The notes under the pieces are model-generated. The model was given only the letters and a program-made list of their open reading frames with translations, was not told the origin of the DNA and searched no databases. From Thermoanaerobaculia bacterium (GTDB taxonomy: Bacteria; Acidobacteriota; Thermoanaerobaculia; Multivoradales; JAHZIX01): a stretch of 64,000 nt of DNA. The DNA lies in NCBI GenBank assembly GCA_027069135.1, contig JALXFE010000492.1:1542-65541 (forward strand). Direction: 5' to 3'. Each line of letters starts with the position of its first letter. Positions within the stretch are counted from its first letter, which is position 1. A program made the translations under genes and the position numbers. Below, piece after piece: positions 1 through 64,000 of the stretch.

Positions 1-91
1 CCACAAGGGTCGCCCCTACGGGATTCGGATCCTTGCGCCACGATGTAGGGGCAGGTCTTGTGCCTGCCCTTGATCCGGGAGAACACCTGCC

Positions 92-3000
92 ATGAGGATT
101 CCCACGGCCCTTATCCTCGTCGCCCTCCTCGGCTGGGTCGCTTACCCGGGTGACGTCGTTGCGGTGGATCTCGACAAGCCCTTGGAACGAACCCTCGGCG
201 GCGGCGAGACCCACCGATATCCCCTCTCCTTGGAGGCGGGTACCTACCTAGAGGGGGTCATCGAGCAGCAGGGCATCGATGTCGCCGTCCGCCTGCTTGA
301 TCCGGACGGCGCCGCCGTCTTCGAGATGGACTCACCCAACGGCGCCGTCGGCCCGGAGCCTCTCGCTATCGTCGCCACAAAGACGGGTGCCCACGTGCTC
401 GAGATCGGCTCTTCGGATCCCAGCGCTGCCACCGGCACGTACCGCCTCCTCTTCGAGATCCTCCGGGTGGCGTCGGAGAAAGACCGCATCCGATGCCGAG
501 CTGAGCAGGAGACGGCTCGAGCCGCGATTCTCGCCTGGCGAGGGCAGCCGGAGACCTTGCAGTCCGCCGTCCGCATCTACGAGAGGACCCTCGAGCAATG
601 GAAACAGATCGGCGATCGGAAACGCCAGGCCGAAACCCTCGTCCGCATAGGCCACGCCCATCGCCGTCTCGGCCACCCGAGGGTCGCCGCGGCCCGGTTT
701 CGAAAAGCCCTGGAGATCCAGGAAACCTCGGAAGCCCCAGCGGCTAAGGCCTCCACCCTCAACGCTCTGGGTCTCGCCCTCCAAGAACAGGATCAACCGG
801 AGGCGGCCCGCCGCGCCTTCGAAGCCGCCCTGCCGATCTTTCAGGCTTCCCGGGACCGCGCCGGCGTCGCCCGCACCCACAACAATCTGGGCCTCGTCGA
901 ACATGCGGCGGGCCGGTTTGAGAGCGCCCTTTACCACTACGCGCAGGCCCTCGATGGCTTCACGGACCTAGGCGACCGAGCGACCCAGGCGGTGATCCTC
1001 AATAACTTGGGTGGGGTGTATGACCTCCTGGGAGAGTGGTCCCAGGCCTTGGATCACTACCGCCGGGCGCTACCGATTCTCGAGACCTCCGGCCAACGCG
1101 GCCAGTTGGCGCAGACCCTCAACAATCTCGCCGTCGTCTACCAGCGGCGCGGCGAGTGGCAGAAGGCTCTGGATCGCTTCGCCCAATCCCAGCGGATCTA
1201 CCGGGATCTCAAAGACCCCGCCGGCGTGAGGACCACGGAGATCAATCGCAGTGCTCTACTGGCCAGCCTTGGGGATTCCAAGGGCTGTCTTGAAGGGCTT
1301 TCTACCGTCCGCTCCTTGCCCTCCACCCAGCCCGGCCCTTTGGCCCAGGAGCACTTCCTCAAGGGGCGTTGCTCGGGTCTCGCCGGAGACTGGTCCGCGG
1401 CCTTCAACTCCTTTGCCAGAGCCCGGGAAATCCGCCGTGACAGCGCAGATCCGATCGGCGAAAGCGACGCCCTCCGGGCCATGGGCGAGGCGGCGGAAGA
1501 GCTCGGCGATGGAACGGCGGCCACCCGCTTGCTTCGCGAGGGGCTCCGGATCGCCCGTCGCATCGACTACGGAGCCGGCATCCTGCGCTGCCTTCAGGGG
1601 CTAGCCCGCACCACCCGTCGCCGCGGCGAGGGATCGCGGGCCGTTGAGCTCGGCCTCCAGGCGCTGGCGGTGGCTCTCGAGATCGGTGATCTACAGGCCG
1701 AAATGGAGATCCGCCACACCTTGGCCCAGGGGCTCTTCGAGCTCGATCGACCCCAAGCCGCTTCGCGGCAGCTGGATGCGGCCCTCAAACGCTTCGAATC
1801 CGCCCGCTCCGAGTTGGTGGATCCTCACCTCAGAACCTCCTACTTCGCCACCGCCCGGGATCTCTATCGCTTGCGCATCGACCGACTGATGGAGAGACAC
1901 TGGGAGCAACCCGGCGGCGGATTTGCGGATCAGGCCTTCGCCGTCGTGGAACGCTCCCGCATGCGGACCCTCATCGAGCGGTTGAGCGCCGCCCCGGGCC
2001 CTGGGTCTCAAACCCGCAGCCTCCGAGAACCGGCGGAGACCTTGGGGCTTCGAGCCGTCCGGGAGCGGTTGCTCGACGACGACACTCTCTTTCTCGCCTA
2101 CTCGCTGGGAGATCGGCGCAGCTTTCTCTGGGCCGTCACCGCGGAACGTACCGTCGTCTCCCAGCTCCCAGGGCGGGAGGCCTTGGAGGCGGCGGTACGC
2201 GAGCTCCACCGCCTCTGGAGCACCTTGGATGCCCGGGACGGCCCGGTGCAGGAGGCCGCCGCCGGAGACCTGTCTCGAACGCTTCTCGGGCCGGTGGCCG
2301 GGTTGCTCGAACACCGGCGGCTGCTCATCGTCCCGGACGGTGCTCTCCACTACCTCCCCTTCGCAGCCCTTCCCGAGCCCGCCGCCGGCTCGCTCACCGC
2401 GGCGGCCCCGGAGCCTCTCCTCGCGCACCACGCGATCAACCTGCTGCCCTCCGCGTCGGTCCTCGCCCAGGTTCGGGAGCGAAACGCCCATCGGGATCCG
2501 AGTGCCGATCGGCAGCCGCGGCGGGACCTGGCAATCTTCGCCGACCCCGTCTTTGGCCTCGACGACCCGCGACTCCTGGCCCGCCAAGCCTCGACGGCCA
2601 TCGATTCGGAGCACCGCTTTGCCAGGCCCGATCTTCCGCGCCTGCTCGGCAGCAGGTCCGAAGCGCTGGCGATTCGCGATGCGGCCCAGGGTCAAGACGT
2701 ATGGATGGCTCTCGGTTTCGAGGCTTCCCTTCAAGCCCTTGAGGACCTCGATGTAGACGCCTTCCGGATCTTCCACTTCGCGACCCACGCCCTGGTAGAC
2801 GAAGGCAACCCGGAGCGCAGCGGCATCGCCCTGTCGCTGGTCGATGCGGCGGGCCAGAGCCGGGATGGCATCCTCCCCTTGGAGAGAATCTATGGTCTCG
2901 ACATAAGAGCCGATCTCGTCGTGCTGAGCGCCTGTCGCACCGCCTTGGGTGAGGAATGGGACGGAGAGGGCCTTGTGGGCCTCACCCACGGCTTCCTGGC

Positions 3001-3220
3001 CGCCGGGGCCTCCTCCGTCGCCGCCACCCTGTGGCAGGTGGACGATCGGGCGACCGCCGAGGTCATGGCCGGGCTCTACCGGAACCTCCTCCAGGAGGAC
3101 CTATCCCCGGCCGCCGCTCTGCGCCGCAGCCAGCTGGCTGTGCTACACCAGCGGCGCTGGCGGGATCCCTACTATTGGGCCCCCTTCGTGCTTGTCGGCG
3201 ATGGCTTTCCGGAGCCTTGA
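92..3220 (+). CDS. Secreted TPR-repeat CHAT-domain protease (N-terminal signal peptide and beta-sandwich, central TPR array, C-terminal CHAT caspase-like domain)
   Basis: 1042-aa ORF. N-terminal hydrophobic signal-like segment (MRIPTALILVALLGWVAYPG). Many TPR-like repeats (e.g. AETLVRIGHAHRRLGHP, LNNLGLVEHAAGRFESALYHYAQAL). C-terminal CHAT hallmarks: conserved His (IFHFATHA) and Cys (VVLSACRTALG), and a CHAT-typical WxxPF motif (YYWAPFVLVGD). Confidence 0.8.
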   Translation: MRIPTALILVALLGWVAYPGDVVAVDLDKPLERTLGGGETHRYPLSLEAGTYLEGVIEQQGIDVAVRLLDPDGAAVFEMDSPNGAVGPEPLAIVATKTGAHVLEIGSSDPSAATGTYRLLFEILRVASEKDRIRCRAEQETARAAILAWRGQPETLQSAVRIYERTLEQWKQIGDRKRQAETLVRIGHAHRRLGHPRVAAARFRKALEIQETSEAPAAKASTLNALGLALQEQDQPEAARRAFEAALPIFQASRDRAGVARTHNNLGLVEHAAGRFESALYHYAQALDGFTDLGDRATQAVILNNLGGVYDLLGEWSQALDHYRRALPILETSGQRGQLAQTLNNLAVVYQRRGEWQKALDRFAQSQRIYRDLKDPAGVRTTEINRSALLASLGDSKGCLEGLSTVRSLPSTQPGPLAQEHFLKGRCSGLAGDWSAAFNSFARAREIRRDSADPIGESDALRAMGEAAEELGDGTAATRLLREGLRIARRIDYGAGILRCLQGLARTTRRRGEGSRAVELGLQALAVALEIGDLQAEMEIRHTLAQGLFELDRPQAASRQLDAALKRFESARSELVDPHLRTSYFATARDLYRLRIDRLMERHWEQPGGGFADQAFAVVERSRMRTLIERLSAAPGPGSQTRSLREPAETLGLRAVRERLLDDDTLFLAYSLGDRRSFLWAVTAERTVVSQLPGREALEAAVRELHRLWSTLDARDGPVQEAAAGDLSRTLLGPVAGLLEHRRLLIVPDGALHYLPFAALPEPAAGSLTAAAPEPLLAHHAINLLPSASVLAQVRERNAHRDPSADRQPRRDLAIFADPVFGLDDPRLLARQASTAIDSEHRFARPDLPRLLGSRSEALAIRDAAQGQDVWMALGFEASLQALEDLDVDAFRIFHFATHALVDEGNPERSGIALSLVDAAGQSRDGILPLERIYGLDIRADLVVLSACRTALGEEWDGEGLVGLTHGFLAAGASSVAATLWQVDDRATAEVMAGLYRNLLQEDLSPAAALRRSQLAVLHQRRWRDPYYWAPFVLVGDGFPEP

Positions 3221-3276
3221 AACCAGGAGGCCCCGACGCCGAAGCGTGGGGGCCTCCTGGAACGAAAGCAGCGGAG

Positions 3277-3678
3277 TCAGTCGTTTTGCCAGGCTAGATT
3301 CGTGTTGTGGCCGCTACATTCGTCGGTAGAAAAGTACACTGTGCCCACGCAGGTGTGGACACCGAGGAATTTAGCCTTCCAGATCTCGACCTTGATCTTG
3401 TCGCCGAAGTTGCCCGCCGGAAACTTGGGAGAGTCGACGGGACCGCGGGATTCGTCCTGGGTCGGTAGAAGGCTCACCATCTCGCCTCGGGCGTTGAATA
3501 CCTTGATTCCTTTCCACCAACTGATCCGGCGATCCGCGGAAAGAGAAAACTGTACGTGGCCGTGGTCAATCTGCCTCTGGGAGGTCTTGATCACGTTGTC
3601 TCCGTCGACTTTGAATTCTCCGTTGACAGGTACGGTCTGGACGGCTGCGAGCTCGGCTTGCATGGCTGCATTCGACAT
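3277..3678 (-). CDS. Hypothetical small protein (133 aa), beta-rich, locally lower GC
   Basis: Intact ORF convergent with the CHAT gene. GC is noticeably lower than its surroundings. No recognisable motif. Confidence 0.35.
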   Translation of the reverse strand: MSNAAMQAELAAVQTVPVNGEFKVDGDNVIKTSQRQIDHGHVQFSLSADRRISWWKGIKVFNARGEMVSLLPTQDESRGPVDSPKFPAGNFGDKIKVEIWKAKFLGVHTCVGTVYFSTDECSGHNTNLAWQND

Positions 3679-3813
3679 GTTGTTCTCCTCTTTGAGAATA
3701 GGACTCTTCGTCTTCGCCCCGGCAGCCCACCGTAGACTGTCCTTATAGAGCGCTGTGTTGCTTCTACAGGATCCAGTGGCTCGGGGCAGCCAGATGTCCC
3801 ACCCTATTCATCG

Positions 3814-4542
3814 ATGATCTCTTGGGCCTCCTTGGCCGTTACCGGAATTGAGATAGGCTTTCCACGGGATCTTGTGAAAGAAATCGACTCTCAGTTCTCA
3901 CCTTCGCGACTCGCCGAACAAATTCGCTCGGGCGATGCTGAAGCCGAAGAGGAGCTCGTCGGGCACTTTGGTCGTGGGATCGGAGTCATCCTTCGGGCCG
4001 TGACCCGGGATCGGGAGCTGGCGGAGGATCTCTACCAGGAGACCTTTCGCCTGGCGGTCGAGAAGCTGCGCCAGGGCGCCCTCAACGATCCCGAAAAACT
4101 CGGCAGCTTTCTGGCAGGGACGGCCCGCAACCTGGCCAGCGACCACCGTCGGCGCACCTTCAGGCGGCGCACGGACACCGCCGGCGATACCCTGACGAGC
4201 CTGCCTGACACGGCACCGGATCAGCTGGGCGAGCTGCTGCGCAAGGAGAAGGCTGCCTTGGCTCGGCGGGTCATCGGCGAGCTCGAGAACCCTCGGGATC
4301 GGGAGATGATCCTGCGTTTCTACGTCCACGAGGAGCCCAAGCCAGCCATCTGCGAGGATCTGGATCTGACACCCCGCCACTTCGACCGGGTGCTCTTTCG
4401 GGCCCGCCAGCGATACCGCAAGAAATTCGTCGAGCGGGTGGCCCGGGAGGGTAAGGACTTCACCTCCCGGACGGGAGAATCGCCCGGTGAACACCACGTG
4501 TTTCATGAGGCCCTTGCCGAACACGGAAAACAACGACCATGA
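3814..4542 (+). CDS. ECF (sigma-70 family) RNA polymerase sigma factor
   Basis: Region 2-like (LYQETFRLAVEKLRQ) and region 4-like (ICEDLDLTPRHFDRVLFRARQRYRK) segments. 4-bp overlap with the downstream anti-sigma ORF. Exact start uncertain. Confidence 0.8.
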   Translation: MISWASLAVTGIEIGFPRDLVKEIDSQFSPSRLAEQIRSGDAEAEEELVGHFGRGIGVILRAVTRDRELAEDLYQETFRLAVEKLRQGALNDPEKLGSFLAGTARNLASDHRRRTFRRRTDTAGDTLTSLPDTAPDQLGELLRKEKAALARRVIGELENPRDREMILRFYVHEEPKPAICEDLDLTPRHFDRVLFRARQRYRKKFVERVAREGKDFTSRTGESPGEHHVFHEALAEHGKQRP

Positions 4543-5249
4543 AGCATGAATACATCGAAGAGCACGGCTTGGTGGAGCGCTACCTCCAAGGAACCCTGGA
4601 TCGGGCCGAACGAGAGCCCTTCGAGGCCCATTTCATCGACTGCCCCAGCTGCCTGGAGGAGCTCGAATGGGCGGAGGATTTGCGCGGCGCGGTCCGAGCC
4701 GCCGTGGCCGAAGGTGTCCTCGAGAGCCCACCTTCGGGCCCAGTTCGCTGGATCCGGTGGCTCGGAAGCCTGGAGCCGGCACCGCGGCGGGCCCTGATCG
4801 CAGCCACCCTCGCCGCAGCCCTCCTCCTACCCTTCTTCGCCGGTCGCTACCAACGCCCAGCCGCTGGTGAAGGCCCCCAGCTCAATACCCCCCTGATCTA
4901 CTTGAGCGCAGTACGGGGCGACGAGCTCTCGGCCTCCTTACAACGCATCTATCTTCCTCAGGATCGCGGGCAAGGTCGTGGGCAAAGCCTCGTCCTGGTA
5001 CTCGAGGTCGGCAGCGACCGGGCCCCGGAAGAAGATGGTGCAGAATTCGGCGTGCGGCTGCGCAGCTCTGGCGGGGAACTCCTCTGGGAAAGCACCGGCC
5101 TCTTCCTCAATGCCGCGGGCGCCCTCACCTTGACACTGCCGCCGGGGTTCTTGGAAGAAGGAGACTACCGCTTGGAAGTCCTAGGCCTCGGTTCAGACAA
5201 CAAACACGCCAAGCTCGCGTCCTACGCTTTCCGCGCCGTCTCACCCTAG
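4539..5249 (+). CDS. Anti-sigma factor, zf-HC2 type with a single TM helix
   Basis: N-terminal HFIDCPSCLEELE (H-x3-C-x2-C zinc finger typical of ECF anti-sigma factors). TM segment ALIAATLAAALLLPFFAG. Start codon overlaps the sigma gene stop (ATGA). Confidence 0.75.
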   Translation: MKHEYIEEHGLVERYLQGTLDRAEREPFEAHFIDCPSCLEELEWAEDLRGAVRAAVAEGVLESPPSGPVRWIRWLGSLEPAPRRALIAATLAAALLLPFFAGRYQRPAAGEGPQLNTPLIYLSAVRGDELSASLQRIYLPQDRGQGRGQSLVLVLEVGSDRAPEEDGAEFGVRLRSSGGELLWESTGLFLNAAGALTLTLPPGFLEEGDYRLEVLGLGSDNKHAKLASYAFRAVSP

Positions 5250-5510
5250 AGTGACCCCAATGCCGATCCCCCTCCGGCCGCCTTTAGGCGGGCTCGTCAC
5301 CAGCCCGGGCATTCATGCCCGGACGGGGATGCCACCGCTCGAATGTCCTAGGCCTCGGTTCAGACAACAAACACGCCAAGCTCGCGTCCTACGCTTTCCG
5401 CGCCGTCTCACCCTAAAGTGACCCCAATGCCGATCCCCCTCCGGCCGCCTTTAGGCGGGCTCGTCACCAGCCCGGGCATTCATGCCCGGCGGGGGATGCC
5501 CCCCTACCCT
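5179..5510. repeat. Tandem direct duplication (2 x ~165 bp) of the anti-sigma gene 3' end plus two hairpins
   Basis: The sequence tcctaggcctcggttcagacaacaaacacgccaagctcgcgtcctacgctttccgcgccgtctcaccctaRagtgaccccaatgccgatccccctccggccgcctttaggcgggctcgtcaccagcccgggcattcatgcccgg occurs twice in tandem with 2-3 mismatches. Each copy carries the inverted repeats gccgcc-ttta-ggcggg and ccgggcat-tc-atgcccgg. Confidence 0.85.
5244..5340. terminator. Putative bidirectional rho-independent terminator hairpins (two copies because of the duplication; second copy ~5410..5505)
   Basis: Perfect 8-bp stem ccgggcat/atgcccgg and GC-rich stem gccgcc/ggcggg located between the convergent anti-sigma and gap genes. 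Confidence 0.5.
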
Positions 5511-6517
5511 TCCTTGACCGCCATCAACTTTGCAAAGTCACCCAGGCGGGCCGAGTAGCCCCATTCGTTGTCGTACCAGGAGAGGATCTTGACGGCCCGA
5601 TCCCGCAGCACCATGGTGCTCTCGGCGTCGATGATGGAGGAGTGGGGGTCACCCAAAATGTCCCGAGAGACCAGAGCCTCGTCGGTGACCCGCAGGATTC
5701 CCCGCAAGGCATCGCTGCGAGAGGCCTCTTCCAGGGCAGTGTTGACGGATTCCACCGTCACGTCCCGGTTGAGGGTCGCCACGATGTCGGTGACGGAGCC
5801 GTCCGGCACCGGCACTCGCATGGCCATGCCGCTCATCCGCCCTTCGAGCTCCGGCAGGACCTTCGCCGTAGCAATGGCCGCACCGGTGGTCGTGGGGATG
5901 ATGGAGACCGCCGCGGACCGGCCCCGGCGCCGTTTGCGCATGGGGGTGTCCATCAGGGCCTGACTGGAGGTATAGGCGTGGACCGTGGTGATCATCAGGT
6001 GCTCGATGCCGAAGGTGTCGTTGAGCACCTTGGCCACCGGCGCTAGACAATTGGTCGTACACGAAGCCATGGAGACGATGTGATGTTTGGCCGGATCGTA
6101 AGTGTGACCGTTGACCCCCAGAACGAACATACCGTCGGCATCCTTGGAGGGAGCCGAGATGATCACCTTGCGGGCTCCGGCCTTCAGATGCAAAGCGGCC
6201 TTCTCCCGAGCCCGAAAGACGCCAGTAGCCTCGAGGACGACGTCGGCACCCCAACTCTTCCAGGGAATGCTGGCCGGATCGCGCTCGGAAGAAAAAGGGA
6301 TTCGCTGGCCTCCGACGATGAAGGCTGAATCTTCGTACTCGGTCTTGCGGGAATACCAGCCGTGAACCGAGTCATATTTCAACAGATAGGCCAAGTCCGA
6401 GCCGTCCGCGAGATCGTTGATCCCCACGACCTCGAAGTCTCCCCGATTCATCATCTGCTTGAAGGCACAGCGGCCGATCCGTCCGAAGCCGTTGATTCCA
6501 ACCCGTATTTTCGACAT
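5504..6517 (-). CDS. gap: Glyceraldehyde-3-phosphate dehydrogenase (type I)
   Basis: N-terminal MSKIRVGINGFGRIGR Rossmann motif. Catalytic SCTTNCLAP motif. Full-length 337 aa. Confidence 0.95.
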   Translation of the reverse strand: MSKIRVGINGFGRIGRCAFKQMMNRGDFEVVGINDLADGSDLAYLLKYDSVHGWYSRKTEYEDSAFIVGGQRIPFSSERDPASIPWKSWGADVVLEATGVFRAREKAALHLKAGARKVIISAPSKDADGMFVLGVNGHTYDPAKHHIVSMASCTTNCLAPVAKVLNDTFGIEHLMITTVHAYTSSQALMDTPMRKRRRGRSAAVSIIPTTTGAAIATAKVLPELEGRMSGMAMRVPVPDGSVTDIVATLNRDVTVESVNTALEEASRSDALRGILRVTDEALVSRDILGDPHSSIIDAESTMVLRDRAVKILSWYDNEWGYSARLGDFAKLMAVKEG

Positions 6518-6685
6518 GCCTGCACTCCCATATGGCCCTTCTGGGCCCGCCGTTCTCTTGAAAAAACCCGACCATCATGAGCCTGCAAAGCGGGCCTGTC
6601 AACAGTCCCTGCGGTGCGACGTTTTGACTCGACGTCGTCATTACGCTACCTTGCGAGTCATCGAACCTCTTGGAGATTGCCTGCC

Positions 6686-6922
6686 ATGATCGACGTCATC
6701 GAAGCTGTAGCCCTGGCCCGGGAGAATTTCCTGAAACTACACTCCGGGGAAGGGGTGTCGGAGGTACGCATGGCCGAAGCCGAGTTGGACCGGGACGGGA
6801 AGAACTGGCTCGTGACCCTGAGCTACTCCAACGACGAGGTGAGCGGTATCGCCAAGAATAAGGTCCTCGCCCTCGATGCCGAGACCGGCCAGGTTCTATC
6901 CATCAAGGTCCGCACCCTCTAA
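6686..6922 (+). CDS. Small PepSY-like hypothetical protein (~78 aa)
   Basis: Internal ATG of ORF 6614..6922. Pattern WLVTLSYSNDEVSGIAKNKVLALDAETGQVLSIKV resembles the PepSY/YpeB fold. Weak call. Confidence 0.35.
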   Translation: MIDVIEAVALARENFLKLHSGEGVSEVRMAEAELDRDGKNWLVTLSYSNDEVSGIAKNKVLALDAETGQVLSIKVRTL

Positions 6923-6926
6923 GTCC

Positions 6927-8273
6927 GTGCGGCGCTTCACTTCTCTTGGGGCCTTGGTTTCCGTCGTCGGAGCTTTGCTTCTCAGCACCCTCCCCGGTTG
7001 TTCCGGAATTCGTCTTCCGGATCCTGCGACCTTTCCCGAAAGAACCATTCCGAAGAACGAGATCGTCATCCTCGTACCGGGAATCACCGGAGTCAAGCTG
7101 CGCAACCCTACGTCCGGCAGAGTCGCCTGGGGACGGGGAGCCAATCTCCTCGTGCCTCGGGATGGTGGCTACGAGCTGGCTTTGCCGATCCTTGGGCCCG
7201 GGCGCTCTCCCTTGGAACCCTTCGCCCCCCTTCGGGAAATCCGGCTGGGATTCTTCCGCAAGCCGGTGTACGGACCGATCTTCGAGTTGTTGGAGGAAGC
7301 CGGGTACGAATTCGGCAAGCTGGCGGATCCGGAGCCCACGGCGAACCTTTTCGCCTTCTCCTACGATTGGCGCGGAGACAACGTGGCGGCGGCCCGCCAG
7401 CTGGCATCTCGACTCGAGAATCTCCGAAAGGCTCGGGGGTCGGCACCGTTGCAGGTCACCCTCATCTGCCAGAGCAACGGGGGGCATATCTGCCGCTACC
7501 TCGCCAAATATGGCGATACCCCCCTCGATAAAGCCCTCACCGGCGGAGGGACCTCTCCCGAAGGTCTCGCGATCGAAAAGATCATCTTCGTCGGAACCTC
7601 CAACGGCGGCAGCCTGCGGATGCTCCAATTCTTCAACGAAGGCCGGAAATACCTGGCCTTCGGGCGAAAGCTCCAGCCCGAAACCCTCTTCACCTACCCA
7701 TCTCTCTTTCAGGATCTTCCCAGCTACCGGGAAGACGTTTTCCTGGATCCTCAAGGTCAATCCATGGAAGTCGACCTCTTCGATGCCGAGAATTGGCACA
7801 CCTACGGCTGGTCCGTCTTCGGGGAAGATTCCGAGAAACGGTTGGCGAGGGCGGGCCGTCCGGACCTTTTCGGATCCCGGGAAGACCGGGACCGCTTCCT
7901 CAAAGAAAACCTGGAACGGGCCCGCAAGATCCAGCGCGCGCTCCGACAGGACTCACCGAGCTTCGGGGGCACCCGCTACCTCATGATCCAGAGCGTCTAC
8001 CGAGAAACACCGGATCGAGCGGTCCTGGTGAAAGAGAAAGGGCGTTGGGGTACCTATTTCTCCGATCAGCGGCGCGTCAAGAAAGACGGATACCTCCGGG
8101 CCCTGGCCGCGGCTCCGGGAGACGGCCACGCGGCCCGGGCCAGCCAGACCTGGCTCTCGCCCCAGGAGATCGACGCCATCGACGCTCCGCCCTTCTATTT
8201 GGACGGCCCGCATTTCGAGATGATTCTCGAGCCCGCCGTCCTGCGCCGACTCGTGGAGTTTCTAGCCTGGTAG
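6927..8273 (+). CDS. Lipoprotein alpha/beta-hydrolase (lipase / LCAT-PGAP1-like)
   Basis: Lipobox LSTLPGCSG after an h-region. Pattern ILVPGITGVKL ... LICQSNGGHICRYLA is typical of LCAT/PGAP1-like lipases. Start is probably the GTG just after the upstream ORF's stop. Confidence 0.55.
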   Translation: MRRFTSLGALVSVVGALLLSTLPGCSGIRLPDPATFPERTIPKNEIVILVPGITGVKLRNPTSGRVAWGRGANLLVPRDGGYELALPILGPGRSPLEPFAPLREIRLGFFRKPVYGPIFELLEEAGYEFGKLADPEPTANLFAFSYDWRGDNVAAARQLASRLENLRKARGSAPLQVTLICQSNGGHICRYLAKYGDTPLDKALTGGGTSPEGLAIEKIIFVGTSNGGSLRMLQFFNEGRKYLAFGRKLQPETLFTYPSLFQDLPSYREDVFLDPQGQSMEVDLFDAENWHTYGWSVFGEDSEKRLARAGRPDLFGSREDRDRFLKENLERARKIQRALRQDSPSFGGTRYLMIQSVYRETPDRAVLVKEKGRWGTYFSDQRRVKKDGYLRALAAAPGDGHAARASQTWLSPQEIDAIDAPPFYLDGPHFEMILEPAVLRRLVEFLAW

Positions 8274-8373
8274 AACCACTCACGAGTCTCCTTGACGCCT
8301 CGCCAAGGCTTGGAGCACAATCGGCCATTCCAAACATTCTTGAACCTTTCGGCAGCTCCCTTGGAGACTACAG

Positions 8374-8676
8374 ATGTCCAACCCTCTCACCAAAAAAGAT
8401 TTCGAGGCGCAGCTCAACCAAAGCTTCACTCTGGATACCGGAGAATCCACCTTTGAGCTGCGGCTCGTGGAGGTCCAGGCTCTGAGTGAGAGCGCCCGCG
8501 TCCCGGACGGTAGAGAGCCCTTCTCCGCCATCTTTCTCGGCCCCTTGGAGCCCATCTTCGAACAACAAACCCTGAGCCTTGGGAACCCAGCTTTCAAGGA
8601 GTTGATTGTGTTTCTCGTCCCTCTCGGGCCGGACGAGAAGAATCAAGGCATCCGCTACGAAGCGGTCTTTTCCTGA
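8374..8676 (+). CDS. Hypothetical protein (100 aa)
   Basis: Intact ORF with a reasonable start context and no recognisable motif. Confidence 0.35.
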   Translation: MSNPLTKKDFEAQLNQSFTLDTGESTFELRLVEVQALSESARVPDGREPFSAIFLGPLEPIFEQQTLSLGNPAFKELIVFLVPLGPDEKNQGIRYEAVFS

Positions 8677-8829
8677 GGAACCCTTCATTTTCGTCCCCAA
8701 ACCCTAGCCTTGGACACACAAGTGCCACGGGCTGCTAAGTGCACTTCCTGGCTAGCTCCACTGGCTAACTCCAAAGCCCTGGCTAGTATCCTCTCCCGAT
8801 GATAGATTGCTTATCGGAGGTCGCAGAGT

Positions 8830-9072
8830 ATGCAATCGGCTCAGCTACGTTCCTGGGTCTCGGCAAGGCGTCTGGCAGAACGGCGGGATCTCCGGGAGAA
8901 ATATGTGAACGACTCCCGAACGGGTTCGCATCTCCAGGATCCTCTCGCTGCGGTCGCCTTGATGGGTGCAGCCCTCGGGTGGCCCGTTCCCGAAAATGCC
9001 GTTCGCCGCCGACAAAACGAACTCGCACGCGAAGCCTGGACCAAGCTCCGTGCTCAGTACCTTCTGCGATGA
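8830..9072 (+). CDS. Small hypothetical protein (80 aa), putative partner of the downstream NTase
   Basis: ATGA overlap with the downstream nucleotidyltransferase-like gene. Lower-GC neighbourhood. Arg-rich helical protein. Confidence 0.3.
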   Translation: MQSAQLRSWVSARRLAERRDLREKYVNDSRTGSHLQDPLAAVALMGAALGWPVPENAVRRRQNELAREAWTKLRAQYLLR

Positions 9073-9680
9073 GGGCGGATCTAGCCCTCCTCGAAGCCAT
9101 TCAGGCTCTAAATACTTCCCTTGAAGATCTCGGTGCGTCGGCGATGATCATCGGCGGCGTTGCGGTGATTGCTCGTGGCGTCCCTAGAACAACCATCGAC
9201 CTCGATGCGACCGTGTGGGGCGAAGACGTCTTCCCGAGCCAGATCCTCAAAATCTTTGCGCAGCATGGCATTGAAGCTCGGATTCCGAATGTGGAAGCCT
9301 TCGCGGAACGCAGTCAGATCCTCCTCCTGGTCCACCAACCCACGGGCACCGGCATCGATCTCAGTCTTGCCTGGCTACCTTTCGAAAAGGCTGCTCTTGA
9401 GAGAGCTACAGAGGTCCGGATCGGATCTGCCAGATTCCTTGCCGCGACAGCCGAGGATCTGGTGATTTACAAGGCGGTTGCATGGCGTGACCGCGATCGG
9501 GACGATATCGAGAACCTCCTACTACTCCACCGCGAAGCCATAGATCTTGGCCGGGTCCGAGCCCTGGTCGAAGAATTCTCGATTGTCTTGGAGGATCCGG
9601 AGCGCATCCATGGCTTCGACGAAATCCTCCGCCGGGTCGCTGCCATCGCTGCAGAAGAGGGTCCGGAAGAGGAGAAGTAG
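9069..9680 (+). CDS. Nucleotidyltransferase-fold protein (Pol-beta-like MNT/AbiEii-type)
   Basis: Internal Met start (MRADLALLEAIQ...). Motif GGVAVIARGVPRTTIDLDATVWGED matches the G[SG]-x9-13-DxD NTase signature. ~203 aa. Confidence 0.5.
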   Translation: MRADLALLEAIQALNTSLEDLGASAMIIGGVAVIARGVPRTTIDLDATVWGEDVFPSQILKIFAQHGIEARIPNVEAFAERSQILLLVHQPTGTGIDLSLAWLPFEKAALERATEVRIGSARFLAATAEDLVIYKAVAWRDRDRDDIENLLLLHREAIDLGRVRALVEEFSIVLEDPERIHGFDEILRRVAAIAAEEGPEEEK

Positions 9681-9692
9681 GAGGAGCAGCCT

Positions 9693-10181
9693 TCATTCCC
9701 CCGGCATCTTTGGGCGCCATTCCATGAGGTAGTAGACCCCCTGGTCTTCGATGTTTTCAAAGCCCAAGCGATGGTAGAGATGCATGGCCGGGTTGTTGCG
9801 CTCGACGTGGATGCGCACCGGCTTGCCCACTTTCTGTGCCTCCGCAAGGATATCGGCCATCAACTTCCCGCCCAGCCCTTTGCCTCGATGCTCCGGTAGG
9901 AGGGCGATGTCAATCAGGCGATGCTCATCCTCCCGGCGGTCCATATAGAGCCGCCCGGCAGGCTCCCCAGCCAGGAGCACGACTTCGAAGACGGCCTTCT
10001 TGAAGGAACTCTGGTAGTACTTGTGCTGGGCCTCGAATTGCTGGCGAAGAAAGGTCTCTTTCTCCTCCTGCGGCCAATCCAGCATCGCCATCTCGTCTTG
10101 TCGGGTACTCGAGTAGAGACGCAGGAGGAAGGCCTCGTCGTCGGGGCGAATGGGTCGGAAGCTAATTTCGCGGGCCATCAA
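9693..10181 (-). CDS. GNAT family N-acetyltransferase
   Basis: Acetyl-CoA binding motif region HRGKGLGGKLMADILAEAQKVGKPVRIHVERNNPAMHLYHRLGF. 162 aa. Confidence 0.8.
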   Translation of the reverse strand: MMAREISFRPIRPDDEAFLLRLYSSTRQDEMAMLDWPQEEKETFLRQQFEAQHKYYQSSFKKAVFEVVLLAGEPAGRLYMDRREDEHRLIDIALLPEHRGKGLGGKLMADILAEAQKVGKPVRIHVERNNPAMHLYHRLGFENIEDQGVYYLMEWRPKMPGE

Positions 10182-10189
10182 GGGAAGCT

Positions 10190-10624
10190 CTAGGCGGTAA
10201 AGGGGTTGGTCACCCGCAGATCAGAAAAACGGCTGAAATCCCGGTCTCCGGTGATGAGCTCGTCGATACCGTGCTCGAAACACAGGGACGCTATGTGAGC
10301 GTCATGGACCAGGTTCCCGGTGGCTCCCGAGGCTGCTAGAACTCGATCCAATACCTCCCGATGGCGCCGGGTTTCGCTCAGTAGAACGACCGAGGGCGAG
10401 TCCAGAATCTTGTGCAGATCGGAGCGAGCTACCTCGGCGGGAACCGGTGGATGGAAAACCTTTGGATGCGTCACGACGCGAAGAAACTCATACACGCAAG
10501 GCCAGGGAATGGCCCACGGGGAGGGCCCCTCTGCCAGCTGCGACAAGACAGCGAGAGCCTTCTCGTGAAAAGGGCTGGAAACGATCTCGGCGTAGACGAG
10601 GATATTGGTATCGATAGCCTTCAC
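10190..10624 (-). CDS. vapC: PIN-domain ribonuclease toxin VapC
   Basis: N-terminal MKAIDTNILVYA (PIN acidic residue D5). C-terminal conserved Asp (ITGDRDF). 4-bp overlap with the upstream antitoxin. Confidence 0.85.
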   Translation of the reverse strand: MKAIDTNILVYAEIVSSPFHEKALAVLSQLAEGPSPWAIPWPCVYEFLRVVTHPKVFHPPVPAEVARSDLHKILDSPSVVLLSETRRHREVLDRVLAASGATGNLVHDAHIASLCFEHGIDELITGDRDFSRFSDLRVTNPFTA

Positions 10625-10857
10625 CGCTGGCTACCGAGGAGGTCGAAGAGCTGATCCCGATCAAAGACGTTGACGCCGGGCTGCTCCTGCGCCTCCCAAC
10701 CGCTGAGTTCCAGACGAAAGGACGAGCTCTTTTCCACTGCCAGGGCGAGGCGTAGCAGATCATTGGTGAGAGCATGTAGCGGCCGGCCCTCTCGGGCCGC
10801 CCGCTCCTTCAGAGAGCGGAGAAGGGTGTCGTCCAAAGCCAGGGTGGTCCGGGTCAT
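10621..10857 (-). CDS. vapB: Ribbon-helix-helix antitoxin VapB
   Basis: 78 aa. N-terminal beta-strand TTLALDDTLLRSLKERAAREGRPLHALTNDLLRLAL is typical of CopG/RHH antitoxins. Overlaps the vapC start. Confidence 0.7.
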   Translation of the reverse strand: MTRTTLALDDTLLRSLKERAAREGRPLHALTNDLLRLALAVEKSSSFRLELSGWEAQEQPGVNVFDRDQLFDLLGSQR

Positions 10858-10959
10858 GCTTCAAAGTGTATGTCTGCTGCATCAAGATGTCAAAGCCGTC
10901 GCGGCGAATTCTCGCAGGCGTCTCTCTACACCGAGCCACCGTCTCACACAGCAATCCAG

Positions 10960-11502
10960 CTATTTCTTCTTGGCAGCCGTTCGGCTCTTTGCCTTGGATG
11001 CGGCCTTCTTGGGAGCGGCTTTCTTGGCGGTCGCCTTCTTGGCGGGCGCTTTCTTCGTGACCGCCTTCTTCGCCGGTGTCAGCTTGGCGAGGCGTGCCGG
11101 TTTGGCGACGACGAAGCGAGTCTCGGCGGACTGGCCCCAGACTTCGCAGCGGATGGCGTAGGTGTGTCCATCCTTGAGCTTGCTCGTATCGAGCACCAAG
11201 GTCTCGGATTCGTTGTTGGCGAGACCGGCGGCCAGGGTCAGGCTACAGAACGTCTCCATGTCTTTTTTCACCTTCGCCTTGCGCTTGGGCTTGACGATGT
11301 CCCTCTGGACTTCTCGCTGGTTCTCGTCCAGCACGTGCCAGAACTCGTAATTATCACCCGGTACGTGGAGCACCATGGTGTTCTCGCTGGTATTGAGCAG
11401 GGTGGCGCGAACGTCGATAGACACGGTTTTTCGATTGTGGGGCACCTCAATGACTTGGGGCGCATCGATGGTCGCCTGGATGCATTGGACTGAAACGGTC
11501 AT
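10960..11502 (-). CDS. Lysine/alanine-rich histone H1-like protein with a ~140-aa N-terminal beta-rich domain
   Basis: C-terminal AKKA/PAKK repeats (KLTPAKKAVTKKAPAKKATAKKAAPKKAASKAKSRTAAKKK). Probable start at MTVSVQCIQ. Confidence 0.55.
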   Translation of the reverse strand: MTVSVQCIQATIDAPQVIEVPHNRKTVSIDVRATLLNTSENTMVLHVPGDNYEFWHVLDENQREVQRDIVKPKRKAKVKKDMETFCSLTLAAGLANNESETLVLDTSKLKDGHTYAIRCEVWGQSAETRFVVAKPARLAKLTPAKKAVTKKAPAKKATAKKAAPKKAASKAKSRTAAKKK

Positions 11503-11581
11503 ATCAACCTCCTGACAAATAATACGAATTCGAGTTGTTAGAACAAGACTGGGATTCCGGAACACCGGTGAGCCACCTAGG

Positions 11582-13132
11582 GTGCTTGGGACTGTATCCG
11601 GTGCCCTCGGCAGGGGGAGCTTTCGTCCGGGGTGTAACGATCTGCCCTATATACTCCCCAATAGATTCCAAGGAGCCGTATTGATACAAATTGCACTGAT
11701 CTCCATCGGTAATTGTCCCTCGCTGGCGCTGCGCAACATCGCGCGCTATTGCCAAGGGCACGAAGATATTGCCGGCGCCGTCGGATTTCGGATCCTCGAC
11801 TACGACCTGAAGGAATTCCGGGAGGCCCGCCCTCAATCCGCACTGCGATGGTCTTTCGTCACCCAATTTGACCAGACACTGCGCGACCTCCTGGAGATCC
11901 AGCCGGCGTTGGTGGGATTCTCCTGCTACCTGTGGAGCACCGAGACCTCCCTCCATGTAGCCCATCTCATCAAACAGGTCCTGCCGGAGACGATCACCGT
12001 CTTCGGGGGTCCGGATGCAGGCCCGAGGGCTCAGGAGCTCCTGGAACGACACGCCCAGGTAGACATCGTCGTCGAGGGGGATGGCGAAATCCCCATGCTC
12101 GGCCTCGTCCGGCGCTGCCTCAACGAGTCCCCGACCCTCGCGGAGATCCCTCAGCTGCGCTACCGCGACTCGGAAGGTATCGCTCGGAACGCAGCCGCCC
12201 CGGATCTGCTCGAGATGTCCCGGCTGGTCGATGTCTGGGATCCGCCACCGGATCAGGCCGAAATGAACCGCTGGGGCTGGCCCTACCTGCTCTATGAGAC
12301 CCTCCGGGGCTGCCCCTACTCCTGCTCCTACTGCATGTACGGCAAGACGCCGATCAATGCCAAAGATCCGGAGTTGGTCGTCGGGGAGCTGGTCGCCTTG
12401 CTCCACACCGGCCAGGCCGTCGAGCTCATCGACCCGACCTTCACGACCTACGTCAAACGGGCGAAGGGGATCCTCCGGGACCTCGTTCGCCACGACTACA
12501 GCGGTACCCTGACCTTTGAGGCCTACCCGGATTCCTTGGACGAAGAGATGGTCGAGCTGATCTCCCAAGCGCAGGTGAGCACCATCGGCATCGGCTTCCA
12601 GACCCTCTCTTCGGACGGTCTCAAGGCGGTCAAGCGCCCCAAAAATCTGCCCCGTTTCGAGCGGGCCATCGACTTGCTCCGGCGCTACGGCATCAACTAC
12701 TACGTCGACCTCATCTACGGCCTTCCGCAGACCACCAAAGAAGACTTTTTCGCCACCGTCGATTATCTCTACTCCCTCGAGGTCGAGAACCTGATGGTCT
12801 ATCGGCTCCTCGGTCTTCCGGGCTCTCCGATGATGGATGACGCCTCGGAACATGCCCTCGTTTTCAGCAAAATCCCGCCCTACGAGATGCTCCAAAGCGC
12901 GACTTTCTCCATGGAGGACGTCATCGAATGCGAGCGGTTCCAATTTGCCTACGGAGATCTCCTGGGCGGCTTGCCTTCCCTCGAAAGGCGCCGGCTGGCG
13001 CGGGACGCCGGTGGCATCTCCTCCCTGGTCCGGCGCTATCTTCAAGGTCCCTTCGACTCTCCCGGACAGTTCCGCGAGGCCTTGGAACAAAGCGGCGAAT
13101 GGCCCTGTGATGCGATGCAGACAGTAGCCTGA
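11582..13132 (+). CDS. B12-binding-domain radical SAM protein (class B rSAM)
   Basis: CxxxCxxC cluster motif GCPYSCSYCMYG. N-terminal cobalamin-binding-like region (FSCYLWSTETSL ... VFGGPDAGP ... DIVVEGDGE). Start codon uncertain. Confidence 0.8.
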   Translation: MLGTVSGALGRGSFRPGCNDLPYILPNRFQGAVLIQIALISIGNCPSLALRNIARYCQGHEDIAGAVGFRILDYDLKEFREARPQSALRWSFVTQFDQTLRDLLEIQPALVGFSCYLWSTETSLHVAHLIKQVLPETITVFGGPDAGPRAQELLERHAQVDIVVEGDGEIPMLGLVRRCLNESPTLAEIPQLRYRDSEGIARNAAAPDLLEMSRLVDVWDPPPDQAEMNRWGWPYLLYETLRGCPYSCSYCMYGKTPINAKDPELVVGELVALLHTGQAVELIDPTFTTYVKRAKGILRDLVRHDYSGTLTFEAYPDSLDEEMVELISQAQVSTIGIGFQTLSSDGLKAVKRPKNLPRFERAIDLLRRYGINYYVDLIYGLPQTTKEDFFATVDYLYSLEVENLMVYRLLGLPGSPMMDDASEHALVFSKIPPYEMLQSATFSMEDVIECERFQFAYGDLLGGLPSLERRRLARDAGGISSLVRRYLQGPFDSPGQFREALEQSGEWPCDAMQTVA

Positions 13133-13133
13133 G

Positions 13134-13766
13134 TCAGACAGCGAGGCCCTCCCGGTCCCAGCTGAGACCTTCATAAATCCACCGGTATTCCCGGGGCCAA
13201 CAACCATGCCAATCGCTCAAGGGCCCGTAGCGAGCTTCCAAGGAGTCCATTTCGGGAAGGGTCTCCGGGGCCTGGGGATTGGGCCAGATATCGTGCCAGA
13301 TCACCGAATAATGCGCCCCCTCCGGCGGCTGCCAGGTGAAAACGTCGGCCTCGATCACTTCGAGCCGGCCTTGGTAGCGCTCCAAAAGATGAGCGGCCAC
13401 CAACTCGATCACCTCGGGAGATTTTTCTACAACGGTGATCCGTTCCACGGTAGCGTCGGGAGTCCGCAATAGGGACTCGACGACCAATCCTAGCCCAAGG
13501 CCACCGATCAGCACGTGACCGCCCCGCTGGCAGGCCTGGTCGATGGCGACCTTCTGGGTGTACCACTCGTCGTAGAGATCGGTCATGAAGACCTCGTCTC
13601 CTCGTTTGAGACGGGTGTAGGTACCGGGCCGCCGCCGGGCACAACTTGGAACGTCGTGGGTCCGGTGGTCGACCTTCGCTTCACCGCGGACCTCGAAACG
13701 CTCCAACGACCAGCCGCCGCTACGCCCCGGAGGGATATCGCTTTTGAAATACGGAAGAGTTTCCAT
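13134..13766 (-). CDS. Class I SAM-dependent methyltransferase (spermidine-synthase-like fold)
   Basis: Gly-rich SAM motif HVLIGGLGLGLVVESLL followed by ERITVVEKSPEVIEL (acidic residue at the end of beta2). Confidence 0.5.
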   Translation of the reverse strand: METLPYFKSDIPPGRSGGWSLERFEVRGEAKVDHRTHDVPSCARRRPGTYTRLKRGDEVFMTDLYDEWYTQKVAIDQACQRGGHVLIGGLGLGLVVESLLRTPDATVERITVVEKSPEVIELVAAHLLERYQGRLEVIEADVFTWQPPEGAHYSVIWHDIWPNPQAPETLPEMDSLEARYGPLSDWHGCWPREYRWIYEGLSWDREGLAV

Positions 13767-13858
13767 CGTGCCTGGCTATGGGGGGATCGGTTCCTGCCGA
13801 ATAGAAGGTCGGTAGCCTCCTTGGGCTACCGACCTTTCCAACCTTCCTCCGAAACGGC

Positions 13859-14377
13859 TCAGCTTCGGCTCGGATAGAGCCCCTGCAGAGCGATGATGAA
13901 ATTCATCGCCAGGAACGGCTGCATGTTGTTATGCGCTTGAGAGCCGCCGGTATTCTCCAATCGGTCAAAAGCCCCGGTAGTCGTCGAATTGACATAGAGG
14001 TTTGTACCTCGACCACCGCCCGTCGCCGGCAAGTGATTGGTGGGATCCCGTTGATTGGCACTCTCCCCCGTGCCGTGGGCGGTGTGGGTGTGATTGGGCA
14101 TCTGGGCCTCGGAGAGGGTCACCGTTTCGGTCCCCCCCCGCTGCCCCAGGCGCTGAGAGGTGAGGCCCGGTCCCCGGCCCGGATGCATCGGCACCCGGCC
14201 CTGCAGATTCGGCAGCGCCGTGGTTGAGCGCCCGTCTCCACCGTAGGTAGTTCCGATGAGAGAGAAGAGGGCAGTATTCTGGGAGACCGGCAATAGCTGG
14301 CCGTTACAAAAGGCCCAGCTTCGGGGTGCAAAATTCCCGGCAAAGATCCGGATTTCAGCGACGAATGGCTCAGACAT
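13859..14377 (-). CDS. Phage tail collar domain protein (MdpB-like), paralog A
   Basis: MSEPFVAEIRIFAGNFAPRSWAFCNGQLLPVSQNTALFSLIGTTYGGDG ... is the canonical tail-collar N-terminus. 172 aa. RBS GGAAGGAG upstream. Confidence 0.85.
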   Translation of the reverse strand: MSEPFVAEIRIFAGNFAPRSWAFCNGQLLPVSQNTALFSLIGTTYGGDGRSTTALPNLQGRVPMHPGRGPGLTSQRLGQRGGTETVTLSEAQMPNHTHTAHGTGESANQRDPTNHLPATGGGRGTNLYVNSTTTGAFDRLENTGGSQAHNNMQPFLAMNFIIALQGLYPSRS

Positions 14378-14394
14378 CTATAGCTCCTTCCGGC

Positions 14395-14928
14395 TCAGTG
14401 ACGGGACGGGTAAATCCCGAAGAGGGCAATAATGAAATGGATGCACAGGTACGGCATGAAATTGGTATGGGACCGAGAGCCTCCAACCGCAGACACCGCT
14501 GTGGACTTGAAATCCACCAAAGAGGGGTTCCCGTCCCGAAACACGTCCGTGATGGAGGGTTGCGCGTAGGAGAAGGCATTGGGGCTTCCCACCGGAGACC
14601 GATTGGTGGCGGTGGCGGTGGTAGCCTTCCAATCATGGCTATGGGAAGGCATCTGGTTGACCGTCAAGGTAACCTTCTCCGTCCCTGCCTTGGAGCCGAG
14701 CCGGCGAGCGGAGAGCCCCGGCCCGGACCCGGCGTGGATAGGAGTCCTCCCCCGCATATCCGGAAGGCCGAAGGTCGTTCGACCGTCTCCACCGTAGATG
14801 GTTCCCAGAAGGGAGAAGAGAGCATCGTTCTGAGAAACCGCCAGAAGCTGGCCGTCACAGTAGGCCCAACCCCGGGGCGCAAAGTTTCCCGCAAACATTC
14901 GGATCTCGCCGACAAATGGTTCTGACAT
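14395..14928 (-). CDS. Phage tail collar domain protein (MdpB-like), paralog B
   Basis: MSEPFVGEIRMFAGNFAPRGWAYCDGQLLAVSQNDALFSLLGTIYGGDGRTTFGLPDMRGR. 177 aa. RBS AGGAGAT upstream. Confidence 0.85.
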   Translation of the reverse strand: MSEPFVGEIRMFAGNFAPRGWAYCDGQLLAVSQNDALFSLLGTIYGGDGRTTFGLPDMRGRTPIHAGSGPGLSARRLGSKAGTEKVTLTVNQMPSHSHDWKATTATATNRSPVGSPNAFSYAQPSITDVFRDGNPSLVDFKSTAVSAVGGSRSHTNFMPYLCIHFIIALFGIYPSRH

Positions 14929-14937
14929 CCTGATCTC

Positions 14938-15468
14938 CTAATTTCGGGACGGAAAGAGGCCCCGAAGAGCGATGCAGAAATTCACCGCGAGATAGGGGTG
15001 CATGTTTTCGTGGGCCTGGCCGCCGCCGACGTTGGCGATGGAGGCCGAGCTCAGGCTGACATTGAGATTGTCACTACCGGAGCTGTAGATGAAGTCGACG
15101 CCGGCACCCACCTGGGCCGGCAAATTTCCGCTGGGCGAAGGATTGTTGGCGCTGGTATTGCTCGCCTCGAGAGTATGGGTGTGCTGGGGCATCTCCCCGG
15201 CAGAGAGGGTGTGGGTCTCCTCTCCACTCTTGGTACCCAGACGATGGGCGCCCCCACCGTTGCTCGTGCCAACGTGCATGGGAGCCCGGCCTCTCAAGTC
15301 CGGCAGGGCGAAGGTGGTACGTCCGTCTCCCCCGTAGGTGGTGCCCAACAAGGAATACAGGCTTTGGTTCTGGTCGATGGGCAGAATCTGCCCGTCGCAG
15401 AAGGCCCAGCCCCGAGGCGCAAAATTGAAGCCCACTATGCGAACTTCGGCCAAAAACGGTTCCGACAT
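14938..15468 (-). CDS. Phage tail collar domain protein (MdpB-like), paralog C
   Basis: MSEPFLAEVRIVGFNFAPRGWAFCDGQILPIDQNQSLYSLLGTTYGGDGRTTFALPDLRGR. 176 aa. RBS GGAGGAG upstream. Confidence 0.85.
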   Translation of the reverse strand: MSEPFLAEVRIVGFNFAPRGWAFCDGQILPIDQNQSLYSLLGTTYGGDGRTTFALPDLRGRAPMHVGTSNGGGAHRLGTKSGEETHTLSAGEMPQHTHTLEASNTSANNPSPSGNLPAQVGAGVDFIYSSGSDNLNVSLSSASIANVGGGQAHENMHPYLAVNFCIALRGLFPSRN

Positions 15469-15508
15469 ATTGAATCTCCTCCTCTCGTCATTGAGTTTCA
15501 GATAAGTC

Positions 15509-18500
15509 TTATGGAATCACGATCACCGGCAGGGTCGGCGCCGTCGCCGTCGCGGTGACGCCACCGGTCACGGCCACAGTGGGAGGGTCGGTGGTATCGA
15601 CGCTGCCACCGCCCCGATTGCCGTTATCCCGCAGGATGGTCGCCGGTGTCATCGACGCCGAAGCTCCCTGGAAAAGCTCTAAGGAACCGGCAAGCTCCTT
15701 AAGGTGGTACCCCTCCGGCCCCTGGTTGTCCATCATGTGAAGGTCGAGTGCGTTGGCGGCGCTATCCGCCTGGACCTCGACTTCGACGGAGTGTTTACGA
15801 TCCGCCGGCGTAAAGACGATGTCGTGCTGGGGAAAGATCTCCCGGCGCATGGTGAGATCGAGGTTACCCCCGGCGCGGACGTTGACCAGCACGGGATTGA
15901 ACGGTGATTGAGCCGCAAAGCCGACGTCGTCGGAGGCACTCCCCACCGTTCCGTCCACGTAGGTATTGTCCTCGAAGAGCACTGCGGCGGACGTCGTGCT
16001 CTCGGCCCGAATCTGCACCGAACCGTCCCAGGGCAGCCGGAAGGTGTTGTCGTGAACGTGGGCCTGGACGGCACCACCATTGAGCCCCAAGGTCAATTGC
16101 CCGAGGCCACCGGCTGCATGCATCACCTCGTCGAAAGTATTGAAGGAGACGATGGCGTCGTAGGTGCCCCCGGCGGGAACTAGTGCGACCCCTCCCTGGG
16201 GAAAATCGAAGGTGAGATTGCCCGGTGGGAGCTGCGCCGTGGTGTGATCGGTGATGGTGAAGGTGTTGCGAGAGATGACCGTGTCGATATCCCCCGTGTG
16301 CGGGAACCCTCCCCCCTCCTGGCCGACTACGGCGATGGATGCGGTGAGATTGTTGGTGAAGGTATTGCCCAGAGCCGCGTTGAGCTGCGCCGGATCCCCG
16401 ATCCTCACCACCATGTCGTGGCTGCCCCGGGCCTCGAAGCTCACCCCCCGGCCCCCGACGTTTCGGGTTCCACCGCTGGCAAACTCCTTATAGATATCCT
16501 CGAAGATATTCCGTTGCAGGGTAGCGTCCAGAGTCCCCGCCCCGGCGGGGGTGTAGATGTCTAAGCCCCGCGCACCGAGGCGCACCGTGCAATTGTCCAC
16601 CACCATGGTTCCGGTCAATCCCCGGATGCGGATCATGCCCTCGTCGGCGTCGTCACCCCGGCCGGGGACGTGGAAGCGGTTGGAGTTCTCAAACAAGCTG
16701 TCACGCAGCTCGAGGCCATTCCAGTTGGTGAAGTCGGTGCCGTCAGAAAAAAGAGCGCCTAAGATCGCGTGGTCGCTGAACCGGCGCATGGTCACGCTCT
16801 GCAGGCGCAGGCCGCCACCGACGTTCTCGCCGTGGATCCCGTCGCGGAAGCGCCGGGTCTGGACGGCATCGGCGGCGTCGTTGGCATCGGCGATGTCCTC
16901 AATGATCATGTTTTGGAAGCTCACCAATCCGCCGGTGTTGTCGAGAATGATGGCGTCGGAACCGGTGATGTCTTGGATCGTGCCCCCGGAGGCGTTCCCC
17001 CCGGCGGTCGTCGTGCCATCCCCGGTGACGACGAAGTCGCCGGCACCGGTGTCGGCGAGGCGAATACCCGGGTTGGCGCCGAACATGCCGTTGACGGCGA
17101 TGCTCTCGAAGGTCGCGTTGGCCGCGCCGAGGGTCGTTCCCCCTTGCATCGAAACACCGGTCCCGCCGGTAGCAGCGACGGTATTCCCCGCTCCCGTCAC
17201 TTCCACCGTCTGCGCCCCGCTGGCGTTGAAGCAGGTCCCCGCCGAGCAGGTTAGCCCCAGGCCCGCCAATCGGGTGACGCTGGTGGCCGCCAAGTTGGTG
17301 AGATCGATACAGGTGCTGTTGTTGTTGCACACGGCGCCGTCAATCGTGACGGTGGAGACGATGCCGTCCAGATCGAGCGCCGGGGCCCCGGTACCGGTGG
17401 TATCGATATTCACCAAGCCCGCCAAGGTCGTCGTATCGAGGGTGCCGCTGCCGGTGGCTGCGATCCCCGTAACACCGTTGGCAAAAATGTCCAGACTGTT
17501 GAAGGATACGGACGTATTGGCCACGTTGCCGGACATATTCACCCCACCTCCGGTGATCCGATTTGCGGCGCTGGTACCCAGGTCGACGGCGCCGGCGAAG
17601 GTCACGGTATTGGCGACGGTGGCCCCGGAGATGTTGATCCCGGTACTCACTCCCGTCCCCTGCAGGGTTGCCGCACCACTAAAACTCACCGTACCGCCGG
17701 CTCTCGCAGTGATATCCACCAGCCGGTTGGCCGTCGAGCTGCGAATGCCGTTACCGGTTAGGGTAGTCGCGATATTGGCGTTACCTCCGGCGACGTCGAA
17801 AGCATTCACCGTGCCCGCCGTCTGGTCGAGGCTCAGATCCGAGAAGGTGATGACGGCTGTGTTGTTGTCGATATCTATGGTCGCGCTGCTCGTGAGATCG
17901 GCGTTGGCAAAGAGCACGGTACTGGCGGCGCCGGCCATGCGCAACCCGCCGCCGCTGGCCGTAACCTGGCCGTCGAAGCGCACGGATCCACCAGCGCCCA
18001 AAGTCACGATATCCACGGCCAGACCCGTGTTGTCGGTGATGGTGCCGTTGTAGTCGAGGGTCGGCGAGCTGTTGTTGATATTGAAGCCCGTGCCGGTGGG
18101 GTTGGTGATGGTGGCGTTGGTGACGAAGTCAAAGGTACCTGAGGAGTCGTTGACGATATCGACTCCGGCATCGCCGCCGCTCAAAGTCGTCGTGCCGTTG
18201 AAATCGTAGTTTCCATCGGCGTTGTCGAATTGCAGGCCGGTACCGGCGGTGGCCGAGATCGTGCCGACCTCGAAGACCACGGTCCCGGCACTGTGACCCC
18301 CGCTGACGGAAACCGCCGGGGCGTTGTTGGCCTGGGTGATCGAGCCGCTGTAGGTCGAAGAAACCGTGCCCCCGGTGACGGAGAAGGTCGCGGCGGTGCT
18401 GTTGGTCAGGCCTCCCGCTGCCAAAGTGACCGTGCCGGCGACATCGACCAGGGACACCCCGGAGGTGGGACTATTCACCGACGAGACGGTTGCCAATTGG

Positions 18501-21500
18501 ACGCTGGCGCTCAGCGGGTCGAGGGCCAGAGCCGGCCCACCGATGGCGTCTGCCACTCCCGTCGCCACCGCCAGCAGGAACCCGGCGGTGGGAGGTGGCC
18601 CGCCGGTAGAGAGGCCGGCTCCGGAAGCGCTGAGCGCAGCGCCGGCGGTGGTGAAGATATTGAGGGTTCCAAAGCTGAGGTTTCCCAGGACGCGATTCGC
18701 CGGAGTCCCCAGGACCACGCCGCCGGTGCCGACCCTATTCGACACGATGCCGACATCGAGGTTGCCGCCGGCCACCAGATCGAAATCCGCATCCGCCGGG
18801 TCGCTGTCGAAAATCGCCCCGAGAATCCGCACGCCTTCGCCCGCGGAGCTGCCGAGCACCGCGTTGCCCGAAAAGCTGGTAACGAAGAAGGTGCCGGTTC
18901 CGCTGGTGTCTTCCATGAAGACCGCCGAGCCCCCGCCGTTGCCGGAGGTGATGCCGGCCACACCATCGAAGGCGACTTCCAGGTTCCCGGCTCCGGTCGT
19001 GCGGGCGTCGAAGCCGTTGCCCGTGGCGACGAGGCTCGACAGGGCGTTGACCGTCACCGTCGCCAACCCGGAGCTGGCGTGGTTGACGTCGATCCCTTCG
19101 CCGCTGGCGCCGCTGACTCGGCTGTTCTCAAACAGGACCCCGACGTCGTTGGCGCCGGAGGAGGTCACATCCAGACCGTTGCCGCCGGTGGCGGAAAGAT
19201 CCACGCCACGGATCTCGATGCCGGTGACGTTGCCGCCGGTGGCGTCCACGCTGATGGCGTTGCCGGCGGTGTGCCCGAGGCGGGCGTGGCTGTTGGCGGT
19301 CGGTGCCAACAAGACCTCCGGCGCCGGCTGGCCGTTGAGGCTTTGATTCACCTGGCATCCCTGGTGCTCACCGTGGAGCGTCACGTTGCTCGCCGCCAGA
19401 GTGATGCCGGCATTCATGCCGGCGGTGGTGCCGTCGCCGCGATAGACGCAGATCAGGTCGCCGGCCCCGTGGGCCGTTCCAGCGGCGGCCAGGGTGTCGA
19501 AGGGATCGTCGGAACGGCCGAAATTCGGCCCGTCCAAAGGATTGAGCGGCTCGCCCGCCGGATCGTTGTGGACGTACCACACCCGGAAGTTGATGACGGT
19601 GATATTTACGGTGCCGATGGCGCCGACCCCGTCGGCATCCTCGACGCCGTAGGTGAAGGAATCCGCCACATTGGACATCCCCCTCGGCGGCAGGTAGGTG
19701 AAGCGGCCGGAAGCGTCCATGGATACGGCCCCGCCGAGGGTCGAGGGCCCATCGAAGGTGGGCCCCGTGGCGTCCGCACCGACACTGACCACGGTGACCG
19801 CAGTACCTTCGGGATCGCTGTCGTTGTCGAGAACCGACGCCCCCGCCAGAGCCACCGTCGCGAGGCTCACCGCCGCCGGACCGCCGGTGCCGACCACCAA
19901 CTCCGTGTTGCCCACGGTGTCGTAGGCATCAATCCCGGCGGTGGGAGGAGCATTGACCGCCGTCACCGTCACTGTCTGCGCCAAAGTGTTGCTATTCGCG
20001 GCACCGTCGTTAGCGACACAGTTCAGCGTCCGGTTGGTCTCGTCCGGGTCCATACTGGAATTGTCGTAGGTGACACTGCGCAAGACCGCCTGGAAGTCCG
20101 CCACCGGAGCGCCCCCGACCGGGGCGATGGTCAAGGTCGGTGCCGCGAAGCTGATCTCCCCGGCGCCGATGGCGCCCGAGGGGCTCGCCGCCAGGACCTC
20201 CATGCCGACATCCAGCAGGTTGGTGATGGTCACCGTAGCCGAGGCCAGATTGGCGTTATCGACATCCGTTACGGTCACCCCGGGATCGACGACCACCGGG
20301 CCCATGCCCTCGATGAAAGCCGCCGGCCCACCACCCCCGGCGGTCTTCACCGGAGGATCGTTGACGGCGTTGACGGTGATCGCCGCCGTCTCTGTCGCCG
20401 TGCTGAAGGCCGTCACCCCGCCGTTGGTGGTCGCGTCCACCGCGGGGGTACCGCTCGACTCGCCGGAGGTCGTATCCCAAGCCCTAAAGGTGATGCCGGG
20501 ATCGACGAGACCGTTGAAATTGGCCGCCGGTACGAATCGGACGCGATCCATGGCCGTGGCCGAGAGCACCGTGGCGTTGGCGTCGCTCAAGGCTCCGAAG
20601 GCTGTCCAGGTCCCCCCACCGTCGGTGGAGAATTCCCAGACGCCGTTGGTGTTGTCCCGACCGGTCACCGCAAGGCCCTCGACGGCACCACCGTCCACAT
20701 CCGTGATGCGGTCCCCACCGGCGCTGGCGATGATGGCCGAGACCTGGTCTCCAGCCGGATTCGCGGTGTCCTCATCGATGGCTGTCAAAACCATCGCACC
20801 CAGGTTGTCGAGGACCGGGGCGTCGTTCTCCGCCGCCACGGTCACCGTCTGGGCCAGGGTGTTGCTGTCGTCGGTGCCGTCGTTGGCCACACAATTGAGC
20901 GTCCGATCCGTCTCATCCGGAGACTGACTGGTGTTGTCGTAAGTCACAGAGCGCAGCACCGCCTGGAAATCCGCCACCGGTGCGCCACCGACGGGAGCGA
21001 TGGTCAAAGTAGGTGCCGCGTAGTTGATATCCCCGGCACCGATCGCCCCGGACGCCGTCGCTGCCAAGGTCTCGAGACCTGCGTCCAGCAAATTGGAAAT
21101 GGTCACCGTCGCCGAGGCCAGGTTGGCGTTGTCGAGGTCCGTCACGGTCAACCCGGGATCCACCGCCACGGCGCCGCCATCCTCCGTGAAGGCCGCCGGT
21201 CCGCCCCCCCCGGCGGTCTTGACCGGAGGATCGTTGACGGCGTTGACGGTGATCGCTGCCGTCTCGATGGCCGTGCTGAAAGCCGTGATGCCGCCGTTGG
21301 TAGTGGTGTCCACCCCGGCGGCGCCGCTCAACTCTCCGGAGGTCGTATCCCAGGCACGAAAAGAGATGCCGGGATCCACGGTGCCATTGAAATTCGCGGC
21401 GGGTACGAAACGGATACGATCCGCCGCCGTGGCGGACAATACGGTAGCGCTGGCGCTGCTCAGGGCACCGAAGGGAGTCCAGACTCCCCCACCGTTGGTA

Positions 21501-22828
21501 GAGAATTCCCAGGTTCCGTCGGTGTTGTCCCGAGCTATCACGGCCAGACCCTCGACCGACCCGGCGTCGATATCCGTAATGCGGTCGCCACCGGCACTGG
21601 CGATGAGACCGGACACCAGATCGCCCATGGGATTCACGGCGTCCTCGTCGATGGCGGTGAAGACCATCGTGCCGGTGTTGTCCAGGACCGGTGCGTCGTT
21701 GACGGGTGCGACGGTCATGATCACCATCGCCATGTCCGTCAAGCCACCACCGGATTCCTCTACGGTGTAGCCAAAAGAGTCGGGACCGGCGAAATCCGCT
21801 GGCGGCGTGTAGAGAATCTGGTTGTTCGGGGCGGCGAGGGGATCGATGATCGCCGTGCCTCCAGCCACTGTCGGGCTGTCGACCTGGATGATGGTCAGCG
21901 TATCCCCCGGATCCGGATCCATATCGTTGGCCAGAACATCGATCATGGCACTCACCGAATCCTCGTCTACGGTAACGATATCGTCCATGGCGACGAGGGG
22001 TGAATTCTCCAGATCCACGATATCGAGGCGCATGCATAGATCCGCACCGTTGGCCGATGCGAAAGCGGCCACGATCTCCGCCGCGGCGTCGACAGGGAGG
22101 GAGTCCGGCACCAGGTCCATGGCGATGGGAGCGGAGCCCATCCATTCGCCGATCATGCCGTCCGGCACCGCGGCGTAGAGCAGGCCGGCGGTAAAGACGA
22201 GAAAGATCAGCGTCAGGACCAGGGTCGAGCGGCGACGGCGCAGGATCACCACAGCCGCGCCCGCGAGCACGAGAACCAAGAGCACAAATCCCACAGCGGA
22301 GAGGGTAGGAATCTCGACGATCGTCGCCACGGTGAGGAGGATCGGTGGTTCGGCGGAGCTACCCCCGGTCGTGATGAGGGCATCTTCTGAGCCGGCATTC
22401 GAGAGGGAACGGAAGGCCAGGCGAACCTCGTCCGCCGTGAGAAAGTCCAAGGGTAGGAACCCCTCGATGACGTCGCTGCCGAGCTCCCCGTTGTTCAAAC
22501 CCACCGGCCAGGGTGTCCCCGGTAAAGCGTCGGTGAACTCGAAATTCCCGCTGACCCCGTTGCACAAAGAAGATTCCGCGGCGACCACCATCGGCGGCGT
22601 GAGGCTCGAATCCACGGTCAGGGTCAGGAGGACCTCGTAGCCGGGATCGGCAACCCCCGGCAGACCGGCATCCGTGACCACGAAATCGCAGCCCGTGGCC
22701 GTCGAGTTGTCGGCGTCGAGCGCCATCTCGAAAAAATGAAGAACTTGAGCGTTGGCCGCCGGGCCTTGGGCGGCTAAAGCCAGCAAGCTAAGAAGCAGGA
22801 CACCGACGATGTTCTTCCAAGTGCACAT
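15509..22828 (-). CDS. Giant (~2440 aa) secreted/surface protein: N-terminal module, TM hairpin, tandem Ig/cadherin-like 'VNDAPV' repeat domains, long right-handed parallel beta-helix (PbH1-like) region
   Basis: Probable start at MCTWKNIVGVLLLSLLALAAQGPAANA (signal peptide). The six-frame ORF extends upstream to 23059 from a TTG. Two ~300-aa tandem repeats contain VNAVNDPPV / NDAPVLDN motifs. The C-terminal two-thirds are rich in G/T/N/S beta-helix-type repeats (e.g. NGIRSSTANRLVDITARAGGTVSFSGAATLQG). Confidence 0.85.
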   Translation of the reverse strand: MCTWKNIVGVLLLSLLALAAQGPAANAQVLHFFEMALDADNSTATGCDFVVTDAGLPGVADPGYEVLLTLTVDSSLTPPMVVAAESSLCNGVSGNFEFTDALPGTPWPVGLNNGELGSDVIEGFLPLDFLTADEVRLAFRSLSNAGSEDALITTGGSSAEPPILLTVATIVEIPTLSAVGFVLLVLVLAGAAVVILRRRRSTLVLTLIFLVFTAGLLYAAVPDGMIGEWMGSAPIAMDLVPDSLPVDAAAEIVAAFASANGADLCMRLDIVDLENSPLVAMDDIVTVDEDSVSAMIDVLANDMDPDPGDTLTIIQVDSPTVAGGTAIIDPLAAPNNQILYTPPADFAGPDSFGYTVEESGGGLTDMAMVIMTVAPVNDAPVLDNTGTMVFTAIDEDAVNPMGDLVSGLIASAGGDRITDIDAGSVEGLAVIARDNTDGTWEFSTNGGGVWTPFGALSSASATVLSATAADRIRFVPAANFNGTVDPGISFRAWDTTSGELSGAAGVDTTTNGGITAFSTAIETAAITVNAVNDPPVKTAGGGGPAAFTEDGGAVAVDPGLTVTDLDNANLASATVTISNLLDAGLETLAATASGAIGAGDINYAAPTLTIAPVGGAPVADFQAVLRSVTYDNTSQSPDETDRTLNCVANDGTDDSNTLAQTVTVAAENDAPVLDNLGAMVLTAIDEDTANPAGDQVSAIIASAGGDRITDVDGGAVEGLAVTGRDNTNGVWEFSTDGGGTWTAFGALSDANATVLSATAMDRVRFVPAANFNGLVDPGITFRAWDTTSGESSGTPAVDATTNGGVTAFSTATETAAITVNAVNDPPVKTAGGGGPAAFIEGMGPVVVDPGVTVTDVDNANLASATVTITNLLDVGMEVLAASPSGAIGAGEISFAAPTLTIAPVGGAPVADFQAVLRSVTYDNSSMDPDETNRTLNCVANDGAANSNTLAQTVTVTAVNAPPTAGIDAYDTVGNTELVVGTGGPAAVSLATVALAGASVLDNDSDPEGTAVTVVSVGADATGPTFDGPSTLGGAVSMDASGRFTYLPPRGMSNVADSFTYGVEDADGVGAIGTVNITVINFRVWYVHNDPAGEPLNPLDGPNFGRSDDPFDTLAAAGTAHGAGDLICVYRGDGTTAGMNAGITLAASNVTLHGEHQGCQVNQSLNGQPAPEVLLAPTANSHARLGHTAGNAISVDATGGNVTGIEIRGVDLSATGGNGLDVTSSGANDVGVLFENSRVSGASGEGIDVNHASSGLATVTVNALSSLVATGNGFDARTTGAGNLEVAFDGVAGITSGNGGGSAVFMEDTSGTGTFFVTSFSGNAVLGSSAGEGVRILGAIFDSDPADADFDLVAGGNLDVGIVSNRVGTGGVVLGTPANRVLGNLSFGTLNIFTTAGAALSASGAGLSTGGPPPTAGFLLAVATGVADAIGGPALALDPLSASVQLATVSSVNSPTSGVSLVDVAGTVTLAAGGLTNSTAATFSVTGGTVSSTYSGSITQANNAPAVSVSGGHSAGTVVFEVGTISATAGTGLQFDNADGNYDFNGTTTLSGGDAGVDIVNDSSGTFDFVTNATITNPTGTGFNINNSSPTLDYNGTITDNTGLAVDIVTLGAGGSVRFDGQVTASGGGLRMAGAASTVLFANADLTSSATIDIDNNTAVITFSDLSLDQTAGTVNAFDVAGGNANIATTLTGNGIRSSTANRLVDITARAGGTVSFSGAATLQGTGVSTGINISGATVANTVTFAGAVDLGTSAANRITGGGVNMSGNVANTSVSFNSLDIFANGVTGIAATGSGTLDTTTLAGLVNIDTTGTGAPALDLDGIVSTVTIDGAVCNNNSTCIDLTNLAATSVTRLAGLGLTCSAGTCFNASGAQTVEVTGAGNTVAATGGTGVSMQGGTTLGAANATFESIAVNGMFGANPGIRLADTGAGDFVVTGDGTTTAGGNASGGTIQDITGSDAIILDNTGGLVSFQNMIIEDIADANDAADAVQTRRFRDGIHGENVGGGLRLQSVTMRRFSDHAILGALFSDGTDFTNWNGLELRDSLFENSNRFHVPGRGDDADEGMIRIRGLTGTMVVDNCTVRLGARGLDIYTPAGAGTLDATLQRNIFEDIYKEFASGGTRNVGGRGVSFEARGSHDMVVRIGDPAQLNAALGNTFTNNLTASIAVVGQEGGGFPHTGDIDTVISRNTFTITDHTTAQLPPGNLTFDFPQGGVALVPAGGTYDAIVSFNTFDEVMHAAGGLGQLTLGLNGGAVQAHVHDNTFRLPWDGSVQIRAESTTSAAVLFEDNTYVDGTVGSASDDVGFAAQSPFNPVLVNVRAGGNLDLTMRREIFPQHDIVFTPADRKHSVEVEVQADSAANALDLHMMDNQGPEGYHLKELAGSLELFQGASASMTPATILRDNGNRGGGSVDTTDPPTVAVTGGVTATATAPTLPVIVIP
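19950..21720. repeat. Intragenic tandem duplication (~880 bp x 2, ~90% identical) inside the giant gene
   Basis: Near-identical DNA blocks (e.g. ...gtcaccgtctg[c/g]gcca[a/g]ggtgttgct... cgcctggaa[g/a]tccgccaccgg...) recur with a ~880-bp period. They are mirrored by the similar spurious plus-strand ORFs 20070..20927 and 21024..21770. Confidence 0.7.
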
Positions 22829-23126
22829 AGGGAATCCTTCAATTTGACGGGCCAAAGACAGGGGCTCGCGTGTCGGCCCACGATTTCCGCAAGCAAAGCT
22901 CACTCGAGGCAGTACGGAACTCTCACGATCCGTAGCCTCAAGGCCCTTCCGGAGATCCACCGACTCGGGTATATCCTTCTTCGGCGCCCACCCACACAAT
23001 TCGTTACAGCCTCCCCAGATTAGCATGATAGGAGTAGGGACAGCGGCAGCAAGACGCAAAAAGCCCGCCCCTAAGGAAACTTAGGGAACGAGCTCAAAGC
23101 ACTTGTGACAGGAAAGAGGAAATCGG

Positions 23127-24623
<1,497 letters not shown>

Positions 24624-24876
24624 AGTTCTCCCTCGTTGGGTCGATCAACAATGCTGGGCTCAGCGCCGCGTTGGCCTGCGTTGATGCAAGCTCCGGGCCG
24701 CCTCTTGGACAATAAAATCGTGTTGCATGGTACCCCGAAACCCGACTCCCGCCAAAGAGTGCCGTCCAGCTCCAGCCTCGGACACCGTTCTCTGTGCTAC
24801 GATTTTGGCCCTTTGTCTGGACCCAGAGGGAATTGTTGATAAGCCCGACTCAAACCCTGCCCCCCGAGCGGACCGG

Positions 24877-25896
24877 ATGGCCAACGTTAAACGTCTGAAG
24901 AAAAAGGTTCTCCGCCAAGCGGTTCAGGATAACCTCGACAGCCTTGCGGGCGCTCCACGGCGGCCTGCTCGCAGATCTCGCAGACTCGTCGTGCTTCGCT
25001 ACTCCCTGCTCATCGCCTTTCCCCTGGTCGCCTTGGGCACTTCCACCTACGTCCTCTCCACCGCCTCCGCACCTCAAGAAAAGCCGGTCATCGTGACCCA
25101 GATCGTCGAGGCTGCCTCGGAGGCCAGCACGGACATCCCCATCTTGCATCGCCCGGCCCCGGAACGGATCGAACCCGCAGTACTGAGCCTCGGTATTCGC
25201 AAGATCGTCCTGGATCCTGGACATGGTGGCCTGAACCTGGGGACGGTGGCTCCCGGAGGCCTGCAGGAAAAAGATCTCACTCTGGACGTCAGCCAACGCC
25301 TGGGGAGGCTCCTCGAGCGGGCCTCCTTCGAAGTGCTCTACACCCGTGACGATGACAGCAGAGTCGGCCTCGAAGAGCGCACCGAATTCGCCAAGAAAAA
25401 TCGGGCGGACATCTTCGTTTCCATCCACGTCAACTGGATCGAGGCCCACGAGGTCCGTGGCGTCGAAACTTTCTACCTGGGGCCCACCGACGACCCCTAC
25501 ATCAAGAACATAGCCGCTGCCGAGAATCGCGGCTCCGGATACTCTCTGGCAGATTTCCGCAGCCTCCTCGACGGGCTCTACAACGATGTCCGCCAAGATG
25601 AATCCCGGCGCCTCGCCGAGGCCATTCAAGGCAAGCTCTTCGATTCCCTACGTACCGTGACCCCGACGCTGCGAAATCGCGGTGTGAAGTCCGCTCCCTT
25701 TGTCGTCTTGGTATCGTCGGATATGCCGGCGGTGCTCGTCGAAGTCGCCTGTCTTTCCAACCGAGAAGAGGCTCGGCTTCTGGCCAAGCCCTATTACCGT
25801 CAATTCATCGCCCAGTCGCTCTTCGAGGGGATTCGCCGCTACGCCGACTCCCTGGCCCCCGACGAAGGTGCCCCTGGTCGCGAGGAGACCCCATGA
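24877..25896 (+). CDS. Membrane-anchored N-acetylmuramoyl-L-alanine amidase (Amidase_3 family)
   Basis: Start inferred at MANVKRLKK. N-terminal TM anchor LLIAFPLVALGTSTYVL. Amidase_3 signature VLDPGHGGLNLGT ... ADIFVSIHVNW ... GVETFYL. Confidence 0.8.
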   Translation: MANVKRLKKKVLRQAVQDNLDSLAGAPRRPARRSRRLVVLRYSLLIAFPLVALGTSTYVLSTASAPQEKPVIVTQIVEAASEASTDIPILHRPAPERIEPAVLSLGIRKIVLDPGHGGLNLGTVAPGGLQEKDLTLDVSQRLGRLLERASFEVLYTRDDDSRVGLEERTEFAKKNRADIFVSIHVNWIEAHEVRGVETFYLGPTDDPYIKNIAAAENRGSGYSLADFRSLLDGLYNDVRQDESRRLAEAIQGKLFDSLRTVTPTLRNRGVKSAPFVVLVSSDMPAVLVEVACLSNREEARLLAKPYYRQFIAQSLFEGIRRYADSLAPDEGAPGREETP

Positions 25897-26924
25897 GCCC
25901 CAAGCAAGAAGTCCTCAACGTCGGCATCGATCTCGGGACCTCCCGTTCCTCCATTTCAGCCTCCAACGGTCAGAAGCATCTGGTCGAGAGCTTTGTCGGC
26001 TGGCCACTGGATATGGTCGCCCGCAAGGTCCTCAAGAAAGATGTCCTGATCGGCAAGGAAGCTCTCGAGAACCGTCCCATGCTGGACCTTCACCGCCCCT
26101 TGGAACGGGGCCTGATCAAGGAAGGCTCGGACCGGGACGACGAGGCGGTGCGGGAGTTGCTGAAGCATCTCCTGGTCTTGGCCGGTGCGGGCCCGGAGGA
26201 GCGAGGCGATCTCAAGATTCGAGCTGTGGTAGGAGTTCCCGCCGAAGCGCTACGGGCCAACAAGAAAGTTCTGCGCAACGCCCTCAAGGGATTGGTGGAC
26301 AACACCATCATCGTCTCCGAGCCCTTCGCCGTCGCCTATGGCCTGGAGGAGCTCCTCCACGCCATGGTCATCGACAGCGGCGCCGGAACGACGGATTTCT
26401 GCGTCATGAACGGCCGCTATCCCACGGACGAGGACCAACGGACCCTGACCCAAGCCGGGGACTCCGTCGACGAACAACTCGCCACCATGGTCGGTGAGAA
26501 ATATCCGGACGCCAAATTCACCGTCCATATGGTGCGGGATTGGAAGGAGCAATACAGTTTCGTCGGCTCTCCCAAGAAAGCCGTGAAGGTCACGGTTCCT
26601 GTCGAAGGCAAGCCGACGGTTCTCGACATCACCGCCGAGATGCGCGCCGCCTGCGAAAGCCTGCTCGCCCCGATCTCGGAGACCATGCTCGATCTCATCA
26701 GCCGCGTAGAACCGGAGTACCAAGAGCGGGTCCGCCAGAACATCATCCTGTCCGGCGGCACGTCGCTGATCGCGAACCTTGGAACCACGCTGCAAAAGGA
26801 ATTGGATCAGGTCGGCGGCGGGCGGGTGCGGGTCGTCAAGGATCCCGTCTATGTGGGCGCCGACGGAGGATTGTCGCTGGCCACCGACGCACCGGAGTCG
26901 GATTGGGAAAAGCTGCCTGCCTAG
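25893..26924 (+). CDS. MamK-family bacterial actin (actin/MreB/Hsp70 ATPase fold)
   Basis: 343 aa. Phosphate-1 motif VGIDLGTSRS. Connect-1 VVGVPAEALRANKK. VSEPFAVAYGL. Phosphate-2 VIDSGAGTTDFCV. Adenosine motif IILSGGTSLI. Blocks (GRYPTDEDQRTLTQAGDSVDEQL, KEQYSFVGSP, EPEYQERVRQNI, VKDPVYVGADGGLSLA) align along the full length with magnetosome MamK as recalled. Start overlaps the amidase stop (ATGA). Confidence 0.8.
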   Translation: MSPKQEVLNVGIDLGTSRSSISASNGQKHLVESFVGWPLDMVARKVLKKDVLIGKEALENRPMLDLHRPLERGLIKEGSDRDDEAVRELLKHLLVLAGAGPEERGDLKIRAVVGVPAEALRANKKVLRNALKGLVDNTIIVSEPFAVAYGLEELLHAMVIDSGAGTTDFCVMNGRYPTDEDQRTLTQAGDSVDEQLATMVGEKYPDAKFTVHMVRDWKEQYSFVGSPKKAVKVTVPVEGKPTVLDITAEMRAACESLLAPISETMLDLISRVEPEYQERVRQNIILSGGTSLIANLGTTLQKELDQVGGGRVRVVKDPVYVGADGGLSLATDAPESDWEKLPA

Positions 26925-26926
26925 GG

Positions 26927-26956
26927 TGTTCCGGATGCACTAGGGTGCTCCGGAAA
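26927..26956. terminator. Putative hairpin terminator after the MamK-like gene
   Basis: Inverted repeat GTTCCGGA-(13 nt)-TCCGGAAC immediately 3' of the stop codon and adjacent to the convergent tRNA. Confidence 0.35.
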
Positions 26957-26977
26957 CGAACGGGGGGGAGCAGAAAT

Positions 26978-27054
26978 TGGTCGGGGCGAGAGGACTTGAA
27001 CCTCCGGCCTCACGCTCCCGAAGCGTGCGCTCTACCAGGCTGAGCTACGCCCCG
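26978..27054 (-). tRNA. tRNA-Pro (anticodon CGG)
   Basis: Minus-strand sequence CGGGGCGTAGCTCAGCCTGGTAGAGCGCACGCTTCGGGAGCGTGAGGCCGGAGGTTCAAGTCCTCTCGCCCCGACCA folds as a cloverleaf. 7-bp acceptor stem CGGGGCG/CGCCCCG. D-arm GCTC/GAGC. Anticodon stem CACGC/GCGTG with loop TTCGGGA. T-arm GGAGG-TTCAAGT-CCTCT. Encoded CCA. Confidence 0.9.
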
Positions 27055-27118
27055 ACACAAGAAGCGAGAGGATACTGCTTCGTAGGATTGGGGTCAAGAC
27101 TTCAATCCCTCGATGGCT

Positions 27119-28339
27119 CTATCTCAAAGGGAGTCCCACCGGTAGGAGCTGGACCTCCGGATCTGCGAACTTCGGGTTGGTCAGGAACTTCCGGTCCGTG
27201 AGGCTCCTCAGGAATTCCAGGAGATCTTGCCGCTCTTCCTCGGAGATCTCGAATCCACGGATCAGCTCGCTCTTGTGGCGGTTGGCGGAGCCGACGCCGG
27301 CGTTGGGACCATTGGGCAGGGTCCGGCCACCGGCGGCGTAGTGGTCCAGGACGTCTTCCAAGGTGGCGAGGCTGCCGTCGTGCATGTAGGGGGCGGTGAC
27401 CTCGATGTTGCGCAGGGTCGGTGCCTTGAAGCGTCCGAGGTCTCGCGGTTTCCCAGTCTTGCGGTAGAGGCCCTGGTCCGTGCTCGGATAGAACCCCTTG
27501 CCCATCAAGTTGTAGAGACCGGTGTTGTGGAAAGTGCCCTCCGGGGCGGCTTTGGTGTAGGTCCGTACCGGTCCGGAAAAGTTGAAGCCGCTGTGGCAGG
27601 CGGCGCAGGCGAGGCGCTCTGAAAAGAATAGGGTCATGCCCCGCTGGGCCGCCTCGGAGAGGGCGTCGGCATCGTTCCGGAGGACCCGCCGGTCGTAGGG
27701 CGAATCGCCGGAGAGGAGGGTCCGCTCGAAGGCCGAGATGGCGCGCGCCACGGTCGCGAGACGCACCGGGCTTTCGTCCCCGGGAAAGGCCTTTCGGAAG
27801 CGCTCCAGGCTCTGGGGATCCTGCCGAAAACGGTCCAAGACCTCCTCTTCCCGACCGGCGACCCCCATCTCTACCGGGTGCTCGTTGAGCATGGGGACAA
27901 GGGCCTGAGCCTCCAGGGTGGTCAACTCCGGATTCGCCCAGCCGAAGCTGGTGTTGTAGGCCACGTTGGTCAGCGACATGGTGCTACGGGGATGGAACTG
28001 GCCGGTGCCCCCGATGGCCCGAGCCCGGCCGTCGGTGAACGCGAGCTCCTGGCGATGGCAGAAACCACAGGAGGTGTGCCCCTCTCCGGAGAGTCGTTCG
28101 TCGTAGAAGAGGTGCCGGCCCAATTCCACCAACTCCGCGGAGGCGGCGGGGAACTCGGCGTCGACATCGGATAGATCGACCGGCGGGGGAAACCCCACCG
28201 GCAGATCACCGAAGAGAAAAGGGGCGCGGGCTGGTTCCACAGGCGGGGCGGAGCGGCATGCCGCGAGGGCCAAGGCGAGCCCCAGGGCGACGGTCGACAC
28301 CACCGACGAGGATGCAGCATGGCTGGCGAATAGGCGCAC
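27119..28339 (-). CDS. Di-heme cytochrome c peroxidase (CCP/MauG family)
   Basis: Two CxxCH heme motifs (SCGFCHRQ, CAACHSGFNF). Conserved CCP segment APYMHDGSLATLEDVLDHY. Signal peptide. Start probably GTG (VRLFASHAASS...). Confidence 0.85.
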   Translation of the reverse strand: MRLFASHAASSSVVSTVALGLALALAACRSAPPVEPARAPFLFGDLPVGFPPPVDLSDVDAEFPAASAELVELGRHLFYDERLSGEGHTSCGFCHRQELAFTDGRARAIGGTGQFHPRSTMSLTNVAYNTSFGWANPELTTLEAQALVPMLNEHPVEMGVAGREEEVLDRFRQDPQSLERFRKAFPGDESPVRLATVARAISAFERTLLSGDSPYDRRVLRNDADALSEAAQRGMTLFFSERLACAACHSGFNFSGPVRTYTKAAPEGTFHNTGLYNLMGKGFYPSTDQGLYRKTGKPRDLGRFKAPTLRNIEVTAPYMHDGSLATLEDVLDHYAAGGRTLPNGPNAGVGSANRHKSELIRGFEISEEERQDLLEFLRSLTDRKFLTNPKFADPEVQLLPVGLPLR

Positions 28340-28361
28340 CCTCTTCAACTCCTGGGCCGTT

Positions 28362-29057
28362 CTACCAGCCCTGTAGACCGGGACTGAGTTGGGCCGTCTG
28401 GGACGCCAGCTCGGCCCGACCTTCAAACCAGCTCTGGAACTCTTCGAGCTCCTGCGGGTCGACGCCGGCGGGATCTTTCTCCCGAGCCTCCAACCACGAT
28501 TTCATGGCCGCGAATAGCTCATCGGCTCGCGCTCGATCTGCCCCGAAGAGACTCATATAGGCCTTCCGAGCCTCTCCCAGGCGGTTCAGCCCGAGGTAAG
28601 CCTCAGCCCGGTACTCAATGGCTTCTGAGTAGTAGGGATTGAGCTCCAGAGCGCGGTCGTAGGCCACCAAGGCCTCGTCGTAACGCCCCAGACGACGCTT
28701 GGCATAGCCGAGGCTGCTGTGAGCCTCGAACATGGTGGGTTTGAGCTCGATGGCACGGGCGAATTTCTTCGCAGCCTTCTCAAATTGCTTCTCCACCTTG
28801 CCCAGGAGCTTCTCTTGCTCAGGACCACTGACGCCGGCCTCAGCCTTCTCTTCCAACTTCCAGGCTTTGTCCCGTAGACCAAGGCCATCGTTGTAGAGCT
28901 CTATGGCCTGCTCTTCCGGCGTCAGCTGCGGCGTCGTCGGATTCGGCGCCGACGGCGCAGACGAGCCACCGGCGGCGAAGACGACGCCGGGAACGAGTGC
29001 CAGGGCAGCTCCCAGGGCCAGGGTTGTTATCCGAAACCTTGCTCGCTTCATCATATT
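28362..29057 (-). CDS. Secreted TPR-repeat protein ending in C-terminal Trp, paralog 1
   Basis: Signal peptide MMKRARFRITTLALGAALALVPGVVFA. TPR-like repeats (EALVAYDRALELNPYYSEAIEYRAEAYLGLNRLGEARKAY). C-terminus ...SPGLQGW. Confidence 0.6.
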   Translation of the reverse strand, partial: NMMKRARFRITTLALGAALALVPGVVFAAGGSSAPSAPNPTTPQLTPEEQAIELYNDGLGLRDKAWKLEEKAEAGVSGPEQEKLLGKVEKQFEKAAKKFARAIELKPTMFEAHSSLGYAKRRLGRYDEALVAYDRALELNPYYSEAIEYRAEAYLGLNRLGEARKAYMSLFGADRARADELFAAMKSWLEAREKDPAGVDPQELEEFQSWFEGRAELASQTAQLSPGLQGW

Positions 29058-29146
29058 GGGCCTCCTTTTTAGCTTCGCCAAGTCTACCCTTTCTTCAGAC
29101 TTCGCAAGCCGGGGACCCATCGCTTTGCCCTCGCGAAGAAAGGGCC

Positions 29147-29830
29147 TTACCAGGGCCCCGAGTCTGAACGGATCTGCGCGGTTTGAGCCGCCAGCTCGGA
29201 TCTGCCCTCAAACCAGGCTGCAAAAGCTTCCAATTCCGCGCTCTCAAGACCCGAGGAATCTACCCTTCGAGCCTCGAGCCATTCCTCCATGGCCTCGAAG
29301 AGCTCGTCGGCCCGCGTGCGGTCACCGGCGAAGAGGAGCATGTAGGCCTTTTTGGCGTCGGCGATGCGATTCAAGCCGAGATAGGCCTCCGCCCGATACT
29401 CGATGGCTTCGGTGTAATACGGATTCAACGCCAGAGCTCGGTCATAGGCCACCAGGGCCTCCTCGTAGCGTCCGAGCCGCCGCAGGGAGTAGCCCAGACT
29501 GCTATGGGCCTGGAACATCTCAGGGTTCAATTTCACGGCGCGGCGGAAATTCTTGACCGCCTTTCCGAATTGCTTCTCCATCTTGCCCTGGAGCTTCCCG
29601 CGATCTCCTTCGTCGGTGCTCCCAGCCAGTTTTTCCTCCAGCTTCCATGCCTTGTCGCGGATCCGCAGGCCTTCGTTATAGAGCTGAGCCGCTTCCTCTC
29701 GAGGGGTCAGCGAAGCTACCGGCGGTGCCGAAGTCGAAGAACCACCGGACGCCTCGGTTTCTTGCGGGAACGCTGCGAAGAGAAACCCGAACAGGGTCAC
29801 GGCAGCTACTTTGGACATAAGCTCTTTCAT
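29147..29830 (-). CDS. Secreted TPR-repeat protein ending in C-terminal Trp, paralog 2
   Basis: ~65% identical to the 28362..29057 product over the full length. Same domain order. Signal peptide MKELMSKVAAVTLFGFLFAAFPQETEA. C-terminus ...RSDSGPW. Confidence 0.6.
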   Translation of the reverse strand: MKELMSKVAAVTLFGFLFAAFPQETEASGGSSTSAPPVASLTPREEAAQLYNEGLRIRDKAWKLEEKLAGSTDEGDRGKLQGKMEKQFGKAVKNFRRAVKLNPEMFQAHSSLGYSLRRLGRYEEALVAYDRALALNPYYTEAIEYRAEAYLGLNRIADAKKAYMLLFAGDRTRADELFEAMEEWLEARRVDSSGLESAELEAFAAWFEGRSELAAQTAQIRSDSGPW

Positions 29831-30072
29831 GATCTAAAACTCCTTCGGATCGTTGTGGGTTCCGTCCTGACCCTCTCCGGAGGCCCTCAGCGGACGATCG
29901 GTGGATCACGGGGCAGAGATTGCGCCGTAGGGGCCCCGGGAGTCCTGAATTGGAGCTATAGGTTTCCTGATGTTTTCCTGTGGGCCGGCCCGGACGCCCT
30001 CCTTAGCGGGTCTCGAGGGGGCAACAACGAATTCGCGGTACTATTTCTTAGACCCTCATCGGAGACCGACTG

Positions 30073-32274
30073 TTGACGATCGATCCCAACGACACTCCCT
30101 TCCTCCCAGGCTCAGCGGAGCAGCAGGAGACCTCCATCGACCGCACGTCGTTTCGGGTCGGTAGCTGGAAAGTCGAGGCGGACCTGCAGCGCATTTCCGA
30201 CGGCGGCACCGTCCATCAACTGGAGCCGAAAGTTCTGCAGGTTCTCCTCTGCCTCTGCGCGCACCGCGGCCGAGTGGTTGATCGGGAGCACCTGACGCAG
30301 GAAGTCTGGCCGGACACCATCGTGGGGGACGATCCCCTCAACCGGGCAATCTCGGAGCTGCGCAAAATCTTCCGGGACGCTCCTCGGCAACCCCGTTATA
30401 TCGAGACTATCCACAAGAAAGGCTATCGACTCATCGCCTCGGTCTCGCCCCTTGCAGCACCGCCAGCACCACCAACACTACCGGCACCGGCCAAAGTGTC
30501 CCCTTCGAAACGCTGGAACCTCGCCACCCTCCCGCTGCTAGCACTGGTCCTGATCCTGGGAGCCTGGGGGGCCAAATCCTGGTGGCCCCCGTTCCGGCAG
30601 GCCGCACCTCCGGGCGCCGAGCCGGCCCCTCCACGGACGATCCCCATCACCAGCTATCCGGGACGGGAGCGCCAGCCGGCCCTTTCGCCGGACGGCCAGC
30701 GGGTGGTCTACACCTGGGCCGGCACCGAGGGCAAAAGCCTCGACATCTACCTCGAACAGCTCGAGAGTGATCGACCTCTGCGCCTGACGAAGGGTGCCTC
30801 CGCGGATACCGACCCGGCCTGGTCCCCGGACGGAACCACCGTAGCGTTCGCCCGCACGACGCCGGATCATTTCGAAATCCGGGGAGTGCCAGCCATCGGC
30901 GGGGCACAACGTATTCTCTACACGAGTACCGCCGCCTATGCTCTGGGCTTTGATTGGTCACCGGACGCCCGCCACCTCGTGGTCTCCGACCAGGGAGATC
31001 CGGGGAAAGGCTTCCGCCTCTTTCTGGTCTCCCTCGAGACCGGTGAGCGTAACGCCCTGACCGCACCCTCCGGACACCAGGCCGATCTCTCTCCCCGCTT
31101 TTCACCGGACGGCGAGACCGTGGCATTCATCCGGATTCTCGGCCGCTCCGTCCGAGAGGTCTTTCTGATCCCGACGGACGGCACAACGGCCCGGCCACTG
31201 ACCTCGGATGGCCTCGATATCGCCGGTGTGGACTGGACTGTGGATGGCGAAGACCTGATCTACTCGTCGAATAGAAATGGGGTCTACGGCCTCTGGCGCC
31301 AGCCGAGATCGGGAGGCGCTGCCCAGTGGTTAGGGTACGAGAGCGCTTTCGTTCCATCGGTAGGCCCTAGCGGTCTCGTCTTCGAGCAGCGCCGCCAGGA
31401 TGTCGGAATCTGGCGCCAGCCCCTCGATCCCGCCGACACGGTGAAGGGATCGTCCCAGCTGATCTCTTCCACCCGGGCCGATCTCGAGCCTCAGGTTTCG
31501 CCGGACGGCTCCCAGATTGCCTTCGTCTCGAACCGCACCGGGAGCCACGAGCTCTGGGTCGCCGGTGAGAATGGCGAAACCCCGCGCCAGCTGACCTCCT
31601 CCCAGACTCCCGTCCAAGCTTGGCGTGCCTCCGTCCAGCATCCCCGCTGGTCTCCGGACGGCCAAAACCTCGTCTACTCCACCCGCCGGGAGGAGGGGCT
31701 CGATATCTACACCGTCGCCACCGATGGCAGCTCGCCCAAGGCCCTGGTCGCCCACCCCGCCGAGGACCGAGCCCCCTGCTGGGATCCCGGTGCGCCATGG
31801 ATCTATTTCGTCTCGGATAGGGGCGGAGCCCGACAAATCTGGAGGGTTCCCGAAGAGGGTGGGGAACCGACAAGAGTCTCAAAAACCGTCGTTGCCCCTA
31901 TGTTGAGCTGTCCCCTGATCGGTGAGCTTTACTTCCAGTCCCAGGGCGACCGGGAGATCCGGCGGCTGCGTATCCTCGAAGAAGGCATTCAGGAGGAAAG
32001 CACCGGATTTTCGCCGGACTCCACCGATTGGACGGCCACCGCCGCCGGGCTCTACGGCTTCGTCGACTCCGAGGGCCCAGGCCTGGCCCTCGCCCACTTC
32101 GACCCGGTAGCGGGTGAAGTGGTCTCCCAAGTGCCCCTGGCGGAAGGCCTGCCCGCCGGTGGAATCATCGCCGAAACCGGCGGCCTCACCGTCCACGAGG
32201 CGGGCCGCTGGGCCCTCTACACCCGGGTGGAAGAAAACGAATCCGATATCGTCTTCGTCAAGGGTTTCCGCTAG
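30073..32274 (+). CDS. CadC/OmpR-type winged-helix transcriptional regulator fused to TM helix and periplasmic TolB-like beta-propeller
   Basis: wHTH (QLEPKVLQVLLCLCAHRGRVVDREHLTQEVWPDTIVGDDPLNRAISELRKIF ... KKGYRL). TM LATLPLLALVLILGAWGA. Repeated SPDG/WSPDG propeller blades. Confidence 0.8.
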   Translation: MTIDPNDTPFLPGSAEQQETSIDRTSFRVGSWKVEADLQRISDGGTVHQLEPKVLQVLLCLCAHRGRVVDREHLTQEVWPDTIVGDDPLNRAISELRKIFRDAPRQPRYIETIHKKGYRLIASVSPLAAPPAPPTLPAPAKVSPSKRWNLATLPLLALVLILGAWGAKSWWPPFRQAAPPGAEPAPPRTIPITSYPGRERQPALSPDGQRVVYTWAGTEGKSLDIYLEQLESDRPLRLTKGASADTDPAWSPDGTTVAFARTTPDHFEIRGVPAIGGAQRILYTSTAAYALGFDWSPDARHLVVSDQGDPGKGFRLFLVSLETGERNALTAPSGHQADLSPRFSPDGETVAFIRILGRSVREVFLIPTDGTTARPLTSDGLDIAGVDWTVDGEDLIYSSNRNGVYGLWRQPRSGGAAQWLGYESAFVPSVGPSGLVFEQRRQDVGIWRQPLDPADTVKGSSQLISSTRADLEPQVSPDGSQIAFVSNRTGSHELWVAGENGETPRQLTSSQTPVQAWRASVQHPRWSPDGQNLVYSTRREEGLDIYTVATDGSSPKALVAHPAEDRAPCWDPGAPWIYFVSDRGGARQIWRVPEEGGEPTRVSKTVVAPMLSCPLIGELYFQSQGDREIRRLRILEEGIQEESTGFSPDSTDWTATAAGLYGFVDSEGPGLALAHFDPVAGEVVSQVPLAEGLPAGGIIAETGGLTVHEAGRWALYTRVEENESDIVFVKGFR

Positions 32275-34051
32275 CCGCTGCAATCCAGCCTTCGATCTTT
32301 TCCCGGAGCATCTTCAAGGTCACGGTGCCGTCCTCGATGACGGCATCGTGAAATTCCTTGATGTCGAATCGATCCCCGAGGCGTTCCTCGGCCTCAGTCC
32401 GTAGGCGCTGGATCTCCAGGCTGCCGATGAGGTAGGAGAGGGCCTGGGCCGGGACGGCGATGTAGCGGTCGACCTCGTAGGCGGCCTCGGACTCGGCCCA
32501 GGCGACGTTGGCCAGGAGGAAGTCGAGGGCCTGCTGCCGCGTCCAGCCGAGGGCGTGCATGCCGGTATCGACGACCAGCCGGGCGGCCCGCAGGGCCTCG
32601 TTGGAGAGCATCCCCAGGCGGGCGGCGTCGGAGGAGTAGAGGCCCATCTCATCCGCCAGACGCTCCGTGTAGAGGGCCCAACCCTCGCCCGTGCCGGAAA
32701 AGAAAAAATACCGCAGGATGGGGTGGACGCCGCTCCTCTCGAGACCGATCGAGACCTGCAGGTGGTGCCCCGGGTAGGTCTCGTGAAAGGTGGTCGCTTC
32801 GAGGCCTACCTTGGAGATCTTCCCCGGCTCGTGGAGGCCGATCTCGTAGGTTCCCGGCCGGCTACCGTCGGCGGCCCCGGCACTGTAGAAGCCCCCGCCG
32901 GTGCGCTCCTGGTAGTCCGGGTAGGGGCGGATGACCACTTCCGCCTGAGGCACGAAGCCGAACCACTCCGGAATCGCCTCCCGGGCCCGGTCGATGGCCG
33001 CCTGGGTGTACTCCAGCACTTCTTCCCGGCTGCCGAAGGTGTAGCGCCGGTCAGTGCGGGCGATCGCCAGGAGGACTGCTAAATCTTCTGTGCCGAAGCT
33101 GCGCCGCCCGAGGGTCCGCATCTCTTCCTGGATGCTGGCGAGCTTCTCGAGGCCCATGTCATGAATCGCCTGGGGAGTCAGGTCGAGGGAGGTGTAATTG
33201 CGGATCGAAGCGGCGTAACACTGCGCCCCTCGAGGATTCGCCGAGACCCCGACAGTCTCCCGAGCGCCGGACCGGTACTCATCGGCCAGGAAATCTCGAT
33301 AGCGTCGGATCGCTGGGCGGATCTCTTGTTCTACGACCTCCATCAAGGCTCTCGAGAACTCTTCGTCGGCGTCCCGATGCGCGGGCTCGAAAAACGGTGA
33401 GTCTCCTTTCGCCACCCCCAACATGGCGTTCATCTGGGCGATCACCGCATCGACGTTGGATCGGGGCGCCGTCAAGCCCCGGCGCAATCCCTCTTGGAGG
33501 TTGGCGATCTCGGTGGCCAAGAACCGGGCGACGTCCCGGGCCCGGGCCAGAGCCTCGTCCCGCGCCGCCGGGGAGCCCACCGGTTGCTGGGCGAAGCTCG
33601 ACGGCAGGATGCTCTGCCAGCCAGTCCAGGTGGGGCTCACATTCCACAGGGCAGTCCCACACACCCGCCGAGCCGTGGAAGCTTCCAAGCGGTCGCGGGC
33701 GAAGGCATGGGGCACCGCCGCCGCCGTCCCCCGGAGAAGGTCCCCATCGATGCTCTCGAGAGCCGCGATCCAGGCGTCCTCTTTCTCCTCCCAACCCTGC
33801 ATCGCCGCGAGGCTGCGATCCCCCAGCCGATCCCAGGGGATCTCCAAATACCCCACCTCATACGCCTCTTCCGGGAAGCTCTGGTAATACTCGTGAACGT
33901 ATTCCTGGGCTACTTCGAGAACCCGGGCGACGGCTTCCTCCGACGGTCGGGGCGCTTCCTCCGGCGGGGGAGCGGCACACGCGAAGATGGCGAGGCAGGA
34001 AAGTGTCAGGCAGGAAAGTGTCAGGCAGGAAAGAGAGGGCTGTTTCCGCAT
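32258..34051 (-). CDS. DUF885 family protein (putative metallopeptidase-like lipoprotein)
   Basis: HExxPGHH motif (FHETYPGHHLQ). Start inferred at MRKQPSL. N-terminal LSCLT repeats followed by AIFAC, lipobox-like. Confidence 0.7.
   Translation of the reverse strand: MRKQPSLSCLTLSCLTLSCLAIFACAAPPPEEAPRPSEEAVARVLEVAQEYVHEYYQSFPEEAYEVGYLEIPWDRLGDRSLAAMQGWEEKEDAWIAALESIDGDLLRGTAAAVPHAFARDRLEASTARRVCGTALWNVSPTWTGWQSILPSSFAQQPVGSPAARDEALARARDVARFLATEIANLQEGLRRGLTAPRSNVDAVIAQMNAMLGVAKGDSPFFEPAHRDADEEFSRALMEVVEQEIRPAIRRYRDFLADEYRSGARETVGVSANPRGAQCYAASIRNYTSLDLTPQAIHDMGLEKLASIQEEMRTLGRRSFGTEDLAVLLAIARTDRRYTFGSREEVLEYTQAAIDRAREAIPEWFGFVPQAEVVIRPYPDYQERTGGGFYSAGAADGSRPGTYEIGLHEPGKISKVGLEATTFHETYPGHHLQVSIGLERSGVHPILRYFFFSGTGEGWALYTERLADEMGLYSSDAARLGMLSNEALRAARLVVDTGMHALGWTRQQALDFLLANVAWAESEAAYEVDRYIAVPAQALSYLIGSLEIQRLRTEAEERLGDRFDIKEFHDAVIEDGTVTLKMLREKIEGWIAAASGNP
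33996..34038. repeat. 15-bp tandem repeat (caggaaagtgtcagg x ~2.5) within the DUF885 signal-peptide region
   Basis: Direct repeat encodes LSCLT LSCLT LSCL in the signal-peptide h-region. Confidence 0.6.
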
Positions 34052-34113
34052 CAGAAGGCTCCTTGGTTCCGGTTGGCAATGGTCCACGAGACCGACCTCT
34101 CAAGGGTACGACC

Positions 34114-34575
34114 TCAGCGAGGCCCCACCGACGAAAGTTCGAGGACTTCGATGAGCTTCCCGAAGCGGCGGAAGTCCCGGACGTTTGCCGTTATGAGTCG
34201 GCCCTCCCCGCTTGTTAGCAGGGTGGCCACGAGGTTGGCGTCGTGAATCTGCTTTCCGCTGCACAGCCCATCGCTTACCAACCGGGCGAGTTGGCTCGCC
34301 GTGGCAACCGTCTCTTCTAGGACCCGCATCCGCCGCCGCATCCTCTGGAGGTTCTCGAGGGCCAGAACTACAGAAAGGCCGAGCCCGTTCAATGAAGCGG
34401 GCCGAGTTGCCACGGCGAGGTACTCGCGGAGAACCTGACCGCTGGTCAGCAACCGGATTCCACGGTTCGGCCATTCATTCAGAACCGTCAGGGCAGCCTG
34501 GTAGAAGGGCCGGTTCGGCGCGGTCGCCGTCAACAAGATGTTGGTATCGACCAGGACCGGCCTATCGACCGTCAT
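34114..34575 (-). CDS. PIN-domain toxin (VapC-like)
   Basis: MTVDRPVLVDTNILL N-terminus (PIN Asp). Conserved acidic residues downstream. Start inferred at an internal Met to give a typical ~150-aa PIN. Confidence 0.75.
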   Translation of the reverse strand: MTVDRPVLVDTNILLTATAPNRPFYQAALTVLNEWPNRGIRLLTSGQVLREYLAVATRPASLNGLGLSVVLALENLQRMRRRMRVLEETVATASQLARLVSDGLCSGKQIHDANLVATLLTSGEGRLITANVRDFRRFGKLIEVLELSSVGPR

Positions 34576-34795
34576 CACCGTATAGCTCTTCCCGTGACCA
34601 ACTCGAATTCCCGGTAACGGACGAGGTGTGGAGGACAAGGGCTGGTAGAGGCTCCTCGGACGGCTCATCTCGGGCGATCAACGCCAAGATCTGTCGCAAT
34701 TCCTTCTGGAGAGACCGGTCATGTCTCGCAGCGCGGCGTTTGAGGGCGGTGAGCACGCCTTCCGGTACGTCTCGGATATGAATAGCTGGCATACT
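34562..34795 (-). CDS. Putative antitoxin of the PIN toxin (RHH/FitA-like)
   Basis: MPAIHIRDVPEGVLTALKRRAARHDRSLQKELRQILA is typical of StbC/FitA-like antitoxins. 14-bp overlap with the PIN gene. Confidence 0.55.
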   Translation of the reverse strand, partial: SMPAIHIRDVPEGVLTALKRRAARHDRSLQKELRQILALIARDEPSEEPLPALVLHTSSVTGNSSWSREELYGDDGR

Positions 34796-34878
34796 GAAAT
34801 GGTACCAGTAGCATAGTGCTAGCACAACCCGGATAGGTCCGTGGCACCCTTCTTGGCAGTGCGAGGCCACATCGGTTC

Positions 34879-35334
34879 TTGACGCCGGCATCCAGAAGTG
34901 CTAAAAATTCCGCAGATGCTGATTTTTCCGCAGGTTTTTTCCTGGAGATCGAAATGAAGAAGGATGGATTCAGTCGTCGGGAGCGGGAGGTGATGGACAT
35001 CATCTACCGCCACGAACGGCTTACCGCGGCGGAGGTCATGGCCGAGATGCCTTCCCCGCCCAGCTACTCCTCGGTACGGTCCACCCTGAGTATCCTGGAG
35101 CAGAAAGGGCATCTACACCACGAGGCCGACGGCAACCGCTACGTCTATTTCCCCACGGTCCGCCGAGCCCAGGCGCGACGCACGGCCCTCGACCGCCTGG
35201 TCTCGACGTTCTTTGAGAATTCTCCCGCCCAGGTCGTCACAGCCTTGTTGGAGGAGAGAGGCTCGGAGCTCACCGATGCAGATCTTTCGGAGCTTTCGGG
35301 GCTCATCGACCGGGCCCGAGAGGAGGGACGCTGA
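34879..35334 (+). CDS. BlaI/MecI/CopY family transcriptional repressor
   Basis: Winged-helix N-terminus REREVMDIIYRHERLTAAEVMAEM ... YSSVRSTLSILEQKGHL. 151 aa. Stop overlaps the BlaR1-like start. Confidence 0.8.
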   Translation: MTPASRSAKNSADADFSAGFFLEIEMKKDGFSRREREVMDIIYRHERLTAAEVMAEMPSPPSYSSVRSTLSILEQKGHLHHEADGNRYVYFPTVRRAQARRTALDRLVSTFFENSPAQVVTALLEERGSELTDADLSELSGLIDRAREEGR

Positions 35335-37673
35335 TGCCTGATCTCCAGGAATTTCATTCGGTGTTGCCCCTGCTGGTGAAGCTCTCCCTCTGGTGTACCC
35401 TGCCCTTCGCCTTGAAGCCGCTCCTCGCGCGCTGGTCCGCGGCGCGACGCCACTTGCTCCTGACCCTGGTTCTTGCGGGCAGCCTAGCTCTACCGGCTCT
35501 GTGGAGCCTTGCCCCGTCCTGGTCGGCGCCGTCGTGGCTGCGGCTCCCGAGCGCTGAGGGGCGGACGGCTTCGGAGATGGAAGCAGCTCCACGGTTCCAG
35601 GAGCCCGAGTATTTTCTGCCCCTACCCCAGCCATTAGAGACCCGGGGCGCTGCCAGCGCTTTCCATAGGACAGTAGCCCATCCTCACCCTGCGACGGAGG
35701 TGTCACTCTCCGAGAGACGGCTTGCGAAAGCCGCCTCGGCCGGTAGCTCCGAGCCTGCCCCCCGGCCCTCCGCCGGCCCGATTCTCTTCCTCGTTTGGAT
35801 CCTCGGCCTGGTTTTCATGATGACGCGCCTCGTCCTCTCCATCCGCCGTGCGGCGGGGATCGTCGGGCGGGGTGGGGCCGTCGCCGACGCCACCGCTGGG
35901 GAGCTCCTGGAGGCCGGTCGGGAACGGCTGTCCTCGACGGTACGGCCGAGGCTTCTCGAAAGTTCTGAGACGACCGTACCCTTCGCCTGGGGTTCCGGCC
36001 GCGGTTCCATCGTCCTTCCGACGACCTGGCGCCGGTGGAGCCCCCAACGTTTGGAGGTCGTCGTCGTCCATGAGCTGGCTCATCTGCGCCGCAGAGACTC
36101 TCTCGCTCTTGCCGTCGGTCGGATAGCTACCGCACTTTGGTGGTTTCTCCCGATGGTCCACATTCTTGATGCCTGGGCTCGCCGGGAATGCGAGCAGGCC
36201 ACGGATGACGCCGTCCTGCTCTCCGGTTCCCGGGCCTCGGAATACGCCTATCACCTCATCGCCATCGGTCGTTCTTTGTCGCGGCCACTGCCCGCAGGAG
36301 TTTCTCTGATGATGTCCAACCGACCCAACCTCAAATCCCGTCTGCTCTCGATCCTCCGCCCGGACCAACCCCGCCAGGGCCTGACCCGCCGTATCGTGTG
36401 GGGAGCGAGTCTGCTTGCCCTCGGTTCCACGATAGCTCTGGCAGGAATTCGCTTTGCTCCTAAGGTCGAAGCTCAGGAGGTCTACGGCGAGGACCGTCAC
36501 GGCCATCGTCATGACCACGAAACCTACACCGATGAGGGTTCTGGCGGGCCCTGGGAGCAGGCCAACGCAGCCCACTCCCAGGGCCGCTACGACGAAGCCA
36601 TAGCCGGCTTCGAGAAAGCTGCCAAAGAAGGGATCCGCCCGGCGACTTCAACCTACAACGCCGCCTGCGGTTACGCCTTGACGGATCGGCCGGAGGAAGC
36701 CTTGGCCAACCTGGGCAAAGCGCTCCGCCTGGGCCTGGACGACCTCGAGCTACTGACCGAAGACTCGGACCTCGACCCCTTGCGCTCGGATCCACGCTTT
36801 CAAGCCCTGGTCGACAAAGCCTTCGCCGACGCCGGTGAGACGCGAGATCCCATGACCGACTACCGCTACCGCAGAACCCAGGAGACTCTCGAGCTTCTTC
36901 AGCAGGAGGGCTCTAGAGATTCCGAGGCTTGGGCCGAGGTCGGTACCGACCTCCTCACCAGTCGCCGACTGGATGATGCCGTCGTGGCCTTCTCCAATGC
37001 CGTCCGCTTCGACAGGGAGCCCCGGGGGAATACCCTCTACAACCTCGCCTGCGCCCACGCCCTCGCGGGCCAGAAGTCCCAGGCCTTGAATTCCCTCGAA
37101 AAGGCCATCCATGCCGGTTATTCGGATCCGCATCATATGCAGGAGGATTCCGATCTTCGATCCCTGCGCGGCGATCCGCGATTTCAGAAGCTGACGGAGC
37201 TGGCCCACGATCTCGATCTGAACCGCTTCCGGAAAACCTTGTGGGAAGAGCGGTCGACCGTATCGACGGCCATTCACTGGGTCTCCCAGGGCGATCGGAG
37301 CGAGTACTCTCCGGAGGTCTGGGCGCCCGCCATCAAGTTCTATCGAGGCTTTACCGCGAAAAATCCTGAGGTCGGCATCGGCTGGTTCAATCTCGGCTAC
37401 GCCCTTCACTACTCCGAACGCTTCGAGGAAGCCGGGGAAGCCTTCAACAAGGCCCGGGACCACGGGTTTCGACCATCGACATCGACTTACAACGTCGCCT
37501 GCGGCCTTTCTATGCTCAACCGGGTCGATGAGGCCATCGCCGCGCTCCAGAAGGCTATCGATCTAGGCTTCAACAACGGCTTCGAGCACGACTCGGATCT
37601 CGAGAACCTCAAATCCGATGATCGCTTTCGGGCTCTCGCCCGCAAACAGGAAATGCGGCACGAGCACGGTTGA
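35334..37673 (+). CDS. BlaR1-like M56 peptidase signal transducer with C-terminal TPR domain
   Basis: M56 HExxH motif VVHELAHLRRRD. Several N-terminal TM helices. C-terminal TPR repeats (YNAACGYALTDRPEEALANLGKAL; YNLACAHALAGQKSQALNSLEKAI; YNVACGLSMLNRVDEAIAALQKAI). Confidence 0.8.
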   Translation: MPDLQEFHSVLPLLVKLSLWCTLPFALKPLLARWSAARRHLLLTLVLAGSLALPALWSLAPSWSAPSWLRLPSAEGRTASEMEAAPRFQEPEYFLPLPQPLETRGAASAFHRTVAHPHPATEVSLSERRLAKAASAGSSEPAPRPSAGPILFLVWILGLVFMMTRLVLSIRRAAGIVGRGGAVADATAGELLEAGRERLSSTVRPRLLESSETTVPFAWGSGRGSIVLPTTWRRWSPQRLEVVVVHELAHLRRRDSLALAVGRIATALWWFLPMVHILDAWARRECEQATDDAVLLSGSRASEYAYHLIAIGRSLSRPLPAGVSLMMSNRPNLKSRLLSILRPDQPRQGLTRRIVWGASLLALGSTIALAGIRFAPKVEAQEVYGEDRHGHRHDHETYTDEGSGGPWEQANAAHSQGRYDEAIAGFEKAAKEGIRPATSTYNAACGYALTDRPEEALANLGKALRLGLDDLELLTEDSDLDPLRSDPRFQALVDKAFADAGETRDPMTDYRYRRTQETLELLQQEGSRDSEAWAEVGTDLLTSRRLDDAVVAFSNAVRFDREPRGNTLYNLACAHALAGQKSQALNSLEKAIHAGYSDPHHMQEDSDLRSLRGDPRFQKLTELAHDLDLNRFRKTLWEERSTVSTAIHWVSQGDRSEYSPEVWAPAIKFYRGFTAKNPEVGIGWFNLGYALHYSERFEEAGEAFNKARDHGFRPSTSTYNVACGLSMLNRVDEAIAALQKAIDLGFNNGFEHDSDLENLKSDDRFRALARKQEMRHEHG

Positions 37674-37708
37674 GGGCGCCCGCTCCAAGGGCAGGCACAA
37701 GACCTGCC

Positions 37709-39805
37709 TTACACGGAGGGTCGCGAACTTGGGACGGCACGAAGCCCGGCGAGACGAGAGATCGATTCGGAGATCTGCTGAAGCTCCCGGGAAGATACTG
37801 CCCCCCCAGCTGGCGAGGGCTCTTCAGAGGTATTCAGCTCTAAGACCAAGCCATCCGCTCCGGCCGCTATAGCGGCTAAGGAGAGGGAATGGATCAGATC
37901 TAAACGGCCGACGGCCTGGCCGGGATCGACCACCACCGGCAGGTGACTGCGGCGGCGCAGCTGGGCCACAGAGCTTAAGTCGAGGGTCGCCCGGGTGGAG
38001 GGTTCGAAGGTTCGGATGCCCCGCTCGCAAAGCACAACTTGTTGGTTGCCGCCGGAGCGGATGCGGTCCGCTGCGGCGAGCACCTCGTCCACCGTGGCGC
38101 TCAGGCCTCGTTCCAAGAGGACCGGCACGCCGCAGCGTCCCACTTCGTCCAAGAGGCCGGAGCTCTCCATATCCGCCGCGCTGATGCGGACCATCTCCAC
38201 CTGTTCGGAGAGCCTCGAGACGTCCTCCGGCCGGTGGACGGTGGCGATGATCGGCATCTCGTAGGCGTGGCCGACGGAGGCCGACAGGGCCAAGAGATCC
38301 TCGCGAGCGTCGCCGGAGGGGGCTGCCGAGGGATCCCCCACCGTCGTCAGGAGCAGGCGGGCGCCCGCCTCCCGGGCCACCGAGGCCACGTTCATCAGAT
38401 CCTGCTGGCCTCGAATCTGATGCGGTCGCACGATCAGTACCGGGGATCCGGTGCCGATCTCGACATCCCCCACCTGGACGACCCGTCGGTCTTCCCCTTG
38501 GGGCCAGATGCGGGACGAGGGGCGGGACGAGGTGGCAGCCGAATCGCAGGCACCTTCCAACGAGGCTCCTACCTTGCCACCGGAGGGCGCTTGGCTGCTG
38601 ATGGCTTCGTCCGGCGGCGACATGGCGGGCATTTCCACCGGGCCGTCGAGGCCGGTTCTGCGGGTATAGGAACCGAGAACTTTCAAATGGCTGGCCAGCC
38701 GCCGGACCTTGGCGAGGGCGGTCGCGACCGGCTCTACCGCCGCATGGCCTTCCAAATCGACGAAGAACCGGTAGGCCCAGGGCTTCTCCGGAAGCGGCCG
38801 GCTCTCCAATTTGCTGAGATTGATCCTCAGATCGTCGAAGACCCGCAGACATTCCAAGAGGGCCCCCGGACGGTGACGGACCGCCATCACCAACGAGGTC
38901 TTGGCCGGTAGGCGGGGATCGACCGGCTCCGGGGCGGTGCCGATCAGGAGAAATCGCGTCAGGTTGACCCGCTGGTCTGCCACCTCTCGGCGGAGGATCT
39001 GGAGCCCCCAATTCTGGGCCGCCTCCTGCGAAGCGATCGCTCCGATGTTGGGGTCTTTTTCCTGTGAAACGCTACGGGCGGCACCGGCGGTGTCGAAGAA
39101 GGTTTCGCGGCGGGTCCCCACCAGACCTCGTAGGAATTTTCCGCATTGTTGAAGGGCCACCGGATGCGAGCGGATCACCCGTAAGTCTTCGAGCCTCGCC
39201 TCCGGCAACCCCAAGAGGCAATGCTCCACCGGCCAGACTTCCTCTCCGACGATGCTTAACTTGCGCTGCGACAAGAGATCGTAGACCTGGTCGATGCTAC
39301 CGGCGACGGAGTTCTCGATGGGCAGCAAGGCATAGCCGATCTGGCCGGATTCGAGGGCGTCGACGACCGCGGAAAAGCTCTGGAAGCCGATTCTCTCCAG
39401 ACGGTCCACCGCCCGGGAAGAAAAGAGCTTGCTGATGGTGAGGTCGCTGTAGGAACCCGGCATTCCCTGGTAGCCGACCCGCACCGGCGCCGGGCCCGCG
39501 ACGAATTGGCTGCGATCCAGAAGCCGCTCCTGATCGCGCCGGGAGTAGTTGAGAACCTCGCGCAACACGCGACCGATGAAATAGGGGGAGAGCCCTTCAT
39601 CCTTGGCCCGTCGGGCCCAGACCTCGAAGACCTGGCGCTCTCGGTCTTCGTCCCGAAGCGGCGCTGCCGGATTGTCCTTCTTGAAATCACCGATCTCCCG
39701 CACCAGGTCCATGCGGCGAGCTAAAAGGGAGACCAGATCCCGGTCGACCCGGTCGATCTCACCTCGAAAGTCTTTCAAGGGAAGCTTTTCTTCACGGCGA
39801 GTCAT
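37709..39805 (-). CDS. pheA: Chorismate mutase / prephenate dehydratase / ACT (P-protein) fused to a C-terminal DAHP-synthase(I-beta)/KDO8PS-like domain
   Basis: AroQ CM N-terminus (LKDFRGEIDRVDRDLVSLLARRMDLVREIG). PDT (RVGYQGMPGSYSDL). ACT (LVMAVRHRPGALLECLRVFDDLRINLSKLESRP). C-terminal ~270 aa resemble DAHPS I-beta (GNQQVVLCERGIRTFE ... LPVVVDPGQAVGRLDL ... AAIAAGADGLVLE). Confidence 0.75.
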   Translation of the reverse strand: MTRREEKLPLKDFRGEIDRVDRDLVSLLARRMDLVREIGDFKKDNPAAPLRDEDRERQVFEVWARRAKDEGLSPYFIGRVLREVLNYSRRDQERLLDRSQFVAGPAPVRVGYQGMPGSYSDLTISKLFSSRAVDRLERIGFQSFSAVVDALESGQIGYALLPIENSVAGSIDQVYDLLSQRKLSIVGEEVWPVEHCLLGLPEARLEDLRVIRSHPVALQQCGKFLRGLVGTRRETFFDTAGAARSVSQEKDPNIGAIASQEAAQNWGLQILRREVADQRVNLTRFLLIGTAPEPVDPRLPAKTSLVMAVRHRPGALLECLRVFDDLRINLSKLESRPLPEKPWAYRFFVDLEGHAAVEPVATALAKVRRLASHLKVLGSYTRRTGLDGPVEMPAMSPPDEAISSQAPSGGKVGASLEGACDSAATSSRPSSRIWPQGEDRRVVQVGDVEIGTGSPVLIVRPHQIRGQQDLMNVASVAREAGARLLLTTVGDPSAAPSGDAREDLLALSASVGHAYEMPIIATVHRPEDVSRLSEQVEMVRISAADMESSGLLDEVGRCGVPVLLERGLSATVDEVLAAADRIRSGGNQQVVLCERGIRTFEPSTRATLDLSSVAQLRRRSHLPVVVDPGQAVGRLDLIHSLSLAAIAAGADGLVLELNTSEEPSPAGGAVSSRELQQISESISRLAGLRAVPSSRPSV

Positions 39806-39971
39806 CGTTTGCGCCTTCCTTTAGGAAATCTTGCAAAAAGCGGCGGCAGGCTATCATGCCCCTCCTTAGAGGGCCGGCTCCCCCGGGTCCTCGGAGGCTC
39901 TGCAGCTGCACCGTGGCCATGAAACGGTCGAGCGTATAAGATCGGGTGAACAATTCTAGGGGGTCAAGCTG

Positions 39972-41756
39972 ATGTCTATTTCTACTCTGACGGACGTCTT
40001 GTTGGTTGCGCAGGACCACGCCAAGCCGGATTGCATCCTTCATAAAGTCGACGGCAAATTCGTGCCGATCTCCACCGCCGATCTGGTGCGAGACATCCAG
40101 CAGCTCGCCAAGGCTCTCTCGGATCTTGGGATCCGACGGGGGGACAAGATCGCCCTGATGGCGGAAAACGGCCCCCACTGGCCGACGATAGATTTCGCAA
40201 CCCTCTCTCTCGGCGCGGCGCTGGTCCCCATCTACCCGACGCTGACGCCGAAACAGGCGGCCTATATCGTCCAGGATAGCGGCGCCCGGTTGGTGTTCGC
40301 GCAGGGAACGGATCGCCTCGACGGTCTGGAGGATCAGCGCAGCTCCCTGCCGGACATGGAGCACCTGGTGCTGATCGGCGATGCCAGCGGACGCGAAGTC
40401 GCCACCCTCGCCCAATTCATCGAGCAGGGAAAAGGCGCCGACCCTAAAGCCTTCGAGGCGAGTTGTAAGGAGAACTCTCCGGACGACCTGGCGACGTTCA
40501 TTTACACCAGTGGTACCACCGGCAACCCCAAAGGGGTCATGCTCTCCCACCGCAATATCGTCTCCAACATGCTCGCCGGTGTCGAGTACCTGGATATCAA
40601 GAGCAGCTACACGGCTCTTTCCTTTCTACCGCTTTCACATTCCTTCGAGCGGACGGTGGACTACATCTACTTCTACCGCGGGGTCACCATCGCGTATGCG
40701 GAATCCGTCGCGGCGGTAGCCCAGAACCTCCAGGAAGTCCGCCCCCACATCTTCGTTTCTGTACCCCGAGTCTATGAAAAAGTCCTCGCCAAGGTTCACG
40801 AAAATGTCGCCAAGAGCTCTCCCCTGAAGCAGAAGATTTTCAAATGGGCCTCCGAGGTAGCTCGCCAGACCGTTCCCTACCGCCTCGAGAACAAGACTCC
40901 GACGGGGCTCCTCGGCATCAAATTGGCAATCGCGGACGCCCTGGTCTTCGGCAAGATCCGGGAACGCCTGGGCGGTCGTTTTCAATTCGCATGCTCCGGC
41001 GGCGCCCCCTTGGGCCGGGAAGTGGCGGAATTCTTTTGGGGTATCGGAGTCCCCATCTTCGAAGGTTACGGCCTATCGGAGACCTCGCCGATCATCACCA
41101 CCAACTACACGGGCAACTCCAGACCCGGGACTGTGGGCAAGGTCATCCCCGGCGTCGAGGTCAAGATCGCCGAAGACGGTGAGATTTTGGCCAAGGGCCC
41201 CAACATCATGTTGGGCTACCACAACCTGCCGGACGCCACCGCCGAGGCCATCGACACCGACGGGTGGTTCCACACGGGGGATATCGGTGAGTTCGACGAG
41301 GACGGCTTCTTGCGCATCACCGACCGGAAAAAAGAGCTGATCATCAACGCCTATGGCAAGAACATCGCACCGGCCCCCATCGAGAATGCCCTCAAGGCCA
41401 GCCGCTTCATCGGCCAAGCCATGGTCATCGGCGATCGGCGGAAGTTCCTCACCGCGTTGATCGTGCCGGACTTCGAGCCCTTGGTTGCCTGGGCTGGGAG
41501 CCAGGGTCTGGCCACCGACGATATGCCTACCCTCCTGACTCAGGAGACGATCCAGGACCTCTTCAAGGAAGAGATCGGGCGCACCAACGCCAAACTCGCC
41601 AAGTATGAGCGGGTCGGGGCCTGGGAGCTGTTGCCGGAAGAGTGGACCATCGAAGGAGGGGAGATGACCCCGACCCTCAAGGTCAAGCGCCGGATCGTCA
41701 ACAAGAAGTTCGCGGACGTCATCGAGGGCATCTACACCCGCGCCGGAGAGGGTTAG
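39972..41756 (+). CDS. fadD: Long-chain fatty acid--CoA ligase (AMP-binding)
   Basis: AMP-binding motif FIYTSGTTGNPKGVMLSHRNI. GYGLSETSP. C-terminal TLKVKRR. Confidence 0.85.
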   Translation: MSISTLTDVLLVAQDHAKPDCILHKVDGKFVPISTADLVRDIQQLAKALSDLGIRRGDKIALMAENGPHWPTIDFATLSLGAALVPIYPTLTPKQAAYIVQDSGARLVFAQGTDRLDGLEDQRSSLPDMEHLVLIGDASGREVATLAQFIEQGKGADPKAFEASCKENSPDDLATFIYTSGTTGNPKGVMLSHRNIVSNMLAGVEYLDIKSSYTALSFLPLSHSFERTVDYIYFYRGVTIAYAESVAAVAQNLQEVRPHIFVSVPRVYEKVLAKVHENVAKSSPLKQKIFKWASEVARQTVPYRLENKTPTGLLGIKLAIADALVFGKIRERLGGRFQFACSGGAPLGREVAEFFWGIGVPIFEGYGLSETSPIITTNYTGNSRPGTVGKVIPGVEVKIAEDGEILAKGPNIMLGYHNLPDATAEAIDTDGWFHTGDIGEFDEDGFLRITDRKKELIINAYGKNIAPAPIENALKASRFIGQAMVIGDRRKFLTALIVPDFEPLVAWAGSQGLATDDMPTLLTQETIQDLFKEEIGRTNAKLAKYERVGAWELLPEEWTIEGGEMTPTLKVKRRIVNKKFADVIEGIYTRAGEG

Positions 41757-41772
41757 CTCCTCGCCGCCTACC

Positions 41773-43920
41773 GTGGGTGCAGCGTTCCGTCTCGACGTCG
41801 GTGAAAGCGGTCTGGCCACCCTGGCCTTCGATCTTCCGTCTCGAAGGGTCAATGTTTTCACCCGCCCGGCGCTGGAAGAGTTTCGGGATCTTCTGAAAGA
41901 TCTCGAGCACCGGCAGGATATCGGCTGCCTGATCTTCCTATCCTCGAAGCCCGCATCCTTCTGCCACGGGGTCGACGTGGACCTGATCGCGGGCCTTGAG
42001 GAGGCCGAAGCGGCGACCGCGGGGGCCGTGGCCGGGCAACGCTTGCTCGACTCCTGGTCCCGCCTCCCTTTCCCCACGGTGGCCGCGATCCAGGCGACCT
42101 GCATGGGTGGTGGCACGGAGCTCGCTTTGGCCTCCACCTATCGCCTGGTTTCTGACCGAAGCGACCTGCGCATCGGCCTCCCGGAGGTGCGGCTGGGAAT
42201 TGTTCCAGCCTGGGGAGGGTGTGTCCGCCTACCCCGCCTGATCGGCATTGAAGAAGCCCTGGGGATCATCCTCCCGGGGCGCAGCGTCTCCCCGCCCAAG
42301 GCTCTGGAAGTCGGTTTGGTGGACCAAGTCCTTCCCGACGCGACCTTCCTCCATCATGTACGGGATTTCGGCCTCGAACGCCTGCGGGAGCCCCGCCTTG
42401 CGCCCTCCGATCATGATCTGCGGGAAGTGTTCCTGGAGAAGAACCCGCTGGGTCGCCGACTCCTCTTCGATCAGGCCCGGCGACGGACCCTCAAGCGTAG
42501 TCAGGGCCGGTACCCGGCACCGCCTCGGGCGATCGAAGTCATCCGCTTGGGCATCGAGAAGGGACCCTCCGCGGGCTATGCGGCGGAAGCCCGGGCCTTA
42601 GGAGAGCTCGCCACCCATCCGGTCACCAAGAATCTGATCCACATGTTCCGACTGGGGCAGGCGGCCAAAAAGGACCCGCCCAGACCGGAGCCCGGAGTGA
42701 TCGGCAAGATCGCGGTGGTGGGAGCGGGTCTCATGGGTGGGGCCATCGCCCATCTGATTTCCGCCAAGGCGAAGATCCCGGTGCGCCTCCTGGATCACGA
42801 TCCGGAGGCCCTGGCCCGGAGCCTTCGGGATTCCGCCACCCTCAACCAGAATCGAATCAAGAGGCGGCGCCTGAGCCCCCCCCAGGCCCGGCATCTCCTC
42901 GCTCGGATCCAGCCGACTTTTTCCGTCCGGGATCTCGGTCGCCCGGATTTCATCATCGAGGCGATCTCGGAGAATCTGGAAGCCAAGCGGGAAGTGCTGC
43001 GAGACATTGCCCAAGAGCTCCCCGAGGATTCGGTGATCGCCTCCAATACGTCCTCTCTATCCATCACTCGCCTCTCCGAGGGGATTCCTCAGCCGCAGCG
43101 GATGGTCGGCCTACATTTTTTCAACCCGGTTCCCCAGGTGCCGTTGGTCGAAGTCGTCGCCACCCCGGAAACGTCCCCCCAAACGCTCGCGACCGCGGTG
43201 GCCCTCCTGCGCCGCCTGGGAAAGGTCCCCCTGGAGGTCAAGGATCGCCCCGGTTTTCTGGTCAATCGGCTCCTCGGGCATATGCTCACCGAGTCTCTTT
43301 GGTTGCTGGCCGAGGACCTTTCCCCGGAGCATATCGATAGCGCCCTCACCACCTGGGGCTGGCCCATCGGCCCCTTCACCATGCTCGACCGGATCGGAAT
43401 CGACATCGCCCTTCAAGTCTCGGCGATGCTCGAACGGGCCTTCGGCGATCGCCTGGTCGTCCCCGCCTGGAATTGGGGGGAGGCCTTTCTTCAACGCCAG
43501 CGGCTGGGAACGAAGAGCGGAGGTGGCTTCTTCCGCTACGAGAACGGCAAGCCCCGAGGCCTCGATTCAGAGGCCCTGCGGCGTCTGGAGATCCCGGACG
43601 TCGGCCGCGGTCCCGGGGAGGGAACCGGCATCCTCGACCGGACTCTCCTCCCCATGGTCAACGAGGCCGCCCGGTGTTTGGACGAGGGTTTGGTTCGAGG
43701 ACCCCAGCAGATCGATCTGGCTTTGGTCGCCGGAGCGGGTTTCCCCGCGTTTCGGGGAGGTCTGTGCCGGTGGGCGGATCACCAGGGCATCGCCTCTGTC
43801 GTCGCCACTTTGGATCGCCTCGCGGGCACGGTATCCGAAAGGATGGCTCCCAGCCGAGCCCTTCGGGACCTGGCTGAACGCGGGGGGTTCTACGCTGCAT
43901 CCCCTGCCCGCGCCGAGTAG
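41773..43920 (+). CDS. Fatty-acid oxidation complex alpha subunit-like (enoyl-CoA hydratase + 3-hydroxyacyl-CoA dehydrogenase)
   Basis: Crotonase fold N-half (FCHGVDVD ... MGGGTELALASTYR). NAD-binding IAVVGAGLMGGAIA and HFFNP in the C-half. 715 aa. Immediately downstream of the fadD-like gene. Confidence 0.85.
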   Translation: MGAAFRLDVGESGLATLAFDLPSRRVNVFTRPALEEFRDLLKDLEHRQDIGCLIFLSSKPASFCHGVDVDLIAGLEEAEAATAGAVAGQRLLDSWSRLPFPTVAAIQATCMGGGTELALASTYRLVSDRSDLRIGLPEVRLGIVPAWGGCVRLPRLIGIEEALGIILPGRSVSPPKALEVGLVDQVLPDATFLHHVRDFGLERLREPRLAPSDHDLREVFLEKNPLGRRLLFDQARRRTLKRSQGRYPAPPRAIEVIRLGIEKGPSAGYAAEARALGELATHPVTKNLIHMFRLGQAAKKDPPRPEPGVIGKIAVVGAGLMGGAIAHLISAKAKIPVRLLDHDPEALARSLRDSATLNQNRIKRRRLSPPQARHLLARIQPTFSVRDLGRPDFIIEAISENLEAKREVLRDIAQELPEDSVIASNTSSLSITRLSEGIPQPQRMVGLHFFNPVPQVPLVEVVATPETSPQTLATAVALLRRLGKVPLEVKDRPGFLVNRLLGHMLTESLWLLAEDLSPEHIDSALTTWGWPIGPFTMLDRIGIDIALQVSAMLERAFGDRLVVPAWNWGEAFLQRQRLGTKSGGGFFRYENGKPRGLDSEALRRLEIPDVGRGPGEGTGILDRTLLPMVNEAARCLDEGLVRGPQQIDLALVAGAGFPAFRGGLCRWADHQGIASVVATLDRLAGTVSERMAPSRALRDLAERGGFYAASPARAE

Positions 43921-44073
43921 ATCGTCGTCTGCCCACGGCTGCGGGATCGTCCGGGAATCGGGACACCTGCCCTCTGCCTTCCCGCCATTGGAACCCCGTC
44001 CCGGTCGGGAGCTTCAACGGCATGCTTCTTGCTCCTAGTTGTAAGATCTAGACGCAAGGAAGGAGACAACAAC

Positions 44074-45198
44074 ATGGATTCCCTTCGCATCCGAATCAAC
44101 CACGCCGCGACTGCGCTAACCACCCTGCTCCTCATGAGCGGTAGCCTCGCCCTCGGCGCCCAAGAGTCCGATGTTTCCCTCGCAGCCGAGTTCGGGGGCA
44201 AGGTAGAGGTCACGGAAGTCCTCCTCGACGTTCTCGTCAACGACCGCCAGGGAAACGTCATCATCGGCCTCGAAAAGGAAGATTTCCTGGTGGAGGAGGA
44301 AGGTCGGCCGGTGCAGATCGAGACTTTGACGTTCTACAGCAACCGGTTGTTAGAAGCCGGCAGCGCCGAGCTCGCCGCCGCCGGGGTCACCCCCCAGGAC
44401 AGGCCTCAGGACCGTTTCTTCGTCTTGTTCTACGAGGATCAACGACGTAACGCCTTCGATTCCCCCCGCCTGCTCAGTCGCCAGCTCGACGCCGCTCGCC
44501 AGACCAAGCGATGGATCCGCTCCGAGCTCCAGCCGGGAGATTGGGTCGCGGTGGTCTCCTACGACGTCAAGCTCAAGATCCACGAGGATTTCACCCAGAA
44601 CCGGAAAGATCTCCTCGCCGCCGTCGACCGTGCGATGAAGGGAAAAGACTCCGGGAATTGGCCTTCCCGGGTCAAGGGGAGCGAAGGGCCTTCTCTGACT
44701 CAGGAGCTGCCCCAAGGAACCTTGCTCCGAGATCAGACGAAGACCATCTATGAGGCCCTTCAGGTGCTGGCGAAAGCTGCCGGCCAAGTCCAGGGACGCA
44801 AGAATCTTCTGCTCTTTACCGTCGGCTTCGGTGATTTCGATAGCTTCGGCCAGTATCGGCCGGACGCCCGGTACTACCAGCCGACCATGCAGAGCCTCAA
44901 CGACAACAATGTCGCCGTCTACCCGGTGGATCTGACGCCGACGGGCACCAGCCACACAATGGAAGCCGCCATGAACCACCTGGCCCTGGACACCGGGGGC
45001 CGCTACTTCTTCAACTTCACGAGCTTCATGACCCCCTTACGCCAAGCCGCGGAATCGACCAGTGGCTACTATCTCTTGAGCTACCGAGCTCGGCATCCGG
45101 CCGAATCGTCGGGCTACCAGAAGGTCAAGGTGTCTGCGCGGAATCCGGAATTCAAGATCCGTGCGAGGTCCGGCTACCTCTACGGAAACGAGGGCTAA
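44074..45198 (+). CDS. Secreted VWA-like domain protein (VWFA-related, acidobacterial type)
   Basis: Signal peptide MDSLRIRINHAATALTTLLLMSGSLALGAQ. VWA-like beta-alpha pattern (FFVLFYEDQ ... VAVVSYD ... LLLFTVGFGD ... VAVYPVDL ... LALDTGGRYFF) without a canonical DxSxS MIDAS. Confidence 0.5.
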   Translation: MDSLRIRINHAATALTTLLLMSGSLALGAQESDVSLAAEFGGKVEVTEVLLDVLVNDRQGNVIIGLEKEDFLVEEEGRPVQIETLTFYSNRLLEAGSAELAAAGVTPQDRPQDRFFVLFYEDQRRNAFDSPRLLSRQLDAARQTKRWIRSELQPGDWVAVVSYDVKLKIHEDFTQNRKDLLAAVDRAMKGKDSGNWPSRVKGSEGPSLTQELPQGTLLRDQTKTIYEALQVLAKAAGQVQGRKNLLLFTVGFGDFDSFGQYRPDARYYQPTMQSLNDNNVAVYPVDLTPTGTSHTMEAAMNHLALDTGGRYFFNFTSFMTPLRQAAESTSGYYLLSYRARHPAESSGYQKVKVSARNPEFKIRARSGYLYGNEG

Positions 45199-45206
45199 GC
45201 AGCCCG

Positions 45207-45992
45207 CTACGATGGGAGCTCTCCTTCGACGGCGACCAGGACGACGGTGACGTTATCCAGACCTCCGCGGGTATTAGCGGCTTGGACCAGATTGCGGCAT
45301 GCCTCTTCCAGGCCCTTCTCCCGGCACATGGTCTCGAAGATGTCCGGATCCGGGAGCATGGTCGTCAGGCCATCGGAGCAGAGGAGGAAAACGTCCCCGT
45401 CTAAGACTTCGAGCTCTCGGATATCGACTACCACGTCGCTCTCACCGCCCAGCGCCCGGGTAATGACATTCTTCAAGGGGTGTACTCGGGCTTGCTCCGC
45501 AGACAGATAGCCGGCGACGACTTGCTCATTGACCCAGGTGTGGTCCTGGGTCAGCAATTCCATTTTTCCGTCGCGAAGGCGATAGGCGCGGCTGTCTCCC
45601 ACATGCGCTACAGCGGCGGTGTCTCCGCGCAGCAGGAAACCGACGACGGTAGTCCCCATACCGTAGAGGGATCCGTCTTCCTGAATTGCGCTCAATACGT
45701 GATGGTGGGCCCCCTGGAGAGCCTTGGCCAGAATCAAGGAATGGGCCTCGAGGTCGTCGGATACCTCACCGCTTCCGTTGTCACCGGCCTTGAGGGTCTC
45801 TACCCGGCGCGCCACGTATTCGCGGATCGATTGTACGGCGATACGAGAGGCCACCTCGCCGTGGCTGTGTCCTCCCATGCCGTCGGCGACCACGGCCAGA
45901 CATTTCTCGGCGTCGATACCAAAGCAGTCTTCGTTGTGGGTCCGCGCCAAACCGACATCGGAAAGACCGCAAGCTCTGAATCGAAAACTCAC
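45207..45992 (-). CDS. PP2C-family Ser/Thr protein phosphatase
   Basis: MSFRFRACGLSDVGLARTHNEDCFGI ... VADGMGGH ... LLCSDGLT. 261 aa. Confidence 0.85.
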   Translation of the reverse strand: MSFRFRACGLSDVGLARTHNEDCFGIDAEKCLAVVADGMGGHSHGEVASRIAVQSIREYVARRVETLKAGDNGSGEVSDDLEAHSLILAKALQGAHHHVLSAIQEDGSLYGMGTTVVGFLLRGDTAAVAHVGDSRAYRLRDGKMELLTQDHTWVNEQVVAGYLSAEQARVHPLKNVITRALGGESDVVVDIRELEVLDGDVFLLCSDGLTTMLPDPDIFETMCREKGLEEACRNLVQAANTRGGLDNVTVVLVAVEGELPS

Positions 45993-46633
45993 GATGATCT
46001 ACCGAAGAGGCGACCACGCCCCTTGCGTCCCTTTCGGATCTGACTCAATGCTTCCTCGATCTCCGGGTCCGGACCCGCCCATTCGAGGGCAGCAGCATAG
46101 AAGCGTTCCGCCTCCTCGAGCTTCCCTGCCCTCTCGTTCAGACGCCCCGCAAGCTTGGCATACTTACCGTTCATCGGCTCCAGTTTGCAGGCCCGGTCGA
46201 TTGCCGAGACAGCCTCCATCTTCCACCGTTGCTCGTTGCTACAGGCCAGAGCTACATGGTACCAAGCCTTGGCGTTGGTCGGATCGGCGCGAGTCGCGCG
46301 ATTGAAATTGTCTGCCGCGGCGGAATAGTTCTTCTCGCGAAAATCCTTGACTCCACGCTGCATGTGGATCTTGAAGAGCTGCTCCAATTCCGACACTTGC
46401 TGCTCTTGTTCCGGCCGAGCGAGGTCCTCATCATGCTCGCGGCGACGGCTAGCGTCACGCAGAACGTTAAAAGCTTCAGTAATCTGCTGAAACGTTTCCT
46501 CGGCGCGAGTCTTCTCGTCCCCTTGAAAGCGATCTGGATGCATCTTCTTGGCCAAATCTAAGAACTTGGTCCGCACCTGCTCTGAGGTCGCATTCTGCGG
46601 CACTCCGAGGATCGTGTAATAGCTGCCGGCCAT
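45989..46633 (-). CDS. J-domain (DnaJ-like) protein with TPR repeats
   Basis: YYTILGVPQNATSEQVRTKFLDLAKKMHPDRF with the HPD motif. C-terminal TPR-like repeats. 4-bp overlap with the PP2C gene. Confidence 0.75.
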   Translation of the reverse strand: MAGSYYTILGVPQNATSEQVRTKFLDLAKKMHPDRFQGDEKTRAEETFQQITEAFNVLRDASRRREHDEDLARPEQEQQVSELEQLFKIHMQRGVKDFREKNYSAAADNFNRATRADPTNAKAWYHVALACSNEQRWKMEAVSAIDRACKLEPMNGKYAKLAGRLNERAGKLEEAERFYAAALEWAGPDPEIEEALSQIRKGRKGRGRLFGRSS

Positions 46634-46643
46634 TCGTCTCTTC

Positions 46644-47663
46644 CTACCTTGTCTTTATTCTATACAGCCGGTCCGCTGTTTTGCGAACGGGGTCCGGAAC
46701 ATTGCGATCTCGACGAAGGTCGCGCAAGTCGCGAACGGATAGACGCGGGACCAATTTTACCGCAGTCCCTATCAAGGTCCGGGGATTGCGCACAAGAGCC
46801 GAAACGACTATGTATTTCGCCATCAATCTCCGATCTCGACAGATCGCTGTCAGGACATCCTCATGAGAGTTACGGTTCAGGCAGATCTGCTCGATTTCCT
46901 GATCCGAAAATTTGTTGTTGTGGAAACATCCTACCGCAACCCAGATATTTGGATCCCGGATCAGGAAACCTCTCAGGGCTCTGCTGGCCCCCCGGGTGAG
47001 GGTCATCCGCACCGGAACCGGTAGCAGGCGAATCTGCATTTCGGTCAGCCCGGTGAGGTTCTCCACCTCCCCCTCGACCGAGGTGCTATCGCGAACCTTC
47101 TCGATCGCTTCCTTGACTTCTTCCTCGGAAGCTTCTGGCGGAGGCTTTGAGGCGACCCGTTTTTTCTTGCTTCTATCTACCGGCAGCAAATGCTCTCGGT
47201 ACTCCGCGATCCGCCGCCGGGTAAAAACACTGACCCGGGGATTGCGTTCCAACGCCTCGAGAATCTTTGGCTCCTCGACGATCGCGTCCTGGCGAAGCAA
47301 GAGAATCTCTTGAAGATCCGGAGAAAGACTTTCGGCGACGGCCTTGAGAAGCGGCCGCGGAACATCCCGCCGCTGAAGGATGGCCTCGAGCACCGTCGGT
47401 TCGTCCACTTCCAGAGCGAAGTAGCTCAACACGGCTTTGGGGGCCTCGTCTCGGACGTAGTTGGCCACCAGCCGCGACGGGATCGTTCTCAAGGCGCCTC
47501 GGGCACGGGCCGCTATTTCGTGGTCGGCGTTGCGCACCAGCTGAATCTGAAGGGGGACCAATTCCGCCATCGGCACCGGCAGAACGCCGTCTGCCGCCAT
47601 CATTACGAGCTCTCGGTCAGTCCCGGCGAGTACTTGCCGAACGATAGCGGAGGTCTCACTCAC
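46644..47663 (-). CDS. Hypothetical alpha-helical repeat protein ('NPR' HEAT-like repeats), paralog B
   Basis: Recurrent LxRNPRxxxxxxxxL units (LERNPRVSVFTRRRI, LVRNPRTLIGTAVKL). 339 aa. Start overlaps the rodZ-like stop. Confidence 0.4.
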   Translation of the reverse strand: MSETSAIVRQVLAGTDRELVMMAADGVLPVPMAELVPLQIQLVRNADHEIAARARGALRTIPSRLVANYVRDEAPKAVLSYFALEVDEPTVLEAILQRRDVPRPLLKAVAESLSPDLQEILLLRQDAIVEEPKILEALERNPRVSVFTRRRIAEYREHLLPVDRSKKKRVASKPPPEASEEEVKEAIEKVRDSTSVEGEVENLTGLTEMQIRLLPVPVRMTLTRGASRALRGFLIRDPNIWVAVGCFHNNKFSDQEIEQICLNRNSHEDVLTAICRDRRLMAKYIVVSALVRNPRTLIGTAVKLVPRLSVRDLRDLRRDRNVPDPVRKTADRLYRIKTR

Positions 47664-48508
47664 GGGACCTCCGGTGCGGGTCCTCCCATCGAGACCAGGT
47701 CAATGACAAGGTTGTTGACCACCTTACCCTCCCGGCCGTCTACGGGAAAAGGCTGGCCGTTGACCTCGATGGAAACTGCGCCGGCATTGCCCAACTTGCG
47801 GAATATGACGCGCTCCTGGGCGGCAATCTCCAGGGGCTCACCGGGCAGGAACGTCTGGGTGATTCTCTGCTTTCCGCCATCGACAACGGCATCCACCCAG
47901 CAGTCGCGGGTGAATTCGACGGAGACCACCAGAGGGGCCTGGGGCTCCCGGACCTCCGGGATCGGCGGCTCTTCGGGAGGTTCTGTCGTGGACGGTCGGG
48001 AGGGAGGCGGGATAAAGGCCACCGGGGGAGAAGGCTCCTGTGGTTCCTGCCGACCCGACGAATACCAGAAAGCTCCGGCGGTGATCAGAGCCAGCAAGAG
48101 GCCACCTCCAACCCAAGGCCAAAGACTTCGTCTACCTCGCTCGAATCGCGAGCTCCTCCTCGACCTCTTAAGGCGAACGTTCTGCTCGTACTCTCCGTCC
48201 TCTTCCGGCTCGAGAGCTTGCCGGGCCCAAAGGTAGTGATTGATGACTTCATCGGGATCGAGACCGACATAGGCCGAGTATTGGCGCAGAAAGCCTTTGG
48301 CGAAAACGGTGGCTGGCAGGAGGTCGAATTGATCCTGTTCGAAGGCCTGGAGATATCTCAGGCTAATTTTGCTGCTCTCGGCAACCTCGCGAAGCCCGAT
48401 CTGGCGGACTTCCCTCTGCTGCCGCAGCCAGGTACCGAAGGACAGGCCTTCGGAGTCGGGACCTTCCCAGGGCGGCTGCCGATTTTTATTCCGCGGTAAG
48501 CTGGTCAT
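47660..48508 (-). CDS. rodZ: RodZ-like cytoskeleton protein (HTH_25 + TM + DUF4115-like C-domain)
   Basis: N-terminal XRE-like HTH FGTWLRQQREVRQIGLREVAESSKISLRYLQAFEQDQFDLLP. TM WPWVGGGLLLALITAGAFWY. C-terminal beta-domain VVSVEFTRDCWVDAVVDG ... VSIEVNGQPF. Confidence 0.75.
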   Translation of the reverse strand: MTSLPRNKNRQPPWEGPDSEGLSFGTWLRQQREVRQIGLREVAESSKISLRYLQAFEQDQFDLLPATVFAKGFLRQYSAYVGLDPDEVINHYLWARQALEPEEDGEYEQNVRLKRSRRSSRFERGRRSLWPWVGGGLLLALITAGAFWYSSGRQEPQEPSPPVAFIPPPSRPSTTEPPEEPPIPEVREPQAPLVVSVEFTRDCWVDAVVDGGKQRITQTFLPGEPLEIAAQERVIFRKLGNAGAVSIEVNGQPFPVDGREGKVVNNLVIDLVSMGGPAPEVP

Positions 48509-48606
48509 GAGTCTCGGTGGGTTCGGCTTAGAAAAAAGTTTCTCGCGCTACTACCCAGTGCTGAGATTGTACTGCAGAAAAAGATCTTCCGGCGAGACGC
48601 AAGCCC

Positions 48607-49344
48607 TCATCTGCGATCGGCGGTGCCGTCTCCCATCATTCTTCGCGCTTTCTGACGCACCGCCGGAGAGAGCCGTGGATCCCGAGCCACCGCTTGGCGA
48701 TCGGCTTTTTTCAATCCTACGAGCAATCGGGTCGCCACGGCGGGAGGGGTCCGAGGATTCCGCACGAGAGCCTGACGGATGGCGTAGAGCACACCCCATC
48801 GTGGGTTTTCTGCGACCAGGCGCAAGATCCCCGGTGCCGCCTTGTCGGAGCTTACCAGGGGCAAGAGGAGACCTTGGGTCATCCGAGGATTCTCCAGAAA
48901 GGCCGAGATCACCTGGGCCTGGGGATCGAAACGGAGGTGTATCAGGACCCCGTGGCTCGCACGGCGAGCGATGCTACGCTTCTCACCCACCGCCAAGCCC
49001 GGCAGGCGGTTGACCAATTGGCGATCCGCCGCCCGTCGAACCACCGGGGATACCTGGAGGCTCAAGCCGGTTTCCATGAGATCCCGCCAAAAAAGCGTGG
49101 AGAGAAACTTCATCGCATGGACCTGGGCGATCTGCGGATGGCGAGCCAGGTCCCGCCGCACCTCATAGACCGTCAACAGGCGACGGTTGCCCATCAACGT
49201 GTTGAGAACCTCACGATGGACGTGGGGATTGCGAAGGATCTGACGCAGGCACACAAGATCCAGCACCGGTAAGTTCTCCTGCACCAAGGCGGCCAATTCC
49301 TCGGCTCCGGCCTGTGCCAGTCGACTCGAAAGCTCTTCGGATTC
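48607..49344 (-). CDS. Hypothetical alpha-helical repeat protein ('NPR' HEAT-like repeats), paralog A
   Basis: ILRNPHVHREVL, LENPRMTQGLL, VAENPRWGVLYAI, LVRNPRTPPAVA repeat units. Start inferred at MESEELSS. Confidence 0.4.
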   Translation of the reverse strand, partial: ESEELSSRLAQAGAEELAALVQENLPVLDLVCLRQILRNPHVHREVLNTLMGNRRLLTVYEVRRDLARHPQIAQVHAMKFLSTLFWRDLMETGLSLQVSPVVRRAADRQLVNRLPGLAVGEKRSIARRASHGVLIHLRFDPQAQVISAFLENPRMTQGLLLPLVSSDKAAPGILRLVAENPRWGVLYAIRQALVRNPRTPPAVATRLLVGLKKADRQAVARDPRLSPAVRQKARRMMGDGTADRR

Positions 49345-49415
49345 CATCTTCTGACTCCATAACTCAAGCTCAACCCTGCCCACGGGCTCCAAAGTCTGGT
49401 ATGTTCGCAAGCTCT

Positions 49416-51503
49416 ATGGCGATATCCAGAATGATACAGGCAGCCCTCTCCAAGGGCGATTACGACGTCATCGAAGACGAATGGCTGAGTAAGAGCTCGG
49501 AGAACCCCGAAGACCTCGACTACTTTGTTGGCGTAGCCCGAGCCCTCACCGGCCAGGACCAGGCTGATAGAGCTCGGTTCCTCCTCGAAGTCTTGGACGA
49601 ACAGCTCAAAGAAAAGGAATTGTGGGCTACCCGCCTCAAGTTTCTCCAGCGGGCGGGTCAGATCCAATTCAACCCGGAAAGCTTGCACAAAGCCATCCTT
49701 TCGACCCTTAACGCTCTTCATGGCGAGCATTCCCGCTACCAGATGCTGTCGGAGAAGGTCGGACTCCACCGCACGCCGGTCCAGGTCTCCAAGATCTGGG
49801 AGAAGGTGGACCGCCTGAGGAACCTCATGGGTTTCGACGTCGGAACCGTCGTCCTCATGACCGGCAAGGGAGCTGGCCGCATTCAGGACATCAATCTCGC
49901 CCTCGACAGCTTCAAGATCGACTTCGAGAAGCACAAAGGCTTGATGGTGGGATTTCGAGCCGCAGCCAAAATGCTCATGCCGCTCGAGGAAGATCACGCC
50001 CTCTATCGCAAGCTCTCGGAGCCGGACGTCCTGCGCCAAATCGCCGTGGAAAAGCCCTCCGAGATGCTCCGCCTGGTTCTCGAGAGCTACGACGGTCCCC
50101 GCACCGGAGGCGAGATCCGAGCCGATCTCAGCGGCATCGTCCCCGACAAAAAATGGGCAAGCTGGTGGGCAGCGGCCCGTAAACACCCGCAGGTGCTGAG
50201 CTCCAGCAAGGGGCGTCAATCCTACGAATGGGCCGCCTCCACCGACGACGCATCGGAGGTCATCTGGCGACAATTCGAAAAGGCCGGAGACGCCGAAAAG
50301 CTGGACCACTTTCGCAAATCAGCCCAACGGGACGCAAACCTCCGGGATCGGATGGCGGCTCGTCTGAAGAGGGTGGGTCAGGGATCGGCCCAGAGTGCAC
50401 CGAGCTTGGCCCTCCAGGTCTGGTACACCCTGGAAAAGGCTGGGGTGACGCTCGAAGACGCTCCCTGGAGCCCGGAGACTCTCCTCGCCGAAAGCCGGGA
50501 GCCGGCGAAGCTCCTCGCAGAAGTTTCTGACCGCCTCATGCGGGAGAGGGCCTACCATGAGATCCGGAAAGTCCGGGAAGACTGGCAGGCACATTACCTG
50601 CGGCTTCTCGACCAGGAGCCGGACCCTCGGGGCCTTGATGTCCTCGCCTCGGCTCTCCGGGAAGCTGCACCCCAAGACTTTGATCGAGCCCTCGAGCAGG
50701 TACTGAGCCAACCTCGCCGCCGACCGGCGACCTTCGTTTGGCTCTCGGAGCGGGCATCGGATGACGAAGAGCTTCGCTCGAAGACGCCCTTGCGCTTTCT
50801 CAAGCAGCTCTTGAGCAGCCTTCAAGACGGTCTGTTCGCCCCCTATCGAGCCAGCCGGCTGGTCCCTCTCTTTGAGTCCGGAAGCACGGTTCCGAAGCTC
50901 CTCAACCACTTGACCGAGGATCATGCGGAGGCGGCCCTCCTAGCCATCGAACGGGCAGCGGCTTTGGAGCGCTACCAGCGGGACGCCCTCAGCACGGCGC
51001 TACAATTACGCTTCCCGGAGGTCGGCAAGAATGAGGAGACCTTGATCCTCTACGCCACCCAACCGTCCATCGACGCCAAGAAAGAAGAGTTCAACCACCT
51101 AAAGTCCGTTGAGATTCCGAACAACCGCAAGGCGATCCAGGAAGCCCGAGAGATGGGGGACCTGCGGGAGAACTTCGAGTACAAAGCCGCGCGCCAACGC
51201 CACGAGTACTTAAACGCCCGCATCGCAGCCCTGAATCAGGAGCTTTCCCGCGCTCAACCCATCGATTTCGAGAGTATCGATTGCTCCGAGGCTCGGGTCG
51301 GCACCTGCCTGCAGCTGTGTTCTGCCACCGGAGAAACTCGAACCCTGACCATTCTCGGTCCCTGGGAGAGCAAGCCGGAAGACGACATCGTCTCTTACGA
51401 ATCGGAACTCGCCAAAGGGATCCTGGGGAAAACCGCGGGGGACACCGTGGAGATGTCCGGTACTTCCTTCAAGATATCCAGCATCGCCTCCGCCGATTCC
51501 TGA
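49416..51503 (+). CDS. Large cytoplasmic protein with C-terminal GreA/GreB-like (FKBP-fold) domain
   Basis: Last ~150 aa (RKAIQEAREMGDLRENFEYKAARQRHEYLNARIAALNQELSRAQPIDF ... VGTCLQL ... GETRTLTILGPWES ... ISYESELAKGILGKTAGDTVEM) match the GreA coiled-coil tip plus C-terminal domain. The ~550-aa N-terminal region is uncharacterised. Start uncertain (49401/49416/49431). Confidence 0.55.
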   Translation: MAISRMIQAALSKGDYDVIEDEWLSKSSENPEDLDYFVGVARALTGQDQADRARFLLEVLDEQLKEKELWATRLKFLQRAGQIQFNPESLHKAILSTLNALHGEHSRYQMLSEKVGLHRTPVQVSKIWEKVDRLRNLMGFDVGTVVLMTGKGAGRIQDINLALDSFKIDFEKHKGLMVGFRAAAKMLMPLEEDHALYRKLSEPDVLRQIAVEKPSEMLRLVLESYDGPRTGGEIRADLSGIVPDKKWASWWAAARKHPQVLSSSKGRQSYEWAASTDDASEVIWRQFEKAGDAEKLDHFRKSAQRDANLRDRMAARLKRVGQGSAQSAPSLALQVWYTLEKAGVTLEDAPWSPETLLAESREPAKLLAEVSDRLMRERAYHEIRKVREDWQAHYLRLLDQEPDPRGLDVLASALREAAPQDFDRALEQVLSQPRRRPATFVWLSERASDDEELRSKTPLRFLKQLLSSLQDGLFAPYRASRLVPLFESGSTVPKLLNHLTEDHAEAALLAIERAAALERYQRDALSTALQLRFPEVGKNEETLILYATQPSIDAKKEEFNHLKSVEIPNNRKAIQEAREMGDLRENFEYKAARQRHEYLNARIAALNQELSRAQPIDFESIDCSEARVGTCLQLCSATGETRTLTILGPWESKPEDDIVSYESELAKGILGKTAGDTVEMSGTSFKISSIASADS

Positions 51504-51507
51504 TCCA

Positions 51508-52152
51508 TCAAGGCGCCGCCTCGGAGGGAAGGATCCGCAGAATCTCGTCCAGATGCTCGAGTTCGACCGCAAATCCGGCGTCGAGTAGATAGACCAGGTC
51601 CGGAGACTCCTGTAGCACCTCGAGGGCTCGAGGGTCCGTCGAGGGGATCTTGGTCACCGGCGCTCCTTTGGGCAGCCCTTCTTCTCTCAGGAGACCTCCT
51701 TCCTGGAGAAAGCTCCTACCGCCGATCTGCTCGAGAGCCTCCTGCGAGACGGGAGGAGGGTACGGGCGAAGGACGGGGATTCGGAGCCGCTCCTGAAGGT
51801 CGAGAGAGCCGGCAAAGAGATAGAGGATCGCAGCAAAGGCGAACACCAGAGCGAAGGTAGAAATGACGCTCGGCTGCAAGGAAACTCTTCCGAGCCGTGA
51901 TTCGACACGATCCAGGAGATTCTGGGGCCTCGTTTGAAGGGCGATACGCCGGTGCAGATGGCTCCCCAGGACCGAGGGTGGCGTTAAGCGTTTGAGACGT
52001 CTGAGATCTCCCACCAGGCGCTGCATTCCATCGAGGCGATCCCGGCACTCGTCGCAGTCCTCCAGATGATCCTCGACCAGCCGAAGCCGTACCGGCTCCA
52101 ACTCTTGATCGACATAGGCGGAGAGGTCCTCCGCGGTAGCGTGGCGGCTCAT
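51508..52152 (-). CDS. Anti-sigma factor (zf-HC2, single TM)
   Basis: HLEDCDECRDRLD zinc-finger motif. TM VISTFALVFAFAAILYLFAG. ATGA overlap with the upstream sigma gene. Confidence 0.7.
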   Translation of the reverse strand: MSRHATAEDLSAYVDQELEPVRLRLVEDHLEDCDECRDRLDGMQRLVGDLRRLKRLTPPSVLGSHLHRRIALQTRPQNLLDRVESRLGRVSLQPSVISTFALVFAFAAILYLFAGSLDLQERLRIPVLRPYPPPVSQEALEQIGGRSFLQEGGLLREEGLPKGAPVTKIPSTDPRALEVLQESPDLVYLLDAGFAVELEHLDEILRILPSEAAP

Positions 52153-52745
52153 GGTAGGCCTTCCTGCGGCATGGTATCTAGGAGCACTCTCAATTTTCCT
52201 CGCGCTCGTGCGATGCGGGAGCGAACCGTACCGATTCGAACCCCCAAGACCTCCGCGATCTCCTCGTAGGTGAGCCCTTCGAGATCGCACAGCACGACCA
52301 CTTCTCGAAACGGCAGGGGTAGCTTGGCCAGAGCTCGATGTAGAATCTGGTCTCGCTCCCCAGCCATCGCCCGCGCCTCCGGATCCCGCCGCCGATCCAC
52401 CAATTGGAGGCCCTCGGTCGGATCCCCTTCAGCAACGGGGACGAAAAACCACCGGCGCCGGGCAAGTCGACTGCGGCAGTGATTCAACCCCACCCGGTAG
52501 AGCCAGGTCTTGAGGCTCGAGCGGCCCCGAAACCGCTCCAGATGGCGAAAGGCCCGAAAAAAGACCTCCTGGGCCAAATCTGAAGCCTGATCTTCGTCTC
52601 CGCTCAGCCGATAGGCGAGGTTGTAAATCATCTCCGCATGCCGTTGGTAGATCTCGTCGAAGGCCTCGGCATCTCCGTATCGATGTCGCTGGACGAGGTC
52701 ACGGTCGGATTCAGGAATCGCCTCGCTGCTGATCGTCGCCTCCAT
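52149..52745 (-). CDS. ECF RNA polymerase sigma factor
   Basis: Region 2 (DLAQEVFFRAFRHLERF). Region 4 (LTYEEIAEVLGVRIGTVRSRIARARGKLR). Start inferred at MEATISS. Confidence 0.8.
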   Translation of the reverse strand: MEATISSEAIPESDRDLVQRHRYGDAEAFDEIYQRHAEMIYNLAYRLSGDEDQASDLAQEVFFRAFRHLERFRGRSSLKTWLYRVGLNHCRSRLARRRWFFVPVAEGDPTEGLQLVDRRRDPEARAMAGERDQILHRALAKLPLPFREVVVLCDLEGLTYEEIAEVLGVRIGTVRSRIARARGKLRVLLDTMPQEGLP

Positions 52746-52856
52746 CTGGCCTCTCTCTAGGGGGAGCGAAAAGGTCGGGATCTCCCCTCCCATACTCTAT
52801 TAAGACTCCCGCGGGGCACAATTAGTTCCCACCAAGAGAGAATCAGCGAGAGAGAA

Positions 52857-54704
52857 TCAGCGAGCTCTTCGCGCCACTTTGACCGAGCCCTTGGAGCTGC
52901 CGGAACCGTAATAGCCACGAATTCCGTCGGCGACCGCCAAGGCCGTTTTCTGGCGAAACTCCCGGCTCGCCAACAATTTTCGATCCCGATCGTTGGAGAG
53001 ATTGCAGACCTCCAAGAGCAAGGATGCGGGGACCGCGTTGTAGCGCAGCACCGCCGGTACCCAGGGCCGCCGCCCGCGATAGATTTTCTGTCGGACCGGC
53101 TGGTCCGGATGCACTCCGAGGCCGCGATCCCGAAAATTGGCGATGATCTGATCCGCAAGCTGCCGAGACAAACCCTCGCTCTGGACCCGGTGCTTGAAGC
53201 TGTAGCTCACCCGAGGTTTTTCCCGTACTTCCCGTCGGGAGGCGTAGACGACGCCGGATTTCTCGTAACTCCCCTTGCGCAGCTGGGCGTCTGGGATGTA
53301 GGCCATCGCTCCCCGAAGGGACGGGTGGAGGGAGTCCGCATGGATGGAGATGAAGATCACCTTCTCCGGATCCCGGCTCTTCTTCTGAGCCTGTCGAAAG
53401 AGGCTGTTGGCCAGGTACCACCGCAGGTTGATTCCGACGCGGCGGTCTTCCATCAAGGAGTAGGTGGGATGGGTCAGTACCCGATGACCGCGGGAATAAG
53501 GCAAAATATCGCGGTCCGGAATCTGGAACGCACCACCATCTCGGGTCGTCGTGAAAACCTCGGCGGCCGTGTTCTGCTCCAGATAGGTCTTGAGACGCAC
53601 CACGATGTCGTAGACGTAGGTGCTTTCCCACACGCCGAGCTTCGAAGCCCCAGGATCCCGGCCACCGTGGCCGGCGTCCAGAATGACCGTAATACCGGCG
53701 AGATCGAGGGATCGGACCGGGTTGCTGAACTGCTCGCTCGCCCGGACACTCGCCTCGAACTCCACCCGCCGGGGATGCCCCGGGGGAAGAAACTCCGGCT
53801 GGAGAACGTCGAAGGGGATCTTGACCGGGAACCCAATGGGCATATCCGTGACGTCGGCGACCCCGTTGCGTTCGGCGATCTCAGCCGCCAGGGCATTGAC
53901 GTCCGTCGCGTAGATTCGACCGGTGTAGCGCACGACGACGCTCGAGTACAGAGCCTCCCCAGGCTTGAGCCGATAGATGGCAAAATCACCTCGGGAATCC
54001 TTGCCGTAGCTCAAACGCCGCGCCAGAGAATGTCCCCGGTCTGCCGTGCCGGGACCTCCGGTGGCCCGAACCGTCACCGTTCGGGCATCGAATTCCCTCC
54101 GAAAAACCGGCCGCAAGAGAGCCGCAGGAATCAAGAGATCCTGGCCCGGATAGACCGTATTGTCCGGTAGGCCGTTCGAGGAGCGCAGCTCCCGGTAGAG
54201 CTCACCTCGTCCGGTAAACCGCGCCGCGATACGCCAAAGGGTCTCATCCGGAAGGTCTTCGTGAACCGTCACCCGATGCCGCCACCCGGCCGAGTCCACG
54301 CGATCCTCGGGAAAGAGACCCTGGAAGACCTGCCGCCGCTTCTCCTGGGTCAGCAGCTCCAGGGGAATCCGGTACCACTTGCCGGCCAGCAGACGGCGAG
54401 CCTGTCCGTTTGCCGCTCGCACCTCCCCCGCTACGGCTTCGGAGCCGCAGAGCCTGCGAGTGAAGGCCAACAAACCTTCACTGCGTAGAGGCCGGGCCTC
54501 GAGAAACAGATCGTTGGCAGCGGTCAGCACTGCCACGAGGGCACCGTCCCCGGAGGTGCCCGCAAGAGGCACCCGCAGATCTTCTACCAGCTCCGGAGTG
54601 GCGGCCGTCGGCAGGAGGCAGACAAGAAAAACCCACCCCAGGAACAGACGGTGGCCCCCTAGCGAAAGGGCAATTCTTTTGGTTTTATCGACAGTTATGG
54701 CCAT
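52857..54704 (-). CDS. N-acetylmuramoyl-L-alanine amidase (Amidase_3) with ~270-aa N-terminal extension
   Basis: ILDAGHGGRDPGA ... KVIFISIHADSL Amidase_3 signature in the C-half. Signal/TM at the N-terminus. 615 aa. Confidence 0.75.
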   Translation of the reverse strand: MAITVDKTKRIALSLGGHRLFLGWVFLVCLLPTAATPELVEDLRVPLAGTSGDGALVAVLTAANDLFLEARPLRSEGLLAFTRRLCGSEAVAGEVRAANGQARRLLAGKWYRIPLELLTQEKRRQVFQGLFPEDRVDSAGWRHRVTVHEDLPDETLWRIAARFTGRGELYRELRSSNGLPDNTVYPGQDLLIPAALLRPVFRREFDARTVTVRATGGPGTADRGHSLARRLSYGKDSRGDFAIYRLKPGEALYSSVVVRYTGRIYATDVNALAAEIAERNGVADVTDMPIGFPVKIPFDVLQPEFLPPGHPRRVEFEASVRASEQFSNPVRSLDLAGITVILDAGHGGRDPGASKLGVWESTYVYDIVVRLKTYLEQNTAAEVFTTTRDGGAFQIPDRDILPYSRGHRVLTHPTYSLMEDRRVGINLRWYLANSLFRQAQKKSRDPEKVIFISIHADSLHPSLRGAMAYIPDAQLRKGSYEKSGVVYASRREVREKPRVSYSFKHRVQSEGLSRQLADQIIANFRDRGLGVHPDQPVRQKIYRGRRPWVPAVLRYNAVPASLLLEVCNLSNDRDRKLLASREFRQKTALAVADGIRGYYGSGSSKGSVKVARRAR

Positions 54705-54839
54705 GATCCTAAAGCAGAATCTTAGCCCCTTCCCTCCCCTAGGGGCAAGAAGGACCTTCGGAGACCCACAACGGGCAACCCTCCCACGGGATGAATTCCG
54801 TGGGACGGGCGCTGGGCGCAGGAGGGAAGACTTGAGGGG

Positions 54840-56378
54840 TTAGCGGAAGATTCCGGACCGCTTTCCGGTCCCGGACTCCGGCTCTGAGGTGAGGCGTTGA
54901 TTGAGAACACGGATGCGTTCCATGAGTTTCTCCATCTTGTCCTTGGATTCCTGCCGTAACCGGCTGTAATCCTGGCGCATCTTCTCCCCTTCCTCCGAGA
55001 GCTGCTTGACCTGCTTCTGAAGGGTCTCGATGGTCCGGCTCCGTTCGGTGGCTCGCTCGGTGAGGCCACCGATCTCTTCGTCCTTTTGCTCCAGACGAAT
55101 CTTGATCTTTTCCTCTTGTTCTTCGTAGAGCTTACGGAACTCCTGCAACTCGACAATCTGGGAAAAATCAGACGTTGCCATGTCGCCTCCCTCCTCCTCG
55201 ATCTTGGGGAACATCTTGCGTAGCTTGAGCGACAAATCTTCCGGATCCGGAGACTGCCGCATGGCCTCTTCGTAATTGATCGTACGATGACACAGAAGAG
55301 CCAACAAGGATTGATTCAAAGTCTGCATACGGTAGTAGCCCACCGACGACTCGATCTGCTCATGGATACTTCCTGTCTCCCCTTTTTCCAGCAAAGCAGA
55401 GATCTTGGGAGAGGCTTTGAGAATCTCGAGAGCTGCGACCCGCCCGTCACCGCTCGAGCGCTCGACGAGCTTCATGGAGACGACCCCCTTGAGAACCTGG
55501 CCGAGCTGAGCGCGAACCTGGCCCTGCTGATCCGGAGGAAAGGAATCCAGGATGCGGTCAAGGGTCTGCGCAGCACTATTGGTGTGGAGGGTCGAGAACA
55601 CCAGATGCCCGGTCTCCGCCGCCGTGATCACGGTCCCGATGGTGTCCCGGTCCCGCATCTCCCCCACCATGATGACGTCCGGATCCTGCCGCAAGGAGTT
55701 GCGCAGGGCCTCCTGGAAGCTGTAGGTATCCGTACCGAGCTCTCGCTGGGAGACTGTCGCCTGGCTATCCGTGAAGAGAAACTCCACCGGGTCTTCGATG
55801 GTGATGACATGGACCGGCCGGGTCCTGGAAATATGCTTGATGAGCGCTGCCAGCGTCGTCGACTTGCCACTCCCGGTGGGGCCCGTGACCAGGACCAAGC
55901 CCATGGGGATTTCGCAGAAATCGAGCAGACTCTCCGGCAACTCCAACTCTTCGACGGTTTGAATCTCGTAGGGAATCCGTCGAAACGTCGCCGCCAGGGT
56001 GCCCCGCTGTAGATAGATATTGCCGCGGAATCTCGCCAAGCCGGAGACACCGTAGCCCAGATCCACCGAGAGACGCTCATCCAGCCGAGTTTTCTGTCTC
56101 GGGGTGAGGATCGCCAGGAGCATCGCCTTGATATTCTCCGGGTTCAAGGGCTCTACATCGATGGGAATCAGCCTGCCGTTGATTCTCAGCAGCGGTGGCC
56201 GTGTCGGCTTCAGGTGGAGATCCGAAGCCCCCTTCTTCGTCATGAACCTGAGGAGGGAATCGAGATCCATCTCTGTGATTGTTTTCGCCAAATTCATCTC
56301 TCGAGAAAACGCCCGGGACGCTGCTGGGGCACCTCCGTCACCGGGCTGTTTGCGATCGCGCTGATTAGGATACTCCAT
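54840..56378 (-). CDS. PilT-family type IV pilus retraction ATPase with ~130-aa C-terminal coiled-coil extension
   Basis: Walker A LVLVTGPTGSGKSTTLAALI. Asp box ITIEDPVEF. His box VFSTLHTNSAAQT. C-terminal heptad-rich tail (EEQEEKIKIRLEQKDEEIGGLTERATERSRTIETLQKQVKQLSEEGEKMRQDYSRLRQESKDKMEKLMERIRVLNQRL). Confidence 0.8.
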   Translation of the reverse strand: MEYPNQRDRKQPGDGGAPAASRAFSREMNLAKTITEMDLDSLLRFMTKKGASDLHLKPTRPPLLRINGRLIPIDVEPLNPENIKAMLLAILTPRQKTRLDERLSVDLGYGVSGLARFRGNIYLQRGTLAATFRRIPYEIQTVEELELPESLLDFCEIPMGLVLVTGPTGSGKSTTLAALIKHISRTRPVHVITIEDPVEFLFTDSQATVSQRELGTDTYSFQEALRNSLRQDPDVIMVGEMRDRDTIGTVITAAETGHLVFSTLHTNSAAQTLDRILDSFPPDQQGQVRAQLGQVLKGVVSMKLVERSSGDGRVAALEILKASPKISALLEKGETGSIHEQIESSVGYYRMQTLNQSLLALLCHRTINYEEAMRQSPDPEDLSLKLRKMFPKIEEEGGDMATSDFSQIVELQEFRKLYEEQEEKIKIRLEQKDEEIGGLTERATERSRTIETLQKQVKQLSEEGEKMRQDYSRLRQESKDKMEKLMERIRVLNQRLTSEPESGTGKRSGIFR

Positions 56379-56494
56379 CCAGCGGCGGAATGAAGAAGAA
56401 TCGGGCTAAATCAGTCACCGGGCATGGCGAAAGGCTGCTGGCGGGATCGAGCCCTTGGCCCCCGGCTCCGGGGATGGATGCCGCCCCAGGACGA

Positions 56495-57181
56495 TCAGGC
56501 GTATTTGCGCATCAAGCCGACGACGATGCCCTGAATCTTGACGCTCTCAGCGGGGACCAGAAGCGGCGCCATCCTCGGGTTGGACGGTTGTAGACGCACC
56601 ATTTGCCCTTCGGGGTAGAAGCGCTTGAGAGTGGCTTCGTCCTCCACCAAGGCGACCACCATATCGCCGGACTCCGCGCCATCCCGCTGGAGGACGACGA
56701 CCAAATCCCCTTCCTGGATCCCCTCGTCGATCATCGAGTCCCCCACGACGCGCAAGACGTAGTGGCTCCCCATTCGTCGACTCAGCAAATGCTCGGGCAC
56801 CTCGAGGCTCTCGTTCCCGGCGACGGCCTCGATGGGACGGCCCGCGGCAATACGACCGAAGAAAGGCAACTCTCTCCCGGAATCCTCGGCGCTCGGCTTG
56901 GTCAGCTGAATACCTCGTTTCTGGTTCCAGTCCCGGGTCAGATATCCCTTTTGCTCGAGCAATTTGAGATGCTTGTAGACCGTCCCATAGGACGAATATC
57001 CGAAGCGTTCGCAAATCTCACGGTGGGTTGGAGCAATTCCGTTGCGGCGCTGATAGTCTTCGATGAAATCGAGAATCGCCTTCTGGCGCTCGGTGAGATA
57101 TTGGGCCCTTGTTCCGGGAGCCCGTGTTGTGGGAGCCCTTGTTCCGGGAACCCGTGTTGTGGGAGCTTTTGTTCTGACCAT
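56495..57181 (-). CDS. lexA: LexA repressor with N-terminal pentapeptide-repeat extension
   Basis: wHTH LTERQKAILDFIEDYQRRNGIAPTHREICERFGYSSYGTVYKHLKLLEQKGYL. S24 peptidase with the Ala-Gly cleavage region and Ser/Lys dyad (VVGDSMIDEGI ... MVALVEDEATLKRF). N-terminus MVRTKAPTTRVPGTRAPTTRAPGTRAQ. Confidence 0.85.
   Translation of the reverse strand: MVRTKAPTTRVPGTRAPTTRAPGTRAQYLTERQKAILDFIEDYQRRNGIAPTHREICERFGYSSYGTVYKHLKLLEQKGYLTRDWNQKRGIQLTKPSAEDSGRELPFFGRIAAGRPIEAVAGNESLEVPEHLLSRRMGSHYVLRVVGDSMIDEGIQEGDLVVVLQRDGAESGDMVVALVEDEATLKRFYPEGQMVRLQPSNPRMAPLLVPAESVKIQGIVVGLMRKYA
57104..57178. repeat. 15-bp tandem repeat (~5 copies; consensus ccYtgttSYgggaRc) at the 5' end of lexA
   Basis: cccttgttccgggagcccgtgttgtgggagcccttgttccgggaacccgtgttgtgggagcttttgttctgacc. 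Encodes TKAPT/TRVPG/TRAPT/TRAPG units. Contains the palindrome GTTCCGGGAAC. Confidence 0.6.
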
Positions 57182-57229
57182 GGCTGGATTCTAGGCGGTA
57201 AGAGAGCGTAAGTCAAGAGAGCTAAACCT

Positions 57230-58516
57230 ATGTCCGTCCCCGCCAGCCGACTACAAGTAGATCGTCGCCAGCTCCCCAACGGCCTCAAGGTCAACCTTCA
57301 TCGGGATCCTAGCCTGCCTCTGGTCGCCATCAACCTCTGGTACCACGTAGGGTCCAAGAACGAGCGTCCCGGGCGTACGGGATTCGCCCACCTCTTCGAG
57401 CATATGTTGTTCCAGGGTAGCCAACATATCGATACCAACGGTCATTTCCAGTCTGTCCAGCAGGTCGGCGGTATCGTCAACGGTTCCACCTGGTACGACC
57501 GCACGAATTATTACGAGACCCTACCCGCCTCCCATCTCGGCCTCGGGCTGTGGTTGGAGAGCGACCGCATGGGTTTCCTCCTGCCGGCGATGACTCCCGA
57601 GAAGTTGGAAAATCAGCGCAATGTGGTGATGAACGAGCGGCGCCAACGAATCGACAACCGTCCTTATGGCATTGCCCACGAACGGCTCCACGAGCTTCTC
57701 TACCCTGCCGATCACCCCTACCATTGGCCGGTCATCGGATATATGGAGGATATCGCCGCAGCCACCATGGAGGATGTCCAGAGCTTCTTCCGCACGTACT
57801 ACGCGCCCAACAATGCGGTGCTGACTCTCGCCGGCGACTTCGAGTCTGAATCGGCGTTCCGCCAGATCGAAGATTATTTCGGCCCCATCGCTTCCGCCCC
57901 GCTCCCGGATCCGCCCCGGCCTACCCTCGCCCCCATGACCGGGGAGCGCAGAGACGAGATCGCCGATGAAATCTTGCTGTCGAGGGTCTACATCGCGTTC
58001 CACGCCCCCGCCTACGGCCACCGTCTCTGGTACGCCGCGGACCTGTTGACGACCGCTTTGACCGGCGGCAAGTCGAGCCCCCTCTATCAGGATCTCGTCT
58101 ACCGGCGGGAAATCGCTCAGGACATCTCCATGAGTTTGCTCCCCACGGAGCTCTCTTCGATGCTTTACGTGGTGGCCACCTGCAAACCGGGGGTCTCCCC
58201 GGCGATCCTGGAGGAGGCGATCCTCGAGCATCTTGCCGAGGCTGCGACTCGGGTGATCCCTGCGGAGCATCTGGAAAGGGCCCGCAACCAGGTTCTCAAC
58301 AGCTTTTACCGCAATCTCCAGGCCCTCGATCGGAGGGCGGATGCGATGTCCGAGTTCACGGTCTATTTCGACGACCCGGAGGGGGTCAACGACGAGGCTC
58401 GAAGCTACCTCGACCTCAGCCCCCAGGACCTCCTGGACTACGCCTCGAAGTATTGGCTGCCCAAGCAGAAAGCGGTCGTCACTTTCGTTCCAAAAAACGG
58501 AGAGTCGTCTCCATGA
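57230..58516 (+). CDS. M16 family zinc metallopeptidase (pitrilysin-like), active subunit
   Basis: Inverted zinc motif HLFEHMLFQGS (HxxEH) plus downstream Glu. 428 aa. Confidence 0.85.
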   Translation: MSVPASRLQVDRRQLPNGLKVNLHRDPSLPLVAINLWYHVGSKNERPGRTGFAHLFEHMLFQGSQHIDTNGHFQSVQQVGGIVNGSTWYDRTNYYETLPASHLGLGLWLESDRMGFLLPAMTPEKLENQRNVVMNERRQRIDNRPYGIAHERLHELLYPADHPYHWPVIGYMEDIAAATMEDVQSFFRTYYAPNNAVLTLAGDFESESAFRQIEDYFGPIASAPLPDPPRPTLAPMTGERRDEIADEILLSRVYIAFHAPAYGHRLWYAADLLTTALTGGKSSPLYQDLVYRREIAQDISMSLLPTELSSMLYVVATCKPGVSPAILEEAILEHLAEAATRVIPAEHLERARNQVLNSFYRNLQALDRRADAMSEFTVYFDDPEGVNDEARSYLDLSPQDLLDYASKYWLPKQKAVVTFVPKNGESSP

Positions 58517-59883
58517 GCCCGACTTCTTTGACGGTCGATCGAAGCCAAGCGCCGCCGCCGGGACGGGATCGGCCGTTTCGCTTCCCGACCTTTCATCGCC
58601 GGACCCTCGGCCCCGACCTGGAGCTCTTCGTCGCGCAGATTCCCCGAGTCCCCCTCGTGCGCTTAGACCTGTTCACTCCGGCCGGGGGCCACTTCGATCC
58701 GCGGGATCAACCGGGATTGGCGGCCTCCATGGCAGATATGTTGGACGAGGGGAACCACGCCAAGACAGCTCCTCAAATCGCCGCGGCGACAGAGCGTCTG
58801 GGGGGAAGCATCTCCACCGGAGCCGGCTGGAATTCGACGTTTGCCAGCGCATCCATGCTGTCGAGGGATCTTGAGCACGGTGCCGAGCTCCTTGCTGAGA
58901 TCGTCCGGACGGCGACGTTCCCCGTAGAGGAGCTCGAACGACAACGCCAGAAACGACTCGCCGACCTGCTCCAACAACGCAACGACCCACGCTCCCTGGC
59001 GGGCAAACGCTTCTCCCGGGTCGTGTTCGACGGCACCCCCTACGGCTCACCGCTAGGCGGCACCGAAAAGAGTCTTCGCACAGTTTCTCAGCCAGCTTTG
59101 GTCGATTTCTATGATCGCTACTTCCCCACTGGCGGCAGCCGGATCGTGGCGGTCGGGGATCTGGACCCGGAAGAAATTACCGACCTGGCCGGCACCCTCT
59201 TCGGCGATTTCTTTCATGGCCCCCGTCCGGAGCTGCCAAGCTTCGAGGTCCAACCCTTGGAAGCTACCGAGGTTCATATCGTCGACCGCCCCGGGGCGGC
59301 CCAGACGGAGCTCCTGCTCGGTCACGCGGGCATTTGTCGCCGCCACCCGGACTTCGCCTCGATCCTGGTGATGAACAGTCTTCTCGGCGGCAAATTCACC
59401 AGCCGTATCAACCTCAATCTTCGGGAGCGCCACGGATATACCTATGGCGCCTACAGCCAATTCATGGGCCGCCTAGGCCCCGGCCCCTTCACGATCTCCA
59501 CCGCCGTAGGCACCGAAGTCACCGCCGCTGCCGTGAGAGAGATCTTCGTGGAGATACGGCGCATCCAGCAGGAGAGGGTGACCGAAGAGGAGCTCGCCCA
59601 CACCAAGAGCTACCTCCGAGGCATCTTCGCCCAGCAGCTGCAAACCGTCGACGACCTTGCCTTCCGCCTCGGTACCCTCGCCGTCTACGATCTGCCGGAC
59701 GACTACTTCGACCAGTATTTCCGCCGCATCGAAGAGACCGACCGCCAACAGGTCCTAACGCTGGCCCAGGAATACTTACACCCGGACCGAATGGCGATCA
59801 TCGCCGTCGGCCCCGCCGTAGAGCTCATGCATCAATTGAAAGACCTGGGATCGGTACGCGTCTGGAGCTCCGAAGACGATTGA
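58513..59883 (+). CDS. M16 family peptidase, second (probably non-catalytic) subunit
   Basis: M16 fold features (e.g. IVAVGDLDPEEI; GAYSQFMGRLGPGPF) but no HxxEH motif. ATGA overlap with the upstream M16 gene. Confidence 0.7.
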   Translation: MSPTSLTVDRSQAPPPGRDRPFRFPTFHRRTLGPDLELFVAQIPRVPLVRLDLFTPAGGHFDPRDQPGLAASMADMLDEGNHAKTAPQIAAATERLGGSISTGAGWNSTFASASMLSRDLEHGAELLAEIVRTATFPVEELERQRQKRLADLLQQRNDPRSLAGKRFSRVVFDGTPYGSPLGGTEKSLRTVSQPALVDFYDRYFPTGGSRIVAVGDLDPEEITDLAGTLFGDFFHGPRPELPSFEVQPLEATEVHIVDRPGAAQTELLLGHAGICRRHPDFASILVMNSLLGGKFTSRINLNLRERHGYTYGAYSQFMGRLGPGPFTISTAVGTEVTAAAVREIFVEIRRIQQERVTEEELAHTKSYLRGIFAQQLQTVDDLAFRLGTLAVYDLPDDYFDQYFRRIEETDRQQVLTLAQEYLHPDRMAIIAVGPAVELMHQLKDLGSVRVWSSEDD

Positions 59884-60047
59884 GCTCGCCGGCGAGGGTG
59901 CCACCGAGGCGAGCCTCTAGCGCAGCTCCCGCGGGAGGCTTGCCGAGGCCTGTGACACAAAGAGCATGGCTGGTCCCAGCCGAACGTTGTTGCCCCTGAG
60001 CGGCGCTGCGAAGTGGCGACCGCACGAGCAGCGGTTTCTACGGCCTC

Positions 60048-60242
60048 TCATGCGAATTGCAAGCGTCTACCCTTCGGCTCCGGAACAAGTCGTCCGAATT
60101 CCTCGGCTGTATTGATCCAAAGGTCGATCGCCTTGGCCGGAATAGGCAGGCAGTTCGCCAGGGCAGAATCCGCGCTATCCCCCATGGGCCGTGCAACCTG
60201 GAAGCTCCGGTACCTCAGCGATGAAGGCACCGTCTTCTTCAC
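60048..60242 (-). CDS. Small hypothetical protein (64 aa), possible partner of the upstream HicA-like gene
   Basis: 4-bp overlap with the HicA-like ORF. Lower-GC DNA. No recognisable motif. Confidence 0.2.
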   Translation of the reverse strand: MKKTVPSSLRYRSFQVARPMGDSADSALANCLPIPAKAIDLWINTAEEFGRLVPEPKGRRLQFA

Positions 60243-60529
60243 TCCAATAGATGATGATCTCGTATTTCTACACCAGTCATTGCTCCCGAGTCCCTATCGC
60301 AACAGGATTCTACGGACTTGACGTACCTGGGGTACGGCTTGGCCCTGTTGCCCTCGCGTCGCAGATTGATGAGCTCTTCCACTCCAGGCTTGATGAAGCC
60401 ATGGTGACACCCGCTGGTCCGTTCCTCAAAGCCAAGGCTCCGCAGTAGGTTGCAGAGGTCTCCAAACCGGATGTCCGCGTCCGATCGACCTCGGAGGACC
60501 CGCCACAGGAGCTTCTCTTGCCTCGCCAC
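60239..60529 (-). CDS. HicA-like (YcfA-family) toxin, divergent
   Basis: Segment DLCNLLRSLGFEERTSGCHHGFIKPG ... YVKSV parallels the HicA core (LL..GW...R..GSHH.F.KPG...VKSIL). GTG start. Extra N- and C-terminal residues. Low confidence. Confidence 0.35.
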   Translation of the reverse strand: MARQEKLLWRVLRGRSDADIRFGDLCNLLRSLGFEERTSGCHHGFIKPGVEELINLRREGNRAKPYPRYVKSVESCCDRDSGAMTGVEIRDHHLLE

Positions 60530-60705
60530 GCGGCCAGTCTAGCAACGGCGGGAAGGTTCGGGTCGGAGTGATGGGAGGGGAGCTCTCCGCGGTTCCCACA
60601 GGCCGCTGCAACGGATACTTCTCTACTCGGCTGCCGCCTTCTCCGCCGCCTGCTCGGAGCTCACGGGCGGCGGGCCGTCAAGCCCGGCGCCCGCACAATG
60701 AGCGG

Positions 60706-60960
60706 TTAGCTAGCGCGCAGGATTTCCTCGCGAACGACTCGTCGGAGCGTCTCTTCCAAGGGCTCCGTTGCTCTCTGAATATGCTCCCGAAGAGCGCTAT
60801 TCATAAGCGTCTGGTAGTTGCCACCACCAGCCTCTTCAACCTGGTTGCGAAACCAAGCCAGCACATCATCGTCGATTCGGATCGTGATCCGTGTCTTACC
60901 CTTCGCCACCGGGACTACCGGACCACGCTTTCCCCTGGAGAAGTCGTATTCTTTTCGCAT
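60706..60960 (-). CDS. brnA: BrnA antitoxin (CopG/RHH-like)
   Basis: TRITIRIDDDVLAWFRNQVEEAGGGNYQTLMNSALREHI matches the BrnA pattern (lRlD.DvL.WFk ... GYQT.iN.aLReyv). Start codon abuts the brnT stop. Confidence 0.7.
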   Translation of the reverse strand: MRKEYDFSRGKRGPVVPVAKGKTRITIRIDDDVLAWFRNQVEEAGGGNYQTLMNSALREHIQRATEPLEETLRRVVREEILRAS

Positions 60961-61229
60961 CTAGCCTTCCTCGTACCGTCGGCGCTCCCGCCCCACCGCC
61001 TCGCGTGCTGAGATCAACCTGATCCTCTCGCCACACCAGGTGTAGACCACGACGAGTAACCTGCCCAGCGGTTCGCTGCCGACCGTAATGAACCGCTCCT
61101 CCGATTCTGAATGGGGATCGCTGACGGTGAGCGCCAGTTCATCCTCGAAGACGCCGACAGCATCTGGAAACGCGATGCCATGCTTCCCCGGTTCTTCCTA
61201 GCTTTCTCAGGATCCCATTCGTACCGCAC
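60961..61229 (-). pseudogene. brnT: brnT toxin gene (DUF497) disrupted by a -1 frameshift in a CCGGGG run
   Basis: Frame A gives the conserved BrnT N-terminus MRYEWDPEKARKN and then nonsense (ORF 61014..61229). Shifting frame at ~61188 gives PGKHGIAFPDAVGVFEDELALTVSDPHSESEERFITVGSEPLGRLLVVVYTWCGERIRLISAREAVGRERRRYEEG and ends at TAG 60961-60963, immediately before the brnA ATG. Confidence 0.65.
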
Positions 61230-61400
61230 TCAGTCATCGTACAGACATTTGTACACAACGGCAAGCCAGGACGATGCCCGCCGACAGCGAATGACCACGG
61301 CGTCACCTAGCAGCCAAAAGCGAAGCGAGGAACGAGCGGCGCTCTTGGCCGTCCGTGTGCATGCGTTTGTTAGGCCAAAGCCATGGCAAACGGCACCGCT

Positions 61401-61688
61401 TCATGCAGCCGGAGAAATGGTGACCTTCAAACCCAAAGCCTTGGCCACCTTGGTTACCGTGGCAAAGCTAGGATTGCCATCGGGAGAAAGGGCCTTATAT
61501 AGCCCAGCTCTTGTCATTCCTACGTCCTTTGCGAGTTTGCTTATATTTCGAGCACGAGCAATATCGCCAAGGGCTGCAGCGATAAGTGCGGGATCGCCGT
61601 CTTCCTGACAGGCCTCCAAATAGAGGCGGATATCTTCCTTCGTTTCCAGATAGTCCGCCGTGTCATAGCGGCTAAATTTCTCACCCAT
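61401..61688 (-). CDS. HigA-like 'addiction module antidote' HTH protein (orphan)
   Basis: MGEKFSRYDTADYLETKEDIRLYLEACQEDGDPALIAAALGDIARARNISKLAKDVGMTRAGLYKALSPDGNPSFATVTKVAKALGLKV is the typical sequence pattern of the antidote partner of RelE/HigB-like 'killer' proteins. Confidence 0.65.
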   Translation of the reverse strand: MGEKFSRYDTADYLETKEDIRLYLEACQEDGDPALIAAALGDIARARNISKLAKDVGMTRAGLYKALSPDGNPSFATVTKVAKALGLKVTISPAA

Positions 61689-61976
61689 ATCTCAACCCTC
61701 CCACTCAGCAGCAATCTTTCTGGCTTTGGTGACAACTATCCTGACACAGGGGGTCTTCCTGATTGTGCATCATCGCGCGGCGCTCGTGCTCACCGCTCAG
61801 AGTGAAGAACTCTCGACGTGCTTCTCCAGAAGCGTTTTCGAACCTGATCCAGCCACTCCCTAGGGTGGTGTCAATTGCGTCGCCTCGTTCTCTTTGGCGA
61901 TTTAGCAGCCCGTGGCAAGAGTCGAACGGCGCTCCGAGCCGTCACTCCCGCGGCATTCAAGGGGAGGAGCCGCGCT

Positions 61977-63962
61977 TTAGCGCAGATTCACTTCGGTCCG
62001 CCCCTCGCCGTCGACTCGAATCTCCAACCGGCGGGCGCTGCCGGCGCGGAAGCTGCCCTCCAGTTGCCGGACTTCGGTCGGCCGATTGCGGGCTCCGGAG
62101 ACATAGACCCGGAGGGTGTGGGAACCGGGGGAAACCTTGAGGGTCTTGCGAAACCGCCCCGTCTCGGCCTTCGAACGCCGAAACAGCCGCCCCTTCTCCC
62201 CAAACCGGAAAGACTCCCGCAGCAACTGGGCTTCGTCGAGGTAGATGAGCAGGACCCCGCGCTGGAGATCGCTCACCAGGTGTACTGCCAAGGTGGCCTC
62301 CTGGGGAACGACGGCCTCTTGCTGGTCCACGGTCGGTGCCACCGGCGAGGGAACCTCTACCGGCGGCGGGGGAGGGGGAAGGGCCCGAGGTCTCGCCGGG
62401 CGGAGGCGGACCGAGGACCCGCGGTCTCCCAGTTCCGCAAGCAGCCGGATCGCTTCTTCGTTCCCCGGATCCAAAGCCAGGGCCTCGAACACCGCCTCGC
62501 GAGCGTCACGCATCTTCCTCGCTTCGTAGGCCTCCTGGGCTATCCCAAATTTTTCTGCCGACGCCGACGCAAGAAGGTGATGGGCACGGCTTTCTTCCCG
62601 CCGCCATTCGGCCTTTTCCAAGGCCTCCGCGCTCGTCGCATCCAGGTTCTCGAGGGTCTCGAGGTCTGCTGCCAAAGACCGAGCCACGGTCTCCTTCCCC
62701 TCCGCCAAGAATTTCTCCTGCTGGGTACGTAGCTCCTCCCGACGGGAGTCCAACATGCGGCGAGCTTCCTGAAAGCGGTCGACGGCAGAGATTGGCTGGC
62801 CCTGCTCCAACTCCTGAGCCCCAGCCACCATCAGGCCGGAAAACGCGCTGGCCCACTGCATCCGCTGGGATTCCAGAGTCTCCTGAAGACCGGGCCGGAG
62901 CTGCCTTTGGGCCATCATCACCCCCACCAACCCCAAGGCCAGGAGCACGGCACCGGCGACGACGTAGGCGGCGACCCGGCGGCGGGGCGGACGGGATTCC
63001 GGAGGCAAGGCCTTCCGGAGGAGCGTCCTCGTTTGGTCGAGCACTCCATCCAATTGCTGTCGCCACTCTCCGGATTTCGCGGCCGACGGTAGCGGTGGCG
63101 CCAGCGGTACCGAAGACGGCTGGGTGTCCTCGCTGCCGACCGGGGGCCGAGGAAGCGGAGGCGAACTCGGCGGGTTACTGAGCTGCGCTGCCACATCCTG
63201 GGTATCGTTGAGGGCGTCCGGGGAGGGCGAAGGCGGTGGACCGATGGCAGCCCGTAGATCCTCGGCCAAAGTCGTAGCGTCGGGATACCGGTCCTCGGGT
63301 TTCTTCGCCAGCGCCTTCGACAACACCGCCCGCAGCTCCACCGGAAAATTCTGGACGTACTGCTCCGGAGCCTCGAACTCCTCGTAGACGATGCGATGGG
63401 TCACCATCGTCAGATTGTCGCCCTGGAAAGGCTTGCGCCGGGTCAGCAGCTCGTAGACCAGAACCCCCAGGGAAAACAGATCCGCTCGATGATCGACTTC
63501 GCCGCCGCGGATCTGCTCCGGGGCCATGTAGTTCGGTGTGCCCAACAACTGGCCGGCATGGGTGAGGTTGGAAGCGTTGAAACGGGCGATTCCAAAATCC
63601 GTGATCTTCGCCTCGTTCTCTTCCGTCAGCAGGATATTCGCCGGCTTGACGTCCCGGTGAATCACCCCACGGGAGTGGGCATAATCCAACCCCGCGGCGA
63701 TCTGCTCGACGACGGAAATCACGAATTCCGGAGCGAAGCTCTCACTCTGCTGAATCAACTGTTTGAGATTCGTGCCCCGCACATACTCCATCGCCATGAA
63801 CGCGGATTCCGTCTCCGGCAGCTCGACGACGTCGTGCAGGGTAACGACATTGGGGTGGTTGAGCATGCCGCAGCTCTGAGCCTCGCGAAGAAAGCGCTCC
63901 CGGAACTGCTGCCGGTCCCGAGCGTCCACATCTCGGCTCACGTGAAAGGTCTTGAGCGCCAC
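61977..63962 (-). CDS. Ser/Thr protein kinase (Hanks-type) with TM segment and C-terminal extracytoplasmic domain
   Basis: Catalytic loop HRDVKPANILL. DFGIA. APE (YMAPEQ). Pro-rich linker. TM VAAYVVAGAVLLALGLVGVMMA. 661 aa. Confidence 0.85.
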   Translation of the reverse strand: MALKTFHVSRDVDARDRQQFRERFLREAQSCGMLNHPNVVTLHDVVELPETESAFMAMEYVRGTNLKQLIQQSESFAPEFVISVVEQIAAGLDYAHSRGVIHRDVKPANILLTEENEAKITDFGIARFNASNLTHAGQLLGTPNYMAPEQIRGGEVDHRADLFSLGVLVYELLTRRKPFQGDNLTMVTHRIVYEEFEAPEQYVQNFPVELRAVLSKALAKKPEDRYPDATTLAEDLRAAIGPPPSPSPDALNDTQDVAAQLSNPPSSPPLPRPPVGSEDTQPSSVPLAPPLPSAAKSGEWRQQLDGVLDQTRTLLRKALPPESRPPRRRVAAYVVAGAVLLALGLVGVMMAQRQLRPGLQETLESQRMQWASAFSGLMVAGAQELEQGQPISAVDRFQEARRMLDSRREELRTQQEKFLAEGKETVARSLAADLETLENLDATSAEALEKAEWRREESRAHHLLASASAEKFGIAQEAYEARKMRDAREAVFEALALDPGNEEAIRLLAELGDRGSSVRLRPARPRALPPPPPPVEVPSPVAPTVDQQEAVVPQEATLAVHLVSDLQRGVLLIYLDEAQLLRESFRFGEKGRLFRRSKAETGRFRKTLKVSPGSHTLRVYVSGARNRPTEVRQLEGSFRAGSARRLEIRVDGEGRTEVNLR

Positions 63963-64000
63963 CCGCCGGTTGAGGGCTGGGTCCTGCGCCAGGTAGACGA

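Follow-up and report, generated by a model that had tools for sequence, protein, structure and literature searches.

A MamK-like actin paired with a membrane-spanning peptidoglycan amidase suggests a way to steer cell wall cleavage from inside the cell

Few bacterial actins have an assigned role; those that do are MreB, FtsA, ParM together with the Alps, and MamK. Partners at the wall or the membrane have been described for several of them, as in RodZ-MreB, FtsN-FtsA, MamJ or MamY with MamK, and MreBH-LytE, the last of which offers a case of a wall hydrolase being directed by an actin homolog. MreB-RodZ, FtsA-FtsN, and MreBH-LytE share a logic in which a cytoplasmic actin filament organizes periplasmic or extracellular wall enzymes, and in the first two the link is made by a bitopic protein whose cytoplasmic part is short. 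For AmiA, AmiB, and AmiC, the amidases of cell separation in Gram-negative bacteria, acting with EnvC or NlpD and with FtsEX, the cytoplasmic nucleotide hydrolase is the ABC-type FtsE. Other membrane-anchored Amidase_3 enzymes, LytH of Staphylococcus aureus and CwlD, need a dedicated partner encoded nearby (ActH and GerS, respectively), and these partners are membrane or lipoprotein activators acting outside the cytoplasm.

Relatives of MamK are also found outside magnetotactic bacteria. BeeR of Verrucomicrobiota, which forms a three-stranded tubular filament (8R2N), carries a disordered N-terminal extension of 30 to 50 residues (PMC11929497). Saltatorellin, a MamK-like protein of Saltatorellota, forms filaments in heterologous hosts, and a role in cell shape change has been proposed for it (bioRxiv 10.1101/817700); that work reports no amidase partner. 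We found no published description of a pair formed by an amidase and a MamK-like actin in the literature on MamK-like actins and actin homologs. Here, we analyze such a pair, located in a 64-kb stretch of DNA (the window), and argue that it suggests an undescribed way to steer cell wall cleavage from inside the cell.

The amidase-actin gene pair and its conservation

The preliminary description of this DNA had the stop codon of an Amidase_3 gene overlapping the start codon of an actin gene in an ATGA, and both open reading frames (ORFs) were indeed found where it placed them (Table 1). The start of the amidase was set at the ATG at 24877, where conservation begins in an alignment of 76 orthologs, despite a longer ORF open from 24727; the same 339-residue protein was obtained by independent gene calls on the source scaffold (P0388; L089). 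Short spacing is the rule in related genomes. The two genes overlap in 41 of 79 amidase-actin pairs, by exactly 4 nt in 19 of them, a few of the larger overlaps being artefacts of automatic start choice; a gap of 0 to 20 nt separates them in another 26, so that 67 of 79 pairs overlap or lie at most 20 nt apart. In most of these 79 pairs, an AAGGA or GGAG element equivalent to the GAGGAG of the window stands ahead of the actin start.

Table 1. Features of the amidase-actin locus and of its surroundings in the window
Feature	Coordinates	Strand	Basis or remark
Amidase gene (339 aa, AmiA/B/C-type, bitopic)	24877..25896	+	ORF; Pfam Amidase_3 match
N-terminal cytoplasmic tail (amidase residues 1-25)	24877..24951	+	Conservation; AF2 helix
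Basic patch (residues 26-36) and hydrophobic signal-anchor helix (residues ~37-62)	24952..25062	+	Charge; hydrophobicity; AF2
Ala/Pro-rich hypervariable periplasmic linker (residues 63-108)	25063..25200	+	Identity; length; low pLDDT
Amidase_3 catalytic domain (residues 109-326, including regulatory insertion at ~204-245)	25201..25854	+	Alignments; AF2
Shine-Dalgarno-like GAGGAG inside the amidase 3' end	25882..25887	+	5 nt before actin start
ATGA, actin start codon over amidase stop codon	25893..25896	+	Sequence
MamK-like actin-family ATPase gene (343 aa), amidase-linked clade	25893..26924	+	HMM; AF2; Foldseek; tree
POT transporter	23127-24623	-	
tRNA-Pro(CGG)	26978-27054	-	
Di-haem cytochrome c peroxidase	27119-28426	-	
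Second Amidase_3 gene (LysM + Amidase_3)	52857-54704	-	

We investigated whether the pairing earlier noted in the window is kept in related genomes, and it is. The amidase lies directly upstream of the actin, on the same strand, in all 78 related loci having upstream DNA, and in both look-ups started from the amidase the actin adjoins it. The genes are also adjacent in two remoter clades, a Nitrospira-like one (54% actin identity), which includes a protein from a Nitrospira metagenome-assembled genome (MAG), and the P0161 clade (41% actin identity). This pairing is far beyond chance. Neither a tail-bearing amidase without the actin nor an actin of the clade without the amidase was found in the 78 loci and the two amidase-led look-ups. 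No third gene is conserved at the related loci, where the flanks change from locus to locus and sporadic neighbors (an SDF symporter, an SDR, a hydrolase, and a Ser/Thr kinase) each occur in at most 29 loci. The pair is a self-contained two-gene operon, a mobile cassette among unrelated neighborhoods. Within it, actin sequences are more constrained than amidase sequences (identities among relatives of approximately 70 to 92% versus 45 to 65%), as expected for a polymer; the 76 cognate pairs are too alike for coupling analysis.

In the window itself, the flanking POT transporter, tRNA-Pro, and cytochrome c peroxidase were as named in the preliminary description, and the second Amidase_3 gene mentioned there was present and carries LysM as well. 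A rodZ-like gene that had also been mentioned was not confirmed, none of the scanned ORFs matching HTH_25 or DUF4115. The setting of the pair is one of chromosomal housekeeping genes.

Operon linkage could reflect co-regulation only, and a tight junction proves co-expression and nothing further. It is therefore conceivable, if rather unlikely, that the two proteins are co-expressed without touching each other: the actin would then be a cytoskeletal element with a general part in morphogenesis or in the divisome, perhaps supplementing or replacing MreB or FtsA, the amidase would serve ordinary cell separation, and its tail would bind some other factor, for instance a protease, a regulator, or a protein of the divisome. 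The lack of an MreB gene among the approximately 40 ORFs scanned in the window fits this explanation, as does the actin's database label as a rod shape determinant. Against it stand the isolation of the pair as the sole conserved unit in unrelated neighborhoods, the failure to find either member alone, and the presence of the tail motif (described below) alongside the actin in all three clades, down to 41% actin identity.

The actin-like protein and its relation to MamK

MamK (5LJV and 5JYG) is the closest characterized relative of the window actin, with which it shares 41% identity, the fold, and the ATP-binding and catalytic residues. The alignment of the two runs without gaps over most of its length, and the four sequence blocks quoted in the preliminary description as specific to MamK are present and align gap-free with MamK of AMB-1. 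Among profile models, the NCBIfam MamK model NF040964 scored best (381.1 bits), 19 bits below its cutoff of 400, whereas the BeeR model NF053558 gave 221.8 bits (cutoff 530) and the MreB models PRK13927 and TIGR00904 gave 57.3 bits (cutoff 293) and 44.3 bits (cutoff 365.75), respectively. The Pfam MreB_Mbl match (62 bits) is superfamily resemblance only. Matches to PDB sequences reached 1.5e-79 for MamK versus 3.5e-11 for MreB. The AF2 model (pLDDT 92.3) matched the MamK filament 5LJV best in Foldseek (TM 0.92/0.97; root mean square deviation, 1.4 Å), and no MreB appeared among its top 50 matches. The earlier assignment to MamK rather than to MreB, ParM, or Alp proteins was thus borne out by profile, sequence, and structure. 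The very low MreB score also speaks against co-expression without contact, in which the actin might stand in for MreB.

As a family name, MamK holds in a broad sense and fails in a strict one, since the protein falls below the NCBI cutoff and scores approximately 90 bits or more below authentic MamKs, which reach 472 to 549 bits. Among its relatives, the family representative P0121 scored 392.7 bits and the amidase-linked P0124 scored 425 bits. In a neighbor-joining tree (336 columns, 100 bootstraps), the amidase-linked actins, mostly from Thermoanaerobaculia, formed a tight clade (bootstrap 99) apart from the group holding all named magnetosome MamKs; all deeper nodes, including those placing the clade relative to MamK and BeeR, had bootstraps below 30. 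The clade is present in 80 species-level genomes of lineages not known as magnetotactic, and carriers of the pair belong to Acidobacteriota (Thermoanaerobaculia and Holophagales), Binatia, the Nitrospira-like lineage, and other MAGs.

Because MamK is the best match at the level of profile, sequence, and structure, the gene might be a leftover of a magnetosome island, or a mamK displaced from such an island in another part of the genome. We consider this extremely improbable, given the lower score, the separate clade, and the constant presence of the amidase in genomes of lineages not known as magnetotactic. Nor do magnetosome genes surround it. As had been noted before, no magnetosome-type domain was detected in the approximately 40 ORFs scanned in the window; the domain scan of the 64 kb returned no CDF, LemA, MamE-type, or other Mam-like domain, and no Mam-type neighbors were present in the flanks of 80 related loci. 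The fixed partner of the window actin is a peptidoglycan amidase, whereas that of MamK is MamJ, MamY, or the magnetosome membrane. It is a further possibility that this amidase-linked lineage, in a housekeeping role, and not MreB, was the stock behind magnetosome MamK and BeeR.

BeeR is likewise related to MamK and likewise comes from a non-magnetotactic host, and its structure resembles the model of the window actin (TM 0.88, 30% identity). The window actin, however, lacks the N-terminal extension of BeeR, its first beta-strand starting at residue 7 of the AF2 model, and its score of 222 bits is far from the BeeR cutoff of 530. A BeeR-clade gene is preceded by a gene for a soluble 194-residue protein beside type II secretion system (T2SS) pseudopilin genes and not by an amidase gene. 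Saltatorellin, compared here by description only, resembles the window actin in being MamK-like outside magnetotactic bacteria and belongs to another phylum; it was not found among our actin representatives when searched with the termini implied by the published primers. We also considered a membrane-adaptor partner as a general rule of the MamK superfamily and rejected it, since the partners of BeeR-like actins and of P0126, P0127, and P0133 are soluble and have no transmembrane (TM) segment.

All 31 family members compared and the named MamKs share D13, G15, T16, E143, D161, G163, G165, D168, G288, and G289, and by this alignment the predicted phosphate-binding and catalytic residues of the actin are intact. 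Judged by its 41% identity to MamK and by the match of its model to MamK in the filament state, the protein most likely polymerizes as MamK does. Glu278, at the site of the non-polymerizing MamK variant A278D, was considered as a sign against filaments and dismissed: Glu is the commonest residue there, occurring in 8 of 14 named MamKs.

The amidase and its conserved N-terminal tail

The amidase matches Pfam Amidase_3 (PF01520) over residues 110 to 320 with 171.7 bits (gathering threshold, 27). All 51 homologs have H116, E131, H184, and E289, in a spacing that we take to fit the AmiC ligands; the Amidase_3 zinc ligands and the catalytic Glu are present, and the active site is, from the alignment, predicted to be intact. 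The best PDB sequence matches were AmiB (3NE8), AmiA (8C2O), and AmiC (4BIN), and the same three proteins topped the Foldseek search with the AF2 model, AmiA first (TMt 0.84). The scores with the NCBIfam models lay below their cutoffs (AmiA, 106 versus 400 bits; AmiC, 96 versus 700; AmiB, 90 versus 532). The alignments to 3NE8 and 8C2O continue through the regulatory insertion, in which E216-N217 is invariant in the 51 homologs, and AF2 placed helices at residues 207 to 216 and 224 to 231, with pLDDT above 90 over most of the catalytic domain. Alignment and model thus indicate that the putative autoinhibitory helix of AmiA/B/C-type enzymes is retained, and the window amidase shares with AmiA, AmiB, and AmiC a catalytic domain with the same zinc and catalytic residues and this insertion. 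Its retention implies an activator in the periplasm, for instance a LytM factor, and control might be wholly periplasmic; this is the point at which the amidase itself favors co-expression without contact.

Compact domains of the CwlV, CwlD, and LytH types lack the regulatory insertion and matched the N-terminal part of the amidase only. Structural neighbors in Foldseek included 7TJ4 and 7RAG (LytH-ActH and CwlD-GerS); like the window amidase, LytH and CwlD are membrane anchored and have a partner encoded nearby, but they align to it only ahead of the AmiA/B/C-type insertion, and their partners, unlike an actin, act outside the cytoplasm. Phage endolysins are often Amidase_3 enzymes, and mobile elements often encode actin-like segregation proteins, so that a plasmid or phage segregation actin like ParM, AlfA, or an Alp might have come to lie beside a lysis-type amidase by chance. 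We give this almost no credence. The insertion that sets the amidase apart from the compact domains is of the division type, the context is chromosomal, and tblastn for relatives of the actin (E ≤ 1e-10) returned none among 72,556 plasmids and 50,697 phage records; neither a ParR-like adaptor gene nor centromere repeats were noted at the locus.

The N-terminal TM anchor that the preliminary description assigned to the amidase is supported as a signal anchor, but that description was incomplete, as a conserved cytoplasmic tail precedes the anchor. This tail, residues 1 to 25, reads MANVKRLKKKVLRQAVQDNLDSLAG and has the family consensus DRLKRxMLRxAVxENLxxIxG. Across 51 homologs, conservation reaches at least 90% at R6, K8, V16, N19, and G25, and the mean pairwise identity of the tail (45%) comes close to that of the catalytic domain (57%) and lies far above those of the TM segment (28%) and the linker (21%). 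The motif was found in 113 of 120 homologs versus 5% of shuffles, and its core, L-x-x-A-V-x-x-N-L, is kept in all three clades, including the Nitrospira-like and P0161 clades. AF2 predicted helices at residues 2 to 23 (tail) and 35 to 62 (anchor). The hydrophobic moment of the tail (muH 0.43) was matched by 15% of shuffles; the tail is therefore not significantly amphipathic, which favors protein recognition over generic membrane binding, and we propose it as a candidate docking site for the actin.

The median net charge drops from +6 ahead of the hydrophobic segment to 0 behind it, and the best 19-mer of the segment has a median Kyte-Doolittle value of 1.82. Both the asymmetry and the hydrophobicity are in keeping with an N-in anchor, as is the AF2 model. 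The linker behind it comprises 40 to 96 residues (median, 47), with a pLDDT of approximately 45 to 58 and no secondary structure. The amidase is accordingly predicted, from these sequence features and the model, to be a type II (N-in) membrane protein with a periplasmic amidase domain. Were its N terminus instead a cleavable Tat or Sec signal peptide, the mature enzyme would be soluble in the periplasm and beyond the reach of a cytoplasmic filament. Escherichia coli AmiA and AmiC are Tat substrates, and the window amidase does have arginine pairs before and an ASA-PQ stretch after the hydrophobic segment. Cleavage is nevertheless quite improbable: the ortholog alignment contains neither a conserved twin-arginine motif by the hydrophobic region nor a conserved AxA site, conservation before the basic patch, over 25 residues, is stronger than expected for an n-region, and the hydrophobic segment is long and strongly hydrophobic.

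A proposed link between filament and hydrolase

Taken as a type II membrane protein, the first product of the operon would consist of a cytoplasmic helix, a basic patch, one TM helix, a flexible linker of approximately 45 residues, and a periplasmic amidase domain, and the second would be an ATP-binding, filament-forming actin-like protein. Cytoplasmic filaments would bind the amidase tail, which would both tether the filament to the membrane and give it a hold on the amidase, so as to cluster, position, or move the enzyme. Cutting of peptidoglycan would thereby be confined to the position of the filament, most plausibly for septal splitting and the separation of daughter cells. That actin filaments hold the tail, and in this way place or gate the amidase in the periplasm, is, in our assessment, somewhat more probable than the alternatives to it taken together. 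The stronger version, an undescribed cytoskeletal system in which a MamK-type filament directly grips the tail of an autoinhibited amidase and dictates where, and possibly when, the wall is cut, is put forward more tentatively. Gene structure, family assignments, conservation of the pairing and of the tail, predicted topology, and intact active sites come directly from the analysis, and polymerization, contact between tail and actin, and the cellular process served are what we infer. Cytoskeleton-guided wall remodeling, which the preliminary description had suggested, is likewise something that we infer, and the conserved cytoplasmic tail strengthens the idea.

Compared with AmiA, AmiB, and AmiC, the window amidase has no AMIN domain (no Pfam match) and no Tat or Sec leader; it spans the membrane itself and exposes a conserved tail to the cytoplasm. 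Tail and actin would replace the AMIN domain or Tat targeting of the classical enzymes, and the partner on the cytoplasmic side would be an actin instead of the ABC-type FtsEX. Both arrangements would tie amidase activity in the periplasm to a nucleotide-hydrolyzing protein of the cytoplasm, FtsE in the one and the actin in the other. In contrast to MreB-RodZ, FtsA-FtsN, and MreBH-LytE, the enzyme itself would be the adaptor, the two genes make up a dedicated, mobile cassette, and the actin is of the MamK type. Soluble partners in other branches of the MamK superfamily mean that such an arrangement is no general rule there.

In this pair, a MamK-type actin has a fixed and interpretable partner, a division-type amidase whose conserved cytoplasmic tail is its only oddity, and this yields a concrete hypothesis for the control of a hydrolase in the periplasm by a polymer in the cytoplasm. 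If true, it would put an actin in the place of AMIN-domain targeting and of FtsEX-EnvC control, and it would provide a functional foothold in the MamK/BeeR superfamily, in phyla that are abundant in soil and sediment and poorly studied. There is also a consequence for annotation. The NCBI MamK model gives the name "MamK family" to some proteins of the amidase-linked type, the Nitrospira MAG protein among them, and mamK surveys for magnetotactic bacteria can therefore catch amidase-linked genes that are not magnetosome genes. The database name of the window actin is "rod shape-determining protein."

The amidase-actin gene pair and its surroundings

The preliminary description had reported an actin gene translationally coupled to the gene of a membrane-anchored amidase, and both open reading frames were indeed found on the same strand, with the actin ATG on the amidase TGA. 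A longer amidase frame opens at 24727, and in an alignment of 76 orthologs the conserved region opens exactly with the ATG at 24877; gene calls made independently on the source scaffold (138 kb) likewise gave overlapping products of 339 and 343 aa. The POT transporter, tRNA-Pro, and cytochrome c peroxidase named as neighbors were all identified beside the pair, and since the flanking genes all lie on the opposite strand, the pair forms a bounded bicistronic unit. No sigma-70-like promoter was found by a simple consensus scan of the plus strand upstream of it. A second Amidase_3 gene was likewise located in the window, but no domain match supported the rodZ-like gene claimed alongside it. The window that holds the amidase-actin pair also contains a sensor of cell-envelope stress, formed by the overlapping BlaI/BlaR1-type genes. 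Each of the tandem TPR proteins apparently carries an N-terminal hydrophobic leader in translation.

Features of the window and of the amidase product
Feature	Position	Strand	Basis or remark
TPR-CHAT protein (1042 aa), small ORF, sigma-70 region 2 protein, zf-HC2 putative anti-sigma factor	92-5249	+	
Three ORFs of ~175 aa, after giant protein	13859-14377, 14395-14928, 14938-15468	-	One scanned: phage tail collar domain
Giant 2516-aa repeat-rich protein	15509-23059	-	ORF
POT transporter	23127-24623	-	Flanking gene
Amidase gene	24877..25896	+	ORF, 339 aa
Amidase_3 domain	Amidase residues 109-326	+	171.7 bits
Shine-Dalgarno-like GAGGAG	25882-25887	+	Sequence
ATGA overlap	25893-25896	+	Sequence
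Actin-like gene	25893..26924	+	ORF, 343 aa
tRNA-Pro(CGG)	26978-27054	-	Flanking gene
Di-haem cytochrome c peroxidase	27119-28426	-	Flanking gene
Two tandem paralogous TPR proteins, ~230-250 aa	28362-29830	-	Just downstream of cytochrome c peroxidase
BlaI-type repressor (Penicillinase_R) and 779-aa BlaR1 M56 peptidase-TPR fusion	34879-37673	+	Genes overlapping
Another zf-HC2 protein	51508-52290	-	
Second amidase, 615 aa, LysM plus Amidase_3 with large insertion	52857-54704	-	Domain match
T2SSE-type secretion ATPase	54840-56378	-	Adjoins second amidase
LexA	56495-57181	-	Near second amidase

Family assignment of the actin

That the actin resembles MamK rather than MreB was borne out by profile scores, which were 381.1 bits (cutoff 400) on the NCBIfam MamK subfamily model NF040964, 221.8 bits (cutoff 530) on the BeeR model, and 57.3 bits (cutoff 293) on the MreB model; Pfam returned a weak MreB_Mbl match (62 bits) and nothing else. 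Among PDB sequences, MamK aligned nearly gap-free (E = 1.5e-79), followed by BeeR (3.9e-41) and MreB (3.5e-11). The AlphaFold2 model (pLDDT 92.3, pTM 0.89) had its best superposition with 5LJV, a MamK filament (TM 0.92/0.97, rmsd 1.4 A, 41% identity), followed by BeeR (TM 0.88) and then eukaryotic actins, and MreB was absent from the top 50 structural matches. The phosphate-binding and catalytic residues were all invariant across the family.

In calibration, authentic MamKs reached 472 to 549 bits on NF040964, and non-magnetosome relatives fell on either side of the cutoff (P0124, 425; P0133, 412; P0121, 393; P0126, 389; P0161, 257). We therefore assign the actin, on sequence grounds, to the MamK family in the broad sense, without orthology to magnetosome MamK. 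A word-indexed search yielded 4926 relatives at E <= 1e-10, of which the best 120 were 69 to 92% identical to the window actin (the artefactual P0003 excepted), nearly all 338 to 354 aa long, labeled, where labeled, as Thermoanaerobaculia or Acidobacteriota MAGs and named, where named, "rod shape-determining protein". P0003, a 455-aa homolog in which some 100 residues of the actin domain are internally duplicated, is probably an assembly artefact and no real variant. An exhaustive search found only 189 50%-identity representatives at E <= 1e-30; the whole window-actin family is covered by what is essentially a single full-length representative, P0121, after which come P0124 (54% identity) and then proteins of at most 47%.

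A neighbor-joining tree, a simple distance method (336 columns, 100 bootstraps), was built from the window actin, family members, representatives, named MamKs, BeeR, and MreB. The window-actin family and the BeeR-like proteins each had bootstrap values of 99, and the named MamKs all fell outside the window-actin family, with every deeper node below 30, so that no placement of the family relative to MamK and BeeR is supported by the tree. A displaced magnetosome mamK, for which the MamK-like fold would speak, is poorly supported and highly improbable. The same holds for a mobile-element segregation actin, an equally far-fetched reading given that tblastn found no plasmid or phage relatives at E <= 1e-10.

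Conservation of the pairing and architecture of the amidase

Pairing was assessed by a genome scan (one genome per species), pattern-seeded from the window actin, which gave at least 80 loci with actin identities of 59 to 78% and deposited labels, in part of MAGs, that included Thermoanaerobaculia, Holophagales, Candidatus Binatia, "delta proteobacterium", and Syntrophobacteraceae. An amidase homolog lay immediately upstream on the same strand in 78 of the 78 loci having upstream DNA. Of 79 junctions, 41 overlapped (19 by exactly 4 nt; a few of the larger overlaps are artefacts of automatic start choice), 26 were spaced by 0 to 20 nt, and 12 were wider, the actin start usually being preceded by an AAGGA or GGAG element. 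No third conserved gene was found in the flanks of related loci, where, shadow ORFs aside, sporadic transporter, dehydrogenase, hydrolase, and kinase genes recurred, each in at most 29 loci. Conversely, both divergent amidase homologs looked up on megabase contigs had the actin gene directly after them in otherwise unrelated contexts. An Amidase_3 gene also lay upstream in the P0161 cluster (41% actin identity) and, overlapping the actin gene, in the Nitrospira-like P0124 cluster, which contains a protein named by NCBI "MamK family actin-like protein [Nitrospira sp.]". The pair is a dedicated, mobile two-gene cassette with a tight translational arrangement.

In the catalytic domain, H116, E131, H184, and E289 were invariant among homologs, with a spacing that agrees with that of the AmiC zinc ligands and catalytic Glu. 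The closest PDB sequences were Bartonella AmiB (3NE8) and E. coli AmiA (8C2O) and AmiC (4BIN), whose alignments extended through the regulatory insertion, including an invariant E216-N217; compact domains of the CwlV, CwlD, and LytH types were alignable to the N-terminal part only. The AlphaFold2 model had helices at 207-231 and was closest to AmiA (TMt 0.84). On these grounds, the amidase is predicted to belong among the autoinhibited cell-separation enzymes that depend on an activator; it scored under every NCBIfam AmiA/B/C cutoff, and Pfam found no AMIN domain in it.

Residues 1-25 form a tail with the family consensus DRLKRxMLRxAVxENLxxIxG (R6, K8, V16, N19, and G25 at least 90% conserved), followed by a basic patch, a hydrophobic segment of ~20 to 25 residues (Kyte-Doolittle 1.82 for the best 19-mer), and an essentially unconserved Ala/Pro-rich linker of 40 to 96 residues. 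Mean pairwise identity was 45% in the tail, 29% in the basic patch, 28% in the TM segment, 21% in the linker, and 57% in the catalytic domain. Because the tail is conserved, the median net charge falls from +6 before the hydrophobic segment to 0 after it, AlphaFold2 placed helices at 2-23 and 35-62 (disorder at 63-108), and the ortholog alignment contained neither a conserved twin-arginine motif adjoining the hydrophobic region nor a conserved AxA site, the data fit an N-in signal-anchor whose cytoplasmic peptide is functional. A cleaved signal peptide is poorly supported and very unlikely.

A loose tail-motif pattern matched 113 of 120 homologs versus 5% of shuffles, the 7 misses being conservative variants; tail amphipathicity was below significance. 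The amidases paired with actins of the Nitrospira-like and P0161 clades kept the core L-x-x-A-V-x-x-N-[LVR] (LLRAVGEDNR and LDDAVRHNL, respectively), although the stretch from TM segment to catalytic domain was wholly different. The short tail, predicted to be cytoplasmic, is thus strongly constrained and accompanies the actin even between deeply diverged clades.

Proposed mechanism and other branches of the superfamily

The actin is MamK-like and predicted to be ATPase-competent, and the amidase is of the division type and predicted to be bitopic and autoinhibited. We propose that the actin forms filaments along the membrane on its cytoplasmic side and that these bind the amidase tail, which would tether the filament to the membrane and through which the filament would cluster, place, or move the enzyme. 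The ~45-residue linker would give the catalytic domain reach to peptidoglycan, so that cleavage would be confined to the filament location, septal splitting being most plausible, perhaps with a periplasmic LytM-type activator also involved. As a whole, we consider this mechanism somewhat probable. The main alternative accepts co-expression of the genes and has the proteins make no contact, the tail serving another partner; given how the tail core accompanies the actin, we hold it possible but rather doubtful.

Under the filament-tail-amidase mechanism, the pair would follow a known principle, that of an actin-family cytoskeleton organizing wall enzymes. RodZ-MreB, FtsN-FtsA, and MreBH-LytE follow similar logic, and FtsEX-EnvC-amidase is more distantly alike; here, however, the adaptor role would fall to the enzyme itself, and the actin is MamK-type. 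MamK-like actins outside magnetotactic bacteria are already known, namely, BeeR of Verrucomicrobiota, 25 to 30% identical to MamK and with no known function (PMC11929497), and saltatorellin of Saltatorellota (bioRxiv 10.1101/817700). Neither paper names an amidase partner. Full-text literature searches, whose coverage leaves out most subscription journals, so that absence is no proof, returned no published description of the pair.

Since an amidase gene lies upstream in the window-actin, P0124, and P0161 clades and not in other branches, linkage to an amidase marks off a particular sub-branch within the MamK/BeeR superfamily. The gene of the BeeR-clade actin P0246 (413 aa; L083:1-7242, L084:2-6181) is preceded by no amidase gene but by that of a soluble, coiled-coil-like 194-aa protein (no Pfam match, no TM segment), and a type II secretion pseudopilin operon (T2SSG, three N_methyl proteins, T2SSK, secretin) runs divergently from the two, a possible lead to the function of BeeR. 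P0126 (47% identical to the window actin) lies inside a chemotaxis cluster (L085:1-4507, actin 1890-2936) in the order CheA/CheW, CheC, CheD, actin, a 291-aa protein of no assigned family, and another CheC, which adds a further non-magnetosome setting. P0127 and P0133 have small, soluble neighbors and no amidase. P0133, whose cluster includes a Gemmatimonadota MAG protein, passes the MamK cutoff without Mam context; because that cutoff straddles non-magnetosome relatives, and an amidase-linked Nitrospira MAG protein carries the MamK family name, surveys that identify magnetotactic bacteria by mamK could give false positives. A C-terminal MamK-like domain (40 to 46% identity to the window actin) also occurs in a clade of 500- to 1232-aa proteins (P0130, P0135, P0137, P0138, P0140, P0142-P0144, P0146, P0148-P0151, and P0153), and the three members inspected have a long, acidic, repeat-rich N-terminal extension.
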